Positions 1-64,000 of a stretch of 64,000 nucleotides of DNA are shown here, one piece after another. Origin of the DNA: Deltaproteobacteria bacterium (GTDB lineage: Bacteria > Myxococcota_A > Polyangia > Fen-1088); contig JANRKS010000028.1 in assembly GCA_033763315.1 (NCBI GenBank), positions 128,001-192,000 of the forward strand, written 5' to 3'. Made by a program: the position numbers and the translations under genes. The notes below the pieces were generated by a model that was not told the origin of the DNA, did no database searches, and saw nothing but the letters and a program-made list of their open reading frames with translations. Each line of letters starts with the position of its first letter. Positions within the stretch are counted from its first letter, which is position 1.

Positions 1-1
1 C

Positions 2-1429
2 GTGTTGTTCGTGCTTTTGCCCGCTGTGCTTTTGGCGTTGGCGGGCGTGCGGCCCCGGTGGCAACAGTGGGAAGCCAGCGGCGGCCTGCGCCGCTTCGTC
101 ACCACGCTGGTCGTCGTTCTCGCCTGGGCGGGCAGCACCTACAATTACAACCTATATCTCGACGTGGGGCACTGGTTCGACCGCGCCGGTTTGCTGGCCT
201 TGGCAGCGGCCACATGGTGGTGGCCGCTGGCGCTGCCACCATTCGCCACATGGGTGGTAATCATGTTGTGGGAGGTGTCGTCCGTCGGGCTCGGGCATGA
301 TGACTTCGATTGGCGGCCCTTAATTGAAGTGTTGGCGTTGTTTGCGTGCTTTGTGTGGCTGTCATTTTGGAAGCGCCTCAACACGCGTCACTTCTTGTTC
401 GTCGCGCTGTATTCGTTAGCGTCGTATTACTATTTCGCAGGCTACGCGAAGATCTTCTATGGGCCCACGTTCTCGTGGATCATAGACAACCACACGTCGA
501 ATCTGTTCTTGGCCGCGTGGCAGCACGGCTGGCTGAACTGGTTCTTGAGCGAGCGTGCAGCACTGGTAGCGACGCGCGCTTTGCGCCACATCGATCTTGC
601 GGCAGGCCTATTCACGGTCTTCGTCGCCGAAATCGGCGTCATCGTGTGGCTGGCCGTGCACCCACGCGCAACACGGGTGTGGTTGTTATGCGCCGCCGGC
701 CTTCATCTGGGGATCTTCGTGTTTGCGGGCGTGTGTTTTTGGAAGTGGATCGCGATGGATTTGGCGCTGTGGTATTTCCTGCGCGGCGAAGGCGCCTCGC
801 TGCATGCCGAGATCTTCAAACACAAAGCGGTGCTGGTCTTCGGCGTTGTGCTGTTGCTGTGCTCAGGGCAACGTACTTACTTTAATCCCACCACGGGCGT
901 CGCTTGGTATGACACCAACTTTAACGAGCTTTACCATCTGCAGGCCGTGGGAAAGAGCGGCAGAACGTACGACTTGGATCCAAATGTGTTCGCGCCTTAT
1001 GACGCGCGCATGACGCAGGAAAACTTTTGCTACTTGTCGGATGAACCCTATTTGACGGCAATCTACGGGCAAACGGGAAACCACGCGGTTTTGCGGAAGC
1101 TTGAGGCCAGCAAAACGGCAGCCGAAGCCTTGGCGGTGCTGAACGCCCACCGCCGGCCATGCACCGATGACAAACGACGAGCCGCCTGGGACACTCTGGT
1201 GAGCCGAACGATGGCGAACATTAACCGTCGAGGCTTGCCTCACCGTTGGTTGGCGCTGCTAGGCCGTTTTGATCACATTTGGTTGCTTCGCAAAGGGCCG
1301 CGGTTTTCCGCCAACGAACCTGTGGTGCGTGTGCAAGTGTGGCGTGAACGCACGCTTTTCACGGGCGATCGCATTGTGTCTGTGAGCAAAACGAAAATTC
1401 ACGAAGTGGACGTGCCGCTGATGCCTTAA
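2..1429 (+). CDS. Multi-pass membrane protein, HTTM-like, with soluble C-terminal domain (5' end probably outside window)
   Basis: Many hydrophobic helices; YYFAGYAK and LHLGIF...FWKW motifs resemble HTTM-domain proteins; ORF open from window edge. Confidence 0.55.
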   Translation: MLFVLLPAVLLALAGVRPRWQQWEASGGLRRFVTTLVVVLAWAGSTYNYNLYLDVGHWFDRAGLLALAAATWWWPLALPPFATWVVIMLWEVSSVGLGHDDFDWRPLIEVLALFACFVWLSFWKRLNTRHFLFVALYSLASYYYFAGYAKIFYGPTFSWIIDNHTSNLFLAAWQHGWLNWFLSERAALVATRALRHIDLAAGLFTVFVAEIGVIVWLAVHPRATRVWLLCAAGLHLGIFVFAGVCFWKWIAMDLALWYFLRGEGASLHAEIFKHKAVLVFGVVLLLCSGQRTYFNPTTGVAWYDTNFNELYHLQAVGKSGRTYDLDPNVFAPYDARMTQENFCYLSDEPYLTAIYGQTGNHAVLRKLEASKTAAEALAVLNAHRRPCTDDKRRAAWDTLVSRTMANINRRGLPHRWLALLGRFDHIWLLRKGPRFSANEPVVRVQVWRERTLFTGDRIVSVSKTKIHEVDVPLMP

Positions 1430-1749
1430 CGCCACAGCCGCCACCACTTGCGTGGGGGCCGTGGCGCAAAGAGAAAATCGTCAAGCTCGTTGCCTTGGGA
1501 TTGCGTGCCATCAGGTGTGGCCAATCCGCGCGCAAAGAAATCGTGTTCCAGCCACGCAAAAGGCGAGCGATCATCCACCGCCAGTGACGCTTCGAACAGC
1601 TCCGCCGAGGCGGAGGGAGGGCTGGGTTGCTTTGCGCGACGACGTTTGGCCACAGTTCCACTTTCGTTAAGGGGCCGTCCCCGCAACTCCACGGCCGTAC
1701 CCATCGCCGGCCTCGTCAGGGCCGCTGTCAAGCCACCTCCATCGGTCAA
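1426..1749 (-). CDS. Small hypothetical protein
   Basis: TTG start with GGAG upstream; contains DFFARG and C-terminal KWWRLWR; fills the gap between convergent/divergent genes. Confidence 0.35.
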   Translation of the reverse strand: MTDGGGLTAALTRPAMGTAVELRGRPLNESGTVAKRRRAKQPSPPSASAELFEASLAVDDRSPFAWLEHDFFARGLATPDGTQSQGNELDDFLFAPRPPRKWWRLWR

Positions 1750-1910
1750 GGAGACTTCTCCGTCTTGTCATCACCAGAGAGCTTACGGACCATTGGGCAC
1801 ATCATAAAATTTTGTGATGCATGTTCCTGATCGACGCGAATTTTGCAGGTCAGCTTGGAGAAGCGAAGGAAGTGCGTCATTTTGGGCCGCCCCCCCGAGA
1901 TGTCCTTCGC

Positions 1911-1926
1911 CGGCATGGGCGTTGCA
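1911..1926 (+). promoter_or_regulatory. Sigma54 (-24/-12) promoter
   Basis: CGGCATGGGCGTTGCA versus consensus TGGCACG-N4-TTGCW with exact GG-N10-GC spacing, 34 nt before ATG 1961. Confidence 0.65.
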
Positions 1927-1960
1927 TCGGAACAACGCGAACAAAGAAAGGGCGTCAGCT

Positions 1961-2383
1961 ATGATCGCACGCATTGAGAGTCACAAAGTAGGGTTGTGCC
2001 GGGGTCCGAAAGACGCGCCCATTCGCACGTTGGACTTGAGTGTGGCATGCGAGGCCGATCCGGGCGTACGCAAGGTGTTCTTGCGGTTCTACGAGCGCAA
2101 GCAAGACACGCTCGGGTTTATCAACGCCGTCAAAGACAACGTCATCGTATTTTTACCTTTGGACGATTTCGCCCTCACTCGCGATCTACTGGATGGCCCC
2201 GAAGATGTGTTTGTGGCTTGGATTGCGAACCAAGAGGGCACACTCGTTTGGGCAGAATTAACCACCGCTGACACGCCCTTGCGCGCCCACCATCTGCCTG
2301 AGGCCAACATCCTGCACCTGGTGGCGCCCGAGGAGAGAAACGAAAGAAACGAGCGGAACGACGAGGTTCTAGCAGGCCAATAA
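1961..2383 (+). CDS. Hypothetical cytoplasmic protein (140 aa)
   Basis: ATG 1961 with GAAAGGG SD-like sequence and sigma54 promoter upstream; protein-like composition. Confidence 0.65.
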   Translation: MIARIESHKVGLCRGPKDAPIRTLDLSVACEADPGVRKVFLRFYERKQDTLGFINAVKDNVIVFLPLDDFALTRDLLDGPEDVFVAWIANQEGTLVWAELTTADTPLRAHHLPEANILHLVAPEERNERNERNDEVLAGQ

Positions 2384-2424
2384 AGCCGGCCCCCGGCCGT
2401 GCCTTTCGATATATCCTAGGCCTT

Positions 2425-3414
2425 GTGCCAACGAGGACGACCAAGGCAGTTCTGTTCGTCGTGGGGGTGACCGTGGTCGCCGCGATCACCGCGTGCTCAA
2501 CGGACGCTTCGCCACCGCCCGCGTCAGCTGGTGGCGCCGGAGGAGAGGCAACGTCCGAGGGCGGGCAGGCCCAAGCCTCGGCATCGGACGCAGCCTCCAC
2601 CGGCGGCCACACGCCTATGGACGCCGCCCCCCAAACGGGCGGGATGGGTCCAGACGCAGGCATGGGCACTTCGCCCTTGAGTTCGCTGCCCACGCGCAGC
2701 CCCGGTTGTGGCAAACCCGCGGTGGGCACAGGTGCTTACATGCGCGAGAGCATGCAGATCGCCAACAAACCCCGCGCTAATTTTGTTTGGGTACCTGCGA
2801 ACTATGATCCGAACCGCGCCTACGCTTTGCTGTTCACGTTGCATGGCACAGGGGGCGTGGCCCCCGGCGATGGCAAAAACATCGAACTTAGTGCGGGAAA
2901 AGACGCGATCATCATGACCCCGCAGGCGATCGGCGGCACATGGCAGCTGGGGGTGGCTGGCGAAGACGTCATGTTCTGGGATGCCATGCTGCAAAACGCG
3001 CTGAACGCCTTTTGCATCAACCCGCAGCGCGTATTCGTCATGGGTTTTAGCCGCGGTGGCGCGATGACGAATTTGCTGGGCTGTGTACGCGGCGACAAGG
3101 TGCGCGGGCTTGGGCCACAGGCGGGGTGGCAGCCAGCGCCGCAAACCGCTTGCACCGGACGCCCTGCCGCACGCTTTGTTCATGGCGGCCAGGACGGCGT
3201 GGTTCCTGTGGTGCAAGGTTACCGCTCGCGCGATCTGCAAAACGCACGCAATGGCTGTGAGCCCACAACGGATCCTAAGGAGCCAGCACCATGCGTTCAG
3301 CAGCGCGGCTGCATGCCGGGCTCGCCCGTGGTGTGGTGTGAGATCCCGGGCGATCACGGCGCTCCCGTAGAATGGTTGGTGCCAGCGACGTGGCAGTTCT
3401 TCGAATCGCTTTAG
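2425..3414 (+). CDS. Alpha/beta-hydrolase lipoprotein (PHB depolymerase/LpqC/CE1 esterase-like)
   Basis: Lipobox ITAC, Gly/Ala linker, HG oxyanion motif, GFSRGG nucleophile elbow, HGGQD, C-terminal His. Confidence 0.85.
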   Translation: MPTRTTKAVLFVVGVTVVAAITACSTDASPPPASAGGAGGEATSEGGQAQASASDAASTGGHTPMDAAPQTGGMGPDAGMGTSPLSSLPTRSPGCGKPAVGTGAYMRESMQIANKPRANFVWVPANYDPNRAYALLFTLHGTGGVAPGDGKNIELSAGKDAIIMTPQAIGGTWQLGVAGEDVMFWDAMLQNALNAFCINPQRVFVMGFSRGGAMTNLLGCVRGDKVRGLGPQAGWQPAPQTACTGRPAARFVHGGQDGVVPVVQGYRSRDLQNARNGCEPTTDPKEPAPCVQQRGCMPGSPVVWCEIPGDHGAPVEWLVPATWQFFESL

Positions 3415-3494
3415 CCATCACCTGAAACGCCCACGCGGGCCTGGGTGAATCGACTTTGAACGTCGCTGCAGAGGGCAGGTAGAACAGGCTTCCC

Positions 3495-4772
3495 ATGAAG
3501 CCTCTCCAAGCGTCTCACGTGGCTGGACTGTCAACCATCACTGGAGGCGCCGTGCGCGGCTTCGCCGAGGCTGCGCTGGATCACGGCAGAGGTCTGCTGC
3601 GTTTGGCGCCATGTTGGGTGCCGCGTGTGTTTTTGCAACCCGGGCTGCGCTTGAAATTGGATCCGCGCGACACGTACGCGTTTGGCCTCAACCGCGGCGG
3701 CATTGATGAACGTTGGTTTGCCTCCACAACGGAAGCCATGAACGAAGATCGCGTGCATGACGAAGGCTTAAGTTACGTGGTGAGCGGAAACAGCCGCGCC
3801 ACGCTGCGAGACGTGGTGGCTGAACTGGGCGCCGCCGCCGTGGGGCCCGACATCTGGAACCAGTACAAGCGTTGGCCGGTGTATTCAAAGTTCTTTGACA
3901 ACAAAGGGCCCATTCCGCACCACATGCACCACAACTGGCAACAAGCGGCGCTTGTGGGGCAAGAAGGCAAGCCGGAAGGTTATTACTTCCCTCCGCAGCA
4001 CAACAGCGTCACCAACAATTTCCCGTACACGTTCTTTGGCTTGAACCCCGAGACAAAAAAAGCTGATGTGCGCCGCTGCTTGGAAAACTGGAACCGCGGC
4101 GACAACGGCATCTTGGATCTTTCGCAGGCCTATCGGTTAAAGCCGGGCACAGGCTGGCTTGTGCCGCCCGGTGTGTTGCACGCCCCCGGCTCCTTGTGCA
4201 CGTACGAGCCGCAGTGGGGCAGCGACGTGTTTGGCATGTATCAAAATTTGGTGGAAGGGCGCGTAGCCGGCTGGGATCTGCTGATTAAGGACATTCCGGC
4301 CGACAAGCACACCGACCTCGATTACTTGGTGGCTCAGCTTGATTGGGAACGCAACGTTGATCGCGACTTCAAACGTCACAGCTATCTTGAACCTTTGGTT
4401 GCGTCCGCGGCCGACGATGGCGCCTGGGTGGATCGATGGATCGTGTACGGCCGCATTGATGGCAGGCAGTGGTTCTCGGCCAAAGAACTCACGCTTTCGC
4501 CGGGCGCCACGTGCACCATCAAAGATGGTGGCGCGTACGGCCTCATTACAGTGCAAGGGCACGGCAAGATGAACCACTTGGACATCGACAGCCCCCGGAT
4601 GATTGGTTTTGGAGAGCTCACGCGTGACGAGATCTTCTGCACCGAAGCCACCGCGCGCGAAGGTGTGACGTTCACGAACACTTCAGAAACAGAGCCTTTG
4701 GTGATGCTGCGCTACTTCGGTCCTGAACGGTTTGCCCAGGCGCCGGCGGTGGGCGATCACCTCAAAGCCTGA
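3495..4772 (+). CDS. Cupin, class I mannose-6-phosphate isomerase-like protein
   Basis: KFFD..GPIPHHMH, GKPEGYY, PPGVLHAPG and EPQWGSD align with type I PMI metal-site motifs. Confidence 0.65.
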   Translation: MKPLQASHVAGLSTITGGAVRGFAEAALDHGRGLLRLAPCWVPRVFLQPGLRLKLDPRDTYAFGLNRGGIDERWFASTTEAMNEDRVHDEGLSYVVSGNSRATLRDVVAELGAAAVGPDIWNQYKRWPVYSKFFDNKGPIPHHMHHNWQQAALVGQEGKPEGYYFPPQHNSVTNNFPYTFFGLNPETKKADVRRCLENWNRGDNGILDLSQAYRLKPGTGWLVPPGVLHAPGSLCTYEPQWGSDVFGMYQNLVEGRVAGWDLLIKDIPADKHTDLDYLVAQLDWERNVDRDFKRHSYLEPLVASAADDGAWVDRWIVYGRIDGRQWFSAKELTLSPGATCTIKDGGAYGLITVQGHGKMNHLDIDSPRMIGFGELTRDEIFCTEATAREGVTFTNTSETEPLVMLRYFGPERFAQAPAVGDHLKA

Positions 4773-4781
4773 GTCGCCATC

Positions 4782-5921
4782 ATGTCGAAACTGCGCGTGG
4801 GGATGGTGGGCACGGGCTTTATGGGCCGCGTGCACTCGAACGCTTATCGTCACATCACGTCTATCTTTAAGCCCGCCATCGAGCCCGTTTTGCAGGCCGT
4901 GTGCGCGCGCGACGCGGAACACACCACTGAGTTTGCGCGCGCGTGGGGCTATGAACACGTGGAAACCGATTGGCGCCGCCTGATCGCACGCGACGACATC
5001 GACGCCATCGACATCTGTGTGCCCAACCACCTGCATAAAGACATCGCCTTGGCTGCGGCCCGTGCCGGCAAAGCCGTGTTGTGTGAGAAGCCGCTGGCAA
5101 CGTCGTTCGCCGATGCCGAGGCCATGTGCACCGCCGTTGAGGCCGCGGGCGTGGCCAACACGGTGTGGTTCAATTACCGGCGCATGCCCGCTGTGACGCT
5201 GGCGCAGCGGATGGTGGCCGAAGGGCGGTTGGGCCGGATCTATCACTACCGCGCCAGCTTCTTACAAGACTGGACCATAGCCGCCGACATCCCCCAAGGG
5301 GGCAAGGCGCTGTGGCGACTCGACGCAAACGAGGCCGGCTCTGGAGTGCTGGGCGACCTGTTGGCCCACTGCATCGACACCGCCTTATGGATCAACGGGC
5401 CCATCAGCCAAGTGTCGGGCATGACCGAAACGTTTGTGAAAGAGCGCACGCACACCAGCACGGGGACAAAGCAACCCGTGAGCATCGACGACGCGTGCAC
5501 GTTCATGTGTCGCTTCGGCAATGGCTCGCTGGGCGTGTTTGAATCAAGCCGCTATGCGCGCGGACACAAAGCCAACTACACGTTTGAGATCAACGGCGCC
5601 GAAGGCTCATTGCGCTGGTCGCTCGAAGATCTGCATCGGCTGGATTACATGAACCACGGCGATGCCGCGGATGTGCGTGGGTGGCGCTCGATCCATGTTT
5701 CGGATCACGGTGGCAAGCACCCCTATATGGATCATTGGTGGGTGCCCGGGCTGCAGATCGGCTACGAGCACAGCTTCATTCATCACGCGGCCGATTTCTT
5801 GGCGGCCTTGGCCGAAGGCAAGCCGTGCGCGCCGACCTTCCGCGACGCGCTCGGCACCCAACGCATCTGCGAGGCCGTTTTGGCCTCGGCTGCCGAGGGC
5901 CGCTGGTTAAACCTGGCTTAG
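4782..5921 (+). CDS. Gfo/Idh/MocA family oxidoreductase
   Basis: VGTGFMG Rossmann motif, [17 protein letters not shown]. Confidence 0.92.
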
Positions 5922-7420
5922 CGGCCTTCCTCTTCCTTCACCGGCACCAGCAACTTCTTGAGTTCGTCTTCGGATTTCCCGGCCAAAACCACGGGCGGAT
6001 TGCGAATCACTTTCAGATCACGGTACCGCACCACCTGCTGCGGATCAAAGTGAATCTGCAGCGCGAGCTGACCCGACAATTCGCCCTTCGGATCCTCAAC
6101 CGCCACCGAGATGGTGCCGTTGACCGCCGTCCAGATCTTGTGCCCCACGGCCAAGATTTCATAGTGGTTCCAACCGCTCCAATCGACGGCCTTTTCGCCT
6201 GTGTCTTTGCGGAACAAATGCATGCGGCCCTCTTCGTGGTAGAGGCGCCCCCATAAGCCCGTGCCCACGTCCGCTTGGTAACCACGCGCACCGTTTCCGC
6301 CTTCGATGTGTTGGCTGCGAAATTGAATGCCGCTGTTGCGATCGTGCGACGGCGTTTGTTTGATCCACACCGAAAGATAGAAATCCTTGAGTACCGCCGT
6401 GTTGTGCCAAAGGAAACTGTTGTGGTGCATATACTGCTTCGAGTCGCCGACGATTTGGCCATCCTCGACGCGCCAAAACCCTGGCTCGCCCGTCCAACCA
6501 TCAAGGTTCTTGCCGTTGAACAGCTTTAACTCTTCCTCCGGCCCGGCGCACGATTGATTCGATACAGCGCCGATCTCCTCAGCGGCGTGCGTCATCACCT
6601 GCACCTCCACGCGTGTGAGCTCGGGATCAATCATATCGATCGCCCATAGACGCTCACCATTCACCTTGGGAAAGTGCTTGTCCTCATGGGCGAGGCCGGT
6701 CTTAAAAAGGTGGCAGTACGCAGCGTCGATGTTATCCACCGCGAAGTTGATATGATAGGCGGATCCGGCGGCCCAGCGGTTGATGGGGCCCCATACAAAA
6801 ATAAGTTCGATCACGTCCTTGGCGCTTCCGGGCAGCAAATACTTGATCAACGTGGGGCGACCGCCCTTGTCGTTCATGCGGAAGGACTCTTCAAGGCCGA
6901 GGGTGTCGCGGTAAAACCGCATCGCCGCGTCTTCTTCTTTGTGGTTCACCACCAGGCCCACGTGCTGCAAGTGCTGCGAGAAGCCAGGAGCTGGTTTGGT
7001 TGCCACCGGCACGCCTTTGCTTCGCACGAAGCGCAACAGATGGCCGAAGGGATCGCGCACCTGCAGCTCTTGTCCCTGCTTTTCATAGGCCACATTGCGC
7101 AGCTTTAGGTTGGCCTCCACGGCCTTAAGGTCTGGCGCAGCCAAACCCACGCTGTGCATGTGAATCACCGCGTTCGGCACCGCGCCTGGCAGAAACTCAA
7201 GGTATTGCGAAGCGCCCACAGCGAACCGCAACGACTGGCCCACGCGTTGTTCGCGAAAGCCCGCGCCGTTTCCGTAAAAATCGCTGATGGCCGCCATATC
7301 GTGGGCCCGCAGCGTGGCGCCGGCGATGCCATTGATAGGCAGCGGCGGAGCCGCACGCGCACGGGAACCGAAAGCAAACAACCCACCAAAGAGAACCAAC
7401 GCGCGAAAAAATGTGCTCAC
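5918..7420 (-). CDS. Exported VOC-VOC-DUF1080 (3-keto-glycoside hydrolase/lyase-type) fusion protein
   Basis: Signal peptide; two glyoxalase/VOC modules (DPFGHLL; [28 protein letters not shown]); C-terminal [35 protein letters not shown] of DUF1080. Confidence 0.8.
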
Positions 7421-7503
7421 AGTTTCACCAGAATAACTGAACCAATTCGTATCAACGTGCGAATACGTCTGCCTGTGTGCTCCAGGCGACGCTGGGCAGT
7501 GCC

Positions 7504-9087
7504 TTATGTTGGGTTTACGTCGTGGCTGCGCAACTGCACGGGCCGGTAACCACCGCGCGACCGGAAGTGCAGCAGAATGAACACGAACGCCACCGCCATC
7601 ACGGCCGGCAAGAGTGCCGCCACCCGCAACGTGCTGCGACCCGTTTCTTGCAGTTTCGCCAGCAGCGCGGGCTTTTGTGCCGACGGGAACTCGGGCTGCA
7701 ACACCACCGCATCAGCGTTGATGCTTTCGTAGCGCACGCCAAACAGGCTCTTCTCGGCGTAGATCGGCTTCTTGTCGTCCGATCGGCCGAACGTGCGCTT
7801 TTCGCTTTTGATGGCCGCCAACACCGTGGGCGACGCCGCCGCGATTGTTTTGGCGTTGTAGTTGTCTTGCACGGCGCCGAAGAACGGAAAGCCAAAGATG
7901 CCCACCGTCAAAAGGCCCATCGCCGAAACTGTGTTTAAGGTCATGGCGCCGCCGCGGGGAAACTGCTCCGAGACCAGGCCCAAAACCGTGGGCCAATAAA
8001 ACGTTTGCCCCACGGCAAAGAACACGAACGCCAAAAACACCACAAACCCCGACGAAACCGACAAGAAGTAAAGGCCGATCACCGAGCACAACGAGCTGAC
8101 CAGCAGCAACGCGGGCGGCGACAAATAGCGCAGCGGCACGCCTGCGAAGAAGCGCAAAACCATCATGATGGCGGCTGAGATCACCAAAGCCCAACCGGCG
8201 TGTTCGCCCATCGCTGGCTCCATGAGCTTCTTGATCCAACCGTCCGTGCCCAATTCCGTGGCGGCCAGCGGGATCATGATCGCGCACAGAAACACAAACA
8301 GCCACCGCCCCTTTGATTTCACCGCAAAGCCCATTGCGGCGCCGCCCACAAGGCCGACCAACACGCAGCTCCACAAGCGCCCATCATCGGTGAAGAAGCC
8401 AAGCTGTACGCTGAGCTCGTAGCACAAGAATGTGATCGCCATAAACGCGCCCATGCCACCCAATTCGCGCAACATCTCGAGCGTCGAAATGTTGTTGGCC
8501 ACGCGCTCGTCAACGGGAAACCGTTTGACCAACGCAAACAGCACGCCGTAAGCAACCACAGGCAACATCAGAAACCAGAACACGGTTTCCGCGGCCTGCC
8601 ACGTGGTGGCGTTTCTATAAAGCGTAAGATAGAGGCTTCCGCCCATCACCACGCCCAACGGCCACGCGGCGTGCAGGATGTTCAGCATCTTGCTTTTCTG
8701 GGTCGGATACACCGACGCGCACAGCGGATTGATGATGGCCTCGACCGCGCCGTGCCCCGCGCCCGCCGCCAAGCACGCCACCCATAAAGCAGTGTAGCTG
8801 TGGGCGGTGACGGTCAGAATCACAGACAGGCTTTGCAGCACCATGGCGATGTACATCGACAGCCGGTAGCCGATGCGGTCAACCACCAAGCTGAACAGAA
8901 TCATCACGACCGCGACCGGCCACAGGCTGGCCCCAAACAGCACGCCCACTTCGGTGGCAGAAACCTCGAAGTGGGATCCCCATAAACCCGGGACCATGGA
9001 GCGGAACACAAAGCCCGCCCCCGCCGCCGCCAGCGCCAAAAAACTGCCTGCAAAGAGCAACTGCTTTTCCTTGGTGGTCAGGTCCAT
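7504..9087 (-). CDS. MFS transporter (sugar-permease-like) with a periplasmic insertion
   Basis: About 12 TM helices, VDRIGYR loop motif, LNILHAAWP, FYWPT..G.VSE.FPRGG. Confidence 0.85.
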   Translation of the reverse strand: MDLTTKEKQLLFAGSFLALAAAGAGFVFRSMVPGLWGSHFEVSATEVGVLFGASLWPVAVVMILFSLVVDRIGYRLSMYIAMVLQSLSVILTVTAHSYTALWVACLAAGAGHGAVEAIINPLCASVYPTQKSKMLNILHAAWPLGVVMGGSLYLTLYRNATTWQAAETVFWFLMLPVVAYGVLFALVKRFPVDERVANNISTLEMLRELGGMGAFMAITFLCYELSVQLGFFTDDGRLWSCVLVGLVGGAAMGFAVKSKGRWLFVFLCAIMIPLAATELGTDGWIKKLMEPAMGEHAGWALVISAAIMMVLRFFAGVPLRYLSPPALLLVSSLCSVIGLYFLSVSSGFVVFLAFVFFAVGQTFYWPTVLGLVSEQFPRGGAMTLNTVSAMGLLTVGIFGFPFFGAVQDNYNAKTIAAASPTVLAAIKSEKRTFGRSDDKKPIYAEKSLFGVRYESINADAVVLQPEFPSAQKPALLAKLQETGRSTLRVAALLPAVMAVAFVFILLHFRSRGGYRPVQLRSHDVNPT

Positions 9088-9154
9088 GGGGGTTGTTTGT
9101 CTTCCCACCTCCGGTGCACACGTTCAATCCATCGAAAGTTCTACGTGTGCATGC

Positions 9155-9778
9155 TTAAACGGCCGGCTTGACCTGTTGGACCAGCTCAACCTCCAACGAA
9201 ATCTCCACGGATTCCCCGACCACGACGCCGCCCGTCTCAAGCGCCATATTCCACACCAAACCCCAGTCTTTGCGGTTGATCGTCGCGGAAGCGGTGGCGC
9301 CTCGCTTGGTGTTGCCCCAGGGGTCTTTCACCGCCGTGGGCAACGGATCCACGTTCAACGTCACCGGGTGCGTCACGTTGCGAATGGTCAAGTTGCCCGT
9401 GACTTCCAGACGACCGTTGGCCAGGGGCAAAACCTTGGTGGATTCAAACGTCACGAACGGGAAGGCCTCCACGTTCAGAAAATCGGCGCTGCGCAGGTGC
9501 TCGTCGCGTTTTGCGTCCCGCGTATCCAGTTTGCGCGCGTCAATCTTCACCGAAACGCGCGACTTTGACAGATCCTTCTCGTGCAGTTCAAGCACCCCTT
9601 GCACGGGCCCCAATTCGCCTTTGACGTTCGAGACCATCAGATGGCGCACGCGGAACTGGGCGCTCGAGTGCGAAGCATCCACGGCCCACGTGGTGGCGGG
9701 TGAAGCGGCGTGCGCGGCCTCGGGGGAAAAGGCGGGAACGGCGATAAGTGTGGCAACGGCAAGTGTGGTCGATTTCAT
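9155..9778 (-). CDS. YceI family periplasmic protein
   Basis: Signal peptide; HSSAQFRVRHL, RDEHLRSADF, GNLTIR, INRKDWG. Confidence 0.92.
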   Translation of the reverse strand: MKSTTLAVATLIAVPAFSPEAAHAASPATTWAVDASHSSAQFRVRHLMVSNVKGELGPVQGVLELHEKDLSKSRVSVKIDARKLDTRDAKRDEHLRSADFLNVEAFPFVTFESTKVLPLANGRLEVTGNLTIRNVTHPVTLNVDPLPTAVKDPWGNTKRGATASATINRKDWGLVWNMALETGGVVVGESVEISLEVELVQQVKPAV

Positions 9779-9877
9779 GAGCGTCTCCTTGTGTGCGGAC
9801 GTTGTGTCCGTGAGTTCAAGATGCCCGTCCTGCTGCGATTCCTCCAGACGATGTTCTTTATGGTCTATATTCGTTTA

Positions 9878-10795
9878 ATGAATAATGCTCAGCGACCACT
9901 GTCGGGGTGGAATCTGAATTTGCTCGTGGTCTTCGAGGCTTTGATGGCGGAACGCAACGTCGGCAGGGCCGGCAAACGCCTCGGCCTGTCGCAGCCGGCT
10001 GTGAGCCACGCGCTGGCACAGCTGCGCGCCGACTTGAACGATCCCTTGTTCGTTCGCACGGCTTCGGGCGTCGAGCCCACAGAGCGTGCCTTGGCCTTGG
10101 TTGGCCCCGTGCAGTCCGCGTTGTCAATCATATCGATAGCCGTGGCGCCGCCCACCTTCGAACCTGCCAAAGCCAACCATACCTTCACCTTGGCCGCGAC
10201 CGATTTTGCGGAGTTCGTTCTGTTGCCAAAGCTGCTGGCACACCTGGCACGCGTGGCGCCTTTTGTGCGGCTGCAATTGCGGGCGTGGCCACACCATCGC
10301 GTGCCACCTTTCCTCAGCACCGGCGAGGCCGACGTGGCATTGGGCTTCTTCGGCGACGTGCCGCCCGCGCACAACCAGTTGCCGTTGTTTGAGGACCGCT
10401 TCGTCTGCGCCGCGCGTAAGGGTCATCCCCTGGTGAAAAAGCGGCTCACCCTGCCCGCATACCTAAAGCTGAAGCACATTCTGGTCACAGCCGACCCACA
10501 GGCCCGCGGCGTTGTGGATGATGAGCTGGCAAAGCAAGGCAAATCGCGCGAGATAGGCTTGCGGCTTTCGCACTTTCTGATGGTGCCCGCGGTGGTGGCT
10601 TCCACTGATCTGGTGGCGGCACTGAGTTACCGCGTGGCCGAGCCCATGGCGGCCATCTTGCCCTTGCAACTTCTGCCACTGCCCTTGCACGTGCCCCGCG
10701 GCAGAGTCAGCCTTGTGTGGCACGACCGTTTCACCAAGGCGCCCGCGCATATCTGGTTTCGCAACCAGATCAAAGCCGTGGCCGCCCAAGTCTGA
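9878..10795 (+). CDS. LysR family transcriptional regulator, divergent from yceI-like gene
   Basis: NLNLLVVF...LSQPAVSHAL..LR..L.DPLFVR HTH motif plus substrate-binding domain; start reassigned to ATG 9878. Confidence 0.92.
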   Translation: MNNAQRPLSGWNLNLLVVFEALMAERNVGRAGKRLGLSQPAVSHALAQLRADLNDPLFVRTASGVEPTERALALVGPVQSALSIISIAVAPPTFEPAKANHTFTLAATDFAEFVLLPKLLAHLARVAPFVRLQLRAWPHHRVPPFLSTGEADVALGFFGDVPPAHNQLPLFEDRFVCAARKGHPLVKKRLTLPAYLKLKHILVTADPQARGVVDDELAKQGKSREIGLRLSHFLMVPAVVASTDLVAALSYRVAEPMAAILPLQLLPLPLHVPRGRVSLVWHDRFTKAPAHIWFRNQIKAVAAQV

Positions 10796-10832
10796 ACGAA
10801 GCGCCTTGCTTGAACCTCGAAAGGAATTCGAT

Positions 10833-11102
10833 ATGTGCCGCAGCATCAAAACGCTGTTCAACTTTGAGCCCCCTGCCACAGATGACGAAGTGCGCGCGGC
10901 TTCATTGCAGTTTGTGCGAAAGCTGAGCGGCTTCGCCAAGCCCTCGAAAGCCAACGAGGCGGTCTTCGACGCGGCTGTGGCCGATGTGTTCGCCGTGGCG
11001 CGCCGCCTGATTGATTCCCTCGAAACCAACCAGCCTCCCAAGGACCGTGAATTCGAGCGGGTCAAAGCCAAAGAGCGCTCCCTGCTGCGGTTTGCCCGCT
11101 AA
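10833..11102 (+). CDS. DUF2277 family protein
   Basis: MCRSIKTLFNFEPPATDDEVRAASLQFVRKLSG signature; AAGGA SD. Confidence 0.85.
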   Translation: MCRSIKTLFNFEPPATDDEVRAASLQFVRKLSGFAKPSKANEAVFDAAVADVFAVARRLIDSLETNQPPKDREFERVKAKERSLLRFAR

Positions 11103-11175
11103 TGCAACGCTCGCGACGGCGGGTCAAGCCGAAGCCGACGAGACCCCGGGGCGCGCCCCTAAAGAGTTTTCGTGG

Positions 11176-11193
11176 CTGTCACGCAAATGTCAC
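11176..11193 (+). promoter_or_regulatory. Pho box (PhoB site)
   Basis: CTGTCAC-GCAA-ATGTCAC 11-bp-period direct repeat, 10 bp upstream of -10 TAGATT (11204-11209), in front of pstS. Confidence 0.85.
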
Positions 11194-11237
11194 GAAGCGC
11201 TTCTAGATTGCCCGGCGACATGAAGCGTCGAACGACA

Positions 11238-12074
11238 ATGAAGCTGAACAATCTGTTTGTGGCACTCGCCGCGGTTGTGCCATTGACCCTGGCCGCGGGT
11301 GCGGCACACGCAGGCGCGTTGACGGTTAAGGGTTCGGACACAATGGTGGTCTTGGGCCAGCGATGGGCCGAAGACTATATGAAGAAGCACGCAGAAACGT
11401 CGGTGCAGGTGACCGGCGGCGGCTCGGGCACGGGCATCAGCGCACTCATCAACGGCACCACAGATGTTTGCCAAGCCTCGCGGGCCATGAAGCCCACCGA
11501 GCAAGACAAGGTGCGCGAAAAGTATGGCGCCAACAGCGTTGAAATCCCGGTGGCCAAAGATGGCCTAGCCGTTTACGTCAACGCCGCAAACCCGCTGACC
11601 GAGATCACGATGGCGCAGCTCAAGGGCATTTTCACCGGCAAGATCCAAAACTGGAAAGAGTTGGGCGGACCCGATAAGCGCATCATCATCTACTCGCGCG
11701 AGAACAGCTCTGGCACCTACGTGTTCTTCAAAGAGCACGTCCTTGAGGGGGCTGACTATGCAGCCCGCGCGCAGACGATGCCGGGCACCGCTTCAGTGGT
11801 GAACGCTGTTGCAAAAGAAAAATTCGGCATCGGCTACGGCGGCGCCGCTTTTGCCAAGGGCATCAAGGTTCTTAAAGTGAAGAAGGACGCGGCCAGCCCC
11901 GCGGTGATGCCCGACAAGAAGACTGTGCTTGATGGCAGTTACGCTTTGTCGCGACCCTTGTTCTTTTACGTGCGCGCCAAGCCTGCAGGCGAGGTGAAGA
12001 GCTTCATCGACTGGGTGTTGTCGGCTGAAGGCCAAGCCATCGCCGCTCAGGTCGGATACTACCCGATCAAGTAA
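11238..12074 (+). CDS. pstS: Phosphate ABC transporter substrate-binding protein
   Basis: Signal peptide; KGSDT, GGGSGTG, ASR, RENSSGT, SRPLF motifs; Pho box upstream (alternative start ATG 11220). Confidence 0.92.
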   Translation: MKLNNLFVALAAVVPLTLAAGAAHAGALTVKGSDTMVVLGQRWAEDYMKKHAETSVQVTGGGSGTGISALINGTTDVCQASRAMKPTEQDKVREKYGANSVEIPVAKDGLAVYVNAANPLTEITMAQLKGIFTGKIQNWKELGGPDKRIIIYSRENSSGTYVFFKEHVLEGADYAARAQTMPGTASVVNAVAKEKFGIGYGGAAFAKGIKVLKVKKDAASPAVMPDKKTVLDGSYALSRPLFFYVRAKPAGEVKSFIDWVLSAEGQAIAAQVGYYPIK

Positions 12075-12095
12075 GACAGCACGGCACCGCCTGCT

Positions 12096-12827
12096 TCAGC
12101 CCAGGTTGTGATACACGTGCTGAACGTCGTCGTCTTGCTCCAACCCGTCCACAAGCTCAAGCACCTCTTGTGCTTTGTCTTCGGGCAGCTCCACGATGTT
12201 CTGAGGCACGTATTCTGAAAGCGCGGATTGCACAGCAATGCCGCGCTTTTCTATTGCCGCTTGAAGGGCACCGAACGATACGAACGGCCCGCGGATGACG
12301 ATTTGTTTTTCGCCCTTTTCGTTGGTGCCTTCGCCCAGCTCTTCGAGCCCTTCGTCGATCAGTTCAAGCTCCAGCTCTTCGAGATCCCGGCCGGCCACCG
12401 ACTCGGGGTTGATGCGGAACACGCCCATGCGTTTGAACTGAAACACCACGCTGCCTTCGGTGCTCATGCTGCCGCCGTAGGTCTTGAAGGTGCTGCGCAC
12501 GTTCGCCACGGTGCGCACAACGTTGTTGGTGGCGGTTTCAACCACCACGGCCACACCATGCGGCGCGTAGCCTTCGTAAAGCACAATGTCGTAGTTCTCA
12601 GCGCCTTGGCCGCTGGCCTTTTTGATGGCGTTCTCGACCTTGTCCTTCGGCATGTTGGCAGCGCGCGCGTTCTGCAAAGCGCGGCGCAAGGCCGGGTTGG
12701 CGTCAGGACTGGGCCCACCCGCCTTAACGGCAATGGCAATCTCTTTGCCTACGCGGGTGAAGGCTTTCGCCATCTTGTCCCAGCGGGCAAACATGGTGTG
12801 TTTGCGGGTTTCGAAGATGCGTCCCAT
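12096..12827 (-). CDS. yebC: YebC/PmpR family protein
   Basis: [38 protein letters not shown]. Confidence 0.93.
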
Positions 12828-12840
12828 AGAGCTTCCGAAA

Positions 12841-14112
12841 TTATCGCCTTGGCGCAGCCTCAGCAAGCCGTTCATGCTGCCGGCCAAGGTAAAGCGCGGT
12901 GCCCGCCCACAAAAAGGCCACGGGCACGCCCACAAACGCCAGGCCAGACAACGAAAGTCCGGCGCCGGTTAACCCGGTGGCCACCCAGCCCGAAAGCGCG
13001 TCCCCACCCCGGTGTACGAGCGTGTCGATGACATTTTTGGCCTGGTACTTGTCTTCGCTCGAAACGACTGTGAATAAGGCCTCGCGGCTGGGCTTCGAGA
13101 CGGCGAACTCACCCACCCGCCGAACCGCGCCGAACACCACCAACACCGTCAAGGTTGTGTGCCACCCCAGCCCGGCAAACCCCACGACCGACACCAACGG
13201 CAGCGCCACCAACGAAGCCGTCAGCCCCCACTTCGGAAGCACCTTTCCAGTCAGGGTCAGCTGCGCCACCAACGACACCACGTTCACCAGCAGATCTAGC
13301 TTGGCAAACAACCGCGTGCGTTCGGCTGACGATGCAATCGCCGCCTTCACGAGGCTGAGCTGTTGAAAATAGAGGAACGTTCCCAAGAGCGTGTAGCAAA
13401 CCAAGAACACGCAAACGGCCGCCAGGTACCGCGAGCGAGCGATGCGCACGATCCCTTCCATGAGACGCACACGCGGTGGGGCCAGCCGGCCCCGCTTCGG
13501 TGGCAAGTGCGGCACGAGCCGTGTGATGCACAGCAAGCTCAACAGCAGCACGCCTGCCGCCGCCAACAGCAGAGTGTTGGCACCAAGCCACGGCACCAAA
13601 GTGGCCGCTCCAGCCGGCCCCACAATGGCACCCAAGCTTCCGCCCGCGGAAATAAAACCGAACAGACGTTTGGCCGCGTCGGACGCGAACAGATCCGCCA
13701 TGAAACTCCAAAACACTGAGACAGCGAATAGGTTGAACACGCTCACGAACACGAAGAAGGCGGGCGCCAGCACAACGCGCGCGACACCCGATTGCAAAGC
13801 CGCAAAGAAGCCAAGCATCACGACGGCGCAGCCAAGGTAGACGGCCGGCAACAATCGCTGCGGCGGCAGGCGTTTCACCAGCCAGCCGAACAGCGGCACC
13901 AAAACAAGCATCGCGACGAAGGTCGCCGTTAACAAGTGCTGCACGCGGGCGGCGCCGTATTGGATGGCCATCTCTTCGCGCAGCGGCCGAACCAGGTAAT
14001 AACTGGCCAGAACACAAAAGAAGAACCCGAAAGACCACACCAACGGCCCTGTCTCCTCGGGACGCACGTCAACCACGCGACGCCAAGAGGTCGATCCTGA
14101 AGGCATTTTCAC
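12841..14112 (-). CDS. MFS transporter, NTP/NDP exchange (AAA/Tlc-like) family
   Basis: [24 protein letters not shown]...AKRLFG.I..GGS.G, KPSRE.LFTVV..EDKY.AK..IDT.V.RGGD. Confidence 0.85.
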
Positions 14113-14184
14113 GCGCTGGTCTTATCACTTCGGGAGCCGAGACGACAGCAACTGCAGTGCAGCATCATCGGCGCCCCCGGGCGG

Positions 14185-14193
14185 TGCTAGACT
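14185..14193 (+). promoter_or_regulatory. Extended -10 element (TGcTAGACT), likely leaderless transcript
   Basis: TGnTAnnnT 6 nt before ATG 14200 with no SD; the same 14-mer occurs at 43007-43020. Confidence 0.55.
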
Positions 14194-14199
14194 TGCCCC

Positions 14200-14547
14200 A
14201 TGGGCATTCTGATTCGATTGGCAGCGCTCGCGGCCACGTTGCTTGTGTTGCAGACCGTGCTTCCCGGCATGCGGGTTAAGAGCAAGAAGACCGCGGTGGT
14301 GGTGGCCGTGGTGTTCAGCTTGTTAAACGTGTTCCTCGGCTGGTTGGTGGCGCTGATCTTGGTTCTGCCTGCGCTGTTGACGCTGGGGCTTCTCTTCCTT
14401 GTGTTTCCGCTCATCATCAACACAGTGATGTTGTGGATCACGGATCTTTGGATTGAAGACTTTGAAATCAAAGACGCCAAGACCCTGTGGATCTCGGCGG
14501 CGGCGATGACGTTGGTCAACGGGGCGGTGGCGGCGTACCTGCGCTGA
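14200..14547 (+). CDS. 4-TM YvlD/phage-holin-superfamily-IV membrane protein
   Basis: 115 aa, four hydrophobic segments, LTLGL...IIN..ML motif. Confidence 0.8.
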   Translation: MGILIRLAALAATLLVLQTVLPGMRVKSKKTAVVVAVVFSLLNVFLGWLVALILVLPALLTLGLLFLVFPLIINTVMLWITDLWIEDFEIKDAKTLWISAAAMTLVNGAVAAYLR

Positions 14548-15964
14548 TGTCACTGCCGTCAGTGGCGGCGGCCGTACAGAAGTTGAATTTCTTCATCATG
14601 CCAGGGGGGCGGACTCGCTGCCGCTGGGCGCGCCCAAACCGCGTGCTGAACGTGCGCTCCCACGTGGGGTTGCCCTTGATGAGATCACGCACCTTGTCCC
14701 ACGCCGCCACAGGCGCGAGCGCGCCAGCGGCGGGGGCAGGCATAGTGGTGGGCACGGCGCCGGCGTCGGGAGCGGGAGATTCTACGGGCGGTGGCAAAAG
14801 CGCGACCAGGGCCACCAGATCTTCAACAATCGTGGGATCGCGATGCGCCGCGTGTTTTGGGTTTGACAGCACCTCGGTCGCCGCCGGCACCATCACGGAG
14901 TCGCGCAAAAGAGCCTGATCGCGGGCATCGATCTGACACCACAGCAGGCGCGCGTGGATTTGATTCACGGCGCGTGACACTTCGTGGCGGGGCCGCAACA
15001 AAAGGTCCTTGAGTGTATCGGTGTAGTCGCCGTCAGATTCAAGCACGGTGCTCAACATGAAATCCACCAAGCGAGACCGGCATTCAGCGTTGCAGGATGA
15101 GCCGAGCATGTACGTGGAAAGCCATTTGCGCCGAGCGGTGTGAAAGGCGTCGATTTGTTTGGCCTCCGCTTCGCTCACCAGTTCCCCGGTGCGCGCCGTG
15201 GCCAAAACCAACGCCGAAACCAAGCGTGCGCCAGGTGAGAACGCCTCAAACTTTTCAATGTCTCGCCAGCGACGGTGTTCGTAGGTGTCTTGCAAATAAG
15301 GCTCAAACAACCAAGCGAGTTTGCTTGGCATGGCCTGCACCTCGTCCTCATTGAGCAGCAGCGACATCGGTCCGGCTTTGGCTTCTTTGGTGTTCACCGT
15401 TCCCATGAGCTCATCCTCAATCAACGCCGAGATGGCCTCGGAACGGTCCGAGAGTTTATCCCCCTTGCAAACCTCGGCGTCCTTTTCAACGCCGTAGCGT
15501 TCGATGCAGGTAAGTTCATAGGCTTGTGCCAACTGCAGGTAATTCTTCTTGTGCGTGTTGGCCAGCACCGTGCGCATATACGAGGCGTTTTCCTTGCCCA
15601 GCTCCAAGGCATAGGAAACCGCCAGCTCAGGATCCAGAATGTCCGCACGCGTGAGCGACAGCAACACACCGAATTTGCGATCGGTGTTGTTCTCGCCTTG
15701 CGCCGAAAGGACATCCAAATTCTTGGCCAAGATATCAGCCCGGGCGATGCGCCATTCATTGTCGGCCTTGGCCTTCGTGATGGCTTGGTCTGAGGCCGCC
15801 TGCGCGCGCGTGATCTCAGACTGCCGGTATTGCCAAATGCTGGTTGCCACCAAACCCGCCACGCCGATAACGAAGCTTGAAAGGAAGCTCGAATAAGATT
15901 GGATGAATTGTCCTAAGCGGCTGGGCTCAGGTTTTGAGGGTGCAGATTTATCTGTGTCGGCCAC
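14516..15964 (-). CDS. Membrane-anchored hypothetical protein (single N-terminal TM, coiled coil, helical exported domain)
   Basis: 482 aa ORF with strong GGAGGTGA SD; TM at about aa 24-45; several Cys; Pro/Ala linker near the C-terminus. Confidence 0.75.
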   Translation of the reverse strand: MADTDKSAPSKPEPSRLGQFIQSYSSFLSSFVIGVAGLVATSIWQYRQSEITRAQAASDQAITKAKADNEWRIARADILAKNLDVLSAQGENNTDRKFGVLLSLTRADILDPELAVSYALELGKENASYMRTVLANTHKKNYLQLAQAYELTCIERYGVEKDAEVCKGDKLSDRSEAISALIEDELMGTVNTKEAKAGPMSLLLNEDEVQAMPSKLAWLFEPYLQDTYEHRRWRDIEKFEAFSPGARLVSALVLATARTGELVSEAEAKQIDAFHTARRKWLSTYMLGSSCNAECRSRLVDFMLSTVLESDGDYTDTLKDLLLRPRHEVSRAVNQIHARLLWCQIDARDQALLRDSVMVPAATEVLSNPKHAAHRDPTIVEDLVALVALLPPPVESPAPDAGAVPTTMPAPAAGALAPVAAWDKVRDLIKGNPTWERTFSTRFGRAQRQRVRPPGMMKKFNFCTAAATDGSDISAGTPPPPR

Positions 15965-16056
15965 CGGGGTTCACCTCCCAAAAAAGCGAATCCCTGGTCA
16001 TACTCCGCCCGGGCGCTTCCGCCCAGGGCCCCCCGGCAAAAAGGCCAGCGCTCGAC

Positions 16057-16752
16057 TTAACGGCCGCGCACTTTCACGGGCGCTTCCACTGAGTACGGAC
16101 GGCCCGTACGCGGAAAGCGCCACCGCTGCGACACTTTCCGCAGACAAAGCTCCAGTGGCGAACCACCGAGGGATGCTCCTTGCAACGCGACGGCAGGCAC
16201 GCGTCCTTTGGCATCGACCTCAACCACCAAGGTGCCCTCGGCTTTCATGTCCGGCATGAGCTTAAGCTGTCTTTCGACGCACTTTTGCATATCAGCCTCA
16301 TGGGCCATGATGACAGACCGCAACTGCTGATCGGCGTGCTTACCCGTTCGCAGCGCAACGCCCCCACGCAACGGCACGGCTTCCACCGGCGCGATGGCCG
16401 CGGTTGAAACGAAGACGGCGCTTGTGGCCTGGGGGCCGGTTGCGCGCGACTCACCAGCTGCGACTTTCTCGGTCACAATGGTTTCCTTGGGCGGCGGCAG
16501 CTCGACCACGGTGGGCGGCGGCGGCAGCTCGACAGATGGAATGGGCGCGGCCGGCACCACCACGGCAGCCGGGGCGGGCGTGGCGGGGGACGTTGACGTC
16601 ACAGCGATGGACGATGGCGGCTGCGGATCGCGCGAGGGACGTGCAACGGCGACGGCCTGCGGTGCTGTTTCAAGCAAACATCCGCCGAGCATGAAAAGGC
16701 ATGCGGCCGCAGGCCACGCCCAAACCATCGCTTCACGATCTTGCTTCTTCAC
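16057..16752 (-). CDS. AgmX/PglI C-terminal (TonB_C-like) domain lipoprotein
   Basis: Lipobox LGGC, Pro-rich linker, C.ER.LK..P...G.L.V.V...G.V...L..CL......WRFP pattern. Confidence 0.75.
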   Translation of the reverse strand: MKKQDREAMVWAWPAAACLFMLGGCLLETAPQAVAVARPSRDPQPPSSIAVTSTSPATPAPAAVVVPAAPIPSVELPPPPTVVELPPPKETIVTEKVAAGESRATGPQATSAVFVSTAAIAPVEAVPLRGGVALRTGKHADQQLRSVIMAHEADMQKCVERQLKLMPDMKAEGTLVVEVDAKGRVPAVALQGASLGGSPLELCLRKVSQRWRFPRTGRPYSVEAPVKVRGR

Positions 16753-16839
16753 AGCCGCACGATCTTGCGTGCGCAGAAACGTTTCCGCCCCACAGTTCCG
16801 AAACAGTTTCGTTTCAACGCGGGGCAGCCAAAGAAGCGG

Positions 16840-17612
16840 CTATTTCTTCAGGCGGTATCCCGTCTTGAACATCCAGGCGACCACCACCAGCAACGCCAGC
16901 AAGAAGGCGGACGTCGCCAGCAGGCTGATGCCCACCGCCACGTCTGCCGTGTTGTAGAAGCTCCAGCGAAAGCCGCTGATGAGATAAACCACGGGGTTAA
17001 AAAGCGCCACCGTGCGCCACCCGGGCGGCAGCATATCCACGGAATAAAAGGCGCCGCCCAAGAACGTGAGCGGCGTGATGACCAACATCGGGATGAACTG
17101 CAACTGCTCAAAGCCTTTGGCCCACACGCCGATCACGAAACCAAACAAGCTGAAGGTGGTGGTGGTCATCAACAAGAAGGTCATCATCCAAACCGGGTGT
17201 TTGACCTGCACAGGCACGAAGAATGCGGCCGTCGCCAAGATCGTTAAACCCAGGATGATTGATTTCGTGGCGGCGGCGCCCACATAGCCGATGATCATTT
17301 CAACAAACGAGATCGGCGCCGAAAGCAGCTCGTAAATGGTTCCAGTGAACTTCGGAAAGTAAATGCCGAAGGAAGCGTTCGATATGCTGGCTGTAAACAA
17401 AGAAAGCATGATGAGGCCCGGCACCAAGAACGCGCCGTAAGGCACCCCATCAACCTGCGACATCCGCGAACCAATGGCCGAGCCGAACACAACAAAGTAA
17501 AGCGACGTCGTGATGACGGGCGTCACCACGCTTTGCACGACCGTTCGGCGAAACCGTGCCATCTCGAACTTGTAGATCGCCCAAACGCCGTGGTGGTTAA
17601 AAGTGAGGGTGC

Positions 17613-17616
<4 letters not shown>
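16840..17616 (-). CDS. ABC-2 type transporter permease (YadH-like)
   Basis: [43 protein letters not shown]; coupled to the ATPase. Confidence 0.92.
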
Positions 17617-18551
<935 letters not shown>

Positions 18552-18602
18552 GGGTGCGCAAGATAGCGCGAATTACCTGCGCCGGCAGCGCCCACGGCAA
18601 GT

Positions 18603-20393
18603 TTACGGAATCGCTTCGTTCAGCATCAATGCGCGCACGTACTTGGTGGCCGGGGCTCCGTAGGACAAAACTTGATCGTGGTAGCGCTTGAGCAAAAACC
18701 CAGAGCCTTGTTTCGCTTGCACGGCGTGGCGCAGGTCCCATTGCTCTTGTAGGCCAACAAAATACGTGGGCAGTTGCGCTGACGTTAACTGGGCACGCGT
18801 CCACTTGCCGGCCGCTTCACGCTCCTGCTGAAACGTCTGCCGCACCATTAGATTCATGGCTTGTTCCCGCTCCCAACCCTGCACATGCACCCCGTAGTCC
18901 AGCATCGCGTTCGCGATGGCGCGCAAATAGAACTTCGCTTGCACCAAGCGAAACAGCGGATCGGCATCCAAATAGCCCTCGGCCGTCATCATCTGCTCGG
19001 TGTAAACCGCCCAGCCTTCGGCAAACAATCCTGATCGCAACACAGCTCGCAGCAGTGAAGGATGTTCAGCCGAATGCACACCTTCAAGGTAATGCCCTGG
19101 CATCGCCTCGTGAATCGAAAGCAGATGCATCATGCGCGTGTTGTACTCGCGCAAGAAGGAATCCGATTGGGCTGCGGTCCAATCCTCAGGGATGGGCGAG
19201 ATCGCATAATAGGTGGCTTGGCCCTTATCGAGGGGGCCAGGCGAATCGCAGTAGGCCACGGCCACACCACGCTGAAATTCGGGCATCAAGATCACTTTGA
19301 CCGGATCGTTGGGCACCGTGACAAGATCTTTGCTGCGCACGAACTCCGTGGCTTGCGCCAAGGTTTGTTTTGCGGTCGCCACCACCTGGTCGCGCGCGGG
19401 CCGATCGGCATACGCGTATTCGAGCGCGGCTTCAATGAGGCTTTGCTGTTGCGCTTCGTCGGCCTGCGCAGGCACCGCGGTGCCTGGCTGCTTTTGTTTT
19501 AGGACCTGCACCGCCAGCTTGAACATTTCCGAACGCACGCGCTGCAGTTCACGCTCGGCGCGGGTGCGAATCTCCGCGGCTGACAATGACGAGTCCAACG
19601 CATAAGACAGCTTTTGGGTGTAAAGCGCGCCGCCCAAACGGAAGTCGCCGCGGGCGCCAGGCACGAGCACTTTCTCGATCCAGGCTTGATGCACAGCCAC
19701 GGCGGCCCGCAAAGTGGCGATGGCCGCCTTCAAGCTTTCTTGTTGTGGTAAGGGCAGGTCGGGCAGGGATGGCACCACCAAATCGTCGACGATGCCAATA
19801 ATTCCGTGGTTCTGCTTCGCCACCGTCTCGGCATGAACTTTGGGGACGCGCGCCGGATCAAGGTTGGCCCTGGCCTGCGCGAGCAAGGCTGGCATCTTCT
19901 GCATGCGGGCCGCGGCCGCGCGCATGCGGACGGGCAAGGGCGCGAATTCGCGCGCGAGCAAGTTGTAGATCGCGTCGCCCGCCAGACGGTTGTAAAGCAG
20001 TGGATCGGTTCGCCATTCCTGCAACAACTCTTCGTTGAACAGCGCGCTGTGCAACTCATTGCGAAGAATACGCGCGTCCACCTGGTTTTCGCGGGTCAAC
20101 TGCGCGGTGTCGATGCCTTGCAGTTCAGCCAGGATCGCTTTATCGAAGCTGGTACGCGCCGCGCGTCCCTGCGCACTTAAGTCGTCAACCTCATCATCGA
20201 AGCGATGGTCCCCGTACCGTGTGGCCGAAATGGGACTCAGCCGCATCAGCCCGTCGAGCCAATGGTTGGTGAGGTTCGCGAACATAACGTTTGCGTTTTG
20301 ATTCGGCATCGCATAGTCCCCCGTGCGTTTTTGTGACGGCCCCACACACGCAAAGGTGGCGAGGGATAACAGGCTGATGAAGAGTCGTTTCAT
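18603..20393 (-). CDS. DUF885 family lipoprotein (putative metallopeptidase)
   Basis: Lipobox TFAC; HEAMPGHY and FAEGWAVY motifs; start reassigned to ATG 20393. Confidence 0.9.
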   Translation of the reverse strand: MKRLFISLLSLATFACVGPSQKRTGDYAMPNQNANVMFANLTNHWLDGLMRLSPISATRYGDHRFDDEVDDLSAQGRAARTSFDKAILAELQGIDTAQLTRENQVDARILRNELHSALFNEELLQEWRTDPLLYNRLAGDAIYNLLAREFAPLPVRMRAAAARMQKMPALLAQARANLDPARVPKVHAETVAKQNHGIIGIVDDLVVPSLPDLPLPQQESLKAAIATLRAAVAVHQAWIEKVLVPGARGDFRLGGALYTQKLSYALDSSLSAAEIRTRAERELQRVRSEMFKLAVQVLKQKQPGTAVPAQADEAQQQSLIEAALEYAYADRPARDQVVATAKQTLAQATEFVRSKDLVTVPNDPVKVILMPEFQRGVAVAYCDSPGPLDKGQATYYAISPIPEDWTAAQSDSFLREYNTRMMHLLSIHEAMPGHYLEGVHSAEHPSLLRAVLRSGLFAEGWAVYTEQMMTAEGYLDADPLFRLVQAKFYLRAIANAMLDYGVHVQGWEREQAMNLMVRQTFQQEREAAGKWTRAQLTSAQLPTYFVGLQEQWDLRHAVQAKQGSGFLLKRYHDQVLSYGAPATKYVRALMLNEAIP

Positions 20394-20570
20394 ATCGTAT
20401 GCGACCATGGTCGACGGCAAAGCGAAACGATACCACGCTTTGACGCACGGCTTTTGCGACACCGGCCCTCGTCCCCTCGGCGTTCGTGCGCGGCGCGTGG
20501 GCGGGCAAGCACAGCAGGCGCGCCCGCGATCCACTTTGCTTGGGCGCGGGCCAGACCTCTTAACCGCTAC

Positions 20571-21536
20571 CTACAGTGGGCACGCGATCGTTTTTTTCCC
20601 CTGCAACAGCGGCGTAAGCGCCTGCATCCAGGCGGCAGCGATGCGCTTTTCGCCCGCTTCATTGGGGTGTATGCCATCCGGCAGGAAGTCGGCTTTGGTG
20701 AAGCCCGCGAATTGATCCACCACCTGCACGAGCGAGGTCGACGTTGTTTTGCGCTCTGCCACCCCCGGCACACGCGCATTGATCTCGGCGATCGCCGACT
20801 GAAAAGGCCCAGGATATCTATCCTCAGACAGAGGAATCACTTTGGCCAGCAGCACCACTACATTGGGGTTCTTCGTGCGCAAGTAATCAATCAACGCCTC
20901 GATGCCCATGATCGCCCGTTGCGCGATGGCTTGGTCTGTTTCCGTGCTAACCGTCCACACTTCGTTGGTGCCAGCGTGCAAAAGCACGATGCCTGGGGTC
21001 TGCTTGTCCCATGTGGTTACCGCCTTGAGCAAGGCGAGGATCTCGCTGGGCTTCTTCCCCCATCGCCCTTCGTGATCTGCATCGAACGTGGGGTCGGGGT
21101 AGGCCACGGTAGGTTCATTGGCTTCGCGTTTGTGTCGCGTCGTTTGCGAACCCACGAAGCCTGTTCTGAAGCCTCCGTCGCGCAGCATCTGCCACAGCCA
21201 ATAGCGGTAGCTCATGTGTTCGAGGTCGGCCTGTGTGATGGAATCCCCCAGCGGCATGATGCAGGTGGCGTACGGAAGTGCCTGCGCGTCAGGCGCCGCG
21301 TCTGCTGATGCAGCCGGACCAGCGTCTGGCGAGCCTGAGCCACCGGCATGGCCTGCAACGGCGCCCCCGGCCTGTGCACCAGCGCTGCCAGCCTCGTTTT
21401 CACCACCCGCGCCGCCCGCCCCAGCCTCGCCCCCGGCCGCATCGTCATGGCTCGAAGAACGACTGCTACACGCAGCCATCGCGCACAACAAGGGGATCCA
21501 AAACTTGCGTTGCCACTTCGTCATGTTGGGTCGCAT
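20571..21536 (-). CDS. SGNH/GDSL hydrolase lipoprotein (CE3-like)
   Basis: Lipobox MAAC, Gly/Ala linker, LGDSIT, HEGRWG, GTN, DGIHP. Confidence 0.9.
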   Translation of the reverse strand: MRPNMTKWQRKFWIPLLCAMAACSSRSSSHDDAAGGEAGAGGAGGENEAGSAGAQAGGAVAGHAGGSGSPDAGPAASADAAPDAQALPYATCIMPLGDSITQADLEHMSYRYWLWQMLRDGGFRTGFVGSQTTRHKREANEPTVAYPDPTFDADHEGRWGKKPSEILALLKAVTTWDKQTPGIVLLHAGTNEVWTVSTETDQAIAQRAIMGIEALIDYLRTKNPNVVVLLAKVIPLSEDRYPGPFQSAIAEINARVPGVAERKTTSTSLVQVVDQFAGFTKADFLPDGIHPNEAGEKRIAAAWMQALTPLLQGKKTIACPL

Positions 21537-21632
21537 GGGTGTTTTGCCGTCGATGAGAACGCCGGGCGCAGCCTAGCGCAAACTCACGCACGCAGGGAAG
21601 GCGCCGCCTTGCAAACGATGCTAACCTTTAAA

Positions 21633-22334
21633 ATGACTGACGTCGCTGCGATTCCTGGCTTCTTCCAGCCGGTGAGTTCGCTGTCCCACCTGCTGGCAGC
21701 GGTGGTTGCGCTTGTCGGCGCACGGTCATTGGTCAAGCGTGGACGAGGCAACACAGTCACCATGGCGCTCCTCGGTGTGTACGTGTTTTGTGTCGTGGTC
21801 ACGCTGGGTATTAGTGGCGCCTATCACTCTCTTGCAGAGCGAACGTTGGCGCGCGCGCTCATGCAACGCTTGGACTACTACGCCATCTGGCTTTTGATCG
21901 CGGGCACCTTCACAGCCGTTCACGGCATCATGTTCAAGGGCCCGTTCTGGCGCACCGGCATGTTGATCTTCATTTGGGCCTACGCCTGCACAGGGATCTT
22001 CTTACAAATCATCCGATTCGACATCTTCAGCGGAGTGCCAGGCCTATTGCTTTATCTTGGCCTGGGCTGGACGGGAACATTGTCCATCGTAAAAATGGGC
22101 CGGCAAGTGGGCTTCCAGCGTGTGTGGCCGTTTTGGTGCGCTGGTCTTGCTTACACCGCGGGCGCCGTGCTCGAAGCGGTGGGCCATCCGGTGGTGATCG
22201 CACGCTGGGTGGGGCCCCATGAAGTCTTTCACTTCGCGGTGATCATCGGTGTGACGTTGCACTGGTTGTTCATCCACCGGTACGTCAATGGGCACGCGTC
22301 GCTGACACCACTGTTGGCCAAAACGCCCGCTTGA
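21633..22334 (+). CDS. Hemolysin III/PAQR family membrane protein
   Basis: SSLSH, SGAYH, RLDYYAIWLLIAGTFT, YTAGA, HEVFH; extended -10 TGcTAACCT 5 nt before ATG 21633. Confidence 0.9.
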   Translation: MTDVAAIPGFFQPVSSLSHLLAAVVALVGARSLVKRGRGNTVTMALLGVYVFCVVVTLGISGAYHSLAERTLARALMQRLDYYAIWLLIAGTFTAVHGIMFKGPFWRTGMLIFIWAYACTGIFLQIIRFDIFSGVPGLLLYLGLGWTGTLSIVKMGRQVGFQRVWPFWCAGLAYTAGAVLEAVGHPVVIARWVGPHEVFHFAVIIGVTLHWLFIHRYVNGHASLTPLLAKTPA

Positions 22335-22457
22335 GGGTGGACCCACGCCTGGTAACGCTGGGCGTGACAAGTAACAGGCCGCAGTGCCAAACATGCGATT
22401 CGCCTGCGCCGCCTTATGGATCGCCGCTTGCAGCTCATTGTGGCGGGGGTGCTGATC

Positions 22458-23045
22458 ATGCGTGTATGGCGACAACATTGGAGCCTGTGGATCTTGGGCG
22501 CGTGCGTCTGCACGGCGGGAGCGATGGCCAACAACAGCGGAGCGAATGCGCAAGGCACGCAGCGGCCACCCCGCAAGGAATACCCTAGCAACATCAACAC
22601 GGAAAAGATCAAGCCTCCCGCGGTGTACAATGACGGGCGCGGCATCGCGCCGGCCTCAGCGGTTGTTGACGACACCGAAAAAGCGGCCCCTGCCGTTGAG
22701 GACAAGCCTGCCACAAAATCGGTGGGAACCAATCCGTTTCAAAAACAGATGGATGAACTTTGGCGCTGCCGCTATCAAGTGGCGATGAAGCAACGGATGG
22801 CGCCCGCGAAAATACGCGCAGGGCGTGTGCTCGTTCGCTTCAACGTCAACACAAAGGGCGAACCCATCAACACCGCCGTCGTCGCCGTTGAACCGGCGGA
22901 CGCATCTATCCTCACGTGCGTGAAGCAAGAGGTTGGACGCTGGCGGCTCTTGCCCCTGCCACGCGAACCGATGGCGATTGAAAGCGAGATTTCACTCGCC
23001 TTGCCTAAATCCGGCGCTGAAACAACTACGGCTTCGGGGACTTAA
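22458..23045 (+). CDS. Exported AgmX/PglI C-terminal (TonB_C-like) domain protein
   Basis: Signal peptide; G.VLVRFNV...G....AVV......ILTCV...V.RW pattern. Confidence 0.65.
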   Translation: MRVWRQHWSLWILGACVCTAGAMANNSGANAQGTQRPPRKEYPSNINTEKIKPPAVYNDGRGIAPASAVVDDTEKAAPAVEDKPATKSVGTNPFQKQMDELWRCRYQVAMKQRMAPAKIRAGRVLVRFNVNTKGEPINTAVVAVEPADASILTCVKQEVGRWRLLPLPREPMAIESEISLALPKSGAETTTASGT

Positions 23046-23514
23046 ACTCTGCAAGGATTAACGCCTCAACTCTATCGAGAAACGCACTTTGTGCGGCGTT
23101 GATCTTTTGCCGAGCTTCTTCGAGCAAAAACATTTTTGCCTGATCGACCTCAGGGAAGATTTGCATGCGTCCCGAACGAGGCGGCCATTCAAGGGGGAAG
23201 GTTTGTGCACACAACACGAAGTCTGCGGGAAGTTCGCCTTCGAACGCCCAAGCATGCACTTCCTTTCCCGCCTTCTGCGTCACTGATCCCAAGCTGTAGC
23301 ATTGCTCCGCAGGCGCGATACCAACCTCCTCTACAAACTCACGTCGCGCCGCTGCCTCTAAGGTTTCACCGCGTTCAGGCAGTCCCTTGGGTATCGTCCA
23401 AAACCCGAGATCTTTGTTACGAAAGAAGGGTCCACCTGGATGAACAAGAAGGACTGCAAGACCCTCGGCCCGGCGGCTGAACATCATCAGCCCTGCGCTT
23501 AACTTGCCGTTCAC
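23026..23514 (-). CDS. NUDIX hydrolase
   Basis: LVHPGGPF, Nudix box PKG...GE...AAARREF.EE.G, EWPPRSG...FPEVD. Confidence 0.92.
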   Translation of the reverse strand: MNGKLSAGLMMFSRRAEGLAVLLVHPGGPFFRNKDLGFWTIPKGLPERGETLEAAARREFVEEVGIAPAEQCYSLGSVTQKAGKEVHAWAFEGELPADFVLCAQTFPLEWPPRSGRMQIFPEVDQAKMFLLEEARQKINAAQSAFLDRVEALILAEFKSPKP

Positions 23515-23539
23515 AAGGCAAGCGTAGCAAAGTGTGACG

Positions 23540-24361
23540 TCATCTGTGAGTGTTCATTTCTATCGGCGCGGAAGCTTCGTCCTCGCGCACCTGTTGCGGT
23601 GCCGCTTCTCCGGGCGCTTGTCGCACAGAACGTTCATCAAGTGGTTGTTCAAGTCTAACTTTTGTAAGCGCGAGCTCATCTGTTAAGTCGAGCTTCAACG
23701 GCGTGAGTGAGATCCAATCGCGCTCAACCGCCCAGCGATCTGTGCCTTCTTCGGCCTTTTCAAGCGCACGAACTGTGAACCAAAAAAGATCGCGGCCCAG
23801 AGGATCTTTGGTTGGAACGATGCGGCCGTCATATTGACGAACCGATACGCGCGTCCACACCAAACCACGTGGCTCACGCGGAAAGTTGATGTTGATCAAG
23901 TTTAGATTGGGCTGCGCAATTACAATTTCAATCGCGCGTCGAATCCAAAGCTTGTACGCGCTGAAGTCCGGCGCCACCGTGGCTGGAGCGCTAAGCGCCA
24001 CACCACGGATGCCAAGCAATGCCGCTTGCTTCGCGGCCGCCAAAGTTCCTGAATGCCAGATCGAAGTGCCAAGATTGAGGCCAATGTTCAACCCCGAGAG
24101 CACTAGATCCACTTCACCCCAAAGGTGTGCACCGAGCGCCACACAGTCAGCCGGTGTTCCATCGACGCGGTAACCCGCAACACCTCCGATGTTGGTTTCA
24201 CGATAAGAAAGCGGGCGCGTGTGTGTCACGGAGTGCCCCGCCGAAGATCGCTCTCCATCGGGCGCCACCACGCGAACAGATCCAAACTCTGCGGCTACGT
24301 CCGCCAGCAACGCGATCCCCGGGCTGTATATGCCATCGTCATTCGATACCAAGATTCGCAC
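23540..24361 (-). CDS. surE: 5'/3'-nucleotidase SurE
   Basis: ILVSNDDG, GTPADCV, SGLN.G.N.G, SGTLAAA; GTG start 24361. Confidence 0.92.
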   Translation of the reverse strand: MRILVSNDDGIYSPGIALLADVAAEFGSVRVVAPDGERSSAGHSVTHTRPLSYRETNIGGVAGYRVDGTPADCVALGAHLWGEVDLVLSGLNIGLNLGTSIWHSGTLAAAKQAALLGIRGVALSAPATVAPDFSAYKLWIRRAIEIVIAQPNLNLININFPREPRGLVWTRVSVRQYDGRIVPTKDPLGRDLFWFTVRALEKAEEGTDRWAVERDWISLTPLKLDLTDELALTKVRLEQPLDERSVRQAPGEAAPQQVREDEASAPIEMNTHR

Positions 24362-24373
24362 CTGCTTGGCTGC

Positions 24374-24389
24374 AGCAAGACAAGTGCCA
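24374..24389 (-). promoter_or_regulatory. Sigma54 promoter of surE
   Basis: Minus strand TGGCACTTGTCTTGCT, near-consensus -24/-12. Confidence 0.75.
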
Positions 24390-24398
24390 CGCTGTCGG

Positions 24399-24414
24399 CG
24401 GCCCGCTTCTTGCG
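24399..24414 (+). promoter_or_regulatory. Sigma54-like promoter of the lipid kinase gene
   Basis: CGGCCCGCTTCTTGCG, GG-N10-GC with TTGC. Confidence 0.5.
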
Positions 24415-24442
24415 CATGAATGAGGACAAACGAGAGGCACTC

Positions 24443-25315
24443 ATGAATGTAGGACTTGTTTATCATCCCGCTGCCGGTGGCGGCGTTTCGCCCGAGGAAC
24501 TTACGCTTACGCTGTCACGTCAGGGTTACAACGTTGTCGTGACTATGGATCACGTCGAAGACGCAAGCCGTCTGCACCAGCACAACGTCCAGCTGATGGT
24601 CGTGGCCGGAGGAGATGGCACAATCTCGCGCGCAGCGCTTGCGCTGCAGAACACAGATCTGCCCTTAGGGATCTTGCCCATGGGCACTGCCAACAACATC
24701 GCAACGACTCTGGGCATAAGTAGCGATCCTGAAGAACTGATGCAACGATGGAGAGCGGCAGAGCTGCTGAAGCTGGATGTTGGTCTATTCAAACAAGGGT
24801 CTTCGAGCCGCTTCTTTGTTGAGGGTACAGGTGGCGGCCTGTTGCCCGCAGGCATCGCCGCCATGGACGCGGAGCCCCGAGATGAAACGCACGATCCCGC
24901 AGACAGCATCCGCCGGGCCATTCGCACCTACCGCCGCGTGTTCGCTTCCTTGGGCGCGCGGCCCATCCATCTCACTTTGGACGGCGAAGACTCGGAAGAG
25001 TCATTGCTCCTGCTTGAGATCCTCAACATAAAATCCGTGGGCTCGCAAGTCGTGTTGTCGTTGCACACAGAGCCCGATGATGGCTTCTTAAGCGTCGTGA
25101 CTGCCGGCGAGGCGCAACGGCACGAGATAGACACCTACCTTGAACGGCGGCTCAATGGCATCGTCGGGCATTTGCCGCTGCCAGTTCGGCGGGCACGGCA
25201 CGTCAAGGTGCGTGGGTGGGACGCCATGCACGTCGATGACGAGGTCCGCGGCACCAACGCCGATGAGGAGATCGAGATCCAGGTGGTCGAGGGCGCTGTC
25301 AACGTCCTGGTTTAG
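24443..25315 (+). CDS. Diacylglycerol/lipid kinase family protein (YegS/DAGK-like)
   Basis: YHPAAG, AGGDGT, LPMGTANNIA; GAGG SD before ATG 24443. Confidence 0.9.
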   Translation: MNVGLVYHPAAGGGVSPEELTLTLSRQGYNVVVTMDHVEDASRLHQHNVQLMVVAGGDGTISRAALALQNTDLPLGILPMGTANNIATTLGISSDPEELMQRWRAAELLKLDVGLFKQGSSSRFFVEGTGGGLLPAGIAAMDAEPRDETHDPADSIRRAIRTYRRVFASLGARPIHLTLDGEDSEESLLLLEILNIKSVGSQVVLSLHTEPDDGFLSVVTAGEAQRHEIDTYLERRLNGIVGHLPLPVRRARHVKVRGWDAMHVDDEVRGTNADEEIEIQVVEGAVNVLV

Positions 25316-26856
25316 GCGTGACGCTCGTGAGGTCTCAGCGCTGCAAGCAATTTGTCGAGGCTCGCAGGCTTTGTCACGTGCGCATCGAATCCGGCGGCGG
25401 CGGTGCGGCGGATGTCATCGGGTTGGCCGTATCCGGTGAGCGCCACCAAATGAATTGAATCCCCCAAAGCCAGCCGCACGCGCTCTGCCACTTGATAACC
25501 GTTTAAGTGAGGCAACCCAATGTCAACCATGGCCACGTCCGGCCGCAGCCGCGTTGCCAACCGCAAGCCCTGTTCACCATCTGCAGCCACATCCACGCGG
25601 TGGCCGAAAGCCTCCAGCAAATCCTTAAGGCCTTCACGGTTGTCCTCGTTGTCTTCCACGACAAGCACGTGCAAGGACGCATCCTGGATGGCCGCCATTT
25701 CAACCGTCGCGGATTGCGCTGCGCGGGACAAGAGCAGCGGAAGGCGCACGGTGAACTCGGAACCTTTACCCTCTCCGTCGCTGCTCACCGCGATGGTTCC
25801 CCCGTGCAGCTCGACTAGCCGCCGCACCACCGTCAAGCCGATGCCGAGCCCACCTTGCGAGCGATCGAGCGACCGCTCTGACTGAACGAAAATGTCGAAC
25901 ACGCGCGAGATCACTTTGGGTGAGAGGCCAAGCCCCGTGTCGGCAACTTTAATCACCACCGCATCGCCTTCCACCGACGCCGTCACGCGCACATGCCCAC
26001 CCGCAGGGGTGTACTTGATCGCATTGGTCAGCAAATTGGTGAACACCTGCTCAAGCCGCGTGGCGTCGCCGTTGACCGTTAGTCGTTGCGAGCCGAGGTC
26101 AACGCGGAGACCAAGCCGCTGTTTGGCAAACAAAGGTTCAAGCGGGCCAAGGGCACTCGTCAATATCTCGCGCACGTCGATGTCTTTTCGCGACAAGGAG
26201 ATCTTTCCCGTGGTCACGCGCGACACATCCAGCAATTCGTCGACCAAACGAACCAGGTGATCGCATTGCCGTCGCATCACTTGCAAAGGGCGGGGCAAGG
26301 GTTCCGCTTGGCTCACGCGCATCAGGTCCACAGCTTGCGAGATGGCCGCCAAAGGGTTGCGAAGTTCGTGACCCAACATGGCCAAGAACTGATCGCGTTG
26401 CAAGATTTCATTTTCACGGTGGTAAAGCAGCTCGCGGACTTCGCACTGCCGCCGTCTGGCGCGCAAGGCTGCCTTCGTGGCCGACACCATGGTAAAGCGC
26501 GACACGGGGCGCTCAAGTACGGTGACGTTTCCCAACATACGTGAGATGCGCATCGCGCGCGCTTCGTCGCTCTCGCCGCGCCCCAGAAACACCAAGATGG
26601 GAACGTCAGACCATGGTGGCTGCGACTCGACCGCGGTTTCCATCAAACGCAGATTGCCCGGCGTAAGCGACTCCTGCGTGACAATGATTGCGCCTACGCC
26701 GTTGCGCAGCTCATCCAGCAACTGCGCAACCGACGCAAAGAGCGTGGCCTTGATGTTGGCGCCTTCTAGCGTTGAAGACACGATGCTGCCATCACGCCCA
26801 AACGGCGCGTGGACCAGCACCCGCTGATCGTTGGCGGTGATCTCAAGCGTCTTCAT
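25312..26856 (-). CDS. Hybrid histidine kinase (pseudo-receiver, HisKA, HATPase, receiver)
   Basis: GHELRNPL, NLLTNAIKY, DTGLG, GGLGIGL; C-terminal receiver VVEDN..DIGLP..ALTG..KP; no TM. Confidence 0.93.
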   Translation of the reverse strand: MKTLEITANDQRVLVHAPFGRDGSIVSSTLEGANIKATLFASVAQLLDELRNGVGAIIVTQESLTPGNLRLMETAVESQPPWSDVPILVFLGRGESDEARAMRISRMLGNVTVLERPVSRFTMVSATKAALRARRRQCEVRELLYHRENEILQRDQFLAMLGHELRNPLAAISQAVDLMRVSQAEPLPRPLQVMRRQCDHLVRLVDELLDVSRVTTGKISLSRKDIDVREILTSALGPLEPLFAKQRLGLRVDLGSQRLTVNGDATRLEQVFTNLLTNAIKYTPAGGHVRVTASVEGDAVVIKVADTGLGLSPKVISRVFDIFVQSERSLDRSQGGLGIGLTVVRRLVELHGGTIAVSSDGEGKGSEFTVRLPLLLSRAAQSATVEMAAIQDASLHVLVVEDNEDNREGLKDLLEAFGHRVDVAADGEQGLRLATRLRPDVAMVDIGLPHLNGYQVAERVRLALGDSIHLVALTGYGQPDDIRRTAAAGFDAHVTKPASLDKLLAALRPHERHA

Positions 26857-28333
26857 CGGTTAGCAGCGGCGCTGTTTCGCCTACGTAGGTGGGAATGCCC
26901 GTTAAGATTCCTTTGAAAGCTTCAAGCGGCGCACCTATGTGTAGACCGTTCTTTCCGAACCGCATCTCACGGATCGTCTTCTCGTGGATCCCGCCGCGCT
27001 TCTTCAACATCGATATGGCATGGCGGATGTGACCAGCGGCCTCGAAATGCCGGAGCATCACAACACAGTCGGCCAGGTAGCTGACGTCCACAGGGGACTG
27101 CATGCCAGGCCCCAGCATCCCGTGTTGCGCCATCACAAGGATGCTGATGACTCCGTGTTGCCCAAGGAAGGTCAGCATCTCGTGCAGCTGCAACGTGAGG
27201 AAGCTCTCCTCGGGCATCGCCTGGATGTAACCGTTCAGGCTATCGATCACCACCACCCGGACCTGCCGTTCGTCCACGGCGCGCCGGACAAGTGAAGCAA
27301 ACTCGCCAGGCGACATCTCCGCCGGATCAATCTGCTGCAGTGTGATCCGTCCGTTATCGATGTTTTCCTGTAGTGGAATGCCAAGGTCGTGTGCGCGTCC
27401 ACACACGGTGTCGCGGTTCTCGTCGAACGCAAAGATGGCGGCGTTCTCGCCTCGGACAGCGCTGGCCACCGCACACTGAAGGGCCAGCGTAGATTTGCCG
27501 GTGCCCGTGGGCCCCATAAACACGGTGCTGCTTCCTCGCGTTAAGCCGCCGCCAAAAAGCGCGTCCAGGGAGGGCAAGCCAGTGGATTGCTGTTCGCGTG
27601 TGTACGATGCCCGGTGCTCGAAGGCGACGAGGCGCGGAAACGCAACGATGCCCCCACGGCGTATTTCGAAATCATGGTAGCCACCGCGAAAATGAACGCC
27701 CCGCAACTTTACAACGCGCAGTCGGCGCCGTGAGGCCCCATACAAGGGCGAAAGATGTTCCAGCAACAACACACCGTGCGCCAAACTTTGCAACTGCAGA
27801 TCGCCTGCCTCCGATGTGCGGTCATCCAAAAGCAGAACCGTGCATTGACGACCAATGAAGAATTGCTTTAGTGAAAGCACCTGCCGCCGGTAGCGAAGCG
27901 CGCTTTGCGACAACAACCGTAGTTCGGACAGAGAATCAAATACAACGCGCGTGGGCCGCACTCGCTCCACTTCCGCCAACAACAAACGGGCCGTTTCGTT
28001 CAGCTCAACATCGGCCGGGTGAAACAAAGAGTTCTCTTCGTCCGAAGTCAGCCGCTCAGGCGGCGTCAGCTCAAACAAAGCAATGTGATCGAGCGACCAG
28101 CCATGCGAATCTGCCACGCCAAGCAGTTCTTCTTTCGTTTCCGAAAGTGTGATGTAAAGGCCTCGCTCGCCGCATTTGACACCCTCAAGCAGGAACTGCA
28201 GCCCAAGCGTGGTTTTGCCTGCACCAGGATCTCCTTGCGCCAGAAACAAACGGTTGCGTGGCAAGCCGCCGTCGAGCACCTCGTCGAGACCTGAGATTCC
28301 GGTTGAAGCGATCCGTTCCGCAGCTGCAGCCAT
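26843..28333 (-). CDS. KaiC-like double RecA-domain ATPase
   Basis: Two Walker A motifs (GDPGAGKT, GPTGTGKS), DSL motifs, KLRG/KKRG, DVSYLAD, C-terminal ILTGIP; overlaps the kinase start (alternative start 28336). Confidence 0.9.
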   Translation of the reverse strand: MAAAAERIASTGISGLDEVLDGGLPRNRLFLAQGDPGAGKTTLGLQFLLEGVKCGERGLYITLSETKEELLGVADSHGWSLDHIALFELTPPERLTSDEENSLFHPADVELNETARLLLAEVERVRPTRVVFDSLSELRLLSQSALRYRRQVLSLKQFFIGRQCTVLLLDDRTSEAGDLQLQSLAHGVLLLEHLSPLYGASRRRLRVVKLRGVHFRGGYHDFEIRRGGIVAFPRLVAFEHRASYTREQQSTGLPSLDALFGGGLTRGSSTVFMGPTGTGKSTLALQCAVASAVRGENAAIFAFDENRDTVCGRAHDLGIPLQENIDNGRITLQQIDPAEMSPGEFASLVRRAVDERQVRVVVIDSLNGYIQAMPEESFLTLQLHEMLTFLGQHGVISILVMAQHGMLGPGMQSPVDVSYLADCVVMLRHFEAAGHIRHAISMLKKRGGIHEKTIREMRFGKNGLHIGAPLEAFKGILTGIPTYVGETAPLLTDEDA

Positions 28334-28589
28334 CATCGCCAGTTTAGCCGCCTAAAGTTGTGTGGCTAGCCACAAACGCAACCCGCCGGCGCAGAGCAAA
28401 TCAGGTCTTTTTCGGCGTTTTTGCGCCTTTTGTCTTTGTTAAGTAACACCGCGGAGCGAACAGCGTTACTTGCGTAGGGCCGGGGTAACAAGCCAAATAT
28501 TTTAGGCCACAAACCGATTTCAATTCCGCCAAATCCACACAACGCTTGGCACACATAGACATGACAGCCCAACCTTGCGATTGTAGGGC

Positions 28590-29354
28590 ATGCGTATCTG
28601 CACTTGGAATGTGAACGGCATCCGCGCCCGGCACGTAGAAGTGCAGCGGTTGGCCGACGAGCACCAGCCAGATTTGCTGTGCCTACAAGAGATCAAAGCC
28701 ACGTCGGATCAAGTCCCCGAGCCGCTCACTTTGTTGCGCAACTATGCAAGTCTGTGGCATGGGGCACCGCGAGGCTACTCAGGCGTGAGCCTGCATGTGC
28801 GGCGCAAAGGCGCGGCGGATTCCGGGCCCAACCACAAGATGTTCTCGCACCCTTCCTTCGACTTCGAAGCGCGCATCGTCGAGGCGGACATTGAGACGGC
28901 CTTCGGCCTCATGACCATTGCGTCAGTCTACGTGCCCAACGGTGGCAAGGACTTTGGCGCCAAGCTTCGCTTCTTGGAGGCATTGGTGGTTCACGCCGAC
29001 AACCGCCCCAAGGATCGCCCGTATGTCATCTGCGGTGATTTGAATGTGGCTCACACAGATGCAGACGTTCACGAACGCTTTCGCAAGTTCGGCGTCGTTG
29101 GCCAACTTCCCGAAGAACGAAATACATTCACAGCCTTGCTGGCCACCGGACTTCGCGATGTGGTTCGCAGCATGGCGCCGAGCGACGATCAGTTGTTCAC
29201 TTGGTGGCCGCCCTGGCGGCAAGAAAAGCAGAAGAACCGAGGCTGGCGCATCGACTACGTCTTGGCCAGTGAGACTCTCAAGCCCCAGCGGTTCGAGGTT
29301 CTCAGAGAGTTTGGCACCAGCGATCATGCGCCGCTGCTTGTCGATCTTGCGTAG
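28590..29354 (+). CDS. xth: Exodeoxyribonuclease III / AP endonuclease
   Basis: TWNVNG, LQEIK, YVPNG, GDLN, WRIDY, SDHAP. Confidence 0.93.
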   Translation: MRICTWNVNGIRARHVEVQRLADEHQPDLLCLQEIKATSDQVPEPLTLLRNYASLWHGAPRGYSGVSLHVRRKGAADSGPNHKMFSHPSFDFEARIVEADIETAFGLMTIASVYVPNGGKDFGAKLRFLEALVVHADNRPKDRPYVICGDLNVAHTDADVHERFRKFGVVGQLPEERNTFTALLATGLRDVVRSMAPSDDQLFTWWPPWRQEKQKNRGWRIDYVLASETLKPQRFEVLREFGTSDHAPLLVDLA

Positions 29355-29474
29355 GCTCCGCCCCCTCTAGGCATTTTGTCCTAAGGTAAAAGCGCGGAAT
29401 GGGCAGGTCCGTCTTACGCCGTTAGCCTTAGTCGCAAGGGGCCATGTGTTGTTGGCCCCAAGACGGGAGGCTTC

Positions 29475-31199
29475 ATGGCAGTTCGTAGGCCCGCCATCGG
29501 TGCATTTGGCTTTGGTTTGGCGCTCGGATCTCTGGTCGTGTCCAGCTGTTCGGGCAAAGTGGACAGCGCGGCACAAGGGGAGTCCGGCGAGGACGCCCCG
29601 CCGGGCAATGGAGATGATGGTGCCGAAACGGTACCTCCGGGCCAGGTGCCCGATGCCGATCGATGCGCAGAACTTCGTGCCGCAAGGCTGCTGCCGACCT
29701 CGGCTACCATGCGGCGGCTGTCGTGGGACGAGATCAACAACGCTTGGACCGACCTGTTTCCGCAGACACGGCCCATCGAGCTTGCCGCGCAGGCCGAAAC
29801 TTCAAATCTCCCCCTACGTACGCAGACTAACCTGGAGATCAACGAAACCTTCATTCGAACATATCGTCCAGCGTTGGAGACTTTCATTGGCCGCGCCGCT
29901 CAAGCGCTCATCACCACAGGTAACTGCAGATCCATGAGCGCCGCCTGCCTTGAGGGCGAACTTTTGCAAACGGCGAAGCGCGCGTGGCGCCATAATCTGG
30001 AGCCCGAAGAAAGAACGTTCCTGCAAAGCAAGTTGGCCGCTTGGACGGCAGAGGTGGGGGCCGTGGAAGGGTTCGCGGCCGCCTTGCAATTGGTGCTGAC
30101 CTCGCCACGGTTTTTGTTCCTCGCAGATCCAGGCGCGTTCAAGAGCGACGAAGCTGAAGACACCCACTATACCGCCACGGGGGACCGGCTTGCAGGTTTG
30201 TGGGCCGCCGCCGTGTGGGCCAGCGTGCCCGATGATGCCCTACTGGCAGCAAGCGCCAACGGTGATCTGAAAGACAACACCGGCCGAGAACAGGCTTTGG
30301 ATCGAATGTTGGCGGATCCACGTGCGAAACGGGGCTTCACCGCGATGTTCCGTGCGTGGTTCGCGCACAACCAAGTGATGAAGGCCGTCAAGGATGAGGC
30401 GCTTTATCCAGCCTTTAACGATGACGTGCGCAAAGAGATGTTGGCCGACACCGAAGCCACGCTGAGCGAACTTGTTTTTGACGCCAAGGAAACGCCCAAT
30501 GCGTTGCTTTCGTCTTCGTTGGGTTCGCCTGGCACCAAAATGGTGGAGCTTCTGGGATGGAACAAGAAAAACATCGCAGCGAAGCGGCAGGATCTACAAA
30601 GAGTTGGCCGCCATGGCATCGCCACGCACCCAGCCGTGTTGGCCATAACGTCTAAATCAGCGGGCACCAGCATCGTCAACCGCGGCCGTTTTGTGGTTGA
30701 GAAGCTGGCGTGTGGCCACGTGCCGCCGCCACCAAAGAATTTGGACATCGATCAAGTCAAACTTGAGGAGGAAGCCATGCGCCTCTCGGGCCGCCAGGTC
30801 GCACAAATGCATGCAAGCGATCCTGCCTGCGCCACATGCCACCGCTTCATGGATCCCTTCGGCATGGCGTTTGAGAACTTTGATCCGATTGGCCGCGAGC
30901 GGACGCTAGACAATGGCTTTGCCATCGACACATCGGTTGAGCTCAACGACGCCTTGGGCATCACTGGAAAGTTTGCAGGGGCTGCAGAGCTGCTGAACGC
31001 CGTGGCCACAACCGGGCGCGCGGAACACTGCTTCGCCAGCAACTTTGCCGGGTTCGTCATGCCCGTCACATTTTCAGAAACGCAAGCGTGCGCGCTGACG
31101 CCTGAGCACAAAAACGGCGAGATGCCCTCGATGTTGAGCATCGCGCGGACGTTCTTGCTCTCTGACCTCTTCCTTCTTCGTTCGCAAGCTTCCTTATAG
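29475..31199 (+). CDS. DUF1592/DUF1588/DUF1595-type (PSD) lipoprotein with CxxCH
   Basis: Lipobox SSC; RRLS..E..N, LTSPRFLF, W.SVPD..L, RG.FV...L.C..VPPPP, CATCH..MDP.G.AFENFD. Confidence 0.88.
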   Translation: MAVRRPAIGAFGFGLALGSLVVSSCSGKVDSAAQGESGEDAPPGNGDDGAETVPPGQVPDADRCAELRAARLLPTSATMRRLSWDEINNAWTDLFPQTRPIELAAQAETSNLPLRTQTNLEINETFIRTYRPALETFIGRAAQALITTGNCRSMSAACLEGELLQTAKRAWRHNLEPEERTFLQSKLAAWTAEVGAVEGFAAALQLVLTSPRFLFLADPGAFKSDEAEDTHYTATGDRLAGLWAAAVWASVPDDALLAASANGDLKDNTGREQALDRMLADPRAKRGFTAMFRAWFAHNQVMKAVKDEALYPAFNDDVRKEMLADTEATLSELVFDAKETPNALLSSSLGSPGTKMVELLGWNKKNIAAKRQDLQRVGRHGIATHPAVLAITSKSAGTSIVNRGRFVVEKLACGHVPPPPKNLDIDQVKLEEEAMRLSGRQVAQMHASDPACATCHRFMDPFGMAFENFDPIGRERTLDNGFAIDTSVELNDALGITGKFAGAAELLNAVATTGRAEHCFASNFAGFVMPVTFSETQACALTPEHKNGEMPSMLSIARTFLLSDLFLLRSQASL

Positions 31200-31208
31200 G
31201 GGTGAACC

Positions 31209-32660
31209 ATGAAGTTACGGTTTTCTCGTCGTCGTTTCTTATCGTCAACCACGCTGGGTGCGGTTTCGGTCCTGCCCTTTTACAAGGCCCTGACTCCGCA
31301 GGCGCAAGCCGCGCCCAATGCGAAATTTCTGGCGGTGATGTACAACCCGTTCGGCGTTGTGCGCTCGAATTGGTTTCCAGCCACCACGGGACGCAACTTT
31401 GAATTCAAGGCCTCAAGCGCTCCTTTGGCCGCGGTGAAGAACGACCTGATCATGTTGTCACGCATCGACAACGCGATGGGTGAGAAGAACGAATGCAAGA
31501 ACGGCCTCGACCAACACCAAGCCGGCGTCAGTTCCCTCTTCGCGGGCGCCAACATGAAACCCGGCAAGTTCGGCTCCGGCCCTGGTGGCCCCACCATCGA
31601 TAGCCAGGTGGCCAAACACCTTTTCCCCGATCGCCATCACGATCAAGTTGTGATCAACCTGGGCGTGCGGTCCACCGAGCATGGCGACGCATGGATCCGC
31701 TATCTGTTCTTGAAGACCGATGGCTCGATCGTGAATTCCGAGGACGATCCAGGCAAAGCCTTTGCTGCGTTGTTCGGGGCAGGCGGCACCGCGGGCGCAC
31801 CACCCGCGCCCAAGAAGCCATTCACCGGCCTCAAAGACGCGCTGAAGGACGACTTGCTAACTTTCGAGAAGCGGCTTGCCACGCCAGAGCGCGAACGTTT
31901 TCAAAAATACATGGAATCGTTTGAGGCCTACGAAAAAAGCATGGCCGTCCAGATGGCGCCGGAGAACTTGTGCAAGGATCTACCGTCATCGTCTTCCATC
32001 GCATCCCAGCTCAAAGCTGGATTCCGCAGCGAGAACATATGGCCCATCGCACGGTTGCAGATGCAATTGGCCGTGCTGGCACTTTCGTGCGGCGCGCGGC
32101 GCGTGGCCACTTTGCACCTCACCGATGGCTTCCGCGGCTACCTTGTGCCCCCAGGCGCCACGCCCGACACAGGGGTGTTCGGTGGCCACGATCTTTCGCA
32201 CCATACAATCAGCGGCGATCCCATTAAGCTGCGAACAAACCTGAATTACAACCACGCCAAACTGTTCGCCGAGTTCGTCACCGCGCTGAAGGGAGCAAGC
32301 AACCCATTGTCCGGCAGCGGCACTTTGTTCGACGATGCCGTGCTTTTGTGGGGCAGCTGCATCAGTGGCGAAGGCGGCGGCGGACACTCAAAGCTCCAGG
32401 TCCCGTTTACGCTCGCCGCTGGCCGCAACGCCGGTTTCGTCACCGGGCGACACTTGGACGCCAACTTTGGTACCACCAGCATGTTGATGCGCAGCGTGTG
32501 CAACGCGTTCGGCATGCCCGACCGTCCGTTCGGCGATGCGGAATTCTGCGCCACGCCGCTTTCTGGACTCACGGAAGACGTGGGGTCATCCGCGCCCTCA
32601 GCACGATCGGTCATGGACTATAAGAACCTGACCGATCGCTGCCGAGGACATGCGGCTTAA
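31209..32660 (+). CDS. DUF1552 family Tat-exported protein
   Basis: SRRRFL Tat motif; GPTID..VA, P..AF..LF, LALSCG.RRVATL, H..SH, TLFD; follows a DUF1592 gene as usual. Confidence 0.88.
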   Translation: MKLRFSRRRFLSSTTLGAVSVLPFYKALTPQAQAAPNAKFLAVMYNPFGVVRSNWFPATTGRNFEFKASSAPLAAVKNDLIMLSRIDNAMGEKNECKNGLDQHQAGVSSLFAGANMKPGKFGSGPGGPTIDSQVAKHLFPDRHHDQVVINLGVRSTEHGDAWIRYLFLKTDGSIVNSEDDPGKAFAALFGAGGTAGAPPAPKKPFTGLKDALKDDLLTFEKRLATPERERFQKYMESFEAYEKSMAVQMAPENLCKDLPSSSSIASQLKAGFRSENIWPIARLQMQLAVLALSCGARRVATLHLTDGFRGYLVPPGATPDTGVFGGHDLSHHTISGDPIKLRTNLNYNHAKLFAEFVTALKGASNPLSGSGTLFDDAVLLWGSCISGEGGGGHSKLQVPFTLAAGRNAGFVTGRHLDANFGTTSMLMRSVCNAFGMPDRPFGDAEFCATPLSGLTEDVGSSAPSARSVMDYKNLTDRCRGHAA

Positions 32661-32661
32661 C

Positions 32662-33393
32662 TTAGTTCACACAAGGCGCGGTTGGCGTTTGGCTGGCGTG
32701 CGGGCAGTGCAGGTTGGCGTCACCGCGTGCGGCGTTGACGTGGTACAGACGGCATTGCAGCGTGTTGCCGGTTGTATCGCCGAACATTCCTGTCGTAGCA
32801 AAGCCAGCACAAGCCGTCATACATTCAGCATCGCTTTGGTAAAGCTTGTTGTTAGCGGTGCAATTTTTAGCGGCGAGGTAACAATAGTTCTCGCAGAAAC
32901 CACCGCACAGCCCGCCGCCCGTGGGGCCAGCGTGTGGGCAATGAGTGTTGGCGTTGCCCGTGCTGCCGGCGGCGAGTCCAGCATGATAGCTGCGGCACAT
33001 CAACGTATTCCCTGTGTTGTCGGTGCCCAGAAGCCACGCCAGCTTGTTTTGGCAGGCGCTCATGCAGTCGCCTTTGTTCATGTACTGCGTTTTTGTCGTG
33101 CAGTTGGCTTCGAGTTTGTCGCAGTAGTCCGAACAAGCCGTGGCGCCCGGAGCCGCATCCCCGCCCGCGTCTGAAGAGGCATCGCCCGTCGCGCCGTCCT
33201 TATTGACATTGCCGCCACCATCCGTGGTGTTCGTGTCCAGCTTAATCAACACGTCTGTGGAACTTGCATCGACGCTGCCATCAGAAACGTTGGCGTCGGT
33301 ATCGTCGCCGCCGTCATCATCACAGCCCACTGTTGACAGGCCCAGGCCCATAACGGCAGCCATCACAACCGCATAGTGCTTACTTAATTTCAT
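32662..33393 (-). CDS. Cys/His-rich lipoprotein with two tandem ~75-80 aa repeats
   Basis: Lipobox TVGC, Asp/Gly linker, two copies of C..YC...C...C...C...GNTL.CR.YH...A...HCPHA...C; GGAGG SD. Confidence 0.85.
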   Translation of the reverse strand: MKLSKHYAVVMAAVMGLGLSTVGCDDDGGDDTDANVSDGSVDASSTDVLIKLDTNTTDGGGNVNKDGATGDASSDAGGDAAPGATACSDYCDKLEANCTTKTQYMNKGDCMSACQNKLAWLLGTDNTGNTLMCRSYHAGLAAGSTGNANTHCPHAGPTGGGLCGGFCENYCYLAAKNCTANNKLYQSDAECMTACAGFATTGMFGDTTGNTLQCRLYHVNAARGDANLHCPHASQTPTAPCVN

Positions 33394-33576
33394 CTGTCTC
33401 CTCCCAATAACGAAGCCAGCGACGCCAGAACGGGCCGCTCAGCGCGGGCATTGTAGGCCAGTCCGCCCGGTGAGCAAAGCGTTCACTTATGGGCGTGTGC
33501 GACGCGATCGCGACATGGATGTCGTGAAAATCGGGCGTTACACGTTGCCCACGGTGCAACCTTTTCAATGGTGATC

Positions 33577-34053
33577 TTATCGTTCCCGGAGCATGGGCTT
33601 GCCCATCACTATATCGGGGAAGGGACTGACCGCCGCAGGGGCGACTTCAACTTCACCCTGCACGCGCGGGGCACCGGTGTGGCAGGTGGACTGCCATAAC
33701 CACGAAAGCTGCAACAGATGTGATCCAAGCGTGACCGGTACGATTAGGAGGAGGAACAGCATCCATCCCAAAACACCCTTTGCGCGCAGGGCACGTAATC
33801 GCGCACGGCAGTCCTTGGTCACCATGGTTCCATCAGGGCGCGCGCGCATGCGCACGCACAGGCGCCCCTCGTGAGCAAACACCAGTGCGGCCACTTCATC
33901 AGCAGCTAAATGGGAGACGTCATAGACGTTGTGCTTGCAGGCGCCACAAAAGCGCACGCGACCTTCACCCGCCATAAGGTTCCAGTCTTCGAGGCATGGC
34001 GACGCAATGCGAAGCCCGTGAGGGCGCAAGGGAGGGGCGGTGGTTGGGATCAT
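33577..34053 (-). CDS. Hypothetical membrane protein with N-terminal Cys motif (SPC..DW..M......RFC..C...VYD)
   Basis: Recurrent bacterial Cys motif followed by a single TM; start uncertain. Confidence 0.7.
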   Translation of the reverse strand: MIPTTAPPLRPHGLRIASPCLEDWNLMAGEGRVRFCGACKHNVYDVSHLAADEVAALVFAHEGRLCVRMRARPDGTMVTKDCRARLRALRAKGVLGWMLFLLLIVPVTLGSHLLQLSWLWQSTCHTGAPRVQGEVEVAPAAVSPFPDIVMGKPMLRER

Positions 34054-34189
34054 GTCTACGTGAACGCACGGAGCCTCCAAAGGATCTAAACCGCGCGAAA
34101 ATTGCGCCGGAACGCCTTCGTTCGACTCACGGTGGGCTACCGGAGAGCGGGGATCGATGAGCGCGACCGCCGGTCGTGACCAACACTGG

Positions 34190-34217
34190 TCAAGAATCCG
34201 AATGCCGCGGCCGATGG
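34190..34217 (+). promoter_or_regulatory. Putative sigma28 (FliA)-type promoter
   Basis: TCAAG-N15-GCCGATGG upstream of a chemoreceptor gene; spacing 1 nt longer than canonical. Confidence 0.4.
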
Positions 34218-34252
34218 GAAAGACTCCGAATCACGAGGCACAAAGGAACGTC

Positions 34253-36121
34253 ATGACAAGAGCGGCAGAAAACCAATTGGATTCGAACACCCTCGCTATG
34301 CGGGGCAAGTTGAACGCGTTAGACCGCGTTCAGGCGGTGATTGAGTTTTCGACGGATGGGGTGGTTCTGACCGCCAACGAGAACTTCCTGAAGGTTCTCG
34401 GGTACACCCTCAAGGAGATCCAAGGCCGTCACCACCGCATGTTCTGCGATGCAGCCTATACACAATCAGCGGACTACGAAGATTTCTGGGCGAAGCTGCG
34501 ACGCGGAGAGTTCGACGCGGGCGTTTACCGTCGCGTCGGCAAAGGCAACAAGGAAGTTTGGATCCAGGCCAGCTACAACCCGATCATCGAAGCTGACGGA
34601 AGCGTCAGCCGCGTCGTGAAATTCGCGACCGACATCACCGAACAAAAGAACCGCGTGGCTGAAAGCGAAGGCAAGCTCAACGCCATCAGCAAAGCGCAAG
34701 CGATGATCGAATTTTCGCTGGATGGCAACGTGCTCACGGCGAATGAGAATTTCCTGAATGTTGTGGGCTATCAGCTCAGTGAGATTCAGGGCCGCCACCA
34801 CCGGATGTTCTGCGATCCTGTCTACACCGCCACTCCCGAATATGAAGGATTCTGGGCCAAGCTGCGCCGCGGAGAATTTGACGCCGGTGTTTACCGCCGC
34901 CATGGCAAGAACAGCAAAGAGGTTTGGATCCAGGCCAGCTACAACCCCATCTTTGATGCCAATGGCAAGGTCAGCAAGATCGTAAAATTCGCAACGGACA
35001 TCACCGCCCAGCGCCGCGCACAGGACGAACTGGCCAAGCTGATGACGGAAGTGCAGGAAACGATGGCGGCGGTCGCCGCGGGCGATCTTACCAGCAGCAT
35101 TGTCGGAAGTTACCGTCAGGGCTTGGAAGAAACCAAGGTCAGCATCAATCTAGCCGTTTCCAAGGTGCGCGACTTGGTGTTGCAGATCGACCAAACGGCC
35201 AACACGATCACGTCCGCATCTTCGGACATTGCCGAAGGCAACCAGAACCTCAACGCGCGCACGCAGCAACAAGCTTCGTCGTTGGAGGAGACGGCCGCCA
35301 GCATTGAGGAAATGACAGCCACGATTAAGCAAACGGCCAACAACGCGGCCCAGGCCAACCAATTGGCTTCAGGCGCGCGCTCCTCCGCTGAGAAAGGTGG
35401 TCAAGTGGTGGGCAACGCGGTCAAAGCCATGAGTGCCATCACCGAGAGTTCGAAGAAGGTGGCGGACATCATAGGGGTGATCGAGCAGATCGCGTTTCAA
35501 ACGAACATGCTCGCTTTGAACGCCGCCGTTGAGGCGGCTCGCGCGGGTGATCAAGGACGCGGCTTCGCGGTGGTGGCAGCAGAAGTGCGCAACCTCGCCC
35601 AACGCAGCGCTGGCGCCGCGAAGGAGATCAAGGCACTCATCCAAGATAGCGCTGAGAAGGTGCAGCAAGGCGCGCAGTTGGTGAATAACTCCGGCGAAAC
35701 GCTGAGTGAGATCGTGGGCTCGGTCAAGAAGGTCTGCGACATCATTTCTGAGATCACGGCCGCCAGCGAAGAGCAGGCGTCTGGCGTGGATCAAATCAAC
35801 GCAGCCGTATCGCAAATGGACAAGGCGACGCAGCAAAACGCCGCCATGGTGGAAGAGGCCTCAGCGGCAGCGTCATCGTTGCAAGAGCAAGCCAACGGCC
35901 TTGTGGATCTCGTGGGTCAGTTCCGCACGGGCGTCGAGGAAACAGCGCACCAGGCGCCTCCACCACGCAGCGCCCCCACCAAGCCCATTGCCAGTGGACG
36001 TGCGCCAGTTCGCGCCACCCCGGCCGCCAAGCCCGCGCCCCGCCCCGCGCCCATCGCGCGCGCCAAAGCGGAACCCAAAGACGACAGCAACGGCAGCGAC
36101 AACGACTGGCAATCGTTCTAA
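34253..36121 (+). CDS. Soluble PAS-PAS methyl-accepting chemotaxis protein with C-terminal pentapeptide
   Basis: Two PAS/PAC repeats ([14 protein letters not shown]), [20 protein letters not shown] hairpin, DWQSF C-terminus; AAGGA SD before ATG 34253; no TM. Confidence 0.95.
34304..35010 (+). repeat. Intragenic tandem duplication (366-bp period) of the PAS-PAC module
   Basis: Near-identical DNA blocks (e.g. TTTGGATCCAGGCCAGCTACAACCC) 366 bp apart. Confidence 0.85.
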
Positions 36122-36139
36122 ACGCCTACGCCTGACGAT

Positions 36140-36183
36140 CATCCCAGAACGCCAACGTCGCAAGACAGGCGGCGTCTGGGATG
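36140..36183. terminator. Long stem-loop between convergent genes (possible bidirectional terminator or 3' stabiliser)
   Basis: CATCCCAGA/TCTGGGATG plus CGCC/GGCG plus GTC-GCAA-GAC tetraloop; no clear U-tract. Confidence 0.45.
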
Positions 36184-36245
36184 TCGCGCGCGACCTTCAT
36201 CTCGCGAGCGGCAACCACGGCCCCTTGATCAACCTCATCGGCGAT

Positions 36246-37127
36246 TCAATCAAGGTTGCCGTATGCTTTGGCGACGAGTCCACGAATCAAGCGCAGCGTC
36301 TGTGGCGCCACTTGCGCCAGATTGGGTTCGCTGCGCGCCTCCACGCTAACGCCCCCGTGGTATCGCACCTTCGCCAGATTTGCGAAAAACGTCGCATAAT
36401 CTGATTCTTCTTCGGACACAGGAAAGGCCCGGCCATGTGGATTGGCGATGTGTAGATGGCGAATGTGGGAACCGGCGCGGAGGATGATCGATGGATCCTC
36501 GTTCTCGATGGCCATATGAAAGAAGTCGATCATAAGCTCAAAATTGGGTCGCTCAACCGCGTTCACGTAAGCCAAACACTCTGCTGCGGTGTTGAGAATG
36601 TTGCTCTCGGAGGATTGCAGGGGCTCGACAACGATCACGATGTTGTGCCGTCGCGCCTCATTTGCGGCCCTTCTGCCAAAGTCAATCAGCTGCAGGATCG
36701 CCTTGTCGCGCGCGAACCCTTCAGGAATCGATCGTGCCGGGCCGCTGCCGAATACCACAAGCGTAACGCCCAAGAGCTTCGCACGGGCCAAGCTCACGGA
36801 CAGGTATTCGTTTTGAGCCGCAACGTTGGCGTGGGGCCCCACCAAGGGCAAGTCGCTGGGGATGAAGCTGTTGGAGAAGGGAACCGCAACGCCCATGCGC
36901 TTGACCTGGGCGCGCAGCTTCTGAAAATCATCGTCGCTCAGGCGAGCGTAGTGTTTCACGCCGATTTCGAAATAATCAAAGCCAGCGTCTTTCGTTGGCT
37001 GCATGTCCGCCGGAGCGATGGCGCGCCCCACTAAGATTGGAGGCTTCGCCCAAACATCCGGAGCCGCCCACAAACAAAAGCACAGAGCCAAGATACCCGA
37101 CGCGCGTCGCTGGTGTGTCTGCTTCAC
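36246..37127 (-). CDS. Exported sugar phosphate isomerase/epimerase (AP_endonuc_2 TIM barrel)
   Basis: Signal peptide; GFDYFE, VFGSG, VEPL, DFFHM, HLHIA, R, VSVE metal-site pattern. Confidence 0.85.
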   Translation of the reverse strand: MKQTHQRRASGILALCFCLWAAPDVWAKPPILVGRAIAPADMQPTKDAGFDYFEIGVKHYARLSDDDFQKLRAQVKRMGVAVPFSNSFIPSDLPLVGPHANVAAQNEYLSVSLARAKLLGVTLVVFGSGPARSIPEGFARDKAILQLIDFGRRAANEARRHNIVIVVEPLQSSESNILNTAAECLAYVNAVERPNFELMIDFFHMAIENEDPSIILRAGSHIRHLHIANPHGRAFPVSEEESDYATFFANLAKVRYHGGVSVEARSEPNLAQVAPQTLRLIRGLVAKAYGNLD

Positions 37128-37233
37128 GTAATGAGTGTACGGGCGACCACGACCACCTTCGCGCGGTTAAACGCGCGCCGACGGATCAATTAACATTGCT
37201 CAGTCTATCTCTGCACAACGCGGGCCGCGGAAC

Positions 37234-37974
37234 CTACCGCCCGCCCAGAACGCCGATCTTGCCGAAGACGGCTTCTGGGATGCGGCGGACCAACATCATG
37301 ACGGGCCGCCAGTACCACGGAACAAAAACTTCACCGGCGCGGCCGTCGATGGCGCGCACAATGTCGCGTGCCACGCGAGGCGCTGTGGCAAACAGGACGT
37401 TCCGAGGGTGGCCCACCGTCATCGGTGAATCGGTGGGTCCAAGCTTGATGTTGGTGACGCTGACGCCGCAAGGGTAAAGCCGGCTACGTAAGCCTTGCAG
37501 ATACGTGGTGACGGCACGCTTCGACGCGCCGTACGTGAAGTTGCGGGGGCGGCCACGCTCACCCGCCACTGAAGTGATCGCAGCCAAAGCGCCCGCCCGG
37601 TTGCGCTCCATGTGGTTCGCCAGGGGCACAAGCAACGACACCACGGATATGAAATTGACGTGGATGATGCGCGCGGCTTCATTAACATCCATTTCGGACT
37701 TGAGTTGGTCGCCCAGATCGCCGTGGGCGATGAGGGCCACATCGATCCGACCCAGCTGAGCCACGGCGTCGCCAATGGTGCGCTCGTTGACCGCGAGATC
37801 GTCGAACGCTGCCACCACGGCAGCCACCACAGCGGCGCCAAGCTCAGACTTCAAGGCCAACAACTTTTCGGTGCTGCGGCCCACGAGGTAAAGCGCATCG
37901 CCCCGTGCAGCCCACAGGCGGCATGCCTCTGTGGCAACGGCGCTGGTGGCGCCCAGAACAAGAATGTTTGCCAT
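37234..37974 (-). CDS. SDR oxidoreductase, DprE2-like (copy 2)
   Basis: GATSAVA, TSVAGERGR, YGASK, IKLGPTDSPMT. Confidence 0.85.
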   Translation of the reverse strand: MANILVLGATSAVATEACRLWAARGDALYLVGRSTEKLLALKSELGAAVVAAVVAAFDDLAVNERTIGDAVAQLGRIDVALIAHGDLGDQLKSEMDVNEAARIIHVNFISVVSLLVPLANHMERNRAGALAAITSVAGERGRPRNFTYGASKRAVTTYLQGLRSRLYPCGVSVTNIKLGPTDSPMTVGHPRNVLFATAPRVARDIVRAIDGRAGEVFVPWYWRPVMMLVRRIPEAVFGKIGVLGGR

Positions 37975-37980
37975 CGTTAG

Positions 37981-38013
37981 AAGCTTGTCCTTAAAAGCTT
38001 GTCCTTAAAAGCT
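37981..38013. repeat. 14-bp tandem direct repeat (AAGCTTGTCCTTAA x2 + AAGCT)
   Basis: Read directly; spans the stop codon of one SDR and the AAGGA SD region of the next. Confidence 0.9.
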
Positions 38014-38742
38014 AATCTTCCGCATCACGAAGCGGGGCAAGCGCTTGATCACAAGCATCACCCAGCGCCACATGGGCGGCGCATAGAGCACGGGGGTGCC
38101 CCGGCTGATCGCGCGCACCACCAACTTCGCGACGCCTTCTGGCTCACCCGCAAACGGTGGCGCCTTGAGTCCGGCCGTCATGGCCGTTTTTACGAAGCCC
38201 GGTTTAACGCAGATCGTTTTGAGGCCCGCGGCGCGAAACTTAAAATCAAGGCTTTCCAAGTAATGCGAAAGTCCGGCCTTGCTGGCGCCGTAGATGGCCA
38301 CGGGCTTGCGGCCACGATCACCAGCGACCGATGAGAACACGCACAGGGTGCCGCCACCACGGCCCAGCAATCGCTTGCGGGCCGCCTCGCAAAACACCAC
38401 CGTGTTGGTGAAATTCACCAACAACACGCGGCGCGCAAAGTCCGCGTCGGCTTCAAGTTTGTCTTGCGTGGCAAACAAACCCGCGGTCACCACCACGGTG
38501 TCGAACCCATTTAGAGCAGCGTCTGCCGTTTGCAACGCAGGTTCGATGGTTTCGTGTTGTTCCAGATCGCAAACAAAGCTTGAGACTTTTCCACCTTGCC
38601 GCCGCACGGCCAAATCGACGGCGCTGCGCTCAAGGTCGTCTTTGTCGCGGCCGAGCAGCGCTATGTCATGGCCCGCCTCGAACAACTGGCGCGCCAGGGC
38701 GCGGCCCATGCCCTTGGTGCCGCCCAAAATCACGACCTTCAC
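38005..38742 (-). CDS. SDR oxidoreductase, DprE2-like (copy 1)
   Basis: GGTKGMG, SSVAGDRGR, YGASK, VKPGFVKTAMT; GTGA overlap with the upstream oxidase. Confidence 0.85.
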   Translation of the reverse strand: MKVVILGGTKGMGRALARQLFEAGHDIALLGRDKDDLERSAVDLAVRRQGGKVSSFVCDLEQHETIEPALQTADAALNGFDTVVVTAGLFATQDKLEADADFARRVLLVNFTNTVVFCEAARKRLLGRGGGTLCVFSSVAGDRGRKPVAIYGASKAGLSHYLESLDFKFRAAGLKTICVKPGFVKTAMTAGLKAPPFAGEPEGVAKLVVRAISRGTPVLYAPPMWRWVMLVIKRLPRFVMRKISF

Positions 38743-40076
38743 GGCGCCACATCTCCAAGCATGCGCACCGATTGAGCGCTTCGCAGGCGACGTTGCGGAT
38801 CCCACTTGCGGCGCACCTCTTCAAAGGCGGGCAAACGGGGCTCCATGGCCCGAAAATCTTCGGCGGTGGTGAAGTTGTCTTTCGTCAAATACATGCGACC
38901 GCCCTTTTCGATCACAAACTTGTTGAGCGCCGCCACCACTGTGGCTGTGTTGCTTCGGATCGGAAGATCCACGGCGATCGACGTGCCCGGCATGGGGAAC
39001 GACAGCAACCCTCGCCCCTGCGCGCCGCAGTCCTTGATCACGCACAGCGGAGAGGCCAAGCCGAAGCCTGTCAGCAACTCAAGAAATTGCCTTGGCGCTT
39101 GCAGGCCCGCGTGTTCCGGCAACACGCACTGGTATTGCGTGAAGCCCTTCTTACCGTAGCCGCGGTTCCAATGATGAATCGCGTCCAATGGATAAAAGAA
39201 CGAATCGGGATGGACCACGCCGCGCTTCATTTTGCGGCCGTGAACACGGTAATAAAGCTCGTTGAAGGCACGCGCGGTCAAGCGGTTCAACGCCCACGAA
39301 GGCAAGTTGAACGGCAACGACAATTTGTGCTTCTCGGGCGGCGGCGCTTTAGGAGCCTCTGCGGGCGTGGCCCAACGGCCCATCATCAAGATGCCGCGGC
39401 CCATGAGCTTTCCTCGTGAAACGCAATCGATCCAGCCCATCGTCATTGGCCACGCGGGCCCCGCTTCTTTGAGGCCGCGCAAGAAATCGTCGATGCTTGG
39501 GACTTGGCGGCTTTCCATCCAGATCCACGGCGAAGCGATGCGTTCCATGCGGAACTCCACCTCAAGAATGTGACCTGTCAGGCCCATCCCTCCGATGGTG
39601 GCGTCAAACAAGTCGGTGTTCATGGACGGCGAGCATTCAACAACGTCGTTGTTGGCCAAGCGCAACTTCATCCAGGTCACGTGCTCGCCAAAGCAGCCAT
39701 TGCGGTGGTGGTTCTTACCGTGAACGTCCGAGGCCACCATGCCCCCCACGGTCACAAATTTTGTCCCGGGTGTCACGGGCGTGAACCAACCTTGGCGCAA
39801 GAACAGCCGGTTGAGTTCGTCCAGGCAAAAGCCGGCTTCGACTTTCATCAAACCGCTGACGGTATCGAACGCAAGCACGCGATCGGCCAACGGCGTTTGC
39901 ACCACTTTATCGGTTGGGGCCGCCGGCAAAGACGAATCGCCATAGGAGCGACCTAAGCCGCGGCTTAAAGCGGCGTTGACTGTATCGCGCGCGAGGTCGT
40001 CCGAAGCCACGAGCTGGCCCACACCAACCATGCGCCCCCAACTTTCGGCAGCCAGGCCCAAGGTTTTGTCAGCCAC
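38739..40076 (-). CDS. FAD-binding oxidoreductase, DprE1-like (polyprenyl-phosphoribose 2'-oxidase)
   Basis: RGLGRSYGD, VTPGTKFVTVGG.VASDVHGKNHH, TIGGMGLTG, FFYPLD...WNRGYG..GF.QYQ, GGR.YL.KD. Confidence 0.88.
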   Translation of the reverse strand: MADKTLGLAAESWGRMVGVGQLVASDDLARDTVNAALSRGLGRSYGDSSLPAAPTDKVVQTPLADRVLAFDTVSGLMKVEAGFCLDELNRLFLRQGWFTPVTPGTKFVTVGGMVASDVHGKNHHRNGCFGEHVTWMKLRLANNDVVECSPSMNTDLFDATIGGMGLTGHILEVEFRMERIASPWIWMESRQVPSIDDFLRGLKEAGPAWPMTMGWIDCVSRGKLMGRGILMMGRWATPAEAPKAPPPEKHKLSLPFNLPSWALNRLTARAFNELYYRVHGRKMKRGVVHPDSFFYPLDAIHHWNRGYGKKGFTQYQCVLPEHAGLQAPRQFLELLTGFGLASPLCVIKDCGAQGRGLLSFPMPGTSIAVDLPIRSNTATVVAALNKFVIEKGGRMYLTKDNFTTAEDFRAMEPRLPAFEEVRRKWDPQRRLRSAQSVRMLGDVAP

Positions 40077-40719
40077 GCGGTTTGCCCCCAGGCTTGGTGT
40101 TGGTTTGATCTAACTGCTCGTAAGCGTCGGTGATCGCGCGAAACAGTCGCTCGAGCAGCGTGCGAAACATGCCCAGATTCTTGCCGTAGAAGCGATCTGG
40201 GTGCAGTTCCTTCGACGCCACAAAGTAGGCTTTCTTGAGCGCCTTGTGATCGGCCGTGGGCGACACGCCCAAGAGTTCGTGGGGCGCCAGCTTCGGCAGC
40301 AGGCGCGCCGCCCGTATGAGCCGCGTCTTTAACGTGATCTCGAGATCCGGGCCGTCGATCAAGTCGGCGGGATCGACCGCGGAGCCATCATCCAAGCGAG
40401 CCAACACGGTTTGCCCCGGCGGCACGGGCGTTTTGGGTTTTGGTGACGCGGGCGCCTGTGCGGGCGGTGGCGAGCGAGGTGTTTCACCTGGGTTGTAGAT
40501 GAGCCCCGCTTGCTTAAGCTTTCGCAGGATTTCAATTGTGCCAGCCGCGCCGAGGCCAGTGACATTGCAGATCTCAGCGTAGCTCGTGTGACCATCCACG
40601 CGAGACATCACAAACCCTTCGGTGGGTGATAGCTTTACCGCGCGCAGGTCAGCCTTGGGGTTCAACAACGGCTTGGTTTTCTTGGGGCCTAAGCCCTCGA
40701 TGTCATCCGAAGCGCTCAC
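40069..40719 (-). CDS. J-domain (DnaJ-like) protein with N-terminal winged-helix-like module
   Basis: LSPTEGFVMSRVDG module; C-terminal LLGV....LKKAY...SKELHPDRF with intact HPD; GTGA overlap with argF. Confidence 0.8.
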   Translation of the reverse strand: MSASDDIEGLGPKKTKPLLNPKADLRAVKLSPTEGFVMSRVDGHTSYAEICNVTGLGAAGTIEILRKLKQAGLIYNPGETPRSPPPAQAPASPKPKTPVPPGQTVLARLDDGSAVDPADLIDGPDLEITLKTRLIRAARLLPKLAPHELLGVSPTADHKALKKAYFVASKELHPDRFYGKNLGMFRTLLERLFRAITDAYEQLDQTNTKPGGKPRG

Positions 40720-41681
40720 GGGCGGGGTAGTAAAAATTCCAGCAACGCTTTTTGCGCGTGCAAACGGTTCTCGGCCTGGCGCCACACATGGCTTTGCGGG
40801 CCTTCGAACACTTCTTCAGTGATCTCTTCGCCCCTGTGTGCGGGCAAGCAGTGCAACACCATCGCGTTGGGTGACGCCAGCTTCATCAAAGCGCCGTCCA
40901 AACAATAACCGGCAAAATCTTTCAGGCGCTGCTCTGTTTCCGCCTCTTGCCCCATCGACGTGAACACGTCAGTGGAGATCACATCGCGGTCCGCCACCGC
41001 TTCTTTCGGATCGGAGACCACGGTGATTTTTGCAGCGGCGTTGGCGCGCGCCTTCGCCAAGATGGCGGCATCTGGTTGATAGTTCGGCGGGCAAGCCAGC
41101 ATAAGATCAAGACCAAGCAAGCCTGCCGCTTCGATCCAGCTGTTGGCCATGTTGTTGCCATCGCCAAGCCACGCATATTTGCGCGCGCTTAAGATAGCGG
41201 CCGCATCCAACGAGCCCAGGCCCACGCCGCGGGCAGCGCCAAAGTGCCCAAGCACGGTCTGCAGATCCGCCAACAGCTGGCAGGGGTGCAGAAGATCGGT
41301 GAGGCCATTGATCACAGGCACCGTCGCATACTGGGCCAACTCTTGCGCCACCTCATGACCGAACGTGCGAATCATGATCGCGTGGCAATAACCTGAAAGC
41401 ACCCGCGCCGTATCTTTGACGGGCTCACCACGGCCCAATTGCGAACCGTCACGGCCCAACACCACCGCGAAGCCCCCCAGTTCGGCGACGCCAACCTCGA
41501 AACTCACGCGCGTGCGTGTGCTGGCTTTTTCAAAAACAAGCGCCACCACGGAGCCAGGGCGCGAAGCCGCAGCCGTACGCGTGCTGCGCAAAAACCGCAG
41601 CTCTTCAGCGCGCAGGAGCAACCCGCACAGCTCATTGGCGGTGACGTCGTCAAACCCTAAGAAGTCGCGTTTAGGCGCCAT
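40716..41681 (-). CDS. argF: Ornithine carbamoyltransferase
   Basis: STRTR, HPCQ, GDGNN, SMG, HCLP, QAENR. Confidence 0.96.
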   Translation of the reverse strand: MAPKRDFLGFDDVTANELCGLLLRAEELRFLRSTRTAAASRPGSVVALVFEKASTRTRVSFEVGVAELGGFAVVLGRDGSQLGRGEPVKDTARVLSGYCHAIMIRTFGHEVAQELAQYATVPVINGLTDLLHPCQLLADLQTVLGHFGAARGVGLGSLDAAAILSARKYAWLGDGNNMANSWIEAAGLLGLDLMLACPPNYQPDAAILAKARANAAAKITVVSDPKEAVADRDVISTDVFTSMGQEAETEQRLKDFAGYCLDGALMKLASPNAMVLHCLPAHRGEEITEEVFEGPQSHVWRQAENRLHAQKALLEFLLPRP

Positions 41682-41694
41682 GAATTTTCGATCC

Positions 41695-42903
41695 TTATGA
41701 AGCGGCGCTGAGGACAGCGTTCAAAATGCCCACAGCTTCATCAATTTCAGCTTTGGTGACCAGCAACGCGGGCACGAAGCGAACCACCTTGCCGCCCGCC
41801 ACGCTTAACAACAGGCCACGTTCGCGTGCTTGCGCCACGATGGGGGCCGCGTCGCCCGCCATCACCAAACCCTGCAACAAACCCCGCCCGCGTGCGGCGG
41901 TGGTTTTCGGATAATGCGCAGCGGCCAAGCGTGCCAGTTCACCATTTAGGTAGGCGCCCATCGCTTGCACGTTCTGCAGCAGCCCCAAGTCATCAATCGC
42001 GTGTTGCACATAAAGCGCGGCCGCGCTGGCCAGCGGGTTGCCACCAAACGTTGAGGCATGCACGCCAGGCTCGAACGCACGCGACACCTCAGGTGACGCC
42101 AACATCGCCCCCATCGGCACGCCGCCGGCGATGCCTTTGGCCAGCGTGATCACGTCAGGCACCATGTTCTCTTGCTCGAACGCATAAAAGGTGCCCGTAC
42201 GGCCCACGCCTGTTTGCACTTCGTCAAAGATCAACAACGCACCGGCCGCGTCGCAGGCCTGCCGCAACTGCAACAAATAACCGGGCGGCGGGACCAAGAT
42301 GCCGCCTTCAGCCGCGATGGGCTCCACGATCACGGCGCACGTGTTCGGCCCCAGGTGTACCTTCACTGCGTCCAAGTTGCCGTAGGGCACGAACGTGACG
42401 CCGGGCACGAGAGGGCCAAAGCCTTCCCGGTATTTGGTTTGTCCCGTCACCGACAACGCGCCCATCGTGCGGCCGTGGAAACTGCCTTCAAACGCGATAA
42501 TCTCGGTCCGGTTCGGCTGCTGCTTGCAAGTCACCTGGTACCGACGCGCGATCTTGAGGGCCGCCTCGTTGGCCTCTGCGCCCGAGTTACAGAAAAACGC
42601 ACGGCCTGCAAAAGCACGCTTGGCCAAGGCCTCGGCGAACAACACCTGCGTCTCGACGTAATAAAGGTTCGAGGTGTGGATGAGGCGCGAGGCTTGGCTG
42701 GCAATGGCGTCGGCCAAGCCCCTGTGGCCGTGGCCCAAGGCACACACGGCAATGCCCGCAGTCATATCTAAATAGCGACGGCCTTCGGTGTCCCACAAAA
42801 CACAGCCTTCACCACGGCTCATCACGATGGGTGATTGCCGGTAGTTTTGCAGGAGCAGCTTTTCCGCTGCGCCGATGAGCTCTTGCGCGTGGGTGTTCGA
42901 CAT
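41695..42903 (-). CDS. argD: Acetylornithine aminotransferase
   Basis: NSGAEANE, FHGRT, DEVQTG.GRTG, AKG..GG, STFGGNP; adjacent to argF. Confidence 0.93.
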   Translation of the reverse strand: MSNTHAQELIGAAEKLLLQNYRQSPIVMSRGEGCVLWDTEGRRYLDMTAGIAVCALGHGHRGLADAIASQASRLIHTSNLYYVETQVLFAEALAKRAFAGRAFFCNSGAEANEAALKIARRYQVTCKQQPNRTEIIAFEGSFHGRTMGALSVTGQTKYREGFGPLVPGVTFVPYGNLDAVKVHLGPNTCAVIVEPIAAEGGILVPPPGYLLQLRQACDAAGALLIFDEVQTGVGRTGTFYAFEQENMVPDVITLAKGIAGGVPMGAMLASPEVSRAFEPGVHASTFGGNPLASAAALYVQHAIDDLGLLQNVQAMGAYLNGELARLAAAHYPKTTAARGRGLLQGLVMAGDAAPIVAQARERGLLLSVAGGKVVRFVPALLVTKAEIDEAVGILNAVLSAAS

Positions 42904-43009
42904 TGGAGCCCAGCAAAATACCAGAATCCGCGGCCACCGAAAGCCAACGACCACGCAACAGCTGGTTTAATGTGACCGCAAAGGTATGACCGGTGTTGTG
43001 CAGAGCCGG

Positions 43010-43018
43010 TGCTAGACT
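43010..43018 (+). promoter_or_regulatory. Extended -10 element (TGcTAGACT), likely leaderless ECF transcript
   Basis: 7 nt before GTG 43026; no SD. Confidence 0.5.
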
Positions 43019-43025
43019 TGGGCAA

Positions 43026-43622
43026 GTGGCCGCGACGCTTAGCCGCAAAGAGGTGGAAGCGCTGTTCCGCACCTATGGACCATTGGTGCGGCGGCGGGCG
43101 CGCAGCATCTTAGGCAATGATTCCGAAGCCGACGACGCCACCTCGGAAGTGTTCGTCAAGGTCTTGTTGCGCCTCGATGATTTTCGGGGTGAGAGCCAGC
43201 CATCCACGTGGCTTTACCGCATCACCACCAATTTGTGCCTAAACCGCATCCGGGACGAAAAGCGGCACCGCGCCCGTCTCGAAGAGCTGGGGGAGGCCAG
43301 GCAAGCCCACATCGCCGCTGAGCGGCCGGCCACCGGTGGGCCCGAAGGCCGCCTGGCGCTGCAGGTGTTGTTGCAGACGATCCCAGCCGATCTGGCAGAG
43401 GTCGCGGTGTACTACCATGTGGACGGCATGGAGCAGGAGGAGATTGCCGCTGTGATGGGCGTGGCGCGCCGAACCATAGGATATCGTTTGGAAAGATTCC
43501 GCGAGGAGGCTCGCAAACACCTTGGCATGGACGCGCTTGGTGATGGCTTCAAACAATCTATATCTTCGGTTGATCCCGTTGCCGTGGATCCACCGCTTGG
43601 GGGTCCAAAGCCCCAGGAATAG
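43026..43622 (+). CDS. ECF RNA polymerase sigma factor
   Basis: Region 2 ADDATSEVF...FRGES..STWLYRI..N.C.N..R; region 4 GM...EIA..MGV.RRT. Confidence 0.92.
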   Translation: MAATLSRKEVEALFRTYGPLVRRRARSILGNDSEADDATSEVFVKVLLRLDDFRGESQPSTWLYRITTNLCLNRIRDEKRHRARLEELGEARQAHIAAERPATGGPEGRLALQVLLQTIPADLAEVAVYYHVDGMEQEEIAAVMGVARRTIGYRLERFREEARKHLGMDALGDGFKQSISSVDPVAVDPPLGGPKPQE

Positions 43623-43629
43623 CTGGCAC

Positions 43630-44436
43630 ATGCAAACGAAGAACGAAGCCGCAGGGGGGGCACGTCGGGTGGGGCGCGAATGCCTTTCGGACTTGCAGCT
43701 CGACCAGATGGAGCTGGGAGAGTTGGATGGCGTGACGAACGATCGCGCCCGCTTGCACCTGGCCCAGTGTGGCGTGTGCAAAGAAGCGTGGGAAGCCCTG
43801 GTGGCCGACCGACGCGCGTTCGCCGAAGCGGTGGACGTGCCTCGTGTGGCGGCGCGCATCGTGGCCACAGCTTATCCTTCGGGTGGTCGGGTAAAACGCT
43901 GGTTGCGCGGTCTGGCTTTGCCCGCAGCTTTGGCCGCCGCGGCGGCTTCGGCGCTTGTGTTGTTGGCGCAGCCGCTCAAACTCGCACCCACAGAACGCAT
44001 CAAAGGTGGAGCAGGCGCGGTGACCTTGGCCACATACGTAAAGTACGCGGGTCATGAACAACCCGGCAGCCTTTATATGGGGGAGCCACTGAGGGTGGGC
44101 GACCGTGTGCAGTTTCGGATCAGCACGGCCGCGCCGGGACATCTGGCGATCCTTTCGATTGATGGCCGGGGCGATGTGTCCGTGTTCTACCCGTCAGGTT
44201 CCACCACGGCGTCGGTGGGTGCTGGCAAGGATCAGCCGCTTGGCAACGCTGTGGAGCTCGACGAAAGCGAAGGCACGGAGACGGTTGTGGCGTTGTTGTG
44301 TGAAGCCGAACGTCCGCTGGCCGATCTCGTCACAGCGGCGCGCAAGGCGGCCACACAAGGCGCGGTGCCGGCGCCCTTGCACACAGGTTGCGTGGAAACA
44401 CGCACAACACTGACGAAAGCGACGCCGTCGCGCTGA
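43630..44436 (+). CDS. Zinc anti-sigma factor (ZAS) with TM helix and periplasmic DUF4384-like domain
   Basis: C...HLAQCGVC zinc motif, one TM, then ERIKGG and L..GD.V.F....G.L.I..ID..G.V...YP. Confidence 0.82.
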   Translation: MQTKNEAAGGARRVGRECLSDLQLDQMELGELDGVTNDRARLHLAQCGVCKEAWEALVADRRAFAEAVDVPRVAARIVATAYPSGGRVKRWLRGLALPAALAAAAASALVLLAQPLKLAPTERIKGGAGAVTLATYVKYAGHEQPGSLYMGEPLRVGDRVQFRISTAAPGHLAILSIDGRGDVSVFYPSGSTTASVGAGKDQPLGNAVELDESEGTETVVALLCEAERPLADLVTAARKAATQGAVPAPLHTGCVETRTTLTKATPSR

Positions 44437-44452
44437 CCGCGGCCGCGCTAAC

Positions 44453-46063
44453 ATGAAGGCTGTGGTTGCTCGCCTGACCCGTCGCTGCCTTGTTCTGCTC
44501 GCGTTCGCGCTGGCGTGGGGCAGGATGCAACCCGCTCATGGGGCCGTGCAACGTTACGCTCTGTTGATCGGCGTTAACGAAGGCCACGCACAAGATCCCC
44601 GTCTGCAGTTCGCTGAATCCGACGTAGACAATGTGGCGCAAACGCTGGAAGCGGTGGGCGGCTTTCGCAGCGATCGCATCGTGCGGCTGAAAAATGCGAC
44701 GGCTGAACAAACGCGCAACGCTGTCGTCGACTTGAACCTCTTGATCCAGCGCGACGTCAACGCAGGCACCGAAGCGGTGTTGTTCGTGTATTTTTCGGGC
44801 CACGGCGCCGGGGGCGAGCTGCACATGCGCGGCACCACGCTGGCCACGGAAGAGTTATCGAAGCTCGTGAAGCTTTCGGCGGCGAAGCTCAAGCTTTTGA
44901 TGCTGGACGCGTGCCGCGCGGGGTCGCTCACGCGGGTCAAAGGCGGGCGGCAAGTGGCCCCATTTCAGATCGGCATGGCGGAGCAGCTGCGCAACGAAGG
45001 CTTCGCCATCATCACGTCTTCAGCAGCGGGTGAAGACGCCCAAGAATCCGATACGTTGCAGTCATCGGTGTTCACGCATCACTTCTTGGGCGGCCTGCGC
45101 GGCTTGGCCGATGCCAACCGGGACGGCCTTGTGACCTTGGGTGAAGCTTATGGCTACGCCTATGCGCAATCGTTGCGCAGCTCGATGACAACGGTCGTTG
45201 GTTCGCAACACGCCACGTTCGATTACGACTTGCGCGGCCGCGCCGATCCCGTGTTGGCGAATCTCAATGCCGCGCACGCTGAGGCCGAGCTGGTGTTGCG
45301 CGATCCGGGGGATTACTTGATCGCGCCCGCGTCGGGCCCTGGCGCCTTGGTGGAGGCACACGCCACCGAAAACAATACGCGTTTGCGCTTACCGGCGGGA
45401 ACCTATGGCGTTCGCATGCGTACGCCTCGCCGCATCTTGCAAACGGATGTGGCGCTGACCGCAGCCCACAGCACATGGCTCACCGCGGACGAGATGACCG
45501 CATTGCCGCCGGCTTTGGCCGTTCGCAAAGGCGAAGTGGCGGCCACGCTCGTGCATGGCCCTTCGCTGGCTGGATCGATGCACGGGCCGGTGGCCAATGG
45601 TTTTTCCTCGACGGTGGGGGCTCAACTCGGATGGGCGTTCGAGTTTCCCAGCATAACGGTGATGCCACGCTTCGGTTTGGGACGCGCCGAGCCCGTTCGT
45701 TTGCCGGAGCAGATCCTATCGCATGAGCTCACCGAGTTGAGCCTCGATGTGGCCGCGCTTTATGTGTTTGATCTGGCGGGCGTGTCCGTGGCGCCGCTGG
45801 CGGCCCTCGGCTCGGCTATGTTCTCGCAAACGATCGAACGCCTGGATGGCAGCACCACCGCGCGGCCGTGGGCGTTGATGACCAGCGTCGGTGCCTGGGC
45901 CAACTGGCCGCTGGCCAAAGGCTTTTCGCTTGAAACCAGCGCTGAATTGGCGGCGTTCTTCGTACGTCGGCAAAGCGAAAATAACGCCGCCGGCGTAACG
46001 TCAACGCCGCAGTCCGGCTCGGCCACGTATCGCGTGTCCGTGGGTTTAGGCTACCGGTACTAA
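44453..46063 (+). CDS. Exported caspase-like (peptidase C14) protein with C-terminal beta-barrel
   Basis: Signal peptide; RYALLIG.N, YFSGHG (H117), LDACR (C154), AQES, S.FTH; amphipathic beta-strands ending VGLGYRY. Confidence 0.88.
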   Translation: MKAVVARLTRRCLVLLAFALAWGRMQPAHGAVQRYALLIGVNEGHAQDPRLQFAESDVDNVAQTLEAVGGFRSDRIVRLKNATAEQTRNAVVDLNLLIQRDVNAGTEAVLFVYFSGHGAGGELHMRGTTLATEELSKLVKLSAAKLKLLMLDACRAGSLTRVKGGRQVAPFQIGMAEQLRNEGFAIITSSAAGEDAQESDTLQSSVFTHHFLGGLRGLADANRDGLVTLGEAYGYAYAQSLRSSMTTVVGSQHATFDYDLRGRADPVLANLNAAHAEAELVLRDPGDYLIAPASGPGALVEAHATENNTRLRLPAGTYGVRMRTPRRILQTDVALTAAHSTWLTADEMTALPPALAVRKGEVAATLVHGPSLAGSMHGPVANGFSSTVGAQLGWAFEFPSITVMPRFGLGRAEPVRLPEQILSHELTELSLDVAALYVFDLAGVSVAPLAALGSAMFSQTIERLDGSTTARPWALMTSVGAWANWPLAKGFSLETSAELAAFFVRRQSENNAAGVTSTPQSGSATYRVSVGLGYRY

Positions 46064-46095
46064 CAAGACCCGTCTGCTAGGTTTGGACGGCGCTC

Positions 46096-47373
<1,278 letters not shown>

Positions 47374-47440
47374 AGGTGGCAAGAACCTAAACGCAGCCCG
47401 TCCTTGACACGCCAGGCGCGAAAGTGCGTCACTACCCGCT

Positions 47441-50400
47441 ATGGCCTCTGTTTGGCAAGCGTTAGGGCGTTTCTTTCGAGCGATCTTTGGGCAATGGCAA
47501 CCACCACCGTGGGCCGTGTTTCTGGGCAACAAAACCCGGCAAGGCGGACGGTGGGCGACGCAACACAAGCGCGCTTCTGCGGTTTCATTGCTGCTGTTGA
47601 TCGGCCTCGGTGCGGGTGGCTTCTTCGGCTATCGCGCTTGGAAGAGCCGTCCGCAACCCGAGCTTGTGCAAGTGTCGCTCAACCCGCCCGGCCTCACGGT
47701 GTTGCAAGAACATCTGCAGCCCCAGCCCTTGACGGTTGAGTTCGAAAGATCCGTCGCGCCATTGGCCGCGGTCGATAAAGTTCTGAAGGCCGGCGTGGCC
47801 CTTTCACCACGCGTGCCGGGCACGTGGAAGTGGATCTCGGATCGCCAGCTCGCGTTTACGCCAAAAACCGATTGGCCCGTGGGGCAAGAAATCGCGGTCA
47901 CCTTTGACAAGAAGGGCTTCGTCGCTCCGCACATCAAGCTCAAAGAATACCAACTGACGTTCAAGACGGCGCCCTTCGAGGTGCAGCTTGAACAAAGTGA
48001 GTTCTACCAAGATCCTGCCAACCCCTCATTGAAGAAGGCTGTGGCGACCTTTGCTTTCAGTCACGCCGTAAACACAGACACCTTTGCTCAGAACCTCAAG
48101 CTCACGTTCGAACCCTCGAACAAGGAAGAAGCTGCGTTCGCACCCGCCTTTCACATCACATACGACAAGCTAAAGGGCAAAGCGTTCGTGCACTCGGATC
48201 CGTTGCCGGTGCCCCAGAAGGACGCGACCGTGGTGTTGACGCTCAAACCAGGCACACGTGCGGCGGCCGGGGGGCCTGGCAAAGACACAGAGGTGGTGGG
48301 CCGCGTGGCAGTGCCCGGCCTCTACAACTTCTTTCGCATCGCAAACGTCTACACGCAGGTGGTGGACAACCCGCGCATGGAGCCAGAACAGATCTTGTTC
48401 TTCGACACTTCGACCGGCGTGGCCAACAAAGAACTGACCGCGAACATCGAGGTGTGGACCTTGCCCGTCTACCACCCCACCGAACAAACGACACCCGAGA
48501 GCCGCAGCTCGCCTTACCGCTGGAGCAGCCCCGAAATGATCTCGCCCGCCATCTTAAAGGGCGGCCAGAAGTTGAAGCTGCAAGCCTTGCCTACGGTGCG
48601 GGAGTACGATGTGCAGCACACTTACCGGCACGAAGCGCCGATCGGTCGCTTTCTTTATGTGCAAGTGAAGAAGGGCGTCAAAGCGTTCGGCGGCTACCTG
48701 TTGGGCGACACGCAGACCTTCATCGTGGAGGTGCCGCCCTTTCCTCGCCAGTTGAAGATCATGCACTCAGGCGCGCTGTTGGCCAGCAGCGGTGATCGCA
48801 AAGTCAGCGTTTTCACGCGCGACGTGCCGCAAATCAAATTGCAGGTCGCACGCATTTTGCCGTCACAGATCCAGCATCTGGTGGCGAGGAGCCATGGCTC
48901 GTTCGCGCAACCGTCATTCTCGTGGGATTTCGATCTCGAGAACATGGCGCAGTTTCAAGATGAGACGCGCACGTTGGCGCAAACCCCAGGAAAACCTGTG
49001 TATGAGACGTTGGATCTGACGCCCTATTTGCCCAAAGAGGGTCCGCGCCGCGGGCTGTTTCACATCAAAGTGCAAAGCTGGAAAGACAGCTACGCGCTGG
49101 GAGAATCAGATGAGCGCTTCATCTTGCTTTCGGATCTGGGCGTGTTCGTCAAGCGCACCGTATCGGGTACGCGAAGTGTGTTTGTGCAGAGCATCGCGGC
49201 GGGCACGCCTGTGGCGGACGCGCAGGTGGAAGTGCTCGGCAAAAACGGCATGGTGGTGGCGCGCGCGCGCACGGGGGCCGATGGCAAAGCCGAACTTGCG
49301 AACCTCGAATCGCTGCGCGCGGAAAAGTCACCGGTGCTTGTGCTCGTGAACGCCGGCAACGACACTTCATTTTTGCCGTGGGACCGCCGCGATCGCGAGA
49401 TGGACGTGTCGCGCTTTGACGTGGGCGGCGTGGCTGAAAGCGAAGAGGCCGGCAAATTGGCCGCGTACGGTTTCTCAGATCGCACGCTTTACCGCCCGCA
49501 AGAAACGTTTCACGTGGGCTTCATCGTGCGCAGCCAAGACTGGGCGGCCAACTACAACGGCTTGCCGTTGGTGGCCACAATCACCGATCCACGCGGCATG
49601 GAGGTCAAAAGTGAACCGGTGACGTTGGACGCCTCGGGCTTCGCGGCGATTGATTACACCACAAGGTACACGGCACCCACGGGCAGCTATGCGGTAAACC
49701 TTTATCTGGTGAAAAAGGGCGTGCCCAGCGATCTGCTGGGCTCCACCACGGTGCAGGTACGCGAATTCTTGCCGGATCGAATGACCATCAAGGTTGAATT
49801 GACGAAACAGAACACCGGCGGCTGGACCACCGCACAGGATCTGGATGCCAAGGTAACGCTGACAAATCTTTACGGCACGCCCGCATCGAACAAACGCGTG
49901 GTGACGCGGATTTCCCTTACACCTGGGATTCCAAGTGTGCGCGGCATGCCGGGCTTTCGGTTCTACGATCCATTGAAGCCAAACGATCCGGTGCAAGAGA
50001 CACTGGCCGCGGAACACACGAACGATGACGGAACTGCCGAGATTAAACTGAACCTGCAGCGCTTTGCGCCCGCCACGTACCGCTTGAGCGTGATGGCCGA
50101 AGGCTTTGAGGGCGAAGGCGGACGCAGCGTGGCCGCCGAGGCGACAACGTTCGTGTCGCCTTTGCCTTACATGATTGGCTACAAAACCGAAGGCGACCTT
50201 TCCTACTTGCACATGGGCTCGGCGCAAGTCGTGCTGCTCGCAGCGGCCTCGCCCGAAGGCGAGCGGATGAGCGTGGGTGGCCTGACGCAAGTGCTCCTGG
50301 AACGAACGTACGTCTCTGCTTTGGTGAAGCAAGCGAACGGCACATACCGCTATGAATCCGTGGGCAAGGATGTGGAACGCTCGCGCAAGCCCTTGCAGTT

Positions 50401-53296
50401 CAGCAAGGCTGACACGGCTGTGACCTTGCCCACCGACAAACCGGGCACATTCTTTCTCACGGTGCAAAACGCCGAAGGGCTGGAGCTGCAGCGCGTGCCG
50501 TTCACCGTGGCCGGCCAAGCCAATCTGGCACGAACAATGGATCGCATCACCGAACTGCAGCTTTCGCTGGCCAATGCCAGCGTAGACCCAGGCGCGCCTT
50601 TGGAAGTGCAGATCAAAGCGCCGTACGCGGGCTCGGGGCTCATCACGATCGAACGCGATCGCGTGTATGCACACAAATGGTTTCACACAGACACCACGGG
50701 CACCATTGAGAAGATCGACGTGCCCGCGGGGTTGGAAGCCGGTGGGTATGTTTCAGTGGCGATGATTCGGGATGCGGCCTCTGCCGATGTGTTCGTAAGC
50801 CCGTTGTCTTATGGAATCGTTCCGTTTTCAATTAGCCGCGATCAGCGGCGCATCAACGTCAAAGTGGACGCGCCCGCGTTAGCGAAGCCAGGCGTGGTCA
50901 TGAAGCTCAACGTCACGGCCGACAAGCCTGGGCGCGCCGTGGTGTTCGCCGTGGATGAAGGCATCTTGCGCGTGGCCAAACATCCCAACCCGGATCCATT
51001 GGGTCACTTTCTGCAAAAGCGGCAACTGGGCGTTTCCACAACTCAGATCCTAGATCTCATTCTGCCCGAGCATCGCTTATTGATGCAGGCGCTTGCCCCT
51101 GGTGGTGGCGACGAAGCGGATGCCAGCGCTTTGGGTGCCAATTTAAACCCTTTCAAACGCAAGCAAGACATCCCCGCGGTGTATTGGTCGGGCCTGGTGG
51201 ATGTGGGGCCGCAAGCCAAAGAACTAAGCTTCTTGGTGCCGGATAGTTTCGCGGGCACGTTGCGCGTGATGGCCGTGGCCGCGAATGCCAGCGCCGTGGG
51301 TGCCTATGTGGGGCAAAGCTTGGTGCGCGGCGATTTTGTGATCAGCCCCAACGTACCTACGTTCGTCGCACCCGGCGATATGTTCGACGTGCCAGTGACG
51401 GTGGCCAACAACGTGGAGGGTTCAGGCAAAGCCGCCAACGTGACGTTAACGCTGCAAACCACGCCGCATGTTGAAGTTGTGGGCAGCGCCAAAGCCTCCC
51501 TCACCGTGGGCGAATTGCATGAAGCGGCCACCACTTTCAAGCTGCGCGCCAAAGACACACTGGGCTCGGCAGGGCTGACGTGGAAGGCCACGCTTGGCAA
51601 AGCGTTTGGGCAACGCCGGGTGGATGTCAGCGTGCGGCCCGCGGCGCCCTTCCTATCGACTTTGAATGTTGGGTATCTGAAAAACGGCAGCAAGAAGGTG
51701 CCCGTGCAGCGGCAGCTTTATGGTGCCTTTCGCACGTTGCAGACGGGGCTATCACCCGTGCCCACCACGCTGTCTTCGGGGTTGGCACGCTACTTGGAGA
51801 AATTCCCGCACGGATGCACCGAGCAGATCAGCAGCCAAGCGGTGCCAGCGCTTGTGATGGCAAGCCCGGGGGGCGGCAGTGCACCGCCCGTGGACGCCGC
51901 CAACGCGGTATCACGCTTCACCGAGCTGGTGGCCACACGGCAGAACGATGAAGGCGGCTTCGGCTTGTGGGTCGCAACCCCGAACGCGGCACCGCTGGCC
52001 AGCGTTTACACAATGCTTGTGTTAACCGAGGCCAAAGATCGTGGCTTTCCCGTCGCTGCGCGCGTGATGGACAACGGCCTGCGGTACTTGGAAACCGTGG
52101 CAGACGCCACACCTGATGATCTTGCGGGCGCGCGCCTGCGTACGATGGCGATCTATGTACTGACCCGCAACGCGGTGGTGACCACACGGTACGCGTCGGC
52201 GGCACAAAAACACATGGAGGCCAATTACGCCAAGGCGTGGCGTGACGATCCCGCGGCAGCCTATTTGGCGGGCGCATACGCCCTTTTGCAAGATCAGGCC
52301 TTGGCTGAAAAGCTGAGCCAACCTCTGGCGCTGGGACGCGATCGGCAACCCGATTACGCCGCTTACTACGACAACATGGCGCACGACGCGCAGGTGCTCT
52401 ACGTCTTGGCCAAGCACTTCGCACCGCAAGCGGCGAAGCTGCCCTCCAGCGCGCTTGAGGGGATGTTGCGTATGATTGAGAAAGGCGCCTACAACACCTT
52501 CTCGTCGGCGTTCTCCATTTTGGCGTTGGATAGTTACGCTCGCGCAGGCGCGGCCGCCAGTGGTGGCCAACGCAGTGTCGCGCAATGGTTGGCGGGCAAG
52601 GCGGAGCCGCTCGCGTTGCCGCAAACCGCGGGCGCGATGATCGATTTTTCGCCCAAGGCAAGCGCGTTGGAGTTTAACGTGACGGGTGATTTCGGTGCCT
52701 ACTTCGTCGTCAGCCAACAAGGCTTTGATCAGGTGCTGCCCACCAAGCCGCGCGCGGAGAAAGTGGAAGTGTTCCGCGAGTACATCGGCAAGGACAACGC
52801 GACGCTCACACAGGTGGCCGCGGGTGATGAGATCCGCGTGCGTTTGCGCGCGCGCAGCCTCGACGGTTACATTCCCAATGCGGCCATCATCGATCTGCTG
52901 CCCGGAGGCTTCGAGGTCGTGATCCAAAGCGCGTCGTCCGGCACAGCTGACAACGACAACACGGGTGACCAGGGCGAAGCCGAAGGTGATGCTGAAGGCA
53001 ACGACGAAAGCAACGGCGGCGACGAGGCACCACCTGAAACGCCCGCCAGCGGATTCGGGGTGCCCATCGCCATGCCCGGATCTGATCTGCCCCTGGCCTA
53101 CGGCGACGTGCGCGAGGATCGAGTTGTGTTGTACGCCGATCTTGGCCCTGACGCGCACACGTTCATCTACACGATCAAGGCCACGAACACTGGCGACTAT
53201 GTGGTGCCGCCCATCTTGGCCGAATCGCTTTACGATCGCGCGGTGCGCGCCGTGGGCGTCCCTGGCAAGATGACCGTGCAAGCGCCCAAACAATAA
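47441..53296 (+). CDS. Bacterial alpha-2-macroglobulin (YfhM-like)
   Basis: 1951 aa; N-terminal TM, FSDR..YRP MG motif, thioester CTEQ, DLLPGGFE, REDRV; followed by pbpC. Confidence 0.93.
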   Translation: MASVWQALGRFFRAIFGQWQPPPWAVFLGNKTRQGGRWATQHKRASAVSLLLLIGLGAGGFFGYRAWKSRPQPELVQVSLNPPGLTVLQEHLQPQPLTVEFERSVAPLAAVDKVLKAGVALSPRVPGTWKWISDRQLAFTPKTDWPVGQEIAVTFDKKGFVAPHIKLKEYQLTFKTAPFEVQLEQSEFYQDPANPSLKKAVATFAFSHAVNTDTFAQNLKLTFEPSNKEEAAFAPAFHITYDKLKGKAFVHSDPLPVPQKDATVVLTLKPGTRAAAGGPGKDTEVVGRVAVPGLYNFFRIANVYTQVVDNPRMEPEQILFFDTSTGVANKELTANIEVWTLPVYHPTEQTTPESRSSPYRWSSPEMISPAILKGGQKLKLQALPTVREYDVQHTYRHEAPIGRFLYVQVKKGVKAFGGYLLGDTQTFIVEVPPFPRQLKIMHSGALLASSGDRKVSVFTRDVPQIKLQVARILPSQIQHLVARSHGSFAQPSFSWDFDLENMAQFQDETRTLAQTPGKPVYETLDLTPYLPKEGPRRGLFHIKVQSWKDSYALGESDERFILLSDLGVFVKRTVSGTRSVFVQSIAAGTPVADAQVEVLGKNGMVVARARTGADGKAELANLESLRAEKSPVLVLVNAGNDTSFLPWDRRDREMDVSRFDVGGVAESEEAGKLAAYGFSDRTLYRPQETFHVGFIVRSQDWAANYNGLPLVATITDPRGMEVKSEPVTLDASGFAAIDYTTRYTAPTGSYAVNLYLVKKGVPSDLLGSTTVQVREFLPDRMTIKVELTKQNTGGWTTAQDLDAKVTLTNLYGTPASNKRVVTRISLTPGIPSVRGMPGFRFYDPLKPNDPVQETLAAEHTNDDGTAEIKLNLQRFAPATYRLSVMAEGFEGEGGRSVAAEATTFVSPLPYMIGYKTEGDLSYLHMGSAQVVLLAAASPEGERMSVGGLTQVLLERTYVSALVKQANGTYRYESVGKDVERSRKPLQFSKADTAVTLPTDKPGTFFLTVQNAEGLELQRVPFTVAGQANLARTMDRITELQLSLANASVDPGAPLEVQIKAPYAGSGLITIERDRVYAHKWFHTDTTGTIEKIDVPAGLEAGGYVSVAMIRDAASADVFVSPLSYGIVPFSISRDQRRINVKVDAPALAKPGVVMKLNVTADKPGRAVVFAVDEGILRVAKHPNPDPLGHFLQKRQLGVSTTQILDLILPEHRLLMQALAPGGGDEADASALGANLNPFKRKQDIPAVYWSGLVDVGPQAKELSFLVPDSFAGTLRVMAVAANASAVGAYVGQSLVRGDFVISPNVPTFVAPGDMFDVPVTVANNVEGSGKAANVTLTLQTTPHVEVVGSAKASLTVGELHEAATTFKLRAKDTLGSAGLTWKATLGKAFGQRRVDVSVRPAAPFLSTLNVGYLKNGSKKVPVQRQLYGAFRTLQTGLSPVPTTLSSGLARYLEKFPHGCTEQISSQAVPALVMASPGGGSAPPVDAANAVSRFTELVATRQNDEGGFGLWVATPNAAPLASVYTMLVLTEAKDRGFPVAARVMDNGLRYLETVADATPDDLAGARLRTMAIYVLTRNAVVTTRYASAAQKHMEANYAKAWRDDPAAAYLAGAYALLQDQALAEKLSQPLALGRDRQPDYAAYYDNMAHDAQVLYVLAKHFAPQAAKLPSSALEGMLRMIEKGAYNTFSSAFSILALDSYARAGAAASGGQRSVAQWLAGKAEPLALPQTAGAMIDFSPKASALEFNVTGDFGAYFVVSQQGFDQVLPTKPRAEKVEVFREYIGKDNATLTQVAAGDEIRVRLRARSLDGYIPNAAIIDLLPGGFEVVIQSASSGTADNDNTGDQGEAEGDAEGNDESNGGDEAPPETPASGFGVPIAMPGSDLPLAYGDVREDRVVLYADLGPDAHTFIYTIKATNTGDYVVPPILAESLYDRAVRAVGVPGKMTVQAPKQ

Positions 53297-53299
53297 TTC

Positions 53300-55633
53300 A
53301 TGAGGTGGCTGGGCACGCGCAAGACCGCCGCGTTTATCAGCGGCGCCGTTTTCGGTTGGTTGGTGGGCGTAGCGGCGCTGCCCCACCCACCGCTGTCTCG
53401 CCGCGCGCCTTTGTCCCGTGCCGTCTACGCCGCTGATGGCACTTTGATGCGCTTAACATTGGCCAGCGACGGCCAGTACCGTTTGTGGACGCCGCTCGCA
53501 AACATCTCGCCTGCGCTTGTGCAAGCAACCCTGCTTTACGAGGACAAACACTTTCGCCGCCACCTAGGGATTAACCCATGGGCACTCGTGCGCGCCACCG
53601 CCACATCCCTGTTTGGCCACCGCCGCATGGGAGGCTCCACATTGACGATGCAACTGGCACGGCGCTTGTGGAACATCGACTCGCGCGGCCCGCTCGGAAA
53701 GTTGTGGCAGATGGCGACCGCACTTCATCTGGAACTGGCCTACAGCAAAGACGAACTTCTTGAAGCGTATTTGAACCTCGTACCCTACGGCGGCAACATT
53801 GAGGGCGTGGGCGCCGCCGCGCGCGTCTACTTCGCAAAGGCCCCCCAAGGGCTACAGGTCACCGATGCCGTCACATTGGCGGTGATTCCCCAAAGCCCAG
53901 GCGCGCGTGGCACGCCAGTGGCGCGTGGGCACACCATTCCCCCCGCGCTCACGCAAGCGCGGACCCGCTTGTGGGCGCTATGGCAAAAGCAGCACAGCAC
54001 ACATCCATCAGACGCTGTGGTGTTGAGTCAACCGCCCCAGATGAAATCGCTGCGCCAACTGCCGTTTCTCGCCGCGCATCTAACAGAAGAAGCGCTGGCA
54101 AAAAGCAAAGCAGACGTAGTGACAACCACGCTGCATCCGCGTTTGCAACGTGTGGCCGAACGTGAAGTGTCACGCTTTATAGCCACGCAAAGAGAGCTCG
54201 GCATTCACAACGCCACCGTGCTAATCGCTCACCACGCCAGCTCTGAAATCGTGGCGCTGGTGGGATCGGCCGATTATTTCTCCAACGCCATCGCAGGCGC
54301 GGTTGATGGCACAGCGGCGCGCCGATCTCCAGGTTCAACACTCAAGCCTTTCGTTTATGGCTTGGCCATGGACCAAGGCCTCATTCACCCGCAAACGTTG
54401 GTGCGCGATGCGCCCACGCGCTTTTCCGATTACGTGCCCGAAAACTTTGATGGTGAATTTGCCGGGCCGGTGTCCGCCACAGACGCTTTGGTGCGCAGCC
54501 GCAACATTCCTGCCGTGGCATTGGCGGCGAAACTCACCAGCCCCACATTGTTTGGCTTGCTTCGCCAAGCGGGCGTGGGCGATCTCGTCGATGAAGCACA
54601 CTATGGTTTAGGGATCGCGCTCGGCGCCGCCGAGCTGACGATGCGCGAGTTGACGGCGCTTTACGCAAGCCTCGCGCAAGCAGGCAACCACCGACCGCTC
54701 ACCCTATTCAAAACACCGACGCCACAGCCCACGATTTCGCTACTGTCTCCGCAAGCAAGTTACCTGACGCTGACGATGTTGGCGCAAACACCTCGGCCAG
54801 ACGCTTTGGATCCCGTGGGGGTCATGAACGAGCGCCCCGCCATACCGTGGAAAACGGGCACTTCGTGGGGCTTTCGCGACGCATGGAGCGTAGGCATTGT
54901 GGGACCTTACGTGTTGGCCGTATGGGTCGGCGACTTTGCTTCGCGCAGCAACCCAGCCTACGTTGGGCGCAAGGCGGCCGCGCCCTTGTTCTTTGCGATC
55001 GCCGACGCGATGTTCGCCAGTGGTTTGGCGAAGCCATGGATGCCATCGCCTCCGCCTGGCGTGAGCCGCGTGCCCGTGTGTGCCTTAACAGGCGCCCTGC
55101 CCGGCCCCGATTGCCCTGCCACACACAAGGGTTGGTTTATCCCAGGACGCTCGCCGATCACACGCTGTGAAGTGCATCGCGCTTTGACCATCGACGACAA
55201 AACCAACCAACGCGTTTGCCAAGCTGTGCCAGGGCACACAACACACAAAGCGTTGTATGAAGTGTGGCCTTCGGATCTCGCGGCGCTTTTCGTGGCCGCG
55301 GGCTTGCCACGCCAATCATTGCCGCCGCCTGGGCCGGGATGCCGCGCGCTTGAGGAGAACACCGGGCAGCCACCACGACTGACTTCACCCAGCGCCAACG
55401 CCGCCTTTGCTTTGACGGGCGCGCCAAGTTCGTGGAAGCCCGTGCCTCTGCGCGCCGAAATTGACGGCGACGCCGCCGAGGTCTTCTATTTCGTTGACGG
55501 TAGTTTCGCGGGCCGCGCGAAAGGCGGCGTGCCCGTGTTCTGGGCCCCGCGACCCGGCAAATTTCTGGTGCGTGCGATCGACGATCGCGGCCGCGACAGC
55601 GCCATCCAAATGGTTGTGCAGGTGGTGCAATGA
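53300..55633 (+). CDS. pbpC: Penicillin-binding protein 1C
   Basis: EDKHF, GGSTLTMQLAR transglycosylase; STLK, SRN, KTGT transpeptidase motifs; C-terminal PBP1C domain. Confidence 0.94.
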   Translation: MRWLGTRKTAAFISGAVFGWLVGVAALPHPPLSRRAPLSRAVYAADGTLMRLTLASDGQYRLWTPLANISPALVQATLLYEDKHFRRHLGINPWALVRATATSLFGHRRMGGSTLTMQLARRLWNIDSRGPLGKLWQMATALHLELAYSKDELLEAYLNLVPYGGNIEGVGAAARVYFAKAPQGLQVTDAVTLAVIPQSPGARGTPVARGHTIPPALTQARTRLWALWQKQHSTHPSDAVVLSQPPQMKSLRQLPFLAAHLTEEALAKSKADVVTTTLHPRLQRVAEREVSRFIATQRELGIHNATVLIAHHASSEIVALVGSADYFSNAIAGAVDGTAARRSPGSTLKPFVYGLAMDQGLIHPQTLVRDAPTRFSDYVPENFDGEFAGPVSATDALVRSRNIPAVALAAKLTSPTLFGLLRQAGVGDLVDEAHYGLGIALGAAELTMRELTALYASLAQAGNHRPLTLFKTPTPQPTISLLSPQASYLTLTMLAQTPRPDALDPVGVMNERPAIPWKTGTSWGFRDAWSVGIVGPYVLAVWVGDFASRSNPAYVGRKAAAPLFFAIADAMFASGLAKPWMPSPPPGVSRVPVCALTGALPGPDCPATHKGWFIPGRSPITRCEVHRALTIDDKTNQRVCQAVPGHTTHKALYEVWPSDLAALFVAAGLPRQSLPPPGPGCRALEENTGQPPRLTSPSANAAFALTGAPSSWKPVPLRAEIDGDAAEVFYFVDGSFAGRAKGGVPVFWAPRPGKFLVRAIDDRGRDSAIQMVVQVVQ

Positions 55634-56571
55634 GACGTGTCTGCGTTGCGGTGGCTGTAGCGCTTGCGGCGGCGTGCAACGTCACGGCACACAACGATTC
55701 CACCACCGGCCCTGCGCCGGTGAGCGCCTACTACGTTGTAGAACGGGCCACGCGCACGCTCAACGATGAGCCGCGCGATCTGCTGCCGGGCTTCGGCTTC
55801 GAGATCACGCAGGTCAAAAAGATCAACGGCGTGAAGGTGGGTGTCTCGCGCTTGGGGCAGCTGATCCCCCTGTCGGATTTGAAACAGGTCAAGCCATCAA
55901 CCTTCGAGGGCGTTCACCAGCCAGACCCGCTGCTGCGGCTGGCCTTCGTGGTACAGCCGCTGGCAGCCATTCGCAGCGCGCCCTCACAAGCGGCGCCTGT
56001 GATCTCACGTGCGCGTCGACTTGCGGTGTTAACACTAAAGACGCACGACGGACCCCTTGGGTATTACCACACGACACAGGGTTGGGTGGCGGCGAACGAC
56101 GTGCGGGTGCCGCGGTTGTCGCCCCGCCCACCAAACATCGGCACCAGTGCCAGCGAGGACATCTGGATTGACGTCGACCTTCGAAGCCAAACTTTGGTGG
56201 CTTATGCGGCGGAAAGGCCAGTGTTTGCAACGTTGATCTCAGCCGGCGTGGGCGCGGCCGGCTCCCCATTCGCCACCCCCATGGGGTTGCACCGCATCGT
56301 GGCCAAGCTTCGTGCAGCCACAATGGATAACTTGGAACACACCAACGTGGTGCCCTACCACTATGAAACCGTGCCGCACACGCAATACATTGGCCGCGTG
56401 GCGCTTCATGGCGTGTTCTGGCATGACGACTTCGGGCACCCCAAGAGTCATGGCTGCATCAACTTGTCGATGGCGGACGCCGCCTATCTCTTCGATCTCA
56501 CTCGCCCCAAAGTGTCCCTCGCTAGGAACGAAGGTAACGGCGCACACGGAACAGTCGTTCAAGTCAGGTAA
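55630..56571 (+). CDS. L,D-transpeptidase (YkuD) lipoprotein
   Basis: Lipobox AAAC; IDVDL..Q.L, TP.G, ALHG.FWH..FG.P.SHGCINL; ATGA overlap with pbpC. Confidence 0.9.
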   Translation: MRRVCVAVAVALAAACNVTAHNDSTTGPAPVSAYYVVERATRTLNDEPRDLLPGFGFEITQVKKINGVKVGVSRLGQLIPLSDLKQVKPSTFEGVHQPDPLLRLAFVVQPLAAIRSAPSQAAPVISRARRLAVLTLKTHDGPLGYYHTTQGWVAANDVRVPRLSPRPPNIGTSASEDIWIDVDLRSQTLVAYAAERPVFATLISAGVGAAGSPFATPMGLHRIVAKLRAATMDNLEHTNVVPYHYETVPHTQYIGRVALHGVFWHDDFGHPKSHGCINLSMADAAYLFDLTRPKVSLARNEGNGAHGTVVQVR

Positions 56572-56634
56572 CGCCAGTTTTATGGCGCCGTAGCGAAGCC
56601 TTTTTTTTCGAGAAAAGTCTGCCACTATGCACAG

Positions 56635-58440
56635 ATGTCTTTGCTTAAACGTGTTCTAGGGGTTGCCGCTTGCCTTGGCTTGGTGGTGGCGTGCACAGTA
56701 AGCGCAGACGGCATTACTCCGCAGGGCACGCCAGGCAATGACGCGTCCGCCATCGAAAACGACAGCGGCGCGGTGGGTACCGGTGGAACAGCGGGAATGG
56801 GCAGCGCCACAGGCGGCACCAACGTCGCTGGCACAAGCGGAACAGGCGGCAGCGCCATGATGCCGTCATCCTGCGCCAGTGGCTCCACAAAGTGCGACGA
56901 CGGCAACGTCTTGCTGTGTTCACCGAAACGCAGCTGGGAGATGGTTCAGACGTGCACCTATGTTTGTTCTGAAGGCGCGTGCGCTGGAGATTGCACGCCC
57001 GGCGACAAACGCTGCGCAGGGTTCGTCCCGCAATTGTGCGATACGACGGGTCAGTGGAAGACAGGCCAAGCCTGCGACAAGGTTTGTTTGTCTGGCCGAT
57101 GCACCGGCGATTGTTCACCTGGATCTCGCCGCTGCCTGAACAACGCGACGCAGATTTGCGACGTGACCGGCACATGGAAGGCTGACAAAGCGTGCGCCAA
57201 TGGCTGCACCAACGGATTGTGTGAAGGTGAGTGCACGGAAGGCCAAAAGACTTGTAACGGGATGGACGCCCTGGTTTGCGGCTCAGGCCAAGCCTGGACA
57301 AAACAAACCACGTGTCCGTTCCTTTGCGACGACGGCATTTGCGCGGGTCAATGCAAACCAGGCAGCAGAGACTGCGCCGGCAAATCACCTCGCGTATGCA
57401 ACGCCGCCGGCGTCTGGGTGCAAGAGGCCGCCTGCGAGTTCGCCTGCAGCGCGGGTGTTTGCAGCGGCGAATGTGTTCCCACGAGCAAGCGGTGCAACGG
57501 CCTCAAACCTTCCACATGCAACGCCGAGGGCCGTTGGGTGGACGCGGCGGCTTGCCCTTTCACGTGCAACGCCGGTGCGTGCGGTGGCACATGTGCGCCC
57601 GGCGAAACGCGTTGCGAAGGCAACGCCGCACAGTCTTGCGGAACGGATGGCAATTTCAAAACCGTTTCAACATGTCCCTTCGTGTGCGTCGACGGTCAAT
57701 GCCAAGGCGAATGCGTGCCAGGCCAAAAATCGTGCAATGGCCAAACACCGCGCACCTGCAACAGCGCTGGCGGCTGGCAAAACAGCACAGCTTGCCCGAT
57801 CCTCTGCAGCGCGGGCGTTTGCACAGGCACCTGCACACCGGGCACGCGCGAGTGTAATGGCGACACGTCTTCGGTCTGCACGGGCAATGGCTCGTGGCAG
57901 GTGGAAGCCACGTGCCCCTTTGTTTGCGCTCAAGGTAAGTGTGGCGGCTCATGCAAACCAGGAAAGCAGGAGTGCTCGGGCAGCACGCCGCAAACTTGCA
58001 ACATGGCGGGACAGTGGGAAACCGGCGCGGCCTGTTCCTTGGCCTGCATCGACGGCAAGTGCGGCGGCAATTGTAAGCCGGGCGAAACGCGTTGTGCGAA
58101 CGGCAAGGTCGAGACCTGTTCAAGCACAGGCGAGTGGGGCGCGGGCCAAACCTGTTCGTACCTGTGCCTCGGCAAGGCCTGTGCGGGAGAATGTGTGCCG
58201 GGCGACCGCGATTGCAGCGGCAAGACACCGCGGGTGTGCAGCGAGGCAGGCAAGTGGACCGCGCAAGGCACGTGCGCCGGCGCGTGCAGCAATGGCAGGT
58301 GCAGCGAATGCGTGCCTGGTGACTTCGTGTGCAGCCCCAACGGCCGGGGGGCCTTGTGTTCCCCGCAAGGCGTCTGGGGTGAAGAGGGCTGCATCGAACC
58401 CTGCGGCTACACGAAATCGTGCAAAAAGAAGGACAAGTGA
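56635..58440 (+). CDS. Cys-rich repeat lipoprotein (13 x ~40 aa, 6 Cys per repeat)
   Basis: Lipobox VVAC, Gly/Thr linker, tandem C-x6-C-x7-C-x5-W-x5-C-x3-C-x4-C repeats. Confidence 0.88.
   Translation: MSLLKRVLGVAACLGLVVACTVSADGITPQGTPGNDASAIENDSGAVGTGGTAGMGSATGGTNVAGTSGTGGSAMMPSSCASGSTKCDDGNVLLCSPKRSWEMVQTCTYVCSEGACAGDCTPGDKRCAGFVPQLCDTTGQWKTGQACDKVCLSGRCTGDCSPGSRRCLNNATQICDVTGTWKADKACANGCTNGLCEGECTEGQKTCNGMDALVCGSGQAWTKQTTCPFLCDDGICAGQCKPGSRDCAGKSPRVCNAAGVWVQEAACEFACSAGVCSGECVPTSKRCNGLKPSTCNAEGRWVDAAACPFTCNAGACGGTCAPGETRCEGNAAQSCGTDGNFKTVSTCPFVCVDGQCQGECVPGQKSCNGQTPRTCNSAGGWQNSTACPILCSAGVCTGTCTPGTRECNGDTSSVCTGNGSWQVEATCPFVCAQGKCGGSCKPGKQECSGSTPQTCNMAGQWETGAACSLACIDGKCGGNCKPGETRCANGKVETCSSTGEWGAGQTCSYLCLGKACAGECVPGDRDCSGKTPRVCSEAGKWTAQGTCAGACSNGRCSECVPGDFVCSPNGRGALCSPQGVWGEEGCIEPCGYTKSCKKKDK
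56872..58425 (+). repeat. 120-bp-period coding repeat array (diverged)
   Basis: 11 units of exactly 40 aa, one of 39 aa, and one degenerate terminal unit. Confidence 0.9.
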
Positions 58441-58477
58441 GGGGGGCTGCCACGGTCGTTGCCGGTGAGGCACACTC

Positions 58478-58493
58478 CGGCATGGCGGCTGCA
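58478..58493 (+). promoter_or_regulatory. Sigma54-like promoter of the macrodomain gene
   Basis: CGGCATGGCGGCTGCA, GG-N10-GC; predicted +1 about 2 nt before ATG 58506. Confidence 0.4.
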
Positions 58494-58505
58494 TAAGGCA
58501 GCCGC

Positions 58506-58988
58506 ATGCTGAAGACTGTTTCCGGAGACATCCTGTTAAGCGGCGCCAAGGCCATCGCCCACGGCATCGCGCCCAATGATCACTTCGCGTCCGGGTTGGC
58601 GCTTGCCTTGCGGGAACGATACCCCGCCCTCGCGAAAGATTTCCGCCACTGGTTTCATGAGGCTCACCCCAAGACGGGGCAGCTGTGGGCGTGGGCCAGC
58701 CCCAACGGCACGCGGATCTATAACTTGCTCACGCAAGAGCCCGCTCCGGGCGAAAAAGCCCTGCCCGGCAAGGCAAAGATCGAGCACGTGAACCACGCCT
58801 TGCGTGCGTTGCGACACGCCATCGAAGAAGAGAAGATCGCGAGCCTGGCGATCCCTCGCTTGGCCACCGGGCACGGCGGCCTGGACTGGGCCGAAGTTGA
58901 ACCGTTGGTCCGCCAACATTTGGGGACGTTGAGCATCCCCGTTTACGTGTATTCAAACTACGTGAAGGGTGAAAGGGCGGCCGAGTAA
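58506..58988 (+). CDS. Macro domain protein (Poa1p/TARG1-like ADP-ribose processing)
   Basis: GDIL, IAHG, GLALAL...YP, IYNLLTQ, SLAIPRLATG.GGLDW..V. Confidence 0.88.
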   Translation: MLKTVSGDILLSGAKAIAHGIAPNDHFASGLALALRERYPALAKDFRHWFHEAHPKTGQLWAWASPNGTRIYNLLTQEPAPGEKALPGKAKIEHVNHALRALRHAIEEEKIASLAIPRLATGHGGLDWAEVEPLVRQHLGTLSIPVYVYSNYVKGERAAE

Positions 58989-58998
58989 CGGGGCATAA

Positions 58999-59027
58999 TT
59001 TGCGCCCGCGCTCGCCGCGGGCGCAAA
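58999..59027. terminator. 12-bp stem-loop after the macro gene (stabiliser or atypical terminator)
   Basis: TTTGCGCCCGCG-ctcgc-CGCGGGCGCAAA; followed by an A-run rather than a U-tract. Confidence 0.45.
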
Positions 59028-59131
59028 AACCGCCGCCGGTGGCGCCACACACACGTTCGCCCACAGATCACCCCGGCCAGATCGGGCGTCCACCACCGAC
59101 GACCGGGTGGCGCTCGTAAGCCTTTGCGGCG

Positions 59132-61000
59132 ATGATGGAGTTTCACGTGGCGAACGAACCGTCTCTCAACGGCACTGAGGTTGGTGGATACCGCCTGGTC
59201 ACTGAACTGGGCAGTGGCGGCATGGGCACCGTCTATTTTGGTGAGCACCTGCTCATCGGCAGGCGTGCCGCCATCAAAATTTTGCATCCCGAGTTCGCGC
59301 AGGACAGCGACTTGGTGGAGCGCTTCTTGACTGAAGCCCGCGCCGTCAACGACATCCGCCACCCCAACGTTGTGGAGATCACCGACGTAGGACGCTTTCA
59401 AGATCGCCCATACATCGTGATGGAGTTGTTGGAGGGCGAGACGCTTGGTGAACGTTTAGAGCGTGAAGGCCCTTTAGAAGACGCGCCGGTGGTGCGCATC
59501 ACACGGCAAATGGCTTCTGCGCTGGGCACCGCACACGAACGCGGGATCATTCACCGCGATCTCAAACCCGAGAATATCTTCCTCACGAATCACCCTGATT
59601 TTCCCGATCATTTGAAGCTGCTTGATTTTGGCATCGCCAAACTGATCGGCCCCGCGCGCATTGGCAAGAAGACGCGTGCAGGCGTATTGCTGGGAACGCC
59701 AGCCTATATGTCACCTGAGCAGTGCAAAGGCGAAGAGGACATCGGCCCAGCCAGCGACATCTATTCGCTTGGCGTCGTGCTTTACGAGATGGTTGTGGGG
59801 CGGCCGCCGTTCATGGCAGACAATCTGAACCGCATCATCATCGCGCACGCGACGGAAGCGCCAGTGCCAGCCATTGAACGCAACGCAGACGTGCCACCGT
59901 GGCTCAACGAACTTATCATGCAGATGTTGGCGAAGGAGCCCGCGCAGCGGCCGGCCAATATGCGTGAAGTGCGAGAAATGCTTGAGCCGGCGCGGCCGCG
60001 CAAACCGACCAAAACCAGCGAGCCCAAGCCGCCCCTTTCGGTGGAAGAGATCGAGCGGCGTGAAGAGGTGGAGGCCCACGTTGTTGTCGACAAGCTGATT
60101 CAGCTGTTGATGAAGCGGCTCGAAGCCGACCGGCTCACCTTGCCCACGATGCCCGGCATCGCCGCCGAATGTTTGCAAGTGCTGCGGGATCCCGTGCAAA
60201 CGTTCGCCAGCGTTGCCGATGTGGTGTCACGCGATCCGCATTTGGCTTCGCGCGTGCTGAAACTCGCGAACAGCGCGGCGTTTCAGCGCCGCACACCGGC
60301 AGCCACGATCGAACAAGCCGTGAGCCGCATTGGCACTGAAGGACTGACGGCGGCCTTGGTTGAATTTTCGCTGCATGAAGTGTTCGTGTCGCGCAACAAC
60401 CAGATTCGCTCGGCGTTCAGAGGCATGTGGGAACACTCGTTGGCGGTGGCCTTGCTTTCGAAAGACATCGCCGCGGCTTACGGGCGCGGTGAGATCGACC
60501 CCAACACGGCCTACCTTGGGGGGCTGTTGCATGACGTGGGCAAACCCGTGGTTGCCTCGTTTTTGCTTGAAGCCGAAAAGATGATGGATCCCGACACGGC
60601 CAAGAGTGAATGGCTCACCGAATCGGTTTGGAAAAAAGTGATCGATCACGCGCATCGTTCTGTGGGGCAAGCGCTGGCTAGACGTTGGGAGCTGGCCGAA
60701 GAGGTGTCGCAAGTCATTGCCTCGGTCGATAAGTACACGACGGAAAAACCGCGCAGCACGATCAATGTGGTGCGACTCGCAAACGCGCTTGCAAAACGCG
60801 AGGGTCTTTACGTCGGCAAACCCAAAGAATCCGAAATCCACGATGCGATTGGGGCAGGACGAACACTGCTTGGCTTGACCGACCAAGATCTGGTGCGTGT
60901 GTGCAACAACCTTTACGGACGCGTGGGCACGCTGGTCGACGGAAATGAGAAGCGCAAGCCGGGCGAGGCCAAGGCGGGCCAGGAAAAGAAGCGTGCTTAG
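59132..61000 (+). CDS. Ser/Thr protein kinase fused to an HDOD domain
   Basis: GSGGMG, AIK, HRDLKPEN, DFG, GTPAYMSPE; then LPTMP, DP.LA.RVLKLANS, WEHS..VA, GLLHDVGK. Confidence 0.92.
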   Translation: MMEFHVANEPSLNGTEVGGYRLVTELGSGGMGTVYFGEHLLIGRRAAIKILHPEFAQDSDLVERFLTEARAVNDIRHPNVVEITDVGRFQDRPYIVMELLEGETLGERLEREGPLEDAPVVRITRQMASALGTAHERGIIHRDLKPENIFLTNHPDFPDHLKLLDFGIAKLIGPARIGKKTRAGVLLGTPAYMSPEQCKGEEDIGPASDIYSLGVVLYEMVVGRPPFMADNLNRIIIAHATEAPVPAIERNADVPPWLNELIMQMLAKEPAQRPANMREVREMLEPARPRKPTKTSEPKPPLSVEEIERREEVEAHVVVDKLIQLLMKRLEADRLTLPTMPGIAAECLQVLRDPVQTFASVADVVSRDPHLASRVLKLANSAAFQRRTPAATIEQAVSRIGTEGLTAALVEFSLHEVFVSRNNQIRSAFRGMWEHSLAVALLSKDIAAAYGRGEIDPNTAYLGGLLHDVGKPVVASFLLEAEKMMDPDTAKSEWLTESVWKKVIDHAHRSVGQALARRWELAEEVSQVIASVDKYTTEKPRSTINVVRLANALAKREGLYVGKPKESEIHDAIGAGRTLLGLTDQDLVRVCNNLYGRVGTLVDGNEKRKPGEAKAGQEKKRA

Positions 61001-61097
61001 CGCGATGCCCTAGAGACCGCGGGGGCCCGCGCACCACCCACAGTGGCGGCTTGCGCGCATATGTTCAGTTGCCTGCGGTCGTGTAAGCCAATATGCT

Positions 61098-61853
61098 TTG
61101 ATTGTTTTGCTATCGGCACGCTGTTCACGCCGACGCTTCCGCAGGACGTCCCTGCGCGCAGGCTGGCTCCCCACCTTAGGTTTGGTGCTTTTGGGCACCT
61201 CGGCCTGTGGCGAAGCCTTGCTGCCTGCGACTTACGAAGGCCCGGCGGCGGCCGAGGTCAGCGGGGCTGTGGTGAGGAGCACCAACGCGGCGGTGACAGA
61301 AGCGGGCGCGCCGCGTTTCTCGCTGGAATGGCTCAACGCCGCACCGCGGGCCGATGAGTTTCCCCTTCACGGCCAAACGGTCGGATTCGCGAGGTCCGCA
61401 CAGCTTCAGAAGGATTGGGATCTTGAGTTCGCCGTGCCTCGGCAGGCCGCGAAAATGACGCTGAACTTCGGCTCTGGCACCGCCACCGTGGCGATCGGCA
61501 AACTTGTGTACTTTGACGACAAGAACGGCGACGGCCGCCTCAATTGGCAGTGCGCGCGCCACGACTGCGATCAAGTCAAAGCTCTGGGCGAAGAGTTCGT
61601 GGTGTTTATGGATCAGCCGCTGACGTGCACCACGACCACGGCAGAAGGCGTGGAGAAACGCACGCGGCTATCCGCCGGCTTTCACTACTTTCAGTGGGTG
61701 GGCTCTAGCGTCAAGGAGGTGAACCGCGACGCGGACCTGCGCTTCGAGCTTGCCGACACGCCCGCCTCCTGGGTTGACCCCACCAGCAACCTGCAACGTT
61801 TCATGCAGCAGTTGCAGCGCAGCTACGGGGCAAACGCCCTGGGCGGCTGCTGA
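61098..61853 (+). CDS. Hypothetical lipoprotein with DxNxDG Ca-binding-like motif
   Basis: Lipobox TSAC; DDKNGDGRL; start codon uncertain. Confidence 0.7.
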   Translation: MIVLLSARCSRRRFRRTSLRAGWLPTLGLVLLGTSACGEALLPATYEGPAAAEVSGAVVRSTNAAVTEAGAPRFSLEWLNAAPRADEFPLHGQTVGFARSAQLQKDWDLEFAVPRQAAKMTLNFGSGTATVAIGKLVYFDDKNGDGRLNWQCARHDCDQVKALGEEFVVFMDQPLTCTTTTAEGVEKRTRLSAGFHYFQWVGSSVKEVNRDADLRFELADTPASWVDPTSNLQRFMQQLQRSYGANALGGC

Positions 61854-61967
61854 TCAAAGATTTATCCAGGTAATATTAGATACAATTTATTGCCTGGACA
61901 ATGTAGTCCCCGTCGTTACACTTGACGCATCTTTGGTTCTCGAAGCTCAGGCGACAGGGAAGAGTTC

Positions 61968-63527
61968 ATGCGCAAAGAGAAGCTTTTGGCGGCGGCAGGT
62001 AAGTACCAACAGCGAGGGCAGTGGCCCAAATGCCGCACCATGCTGGAGCAAGCCGCTGGAGTTGATCCACAAGACAGCCGCATCTGGCTGGCGCTGGCCG
62101 AGGTCAATTGCCGGCTGCAGGCCGTACCCGCCGCCATCGAAGCCTATGGACGCGCGGCCGAGCTGTTTCGCAAGAACGGCTTCGTGCGCCGGGCGATCGC
62201 TGTCTACAAGAACGTTTTATCGCTGGCGCCCGAACGTTTGCAAACCCGCCTGGATCTAGCCGCCGCGGCCACGGACTTGGGGCTGCTCTCGGACGCCGCA
62301 CAACAGTACGATTCCATTTCGTCGATGTTGCTTCAGGCAGGACGTGCCCCCGAGGCGGTGCCCGTGTTGGAGCGCTGGTGGTCGCTGGACCACAGCAATC
62401 TCAACGTGCTGTTGCGCCTCGGCGAGGCGTGTTTAGAAGCGGGTCACGAGGTGGCTGGGCAACACCATCTGTCCGAGGCTGCACAACGGTTAAAGCGTGA
62501 AGGTCACCTGAGCGAATACGTGCGCGTGGCCGAGCGCCTGCTTGCGCGCGACGCGCAGAGCGTTTCGCTACGAAAGTCTTTGGCCCGTGCCTACTTGGAC
62601 ATCGGCCAAGCCGACCACGCGTTGGCCCGGCTGGCCCCGTGTTGTCATGCGGACACACAAGATGGCGAACTGCTAACGCTGTTGGCCCAGGCGTTTGAGA
62701 GCCGCGGACAAATAGACAAAGCCGTGACCGTGCTGCGTGCGTTGGGTGAGGTGCTGCACGATCAAGGTGCGCTTGCCCAAAGCCTGCAGGCTTATCGCAA
62801 GATCCTCCTCTTGAAACCCGAAGACGCTTCCGCCCAAGCCCGGGTCAACGCGCTGGGCATGGGCTTCTTACCGGAAGACTGGCGCACGCCCACGCGTGAC
62901 TTGGTTTCAGGGTTGCCCGTGGTGTTTCCGCCGTTGGCCGAGCAGCCACCCACAGCCACGCCGGCCACACAGGATGAATCGAACACCGAGCCCCTGTTTC
63001 TTGCGTTCGGCTTGCCCGGCGCCACACCGGCCGGTAAGACCCAAGCGCGCGTTGTGGCGCCCGCCCCTCCTCGCCACGCGCAAATGGTGCATCCGCCCTT
63101 TGGCGCCCGTGAGCGCCCACGCAGCGTTCTCAACGACGATCCCACGGCCTTGATCCGGCAAGAAGTCTTGGACGCCCAACTGCAACGATGTGATCGGGGA
63201 ACGCCCGCCGCCGGCGCCGTGTCGCCCCTCCCAGCCAGTGCTTCGCGACCAGCCGACCTCGCCACGTCCGCGCTCGAAACGGTGGACGAACTCTTGAACG
63301 AATGCACTGGTCTTATGGAAGACATGGCAGCGAAATTGAGCCGTGTTTTGCAGTTGGCGCCTTCGCACGTGGGGGCGCGCGAGCGGCTGGCCTATGTGTT
63401 GTTGCAGCTCGGCCGAGCCTCCGAGGCGGTTGAACACCTGACCTGGTTGTCCGAACGAGGTCGCGTGGCCGAGCCGTCGTGGTCGCCCCGCCGCACTGAA
63501 CCATCTGCAGTCACGCCGCTTCGCTAG
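61968..63527 (+). CDS. Tetratricopeptide repeat protein (N-terminus resembles myxobacterial SgmX-type TPR proteins)
   Basis: Consecutive TPR-like helices, GF..RAIAVYK..L motif, Pro-rich linker, C-terminal TPR. Confidence 0.8.
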   Translation: MRKEKLLAAAGKYQQRGQWPKCRTMLEQAAGVDPQDSRIWLALAEVNCRLQAVPAAIEAYGRAAELFRKNGFVRRAIAVYKNVLSLAPERLQTRLDLAAAATDLGLLSDAAQQYDSISSMLLQAGRAPEAVPVLERWWSLDHSNLNVLLRLGEACLEAGHEVAGQHHLSEAAQRLKREGHLSEYVRVAERLLARDAQSVSLRKSLARAYLDIGQADHALARLAPCCHADTQDGELLTLLAQAFESRGQIDKAVTVLRALGEVLHDQGALAQSLQAYRKILLLKPEDASAQARVNALGMGFLPEDWRTPTRDLVSGLPVVFPPLAEQPPTATPATQDESNTEPLFLAFGLPGATPAGKTQARVVAPAPPRHAQMVHPPFGARERPRSVLNDDPTALIRQEVLDAQLQRCDRGTPAAGAVSPLPASASRPADLATSALETVDELLNECTGLMEDMAAKLSRVLQLAPSHVGARERLAYVLLQLGRASEAVEHLTWLSERGRVAEPSWSPRRTEPSAVTPLR

Positions 63528-63613
63528 AGCGGAAAAACGGCCGCGCCAGGCGCTGAGGCGCACACAAATCGTGCCGCCCTCACGCGGGCCGTGTATGGTT
63601 CGCCTCCGTTTTC

Positions 63614-64000
63614 ATGCTCAACGCTAAGCAAGTCCTCGTCACTATCGGAACCCCTTGTTCTATGTCTGCTGTGGGCAGCACGGAGACCCACCGCGCCCTG
63701 GTAAACCGCGATCCGCGCGCCATCGGATTCGCAGCCGCAGACGCCGGGTTGGCTTTCACTGATCCGCATAGCCCGGCCGCGTCGCCGCGCTTCCTAGATG
63801 CCGATGGACAACCGCTGGCGGTGGCCGACATCGAGGCGCGCTGGGGCGCGGGCTTGCGCGCCAACATGGGCATTCGTCAGATCGGCCGCGAGCGCATGGC
63901 GGACCACGTTCAAACCGACATCGCCGCGCCTTTGCCGCACGATTTAGAAGCCGCGCAATTACGCAAACTGGCGGGCATTCGTTTCGAGGACATCCGCGGC
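63614..64000 (+). CDS. Beta-ketoacyl synthase, FabY-like N-terminus (partial, runs off window; absent from the ORF track)
   Basis: Manual translation MLNAKQVLVTIG...RFLDADGQPLAVADIEARWGAGLRANMGIRQI resembles the N-terminal insert of Pseudomonas FabY-type KAS as I recall it; catalytic residues are outside the window. Confidence 0.5.
   Translation, partial: MLNAKQVLVTIGTPCSMSAVGSTETHRALVNRDPRAIGFAAADAGLAFTDPHSPAASPRFLDADGQPLAVADIEARWGAGLRANMGIRQIGRERMADHVQTDIAAPLPHDLEAAQLRKLAGIRFEDIRG

Follow-up and report, generated by a model that had tools for sequence, protein, structure and literature searches.

The window analysed here is a 64,000-nucleotide stretch of DNA from a deltaproteobacterium (Myxococcota_A; contig JANRKS010000028.1). 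It holds three co-oriented open reading frames, at 43026-43622, 43630-44436 and 44453-46063, which are separated by gaps of 7 and 16 bp and are as tightly linked as the initial annotation had described. The promoter region and the first two genes carry the following features:

43010..43018, + strand: extended -10 element TG-n-TAGACT of the primary-sigma type, 7 nt 5' of the GTG start
43026..43622, + strand: ECF sigma factor, 198 aa, with Sigma70_r2 and r4_2
43630..44436, + strand: candidate anti-sigma factor, 268 aa, with a zinc motif, one transmembrane (TM) helix and a periplasmic Ig-like DUF4384 domain
43681..43779, + strand: zinc anti-sigma motif C18...H43-x3-C47-x2-C50
43912..43968, + strand: TM helix, residues 95-113, the single hydrophobic segment
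44020..44418, + strand: periplasmic beta-sandwich (DUF4384), residues 131-263, from Pfam and the structure model

The sigma factor, the anti-sigma factor and their distribution

Gene 1 matches Sigma70_r2 (E 3.8e-19) and r4_2 (E 2e-07), both above the Pfam cut-off, and region 3 gave no match in the Pfam profile search. With regions 2 and 4 only and about 200 aa, it has the make-up of a group 4 factor, in agreement with its first assignment as an ECF sigma. A -10 hexamer 7 nt upstream backs the GTG at 43026 as the start. The same extended -10 geometry recurs in 8/9 non-redundant close orthologues (window counted) and, across all loci, in 13/88 as compared to 2-5 at control distances. From these sequences we infer that the triad transcript is leaderless and starts at a primary-sigma-type promoter. 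No convincing autoregulatory ECF promoter emerged when 88 upstream regions were searched for gapped k-mers, and no site was found in a consensus promoter scan.

Gene 2 has the C/H...HxxxCxxC motif ahead of one TM helix and sits at position +1 of the ECF gene, as zinc-binding anti-sigma (ZAS) proteins do. The zinc ligands are conserved (H 0.85, C 0.86 and C 0.86 over 131-132 alignment rows), and C18 is likely the fourth ligand. The zf-HC2 match remained below the Pfam cut-off (15.4 bits against 22.2, E 0.02). DUF4384 was matched above cut-off over residues 154-223 (E 1.3e-07), and a fold search with this domain gave generic Ig-like matches only (best Z 8.8). No FecR domain was matched in gene 2 at E 0.1, and no specific NCBIfam model scored above cut-off for genes 2 and 3. 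The zinc motif, TM helix and DUF4384 domain of the initial annotation were thus all recovered, and sigma inhibition by this protein is predicted.

The triad arrangement occurs far beyond chance. Sigma and anti-sigma genes lie directly upstream of the caspase gene in 67/70 loci whose flank measures 1.9 kb or more, including loci from Archangium, Pyxidicoccus, Sorangium and Polyangium, and the triad is present in 10/10 family-level orthologues. This genome alone has 10 copies; the earlier guess that similar triads may be common in myxobacteria was well founded. Of 151 genomes sampled from the phylum, 62 have the caspase and 64 give strong matches to the anti-sigma factor (E up to 2e-19), all 62 caspase-bearing genomes among them; in one of the two remaining genomes, a divergent caspase adjoins the anti-sigma gene. 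An orphan caspase (C6) and an orphan sigma pair (C24) were considered as one split system, which their nearest neighbours do not support.

Downstream of the triads, 40/61 of the ORFs found are lipoprotein-like, and such a lipoprotein is missing in the window and in most of the orthologues closest to it. A 425-aa gene and an alpha-2-macroglobulin gene downstream of the triad were rejected as parts of the system: neither had a blastp match in any other locus, nor in the 8.5 kb that follow the triad in a genome of the same genus.

The gene order itself is already in print. Sigma-70/metacaspase operons were listed in M. xanthus DK1622, Anaeromyxobacter, Haliangium, Sorangium, Ralstonia and Fibrobacter (Asplund-Samuelsson et al. 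2012, PMC3501461), four of them in M. xanthus, where the middle genes are MXAN_4950, 6682, 7215 and 7455. Matched to the triad by gene order, these operons comprise an ECF sigma, a hypothetical protein (with a TM helix in some rows), a metacaspase and often a lipoprotein. In that account of the operons, the middle gene is not called an anti-sigma factor, and barrel, motif and mechanism are absent. Full-text literature searches, which covered few subscription papers, found no paper on the barrel, motif or mechanism described below, and for twelve M. xanthus locus tags three mentions in passing turned up. The initial annotation knew of no characterised system with this architecture; this needs correction for the gene order, and for barrel, motif and mechanism it stands as far as these searches reach. 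Gene 2 also fits the description of the ECF25 anti-sigma factors (at +1, mostly one TM helix, a domain that binds zinc, DUF4384 or both; Deltaproteobacteria and Fibrobacteres included), a likeness resting on anti-sigma architecture; the ECF25 text mentions no caspase (Casas-Pastor et al. 2021, PMC7826278).

The caspase protein and its predicted barrel

Gene 3 encodes a fusion protein with the following features:

44453..46063, + strand: exported caspase-barrel fusion, 536 aa
44453..44542, + strand: Sec-type signal peptide, cleavage after about residue 30, by inspection and conservation
44546..45262, + strand: caspase-fold domain with an H117/C154 dyad and an acidic pocket (D57/D152/E198)
45110..45145, + strand: EF-hand-like acidic loop D220-E231, a possible Ca2+ site
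45284..45481, + strand: beta-sandwich linker, residues 278-343, in the AF2 model
45551..46060, + strand: 8-stranded outer-membrane barrel of the OmpA/NspA type with a terminal Tyr, from the model and fold matches

An A-x-A-like cleavage site is apparent, by eye and from conservation, in 110/112 homologues; Tat export was rejected, a Tat-like motif being found in only 3/112. The Peptidase_C14 match is clear (PF00656, E 1.5e-14, 54.7 bits against a cut-off of 21.4), and H117 and C154 are present in 139/139 homologues, which bears out the earlier description of a Sec-exported C14 caspase-like protease with an intact dyad. The AF2 model (pLDDT 89) shows an N-terminal helix, the caspase domain at 32-270, the beta-sandwich at 278-343 and eight long strands at 367-534.

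The caspase model superimposes on the plant metacaspase AtMC4 (Z 20.8, rmsd 2.9, 210 aligned). In AtMC4, Lys225 is held in the pocket by D137 (Cys-2), S84 (His-2) and D352, and the enzyme self-cleaves after Lys (PMC7206013). D152 lies at Cys-2, as does AtMC4 D137; D57 aligns with the Asp of the metacaspase 'ND', and E198 was matched to D352 by eye only. These positions are conserved (D152, E198 and D/E57 in 139/139 each, S115 in 126/139). The caspase keeps the acidic S1 pocket of the Lys/Arg-cutting metacaspases, and the same specificity is predicted. It resembles AtMC4 and the paracaspase MALT1 in fold, dyad and acidic pocket; unlike it, both are eukaryotic and cytosolic, without barrel or sigma link (PMC7206013). 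The acidic loop is also conserved (D220 in 137/139, D224 in 133/139, E231 in 138/139), its strict pattern being found in 78/139.

The barrel model matches the 8-stranded NspA best (Z 17.1, rmsd 2.7, 151 aligned), then OprF (Z 16.3) and OmpA (Z 16.0). Its eight predicted strands, over about 170 residues, are amphipathic and the C-terminus is aromatic; the beta-sandwich and the eight or so strands noted at first are thus found again in the model. The initial annotation depended on a caspase that faces the periplasm, and the predicted topology places it there. The anchor is the least conserved part of the protein (10-29% identity between the barrels of six compared paralogues), and it is swappable: a barrel, repeats plus a barrel, or a helical hairpin.

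A basic motif common to the anti-sigma factor and the caspase

A [K/R]-G motif is present once in the anti-sigma factor and twice in the caspase protein:

43996..44010, + strand: R123-I-K125-G-G in the linker between TM helix and DUF4384, proposed site-1 cut site
44933..44947, + strand: R161-V-K163-G-G in the loop that follows the catalytic Cys, where an activating self-cut is proposed
45524..45532, + strand: R358-K359-G360 ahead of the barrel, where release or auto-inhibition is proposed

The motif is found just outside the anti-sigma TM helix in 122/131 sequences, in the post-Cys caspase loop in 133/139 and immediately ahead of the barrel in 130/139. Its K/R (0.99) and G (0.93) are the most conserved columns of the anti-sigma factor, above the zinc ligands. 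Counted without alignment, [KR]G occurs within 40 residues after the TM helix in 116/117 triad anti-sigma factors and in 7/27 other sigma partners of this genome; the longer R-x-[KR]-G is found in 83/117 and 0/27, respectively. Control anti-sigma factors without an adjoining caspase have [KR]G in 8/23 cases, 5 of which belong to one orthologous group; the 30 loci intended as negative controls were impure, 5 having a divergent caspase alongside. In this genome, one sigma/anti-sigma pair retains the motif without a caspase gene beside it. The motif is probably not part of the DUF4384 fold, because it lies outside the Pfam domain and is absent from a tandem-DUF4384-like anti-sigma factor.

The identity of the basic residue (K or R) is associated between sites in the raw counts (101/5/3/18, Fisher p 1e-14); the co-variation is not significant with phylogenetically independent pairs, and the state of the post-Cys loop changes only 4 times on the tree. 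Both self-motifs are missing in 6/139 caspases, all of one clade, so self-cleavage is not universal there. Hairpin-anchored variants retain the junction motif, though release may be unneeded in them.

The three sites differ in predicted order: residues 114-124 of the anti-sigma factor have low model confidence and the caspase loop 162-175 a pLDDT under 50, whereas the K359 region is well ordered (pLDDT 96 for 351-360), unlike a typical exposed cut site. The motifs might be pseudo-substrates: anti-sigma linker and junction would dock in the pocket and restrain the protease, whose output would be other envelope proteins, for example the downstream lipoproteins. A pocket-bound Lys is the self-inhibition mode of AtMC4 (PMC7206013), and the ordered junction and frequent lipoprotein-like neighbours fit as well. 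We nevertheless consider this reading unlikely, given that the dyad is intact in every homologue, that the anti-sigma motif is placed where loss of the periplasmic domain would license RseP, and that neither the window nor most of the orthologues nearest to it encode a lipoprotein downstream. A complex prediction for caspase 28-365 with anti-sigma 114-268 scored 0.01 and is evidence neither way.

The order of passenger, linker and barrel, with a cut motif ahead of the barrel, also recalls an autotransporter, in which case the caspase would be displayed on or shed from the surface and target neighbours or prey. Autotransporter barrels are 12-stranded, whereas this one has eight strands and matches OmpA and NspA, and the N-termini of OmpA-type barrels face the periplasm. 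Moreover, it is an inner-membrane protein that carries the partner motif, and surface display thus seems very improbable.

A possible protease-driven path across the envelope

We propose, with fair confidence, that the caspase, once activated by a signal at the barrel, would free itself by a self-cut and act as the site-1 protease of the anti-sigma factor. First, the operon would be expressed from its housekeeping leaderless promoter, and the anti-sigma factor would keep the sigma factor at the inner membrane. Second, the barrel would reside in the outer membrane and hold the caspase, as a zymogen, on its periplasmic side, K359 or K163 possibly occupying the caspase's own pocket. Third, the caspase would be activated, perhaps with Ca2+, by a cue that reaches the variable barrel or comes from a partner lipoprotein where one is present. 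Fourth, the caspase would cut itself after K163 (activation) and K359 (anchor release). Fifth, it would cut the anti-sigma factor after K125, which lies some 12 residues outside the TM helix, and the DUF4384 domain would be lost. Sixth, an RseP-type protease would cut the remaining stub and free the sigma factor. A tethered caspase probably cannot reach the anti-sigma site, and K359 release is therefore a likely part of the mechanism. In M. xanthus, RseP degrades truncated DdvA, a ZAS anti-sigma factor (PMC11506125, PMC6061681), and the present genome has two full-length M50 proteases. The initial annotation had already suggested a dedicated site-1 protease; the basic P1 motif common to anti-sigma factor and caspase and the acidic S1 pocket add to that suggestion, which is still a prediction.

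The release step would be unnecessary if the barrel were not a receptor but a substrate of BAM, failed assembly leaving an untethered precursor that cuts the anti-sigma factor. A constitutive leaderless promoter and weak barrel conservation fit this idea, which parallels the sensing of outer-membrane proteins by DegS (PMC7826278 supplement). However, ten paralogues per genome with barrels as divergent as those compared suggest differing inputs, and the junction motif is retained in nearly all caspases; we regard assembly sensing as improbable.

The barrel could also be a decoy for phages or competitors, with the caspase triggering defence genes or cell death. DdvS/DdvA governs a CBASS-CRISPR island (PMC11506125, PMC6061681), some Csx30 proteins carry DUF4384 (bioRxiv 10.1101/2022.08.17.504292), and the barrels are highly variable. 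Against this, the largest 20 of at least 60 direct-repeat families in the window contain no CRISPR array, in line with the initial annotation, PADLOC yields only a generic partial caspase match, and in 7/9 close relatives the orthologue adjoins the housekeeping gene argD and not an island. A defence role has accordingly little probability in our view. It would be compatible with the mechanism proposed above, from which it differs in the signal alone.

The proposed caspase pathway shares its logic with several known systems. DdvS/DdvA likewise combines an ECF sigma, a zinc-motif single-TM anti-sigma factor and a caspase-fold protease proposed to act at the periplasmic linker, followed by RseP; in DdvA the protease is a TPR-CHAT fused to the anti-sigma factor (PMC11506125, PMC6061681), whereas the triad has a separate C14 protease on a barrel, a 268-aa anti-sigma factor with DUF4384 only, and no defence island. 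In Csx29/Csx30/RpoE, the target of a caspase-fold protease is likewise a sigma-binding protein, which is cut between the part that binds sigma and a C-terminal domain (in one Csx30 group, DUF4384), but that system is cytoplasmic, RNA-triggered and CRISPR-linked, and its protease is TPR-CHAT (bioRxiv 10.1101/2022.08.17.504292), not C14. The proposed two-step proteolysis of a single-pass anti-sigma factor is that of RseA/DegS/RseP (PMC7826278 supplement). In the triad, the site-1 enzyme would be a co-encoded outer-membrane cysteine protease and not an inner-membrane HtrA. FecA/FecR/FecI also joins an outer-membrane protein, an inner-membrane anti-sigma factor and an ECF sigma in one unit; in contrast, the triad has no TonB-dependent receptor and no FecR domain, and its outer-membrane protein carries the protease itself. 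All together, we favour a TonB-independent trans-envelope module that would work by regulated intramembrane proteolysis and whose own caspase would be both receptor and site-1 protease.

For most of the caspase homologues in bacteria, no substrate is known. For the triad, one is proposed down to the residue (K125), along with self-cuts at K163 and K359 and a transcriptional read-out, and the four M. xanthus operons of the same gene order make a role of myxobacterial caspases testable in a tractable model. If the predicted cleavages occur, they would link the outer membrane to an ECF sigma by a TonB-independent path and give bacterial caspases a signalling role across the envelope, a caspase cascade being the wire. 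More speculatively, the triads may represent a large class of receptor-proteases not previously studied: an outer-membrane barrel of exchangeable surface specificity, carrying a caspase zymogen that, when triggered, releases itself, crosses the periplasm and cuts its cognate anti-sigma factor at a copy of the self-motif, in some ten parallel channels per myxobacterial genome. The TonB-independent path, if real, would be used by a family of about 4,100 anti-sigma clusters at 50% identity.

Predicted architecture of the triad

Re-reading of the window bore out the three open reading frames, the intergenic gaps and the sequence motifs on which the initial annotation had been built. The genes are:

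43026-43622, + strand, gene 1, ECF sigma factor
43630-44436, + strand, gene 2, candidate anti-sigma protein
44453-46063, + strand, gene 3, caspase-barrel protein

In Pfam searches gene 1 matched Sigma70_r2 and r4_2, gene 3 matched Peptidase_C14, and gene 2 matched DUF4384 above the cut-off and zf-HC2 under it. In the predicted anti-sigma model, cytoplasmic helices span residues 21-81 and another helix 90-112; a linker of low confidence (114-124) leads to a beta-sandwich (131-263). The AF2 model of the gene 3 product (113-row alignment; pLDDT 89, pTM 0.84) contains a signal helix, a caspase domain (32-270), a beta-sandwich (278-343) and a helix (353-358), followed by a barrel of eight strands (367-534). 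Foldseek ranked MALT1 first, followed by Ail, NspA and OmpA; with VIA-align, the model superposed on AtMC4 (Z 20.8, rmsd 2.9, 210 aligned) and on NspA (Z 17.1, rmsd 2.7, 151 aligned).

The N-terminus of an OmpA-type barrel is periplasmic, and such a barrel is too small for passenger translocation. Thus, the caspase should face the periplasm, as should the DUF4384 domain, and we regard surface display of the caspase by its barrel as very improbable. Identity to the window protein fell from the caspase (0.46) through the sandwich (0.26) to the barrel (0.22); among six paralogues of this genome the shared identities were 0.43 and 0.17. Among close orthologues, conservation is lowest in three of the four predicted outer loops, a pattern common for outer-membrane proteins generally. 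A sensor for failed barrel assembly, an alternative for which this variable barrel would be the monitored part, seems quite unlikely.

Distribution and precedents

The three-gene system is real, conserved and abundant. The genome holding the window encodes 11 related caspases (10 found via Pfam, one extra via phmmer), 10 of them preceded by a sigma and an anti-sigma and one solitary, and it also has one sigma/anti-sigma pair without a caspase. At E 1e-20 the caspase profile matched 62 of the 151 genomes sampled from the phylum. At least 560 relatives came from a scan of genome contigs, with source records mostly from Myxococcota among the matches listed. In the best 80, both partners lay upstream in 73; of the 70 whose flank reached 1.9 kb or more, 67 had both. 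Both were also present in 27 of 29 additional loci (four of the 29 duplicate the first set). Of the same 151 genomes, 64 gave anti-sigma matches (E up to 2e-19): all 62 caspase genomes, one with a divergent caspase adjoining and one with a sigma-anti-sigma fusion. The anti-sigma profile gathered 4,098 clusters at 50% identity (E up to 1e-30). Orthologues of the window's own protein were found in 10 of 24 same-family genomes but in none of 16 from elsewhere in the class, in every case within a triad.

Some loci depart from this order. The solitary caspase-barrel gene (L156, G000:C6:182198-183793) and the motif-carrying sigma/anti-sigma pair without a caspase (L157, G000:C24:7607-9267) share a genome; activation in trans is possible, and a nearest-neighbour comparison revealed no link. 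In L158 (1351-3045, - strand) a single ORF combines an ECF sigma, a zinc motif, a transmembrane segment and a DUF4384-like domain; no caspase was found at the locus, nor in that genome at E 1e-20.

The gene order is already in print: Asplund-Samuelsson et al. 2012 (PMC3501461) report that M. xanthus has four sigma-70/metacaspase operons and that five further genera have the same structure, with a table giving the order sigma, hypothetical protein, metacaspase. Related work describes ECF25 anti-sigmas with zinc and/or DUF4384 domains (PMC7826278, where the word 'caspase' was not found in the supplement text searched), ECF sigmas tied to EACC2-caspase systems with proposed activation by an autopeptidase (Kaur et al. 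2021), and, near ECF54, CHAT proteins as the only ones mentioned in passages of a review (PMC8999054). One group of Csx30 proteins is described as having DUF4384 as C-terminal domain. The nearest mechanistic precedent is DdvS/DdvA, for which autoproteolysis has been proposed and RseP dependence shown (PMC11506125, PMC6061681); the present triad lies outside the Ddv, Fec and type III-E systems. That it serves as a defence or death module appears distinctly unlikely. Full-text searches returned no account of the barrel fusion, the shared motif or the mechanism; MXAN_7214 is an entry in a list of mutants, and the mentions of MXAN_7454 and MXAN_4951 are incidental.

A shared Lys/Arg-Gly motif and the proposed relay

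We scored motifs in 139 caspases (144 loci with a caspase, minus four duplicates and one without an aligned catalytic Cys), permitting a one-residue alignment shift. H117, D152, C154 and E198 are invariant (139/139), position 57 is always acidic (134 D, 5 E), and S115 is kept in 126; an EF-hand-like loop (D220-E231) is also conserved. In alignments D57 corresponds to the Asp of the metacaspase 'ND' motif. In AtMC4, Lys225 is held by D137 (Cys-2), S84 (His-2) and D352, and blocks the site until Ca2+-dependent self-cleavage.

[K/R]-G occurs nine residues past the catalytic Cys in 133 of the 139 caspases and immediately before the C-terminal anchor in 130. It is also found in the post-transmembrane linker of 122 of 131 detected anti-sigmas, where its two columns are conserved above the zinc ligands; if A, S or T is accepted as well as G after the K/R, the count rises to 130, the single miss being truncated by a contig end. 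An alignment-free count placed [KR]G no more than 40 residues after the transmembrane segment in 116 of 117 triad anti-sigmas (120, less three without a clear segment), and in 7 of 27 membrane-spanning partners of this genome's other 63 sigma hits; R-x-[KR]-G is found in 83/117 versus 0/27. A second control drew on 30 loci whose genomes gave no strong caspase match; 10 of the 27 with a transmembrane segment had [KR]G, or 8 of 23 (five from one orthologous group) once four that proved to adjoin a caspase were removed. The motif is present in 148 of 149 top anti-sigma representatives, but the profile itself selects for it. The exception, P0135 (758 aa), is anti-sigma-like, with its N-terminal part duplicated, several tandem DUF4384-like domains and no [KR]G after the transmembrane segment; none of its repeats has the motif in front, and this speaks against the motif belonging to the DUF4384 fold.

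On the simplest reading of these sequences, the enzyme would cut after Lys or Arg, and Lys/Arg-Gly motifs lie within its loop, at its anchor and within the linker of its neighbour. The best explanation as a whole, which we hold to be rather probable, consists of six inferred steps. The caspase would sit as a zymogen on the barrel's periplasmic face and be activated by a cue at the barrel; it would cut itself after K163 (the loop following C154) and K359 (the junction before the barrel); it would cut the anti-sigma after K125; RseP, whose family is represented in the genome, would then act; and the sigma would be released. Release of the caspase would matter because only about 12 residues separate K125 from the inner membrane, and an enzyme still tethered would have just two small domains with which to bridge the periplasm and would probably fall short. 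The mode of action probably resembles regulated intramembrane proteolysis and cell-surface signalling. Docking of the motif as a pseudo-substrate, with the caspase as the output, is an unlikely alternative reading of the same conserved positions.

Several results weigh against this relay. In 119 of 127 loci the loop and the anti-sigma have the same state, Lys or Arg (Fisher p 1e-14), and Arg predominates in the anti-sigmas of all three loop-Arg lineages; but by an independent-pairs test the co-variation is not significant, and Arg has arisen five times in anti-sigmas paired with a Lys loop. Both self-motifs are missing from one clade of six caspases, while KG is retained in the three anti-sigmas detected there. 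The junction region is ordered in the predicted model, which counts against self-cutting. Many Arg-clade caspases have a C-terminal hydrophobic helical hairpin in place of the barrel and retain the junction motif, which may thus serve auto-inhibition rather than release.

In these Arg-type proteins (L126-L128, L130, L137, L139, L143-L145, L148, L149) the helix pair is often accompanied by a last beta-strand. The clade without self-motifs comprises L132, L135, L136, L138, L140 and L142; three look like lipoproteins, with KG right after the lipid-anchor Cys. The paralogue L154 (G000:C9:342175-344442) has a series of short Gly/Asn-rich repeats between the junction motif and its C-terminal barrel-like part.

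Promoter and neighbouring genes

The triad is flanked by:

37234-40076, - strand, genes that, from translations only, we presume to be FAD-oxidase-like (one) and short-chain-dehydrogenase-like (two)
40069-40785, - strand, 238-aa protein with a weak winged-helix match and a C-terminal DnaJ domain (Pfam)
40716-42954, - strand, aminotransferase class III and ornithine carbamoyltransferase genes, presumably argD/argF, divergent from the triad
46096-47373, + strand, 425-aa exported protein with one CxxCH motif, starting 32 bp past the caspase
47441-53296, + strand, bacterial alpha-2-macroglobulin, a protease trap (Pfam), two genes 3' of the caspase

The divergent arrangement with argD recurs in 7 of 9 close relatives. 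A TAnnnT-type hexamer 6-7 nt ahead of the GTG start, present in 8 of 9 non-redundant close orthologues (window counted), suggests that the promoter in this clade is leaderless and of housekeeping type; overall, this geometry occurs in 13 of 88 loci versus 2-5 at control distances. No autoregulatory promoter emerged across the 88 upstream regions.

Directly 3' of the caspase, 61 of 128 loci with room have an ATG-started ORF, 40 of them with a lipobox-like pattern. One lipoprotein family accounts for 27 (for example in L015 from about 5560, a member without NCBIfam match); the window has no such lipoprotein-like ORF after its caspase. The 425-aa protein, which had no Pfam or NCBIfam match, does not adjoin the triad at other loci, and adjacency of the alpha-2-macroglobulin to the caspase is not conserved either; we rejected both as parts of the triad. 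Look-alikes of the former in Atlas fall in clusters unnamed or called 'putative cytochrome c', chiefly from Verrucomicrobiota, Planctomycetota and Acidobacteriota. Farther downstream, degenerate direct repeats at 57377-58247, spaced 120-240 nt, probably reflect a protein repeat.

What the first reader, a model, noticed from the sequence alone, without database searches (positions are those of the whole stretch)
43993..45532. Shared R-[IV]-K-G-G motif in the anti-sigma and the caspase: predicted cleavage site
Seen: ERIKGG in the anti-sigma shortly after the TM helix (43993-44010, K125); TRVKGG in the protease 6-11 residues after the catalytic Cys (44930-44947, K163); and VRKGE (45521-45535) in the linker before the barrel. 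Known: metacaspase/orthocaspase-type C14 enzymes cut after Arg/Lys and often autoprocess in the loop following the catalytic Cys. Inference: one specificity (RxK/G) could serve autoactivation, release from the barrel, and juxtamembrane cleavage of the anti-sigma. This gives a concrete, testable mechanism for the cassette.
Basis: partly seen in the sequence, partly recalled or inferred. Interest (0 to 1): 0.78.

Follow-up and report, generated by a model that had tools for sequence, protein, structure and literature searches.

The report
Conserved Lys-Gly sites in caspase/anti-sigma cassette
A bacterial caspase-like protease tethered to the outer membrane and the neighbouring membrane-bound inhibitor of a stress sigma factor carry the same strongly conserved Lys-Gly motif in flexible loops, which makes the inhibitor a concrete candidate substrate of the protease, though no cutting has been shown.

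Summary
A shared pentapeptide within this one window is no more than chance. The motifs' conservation is well beyond chance.

**Cassette.** In 80 related Myxococcota loci, an anti-sigma homologue accompanies the caspase in 80 of 80. An ECF sigma gene is present in 73 of 80; the 7 misses have too little contig upstream.

**Motifs.**
- Anti-sigma: [K/R]-G in 79 of 79 rows that cover it, and R-x-K-G in 149 of 149 further cluster representatives.
- Caspase: K163 is K in 76 and R in 5 of 81 rows; G164 is G in 81 of 81.
- Barrel linker: R358 in 78 of 78; K359 is K in 70 and R in 8.

**Context.**
- All three motifs lie in AlphaFold segments with pLDDT below 50, or at such a segment's edge.
- These lysines persist in homologues that have almost no other lysine.
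- The enzyme has metacaspase-type S1 residues.

**Limits.**
- K-to-R changes at the three sites fall in one lysine-poor clade. There are too few independent events to test co-variation.
- Cleavage is inferred, not shown.

Verdict: a well-supported, testable hypothesis and a new variant of protease-controlled anti-sigma signalling.

The parts
42993..43622 (+). ECF sigma factor gene (209-aa ORF from GTG; the true start may lie further downstream)
   Evidence: Pfam Sigma70_r2 3.5e-19 and Sigma70_r4_2 2e-7. TIGR02937 sigma70-ECF scores 86.1 bits against a cut-off of 42.9. A homologue lies next to the anti-sigma in 73 of 80 loci.
43630..44436 (+). Single-pass transmembrane anti-sigma factor, 268 aa. 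It has a cytoplasmic C18/H43/C47/C50 zinc-type anti-sigma domain, a TM helix and a periplasmic beta-sandwich (DUF4384).
   Evidence: ORF and start codon. DUF4384 1.3e-7 at residues 154-223. H43 is conserved in 73 of 77 rows, C47 in 74 of 77 and C50 in 74 of 76. A homologue is present in 80 of 80 loci. AF2 model has mean pLDDT 85.4.
43918..43968 (+). Transmembrane helix of the anti-sigma (residues 97-113)
   Evidence: Helix 97-113 in the AF2 model. Ala/Leu-rich segment in the alignment.
43996..44010 (+). Juxtamembrane motif R123-I-K125-G126-G127. Proposed site-1 cleavage between K125 and G126.
   Evidence: R123 in 67 of 78 rows. K125 is K in 72 and R in 6 of 79. G126 in 78 of 79. The two apparent exceptions, L077 and L042, read R-G one residue off. 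R-x-K-G in 149 of 149 representatives. pLDDT is below 50 for residues 114-124 and the first strand starts at 131.
44020..44418 (+). Periplasmic beta-sandwich domain of the anti-sigma (residues 131-263), with an invariant Cys pair C224/C254
   Evidence: Strands 131-263 with pLDDT mostly above 90. C224 in 80 of 80, C254 in 63 of 63 and D211 in 80 of 80 rows. Only weak Ig-like/RhoGDI-like fold matches; none reaches E <= 0.001.
44453..46063 (+). Secreted C14 (metacaspase-like) protease, 536 aa. It consists of a signal peptide, caspase domain, beta-sandwich, linker and a C-terminal 8-stranded outer-membrane barrel.
   Evidence: Peptidase_C14 1.5e-14, 54.7 bits against a cut-off of 21.4. AF2 model has mean pLDDT 85.3. 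Fold matches to MALT1 caspase-Ig3, Yca1 and procaspase-7, and to Ail, NspA and the OmpA barrel.
44801..44914 (+). Catalytic dyad H117 (in S-G-H-G) to C154 (in D-A-C-R)
   Evidence: H117 and C154 are present in 81 of 81 rows and D152 in 80 of 81. S115, G116 and H117 are invariant in A1.
44918..45001 (+). Loop between the catalytic-Cys strand and the next strand (residues 156-183). It is topologically the caspase intersubunit linker, or L2 loop.
   Evidence: Strand 146-155, no secondary structure at 156-183, then strand 184-190. pLDDT is below 50 at 157-168 and 174-181.
44930..44947 (+). T160-R-V-K163-G-G165. Proposed autoprocessing or autoinhibitory site, K163 to G164.
   Evidence: T160 in 78 of 81 rows, R161 in 78 of 81 and V162 in 64 of 81. 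K163 is K in 76 and R in 5 of 81. G164 in 81 of 81 and G165 in 65 of 80. 104 of 120 database homologues read RxKGG.
45110..45145 (+). EF-hand-like loop D220-A-N-R-D224-G-L-V-T-L-G-E231 in the caspase domain. Possible Ca2+ site.
   Evidence: D220 in 81 of 81 rows, position 222 is N/D/S in 80 of 81, D224 in 75 of 81, V227 in 69 of 81 and E231 in 81 of 81. Weak profile match to a calcium-binding protein, E 0.45. The link to Ca2+ is an inference.
45251..45481 (+). Beta-sandwich domain after the caspase domain (residues 267-343), in the position of the MALT1 Ig3 domain
   Evidence: Strands 267-343. The best PDB fold matches are MALT1 caspase-Ig3 chains.
45521..45535 (+). Linker motif V357-R358-K359-G360-E361. 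Proposed release cut between K359 and G360.
   Evidence: V357 in 62 of 78 rows and R358 in 78 of 78. K359 is K in 70 and R in 8 of 78. G360 in 77 of 78. pLDDT is below 50 at 355-364.
45551..46054 (+). C-terminal 8-stranded beta-barrel (residues 367-534). The protein ends ...G-Y-R-Y.
   Evidence: Long antiparallel strands 367-534. Fold matches to Ail (TMt 0.65), NspA (0.58) and the OmpA transmembrane domain (0.53).

Best explanation
The cassette is an ECF sigma / anti-sigma / protease signalling module.

**Components**
- The protease is a secreted metacaspase-like C14 enzyme. A C-terminal 8-stranded barrel holds it at the outer membrane.
- The anti-sigma is a single-pass inner-membrane protein. 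Its cytoplasmic zinc domain holds the sigma factor, and a periplasmic beta-sandwich (DUF4384) follows the membrane helix.

**Proposed mechanism.** The three conserved Lys-Gly dipeptides, each with an Arg one or two residues before the Lys and each in a flexible segment, are P1-P1' sites for this Lys/Arg-specific protease.
1. K163-G164, in the loop after the catalytic Cys, is the zymogen's own site. It may be a pseudo-substrate lock that is cut on activation, as Lys225 is in the plant metacaspase AtMC4.
2. K359-G360 frees the caspase plus beta-sandwich unit from its barrel.
3. K125-G126, about 12 residues outside the membrane, is the site-1 cut. It removes the periplasmic domain of the anti-sigma. 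An RseP-type site-2 protease can then finish the job and release the sigma factor.

**Shown here:** gene order, domain architecture, conservation of the triad and of the motifs, predicted disorder at the motifs, and metacaspase-type pocket residues.

**Inferred:** every cleavage event, their order, the release step, the involvement of RseP, and the signal. Ca2+ is a guess, based on a conserved EF-hand-like loop.
For: **Conserved partnership**
- The anti-sigma homologue is present in 80 of 80 loci. It lies directly upstream on the same strand in 78.
- The sigma gene is present in 73 of 80. The 7 misses have too little contig upstream.

**Motif conservation (81 rows)**
- Anti-sigma: K125 is K in 72 and R in 6 of 79; G126 in 78 of 79; R123 in 67 of 78. 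The two apparent exceptions read R-G one residue off.
- Caspase: K163 is K in 76 and R in 5 of 81; G164 in 81 of 81.
- Linker: R358 in 78 of 78; K359 is K in 70 and R in 8 of 78; G360 in 77 of 78.
- R-x-K-G occurs in 149 of 149 further 50%-identity cluster representatives of the anti-sigma domain.

**Selection for Lys against composition**
- 18 columns passed the filter for conserved basic columns. Only these three are K-dominated; the other 15 are R-dominated.
- Six caspase rows have only 3 lysines in total, yet keep both K163 and K359. Two anti-sigma rows have a single Lys, and it is K125.

**Flexibility**
- pLDDT is below 50 at caspase residues 157-168 and 355-364 and at anti-sigma residues 114-124.
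- Sequence that is highly conserved yet unstructured is typical of a linear recognition or cleavage motif.

**The motif is not needed for the domain fold.** A relative with four tandem copies of the domain (P0133) has no [K/R]-G before any copy. It matches profile positions 14-123 only.

**Enzyme type**
- The closest solved relatives by sequence are metacaspase-1, -9 and -4, at E 5e-6 to 2e-4.
- S115-x-H117 and D152-x-C154 match Ser84/His86 and Asp137/Cys139 of AtMC4. Those residues form the pocket that holds AtMC4's self-cleaved Lys225 (PMC7206013 passages).
- D57 aligns with the Asp of the metacaspase I-N-D motif.

**Precedent**
- The caspase-like protease Csx29 cuts Csx30, which binds the sigma factor RpoE. 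One group of Csx30 C-terminal domains is DUF4384 (bioRxiv 10.1101/2022.08.17.504292 passages).
- The M. xanthus anti-sigma DdvA carries a periplasmic caspase-like domain. Its authors propose that this domain clips its own juxtamembrane linker before RseP acts (PMC11506125 passages).

**Basic-for-basic exchange**
- K-to-R exchange occurs at all three sites in the same rows: L043, L048, L070, L075 and L077.
- Apart from L061, which reads K-R at 359-360, no site carries a non-basic residue before the Gly.
Against: - No cleavage has been observed. All of this is sequence and model inference.
- Co-variation cannot be tested. All K-to-R changes lie in one 15-row clade, with a minimum of 3, 4 and 4 changes. 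Only 2-4 independent pairs exist.
- The all-Arg rows have 1, 1, 1 and 2 lysines in the whole caspase (L043, L048, L075, L077). Lysine loss through composition explains them as well as a shift in specificity does.
- No pocket residue changes together with the K-to-R swap.
- Mixed states exist: L073 is K,R,R; L054 is K,K,R; L049 is K,R,K.
- The near-invariance of T160, R161, G164 and G165 exceeds what a low-specificity metacaspase site would need. AtMC4 recognises its linker mainly through main-chain contacts. The loop may therefore also have a structural or catalytic role.
- The three sites are not one pattern. Two are R-x-K-G and one is R-K-G. The second Gly is not conserved in the anti-sigma.
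- A fourth conserved Lys, K263, sits in a well-folded strand and is not followed by Gly. So a conserved Lys is not in itself a cleavage mark.
- A barrel-tethered enzyme would have to be released to reach a site about 12 residues from the inner membrane. That adds an assumption.
Confidence: 0.5

Rival explanations
1. Pseudo-substrate or docking motifs without cleavage. The Lys-Gly segments bind the acidic S1 pocket but are not cut. K163 would be a permanent autoinhibitory lock. The anti-sigma's R-x-K-G would hold or inhibit the protease, or sense its state. Signalling would then run by binding and release rather than by site-1 proteolysis.
For: - In uncleaved AtMC4, Lys225 sits locked between the catalytic residues as an inhibitor (PMC7206013 passages).
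- Flanking residues T160, R161, G164 and G165 are very strictly conserved.
- A weak fold match of the anti-sigma model to a B. subtilis intracellular proteinase inhibitor (3isy, E 0.023) is a lead only.
Against: - In AtMC4 the locked Lys is in fact cleaved on activation.
- An intact Cys-His dyad in 81 of 81 rows argues for a working protease.
- The position of the anti-sigma motif, in a disordered tether between the membrane helix and the folded domain, is where known site-1 cuts fall, as described for regulated intramembrane proteolysis in PMC11506125.
Confidence: 0.2
2. The motifs are real cleavage sites but for a different protease, for example a general trypsin-like periplasmic protease. 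The adjacent caspase would act on something else, or downstream.
For: - Lys/Arg-Gly is a simple site that many proteases could use.
- Nothing here ties the cut to this particular enzyme except gene linkage and its predicted basic P1 preference.
Against: - Two of the three motifs are inside the caspase itself. One of them lies in the loop where caspases and type II metacaspases cut themselves.
- The strict three-gene linkage (80 of 80 and 73 of 80) points to the encoded protease.
- No other protease gene is conserved in the neighbourhood. The window's two downstream genes were found in 0 of 80 loci.
Confidence: 0.1
3. Unrelated constraints. The three Lys-Gly elements are each conserved for their own reason: an active-site loop, a domain-linker hinge, and the N-terminal cap of the DUF4384 domain. 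Their likeness would be a coincidence of short, Gly-rich turns.
For: - Shared pentapeptides between two proteins of this composition are common (89% of shuffles).
- The patterns differ: R-x-K-G against R-K-G.
- A fourth conserved Lys, K263, has no Gly after it.
- No co-variation could be shown statistically.
Against: - Three of the four K-dominated conserved columns are followed by a near-invariant Gly, preceded by a near-invariant Arg, and lie in low-pLDDT segments.
- Lys is kept there in proteins that have lost almost all other Lys.
- The domain can exist without the motif (P0133).
Confidence: 0.15

Closest known systems
Type III-E CRISPR 'Craspase': Csx29 (TPR-CHAT) cleaving Csx30, which binds the sigma factor RpoE
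   Same: A caspase-family protease cuts a flexible linker of a sigma-binding protein encoded beside an ECF-type sigma factor. One group of Csx30 C-terminal domains is DUF4384, described as often fused to protease domains (bioRxiv 10.1101/2022.08.17.504292, passages read).
   Different: - Craspase is cytoplasmic and RNA-triggered, and uses a CHAT protease bound to Cas7-11.
- Its reported cut sites are after Met or Leu (as quoted in PMC11506125).
- Here the protease is a Peptidase_C14 / metacaspase-like enzyme with a signal peptide and an outer-membrane barrel.
- The substrate candidate here is a transmembrane zinc-type anti-sigma, and the proposed P1 is Lys/Arg.
- The flanking genes that were checked are arginine biosynthesis, alpha-2-macroglobulin and PbpC, not cas genes.
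DdvA/DdvS of Myxococcus xanthus (transmembrane anti-sigma with a periplasmic TPR-CHAT domain)
   Same: - Same phylum.
- It has a CHCC zinc anti-sigma domain, a single TM helix and a caspase-fold module in the periplasm.
- Its authors propose caspase-like cleavage of the flexible juxtamembrane linker, followed by RseP. They showed RseP-dependent turnover of a truncated DdvA (PMC11506125, passages read).
   Different: - In DdvA the protease-like domain is part of the anti-sigma itself (about 900 residues, dimeric, with an incomplete active site).
- No cleavage motif was defined for DdvA.
- Here the protease is a separate, barrel-anchored protein with a complete dyad. The anti-sigma carries a small DUF4384 domain and a defined conserved R-x-K-G.
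Arabidopsis metacaspase 4 (type II metacaspase) self-inhibition and Ca2+-dependent self-cleavage at Lys225
   Same: - A Lys in the segment after the catalytic-Cys strand occupies an acidic pocket built from Ser-x-His and Asp-x-Cys residues. It is cut on activation (PMC7206013, passages read).
- The same Ser/Asp positions are conserved here: S115 and D152.
- AtMC4 is among the nearest solved sequences.
   Different: - AtMC4 is cytosolic. Its Lys225 lies 86 residues after Cys139, in a large linker domain.
- Here K163 is 9 residues after C154, in a 28-residue loop. That spacing is closer to the 12 residues of executioner caspases (recalled, not from a call).
- The PDB sequence match covers only the N-terminal part, up to the catalytic His.
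Sigma-E / RseA / DegS / RseP regulated intramembrane proteolysis (E. coli)
   Same: The logic is the same. A periplasmic site-1 protease removes the anti-sigma's periplasmic domain, and a site-2 protease follows (general description in PMC11506125).
   Different: The site-1 protease there is an inner-membrane-anchored serine protease activated by outer-membrane-protein C-termini (recalled). Here it would be an outer-membrane-anchored cysteine protease that may first have to cut itself loose.
MALT1 paracaspase (caspase-Ig3)
   Same: It is the best PDB fold match: a caspase domain followed by an Ig-like domain. It is Arg-specific with an Asp two residues before the catalytic Cys (recalled).
   Different: It is eukaryotic and cytosolic, with no barrel and no known link to sigma factors. 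Sequence identity is 12-14%.

Membership tests
Peptidase C14 (caspase / metacaspase fold) | Match to the family profile above the curated cut-off | tested here: met
   PF00656 scores 54.7 bits against a gathering cut-off of 21.4, E 1.5e-14, residues 34-217.
Peptidase C14 (caspase / metacaspase fold) | Catalytic His-Cys dyad | tested here: met
   H117 (S-G-H-G) and C154 (D-A-C-R) are present in 81 of 81 rows.
Peptidase C14 (caspase / metacaspase fold) | Caspase-hemoglobinase fold | tested here: met
   The AF2 model (pLDDT 85.3) matches MALT1, Yca1, procaspase-7 and caspase-6 with Foldseek probability 1.00.
Metacaspase/orthocaspase type (C14B, cuts after Arg/Lys) | Acidic S1 pocket residues: Asp two residues before the Cys, Ser two before the His, and Asp of the I-N-D motif | tested here: met
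   D152 in 80 of 81 rows, S115 invariant in A1 and D57 in 79 of 81. D57 aligns with the Asp of I-N-D / V-N-D in metacaspase-1, -9 and -4. The AtMC4 pocket is Ser84, Asp137, Ser350 and Asp352. The p10-side counterpart (E194/D195, 81 of 81) is assigned by likeness only.
Metacaspase/orthocaspase type (C14B, cuts after Arg/Lys) | Measured cleavage after basic residues | not testable with these tools
   This needs an enzyme assay.
ECF sigma factor | [quoted passage not shown] | tested here: met
   Sigma70_r2 and Sigma70_r4_2. TIGR02937 scores 86.1 bits against a cut-off of 42.9.
Zinc-binding (ZAS-type) transmembrane anti-sigma factor | H-x3-C-x2-C motif in an N-terminal helical domain, a single TM helix, and a gene adjacent to the sigma factor | tested here: met
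   H43 in 73 of 77 rows, C47 in 74 of 77 and C50 in 74 of 76. Helices 21-81 and TM helix 97-113. The gene starts 8 nt after the sigma ORF ends. The Pfam zf-HC2 model itself did not match at E <= 0.01. It is carried by 16-24% of members of the nearest Atlas structure clusters. Binding to the sigma factor was not tested.
Regulated intramembrane proteolysis (site-1 / site-2) pathway | Site-1 cut in the periplasmic juxtamembrane region, then cleavage by an RseP-type site-2 protease | not tested
   No search for RseP was made in the window. Cleavage cannot be tested in silico.
Craspase (type III-E CRISPR Csx29-Csx30-RpoE) | TPR-CHAT protease associated with Cas7-11 and CRISPR genes | tested here: not met
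   The protease matches Peptidase_C14 and C13, not CHAT or TPR. It has an N-terminal signal-like sequence and an outer-membrane barrel. The neighbours that were checked are arginine genes, alpha-2-macroglobulin, PbpC and YkuD. The rest of the window was not screened for cas genes.
OmpA/OmpX-like 8-stranded outer-membrane barrel | Eight long antiparallel strands closing a barrel, with an aromatic C-terminal residue | tested here: met
   Strands 367-534. Matches to Ail (TMt 0.65), NspA (0.58) and the OmpA TM domain (0.53). The protein ends in Tyr. No Pfam barrel family matched. Membrane insertion was not tested.

The most novel reading that the evidence does not exclude
The module is a trans-envelope proteolytic relay run by a bacterial caspase. 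The zymogen is parked on the outer membrane by its own barrel and may be gated by Ca2+ through a conserved EF-hand-like loop. It unlocks itself at K163, cuts itself free at K359 and crosses the periplasm. There it acts as the dedicated site-1 protease of its partner anti-sigma at K125, switching on an ECF regulon. This would give a defined physiological substrate and cleavage motif for a bacterial metacaspase homologue. It would also be a new way of carrying an outer-membrane signal to the cytoplasm.
Probability: 0.3. Interest if true: 0.8.

Novelty: new variant of a known kind. Interest (0 to 1): 0.68.

Why it matters
- **A candidate substrate for a bacterial caspase.** Caspase homologues are widespread in bacteria, but their natural substrates are, to my recollection, largely unknown. 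Likewise, the protease that starts the destruction of most ECF anti-sigma factors has not been identified.
- **A large family.**
  - 417 genome stretches encode relatives of the protease.
  - 9155 cluster representatives match the anti-sigma's periplasmic domain at E <= 0.001, and 603 at E <= 1e-30.
- **A directly testable prediction.** The family pairs one protease with one candidate substrate and names the exact bond, K125-G126. It also names two self-cleavage bonds.
- **Cultured hosts exist.** Relatives with the triad include Minicystis rosea (L022), Labilithrix luteola (L019), and Polyangium and Sorangium strains. Point mutants and in-vitro cleavage assays are therefore feasible.
- **Broader link.** If confirmed, it would connect the cytoplasmic Craspase/Csx30 logic and the DdvA proposal to a general, non-CRISPR envelope signalling route.

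Tried and rejected
1. **Complex prediction.** Caspase residues 28-350 were folded with anti-sigma residues 115-268, each with its alignment. The result was 'no answer' (ipSAE 0.01 and 0.00; mark 0.32), and the controls were not run. It counts neither for nor against binding.
2. **Independent-pairs test of K/R co-variation.** It found only 2-4 usable pairs, so it had no power.
3. **Pocket residues changing with K-to-R.** Five all-Arg rows were compared with the other 76. Besides positions 163 and 359, only I98V, S142V/I/M, G165A and S205G differ, and these are shared with Lys-bearing clade members. No acidic pocket change was found.
4. **Chance within the window.** A shared pentapeptide between the two proteins is not significant on its own.
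5. **Fused forms.** A search for longer proteins (320-2000 aa) with the periplasmic-domain profile found none at E <= 1e-5. The tool itself calls this weak evidence.
6. **PDB fold search with the anti-sigma model.** Nothing reached E <= 0.001. The top matches were RhoGDI-like Ig folds.
7. **ESM Atlas look-up.** It returned only unnamed, zf-HC2 or DUF4384 clusters, mostly Myxococcota.
8. **Downstream genes.** The 425-aa ORF and the alpha-2-macroglobulin gene were considered as cassette members. Both were rejected, being found in 0 of 80 loci.
9. **Literature.** No paper in the searched library describes an ECF/DUF4384 anti-sigma/caspase triad.
   - The ECF reclassification paper and its supplementary group descriptions were not seen.
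   - bioRxiv supplements are closed.
10. **** (slow alignment settings) timed out. It was repeated with faster settings.

Full report
**1. What is in the window**

Four genes of interest lie on the + strand.
- An ECF sigma factor lies at 42993-43622. It matches Sigma70_r2 and r4_2 and TIGR02937 at 86.1 bits against a cut-off of 42.9.
- A 268-aa anti-sigma lies at 43630-44436.
- A 536-aa Peptidase_C14 protein lies at 44453-46063 (54.7 bits against a cut-off of 21.4).
- An unrelated 425-aa ORF follows. After it come alpha-2-macroglobulin, PbpC and YkuD genes.

C154 is the catalytic Cys, 9 residues before K163.

**2. Chance**

Inside this one window the coincidence is weak.
- The two proteins share 4 near-identical pentapeptides. 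Shuffles gave a mean of 2.66, and 89% of 300 shuffles shared at least one.
- So the observation on its own would not deserve attention. Homologues change that.

**3. The cassette is a conserved triad**

A profile of 44 caspase homologues (A1) found 417 encoding stretches in the genome collection. 80 loci were returned, nearly all from Myxococcota/Polyangia MAGs and isolates.
- A profile of the anti-sigma found a homologue in 80 of 80 loci. In 78 it lies directly upstream on the same strand. In L060 and L080 it lies on the opposite strand.
- The sigma gene was found in 73 of 80. The other 7 (L018, L041, L055, L056, L058, L068, L075) have too little contig upstream to show it.
- The window's two downstream genes were found in 0 of 80 loci, so they do not belong to the cassette.

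**4. The motifs are conserved**

Counts are from the window plus 80 loci.

| Site | Residue counts |
|---|---|
| After the Cys | T160 78/81; R161 78/81; V162 64/81; K163 76 K + 5 R of 81; G164 81/81; G165 65/80 |
| Linker | V357 62/78; R358 78/78; K359 70 K + 8 R of 78; G360 77/78 |
| Anti-sigma | R123 67/78; position 124 variable; K125 72 K + 6 R of 79; G126 78/79; second Gly in 14 of the 40 rows with a residue there |

- The two anti-sigma exceptions, L077 and L042, read R-G one residue off.
- Among 120 database homologues of the caspase, 104 read RxKGG, 8 QxKGG, 2 HxKGG and 2 RxKG[TA]. My pattern missed 4.
- A profile of the periplasmic domain alone (A3) matched 9155 cluster representatives at E <= 0.001. 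In 149 of the best 150, R-x-K-G is present (149 of 149). The 150th, P0133, is treated in section 6.
- The conserved units are therefore T-R-V-K-G-G, V-R-K-G and R-x-K-G. What they share is a basic residue followed by Gly, with an Arg one or two residues upstream.

**5. Lysine is specifically kept**

These organisms use little Lys.
- 18 columns of the two proteins passed my filter (at least 60 residues, at least 80% K+R). 15 of them are Arg-dominated. Only c163, c359 and a125 are Lys-dominated.
- One further conserved Lys, K263 of the anti-sigma (57 of 57 rows; at least 90% in A2), fell below the row filter. It sits in a confident beta-strand and is not followed by Gly.
- Six caspase rows (L018, L046, L051, L054, L065, L078) have only 3 Lys in about 500 residues, and two of those are K163 and K359.
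- The anti-sigmas of L046 and L079 each have a single Lys, and it is K125.

**6. The motifs sit in flexible segments**

*Caspase model* (pLDDT 85.3). It shows four parts:
- a caspase domain at about residues 30-260;
- a beta-sandwich at 267-343;
- a linker;
- an 8-stranded barrel at 367-534.

Its only segments with pLDDT below 50 are 157-168 (holding TRVKGG), 174-181, 355-364 (holding VRKGE) and 510-517.

The loop 156-183 joins the catalytic-Cys strand (146-155) to the next strand (184-190). That connection is cut in caspases (recalled) and in the type II metacaspase AtMC4.

*Anti-sigma model* (pLDDT 85.4).
- It has a TM helix at 97-113.
- pLDDT is below 50 at 114-124.
- The first strand of the periplasmic sandwich starts at 131.
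- K125-G126 therefore lies in the tether, about 12 residues outside the membrane.

*The fold does not need the motif.* P0133 has four tandem copies of the domain. It matches profile positions 14-123 only and has no [K/R]-G before any copy.

**7. What kind of protease**

- By sequence, the nearest solved proteins are metacaspase-1, -9 and -4 (E 5e-6 to 2e-4). The match covers the N-terminal part up to the catalytic His.
- By fold, the nearest are MALT1 caspase-Ig3, Yca1 and procaspases for the enzyme part. For the barrel they are Ail, NspA and OmpA.
- In AtMC4, the pocket holding the self-cleaved Lys225 is built from Ser84 (two residues before His86), Asp137 (two before Cys139), Ser350 and Asp352 (PMC7206013 passages).
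- The same positions here are S115 (invariant in A1) and D152 (80 of 81 rows).
- D57 (79 of 81) aligns with the Asp of the metacaspase I-N-D motif.
- E194 and D195 (81 of 81) are plausible counterparts on the p10 side. That assignment is an inference.
- A basic P1 preference is therefore well founded at the sequence level, though not measured.

**8. Co-variation**

- Five rows (L043, L048, L070, L075, L077) have Arg at all three sites.
- L073 is K,R,R; L054 is K,K,R; L049 is K,R,K. L042 is K,R and an off-register R-G.
- On a tree built without the motif columns, all of these lie in one 15-row clade (SH-aLRT 100). The minimum numbers of changes are 3, 4 and 4. Only 2-4 independent pairs exist, so no test can reach significance.
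- The all-Arg rows are also the most Lys-poor. L043, L048 and L075 have 1 Lys in the whole caspase and L077 has 2.
- No pocket residue changes with them.
- What can be said is this. At all three sites Lys is replaced by Arg only. The one exception is L061, where G360 reads R. The replacements cluster in the same lineages. This fits a basic-P1 site, and it fits compositional drift at sites that tolerate Arg. It does not prove coupling.

**9. Mechanism**

- The protease is made as an outer-membrane-tethered zymogen.
- Its own K163 loop is a substrate-like element of the AtMC4 Lys225 kind.
- A second site, K359, separates the enzyme from its barrel.
- The anti-sigma's K125-G126 is the site-1 bond. 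Cleaving it would strip off the periplasmic domain and license intramembrane cleavage. This is the scheme proposed, with RseP evidence, for M. xanthus DdvA (PMC11506125 passages).
- Two precedents support the general logic.
  - The caspase-like Csx29 cleaves the RpoE-binding Csx30.
- A conserved EF-hand-like loop suggests a Ca2+ input. D220 is present in 81 of 81 rows, position 222 is N/D/S in 80 of 81, D224 in 75 of 81 and E231 in 81 of 81. The Ca2+ link is only an inference.
- None of the cleavages, their order, or the trigger has been shown.

**10. Rivals**

- (a) The segments are pseudo-substrate or docking elements that bind the pocket without being cut.
- (b) A different protease uses the sites.
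- (c) Three unrelated constraints happen to look alike.

Points that keep them alive:
- the extra invariance of T160, R161, G164 and G165;
- the different spacing in the linker site (R-K-G);
- the non-conserved second Gly in the anti-sigma;
- the lack of testable co-variation;
- the need for a release step before a barrel-tethered enzyme could reach the inner membrane.

**11. Novelty and limits**

- Eight library searches found no description of an ECF sigma / DUF4384 anti-sigma / caspase triad, or of this motif.
- A review notes CHAT-domain proteins in the genetic context of group ECF54 (PMC8999054 passage).
- The ECF reclassification paper's group tables were not seen, and bioRxiv supplements are closed. 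A listing of this gene context there cannot be excluded.
- I rate this a new variant of a known kind, namely protease-triggered release of an ECF sigma factor by a caspase-family enzyme. It is of good interest because it names a substrate and the exact bonds to test.

Noticed in passing
window 45110-45145 (caspase residues 220-231): An EF-hand-like loop, D-A-N-R-D-G-L-V-T-L-G-E, inside the caspase domain. It is conserved across 81 rows: D220 in 81 of 81, N/D/S222 in 80 of 81, D224 in 75 of 81 and E231 in 81 of 81. It gives a weak profile match to a calcium-binding protein (E 0.45). It may be a Ca2+ switch, as in metacaspases.
   Followed up: partly
window 47441-56571: A 1951-aa bacterial alpha-2-macroglobulin is followed by a PbpC-type penicillin-binding protein (Transgly, Transpeptidase, BiPBP_C) and a YkuD L,D-transpeptidase. 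The periplasmic protease inhibitor lies 1.4 kb from the caspase gene, but it is not linked to the triad elsewhere (A2M found in 0 of 80 loci).
   Followed up: partly
window 46096-47373: A 425-aa ORF directly after the caspase gene. It has a signal-like N-terminus and a C-L-R-C-H (CxxCH, haem-c-like) motif. It has no Pfam or NCBIfam match and was found in 0 of 80 related loci.
   Followed up: no
protein P0133: A 758-aa relative with a duplicated N-terminal anti-sigma-like segment and four tandem copies of the DUF4384-like domain. None of the copies is preceded by [K/R]-G. It was used as a natural control showing that the domain folds without the motif.
   Followed up: partly
window 44299-44391 (anti-sigma C224 to C254), and D211/G215/E217: The periplasmic domain has an invariant Cys pair (C224 in 80 of 80 rows, C254 in 63 of 63), probably a disulfide. 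It also has a conserved L-D-x3-G-x-E patch (D211 in 80 of 80, G215 in 77 of 80, E217 in 77 of 80). The patch may be a docking surface.
   Followed up: no
loci L043, L048, L073, L077: These records are titled Enterobacteriaceae/Enterobacterales MAGs. Their caspases nevertheless sit inside a Myxococcota clade and have only 1-2 Lys in about 500 residues. The bin labels are probably wrong.
   Followed up: no
loci L060 and L080: The sigma and anti-sigma genes are on the opposite strand to the caspase gene. All the motifs the contigs cover are still kept: K,K,K in L060, and K163 and K125 in L080, which is cut off before residue 359.
   Followed up: no
window 40716-42954, minus strand: Ornithine carbamoyltransferase and an acetylornithine-type class III aminotransferase lie just upstream of the cassette and are divergently transcribed. 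They are ordinary arginine-biosynthesis genes.
   Followed up: no
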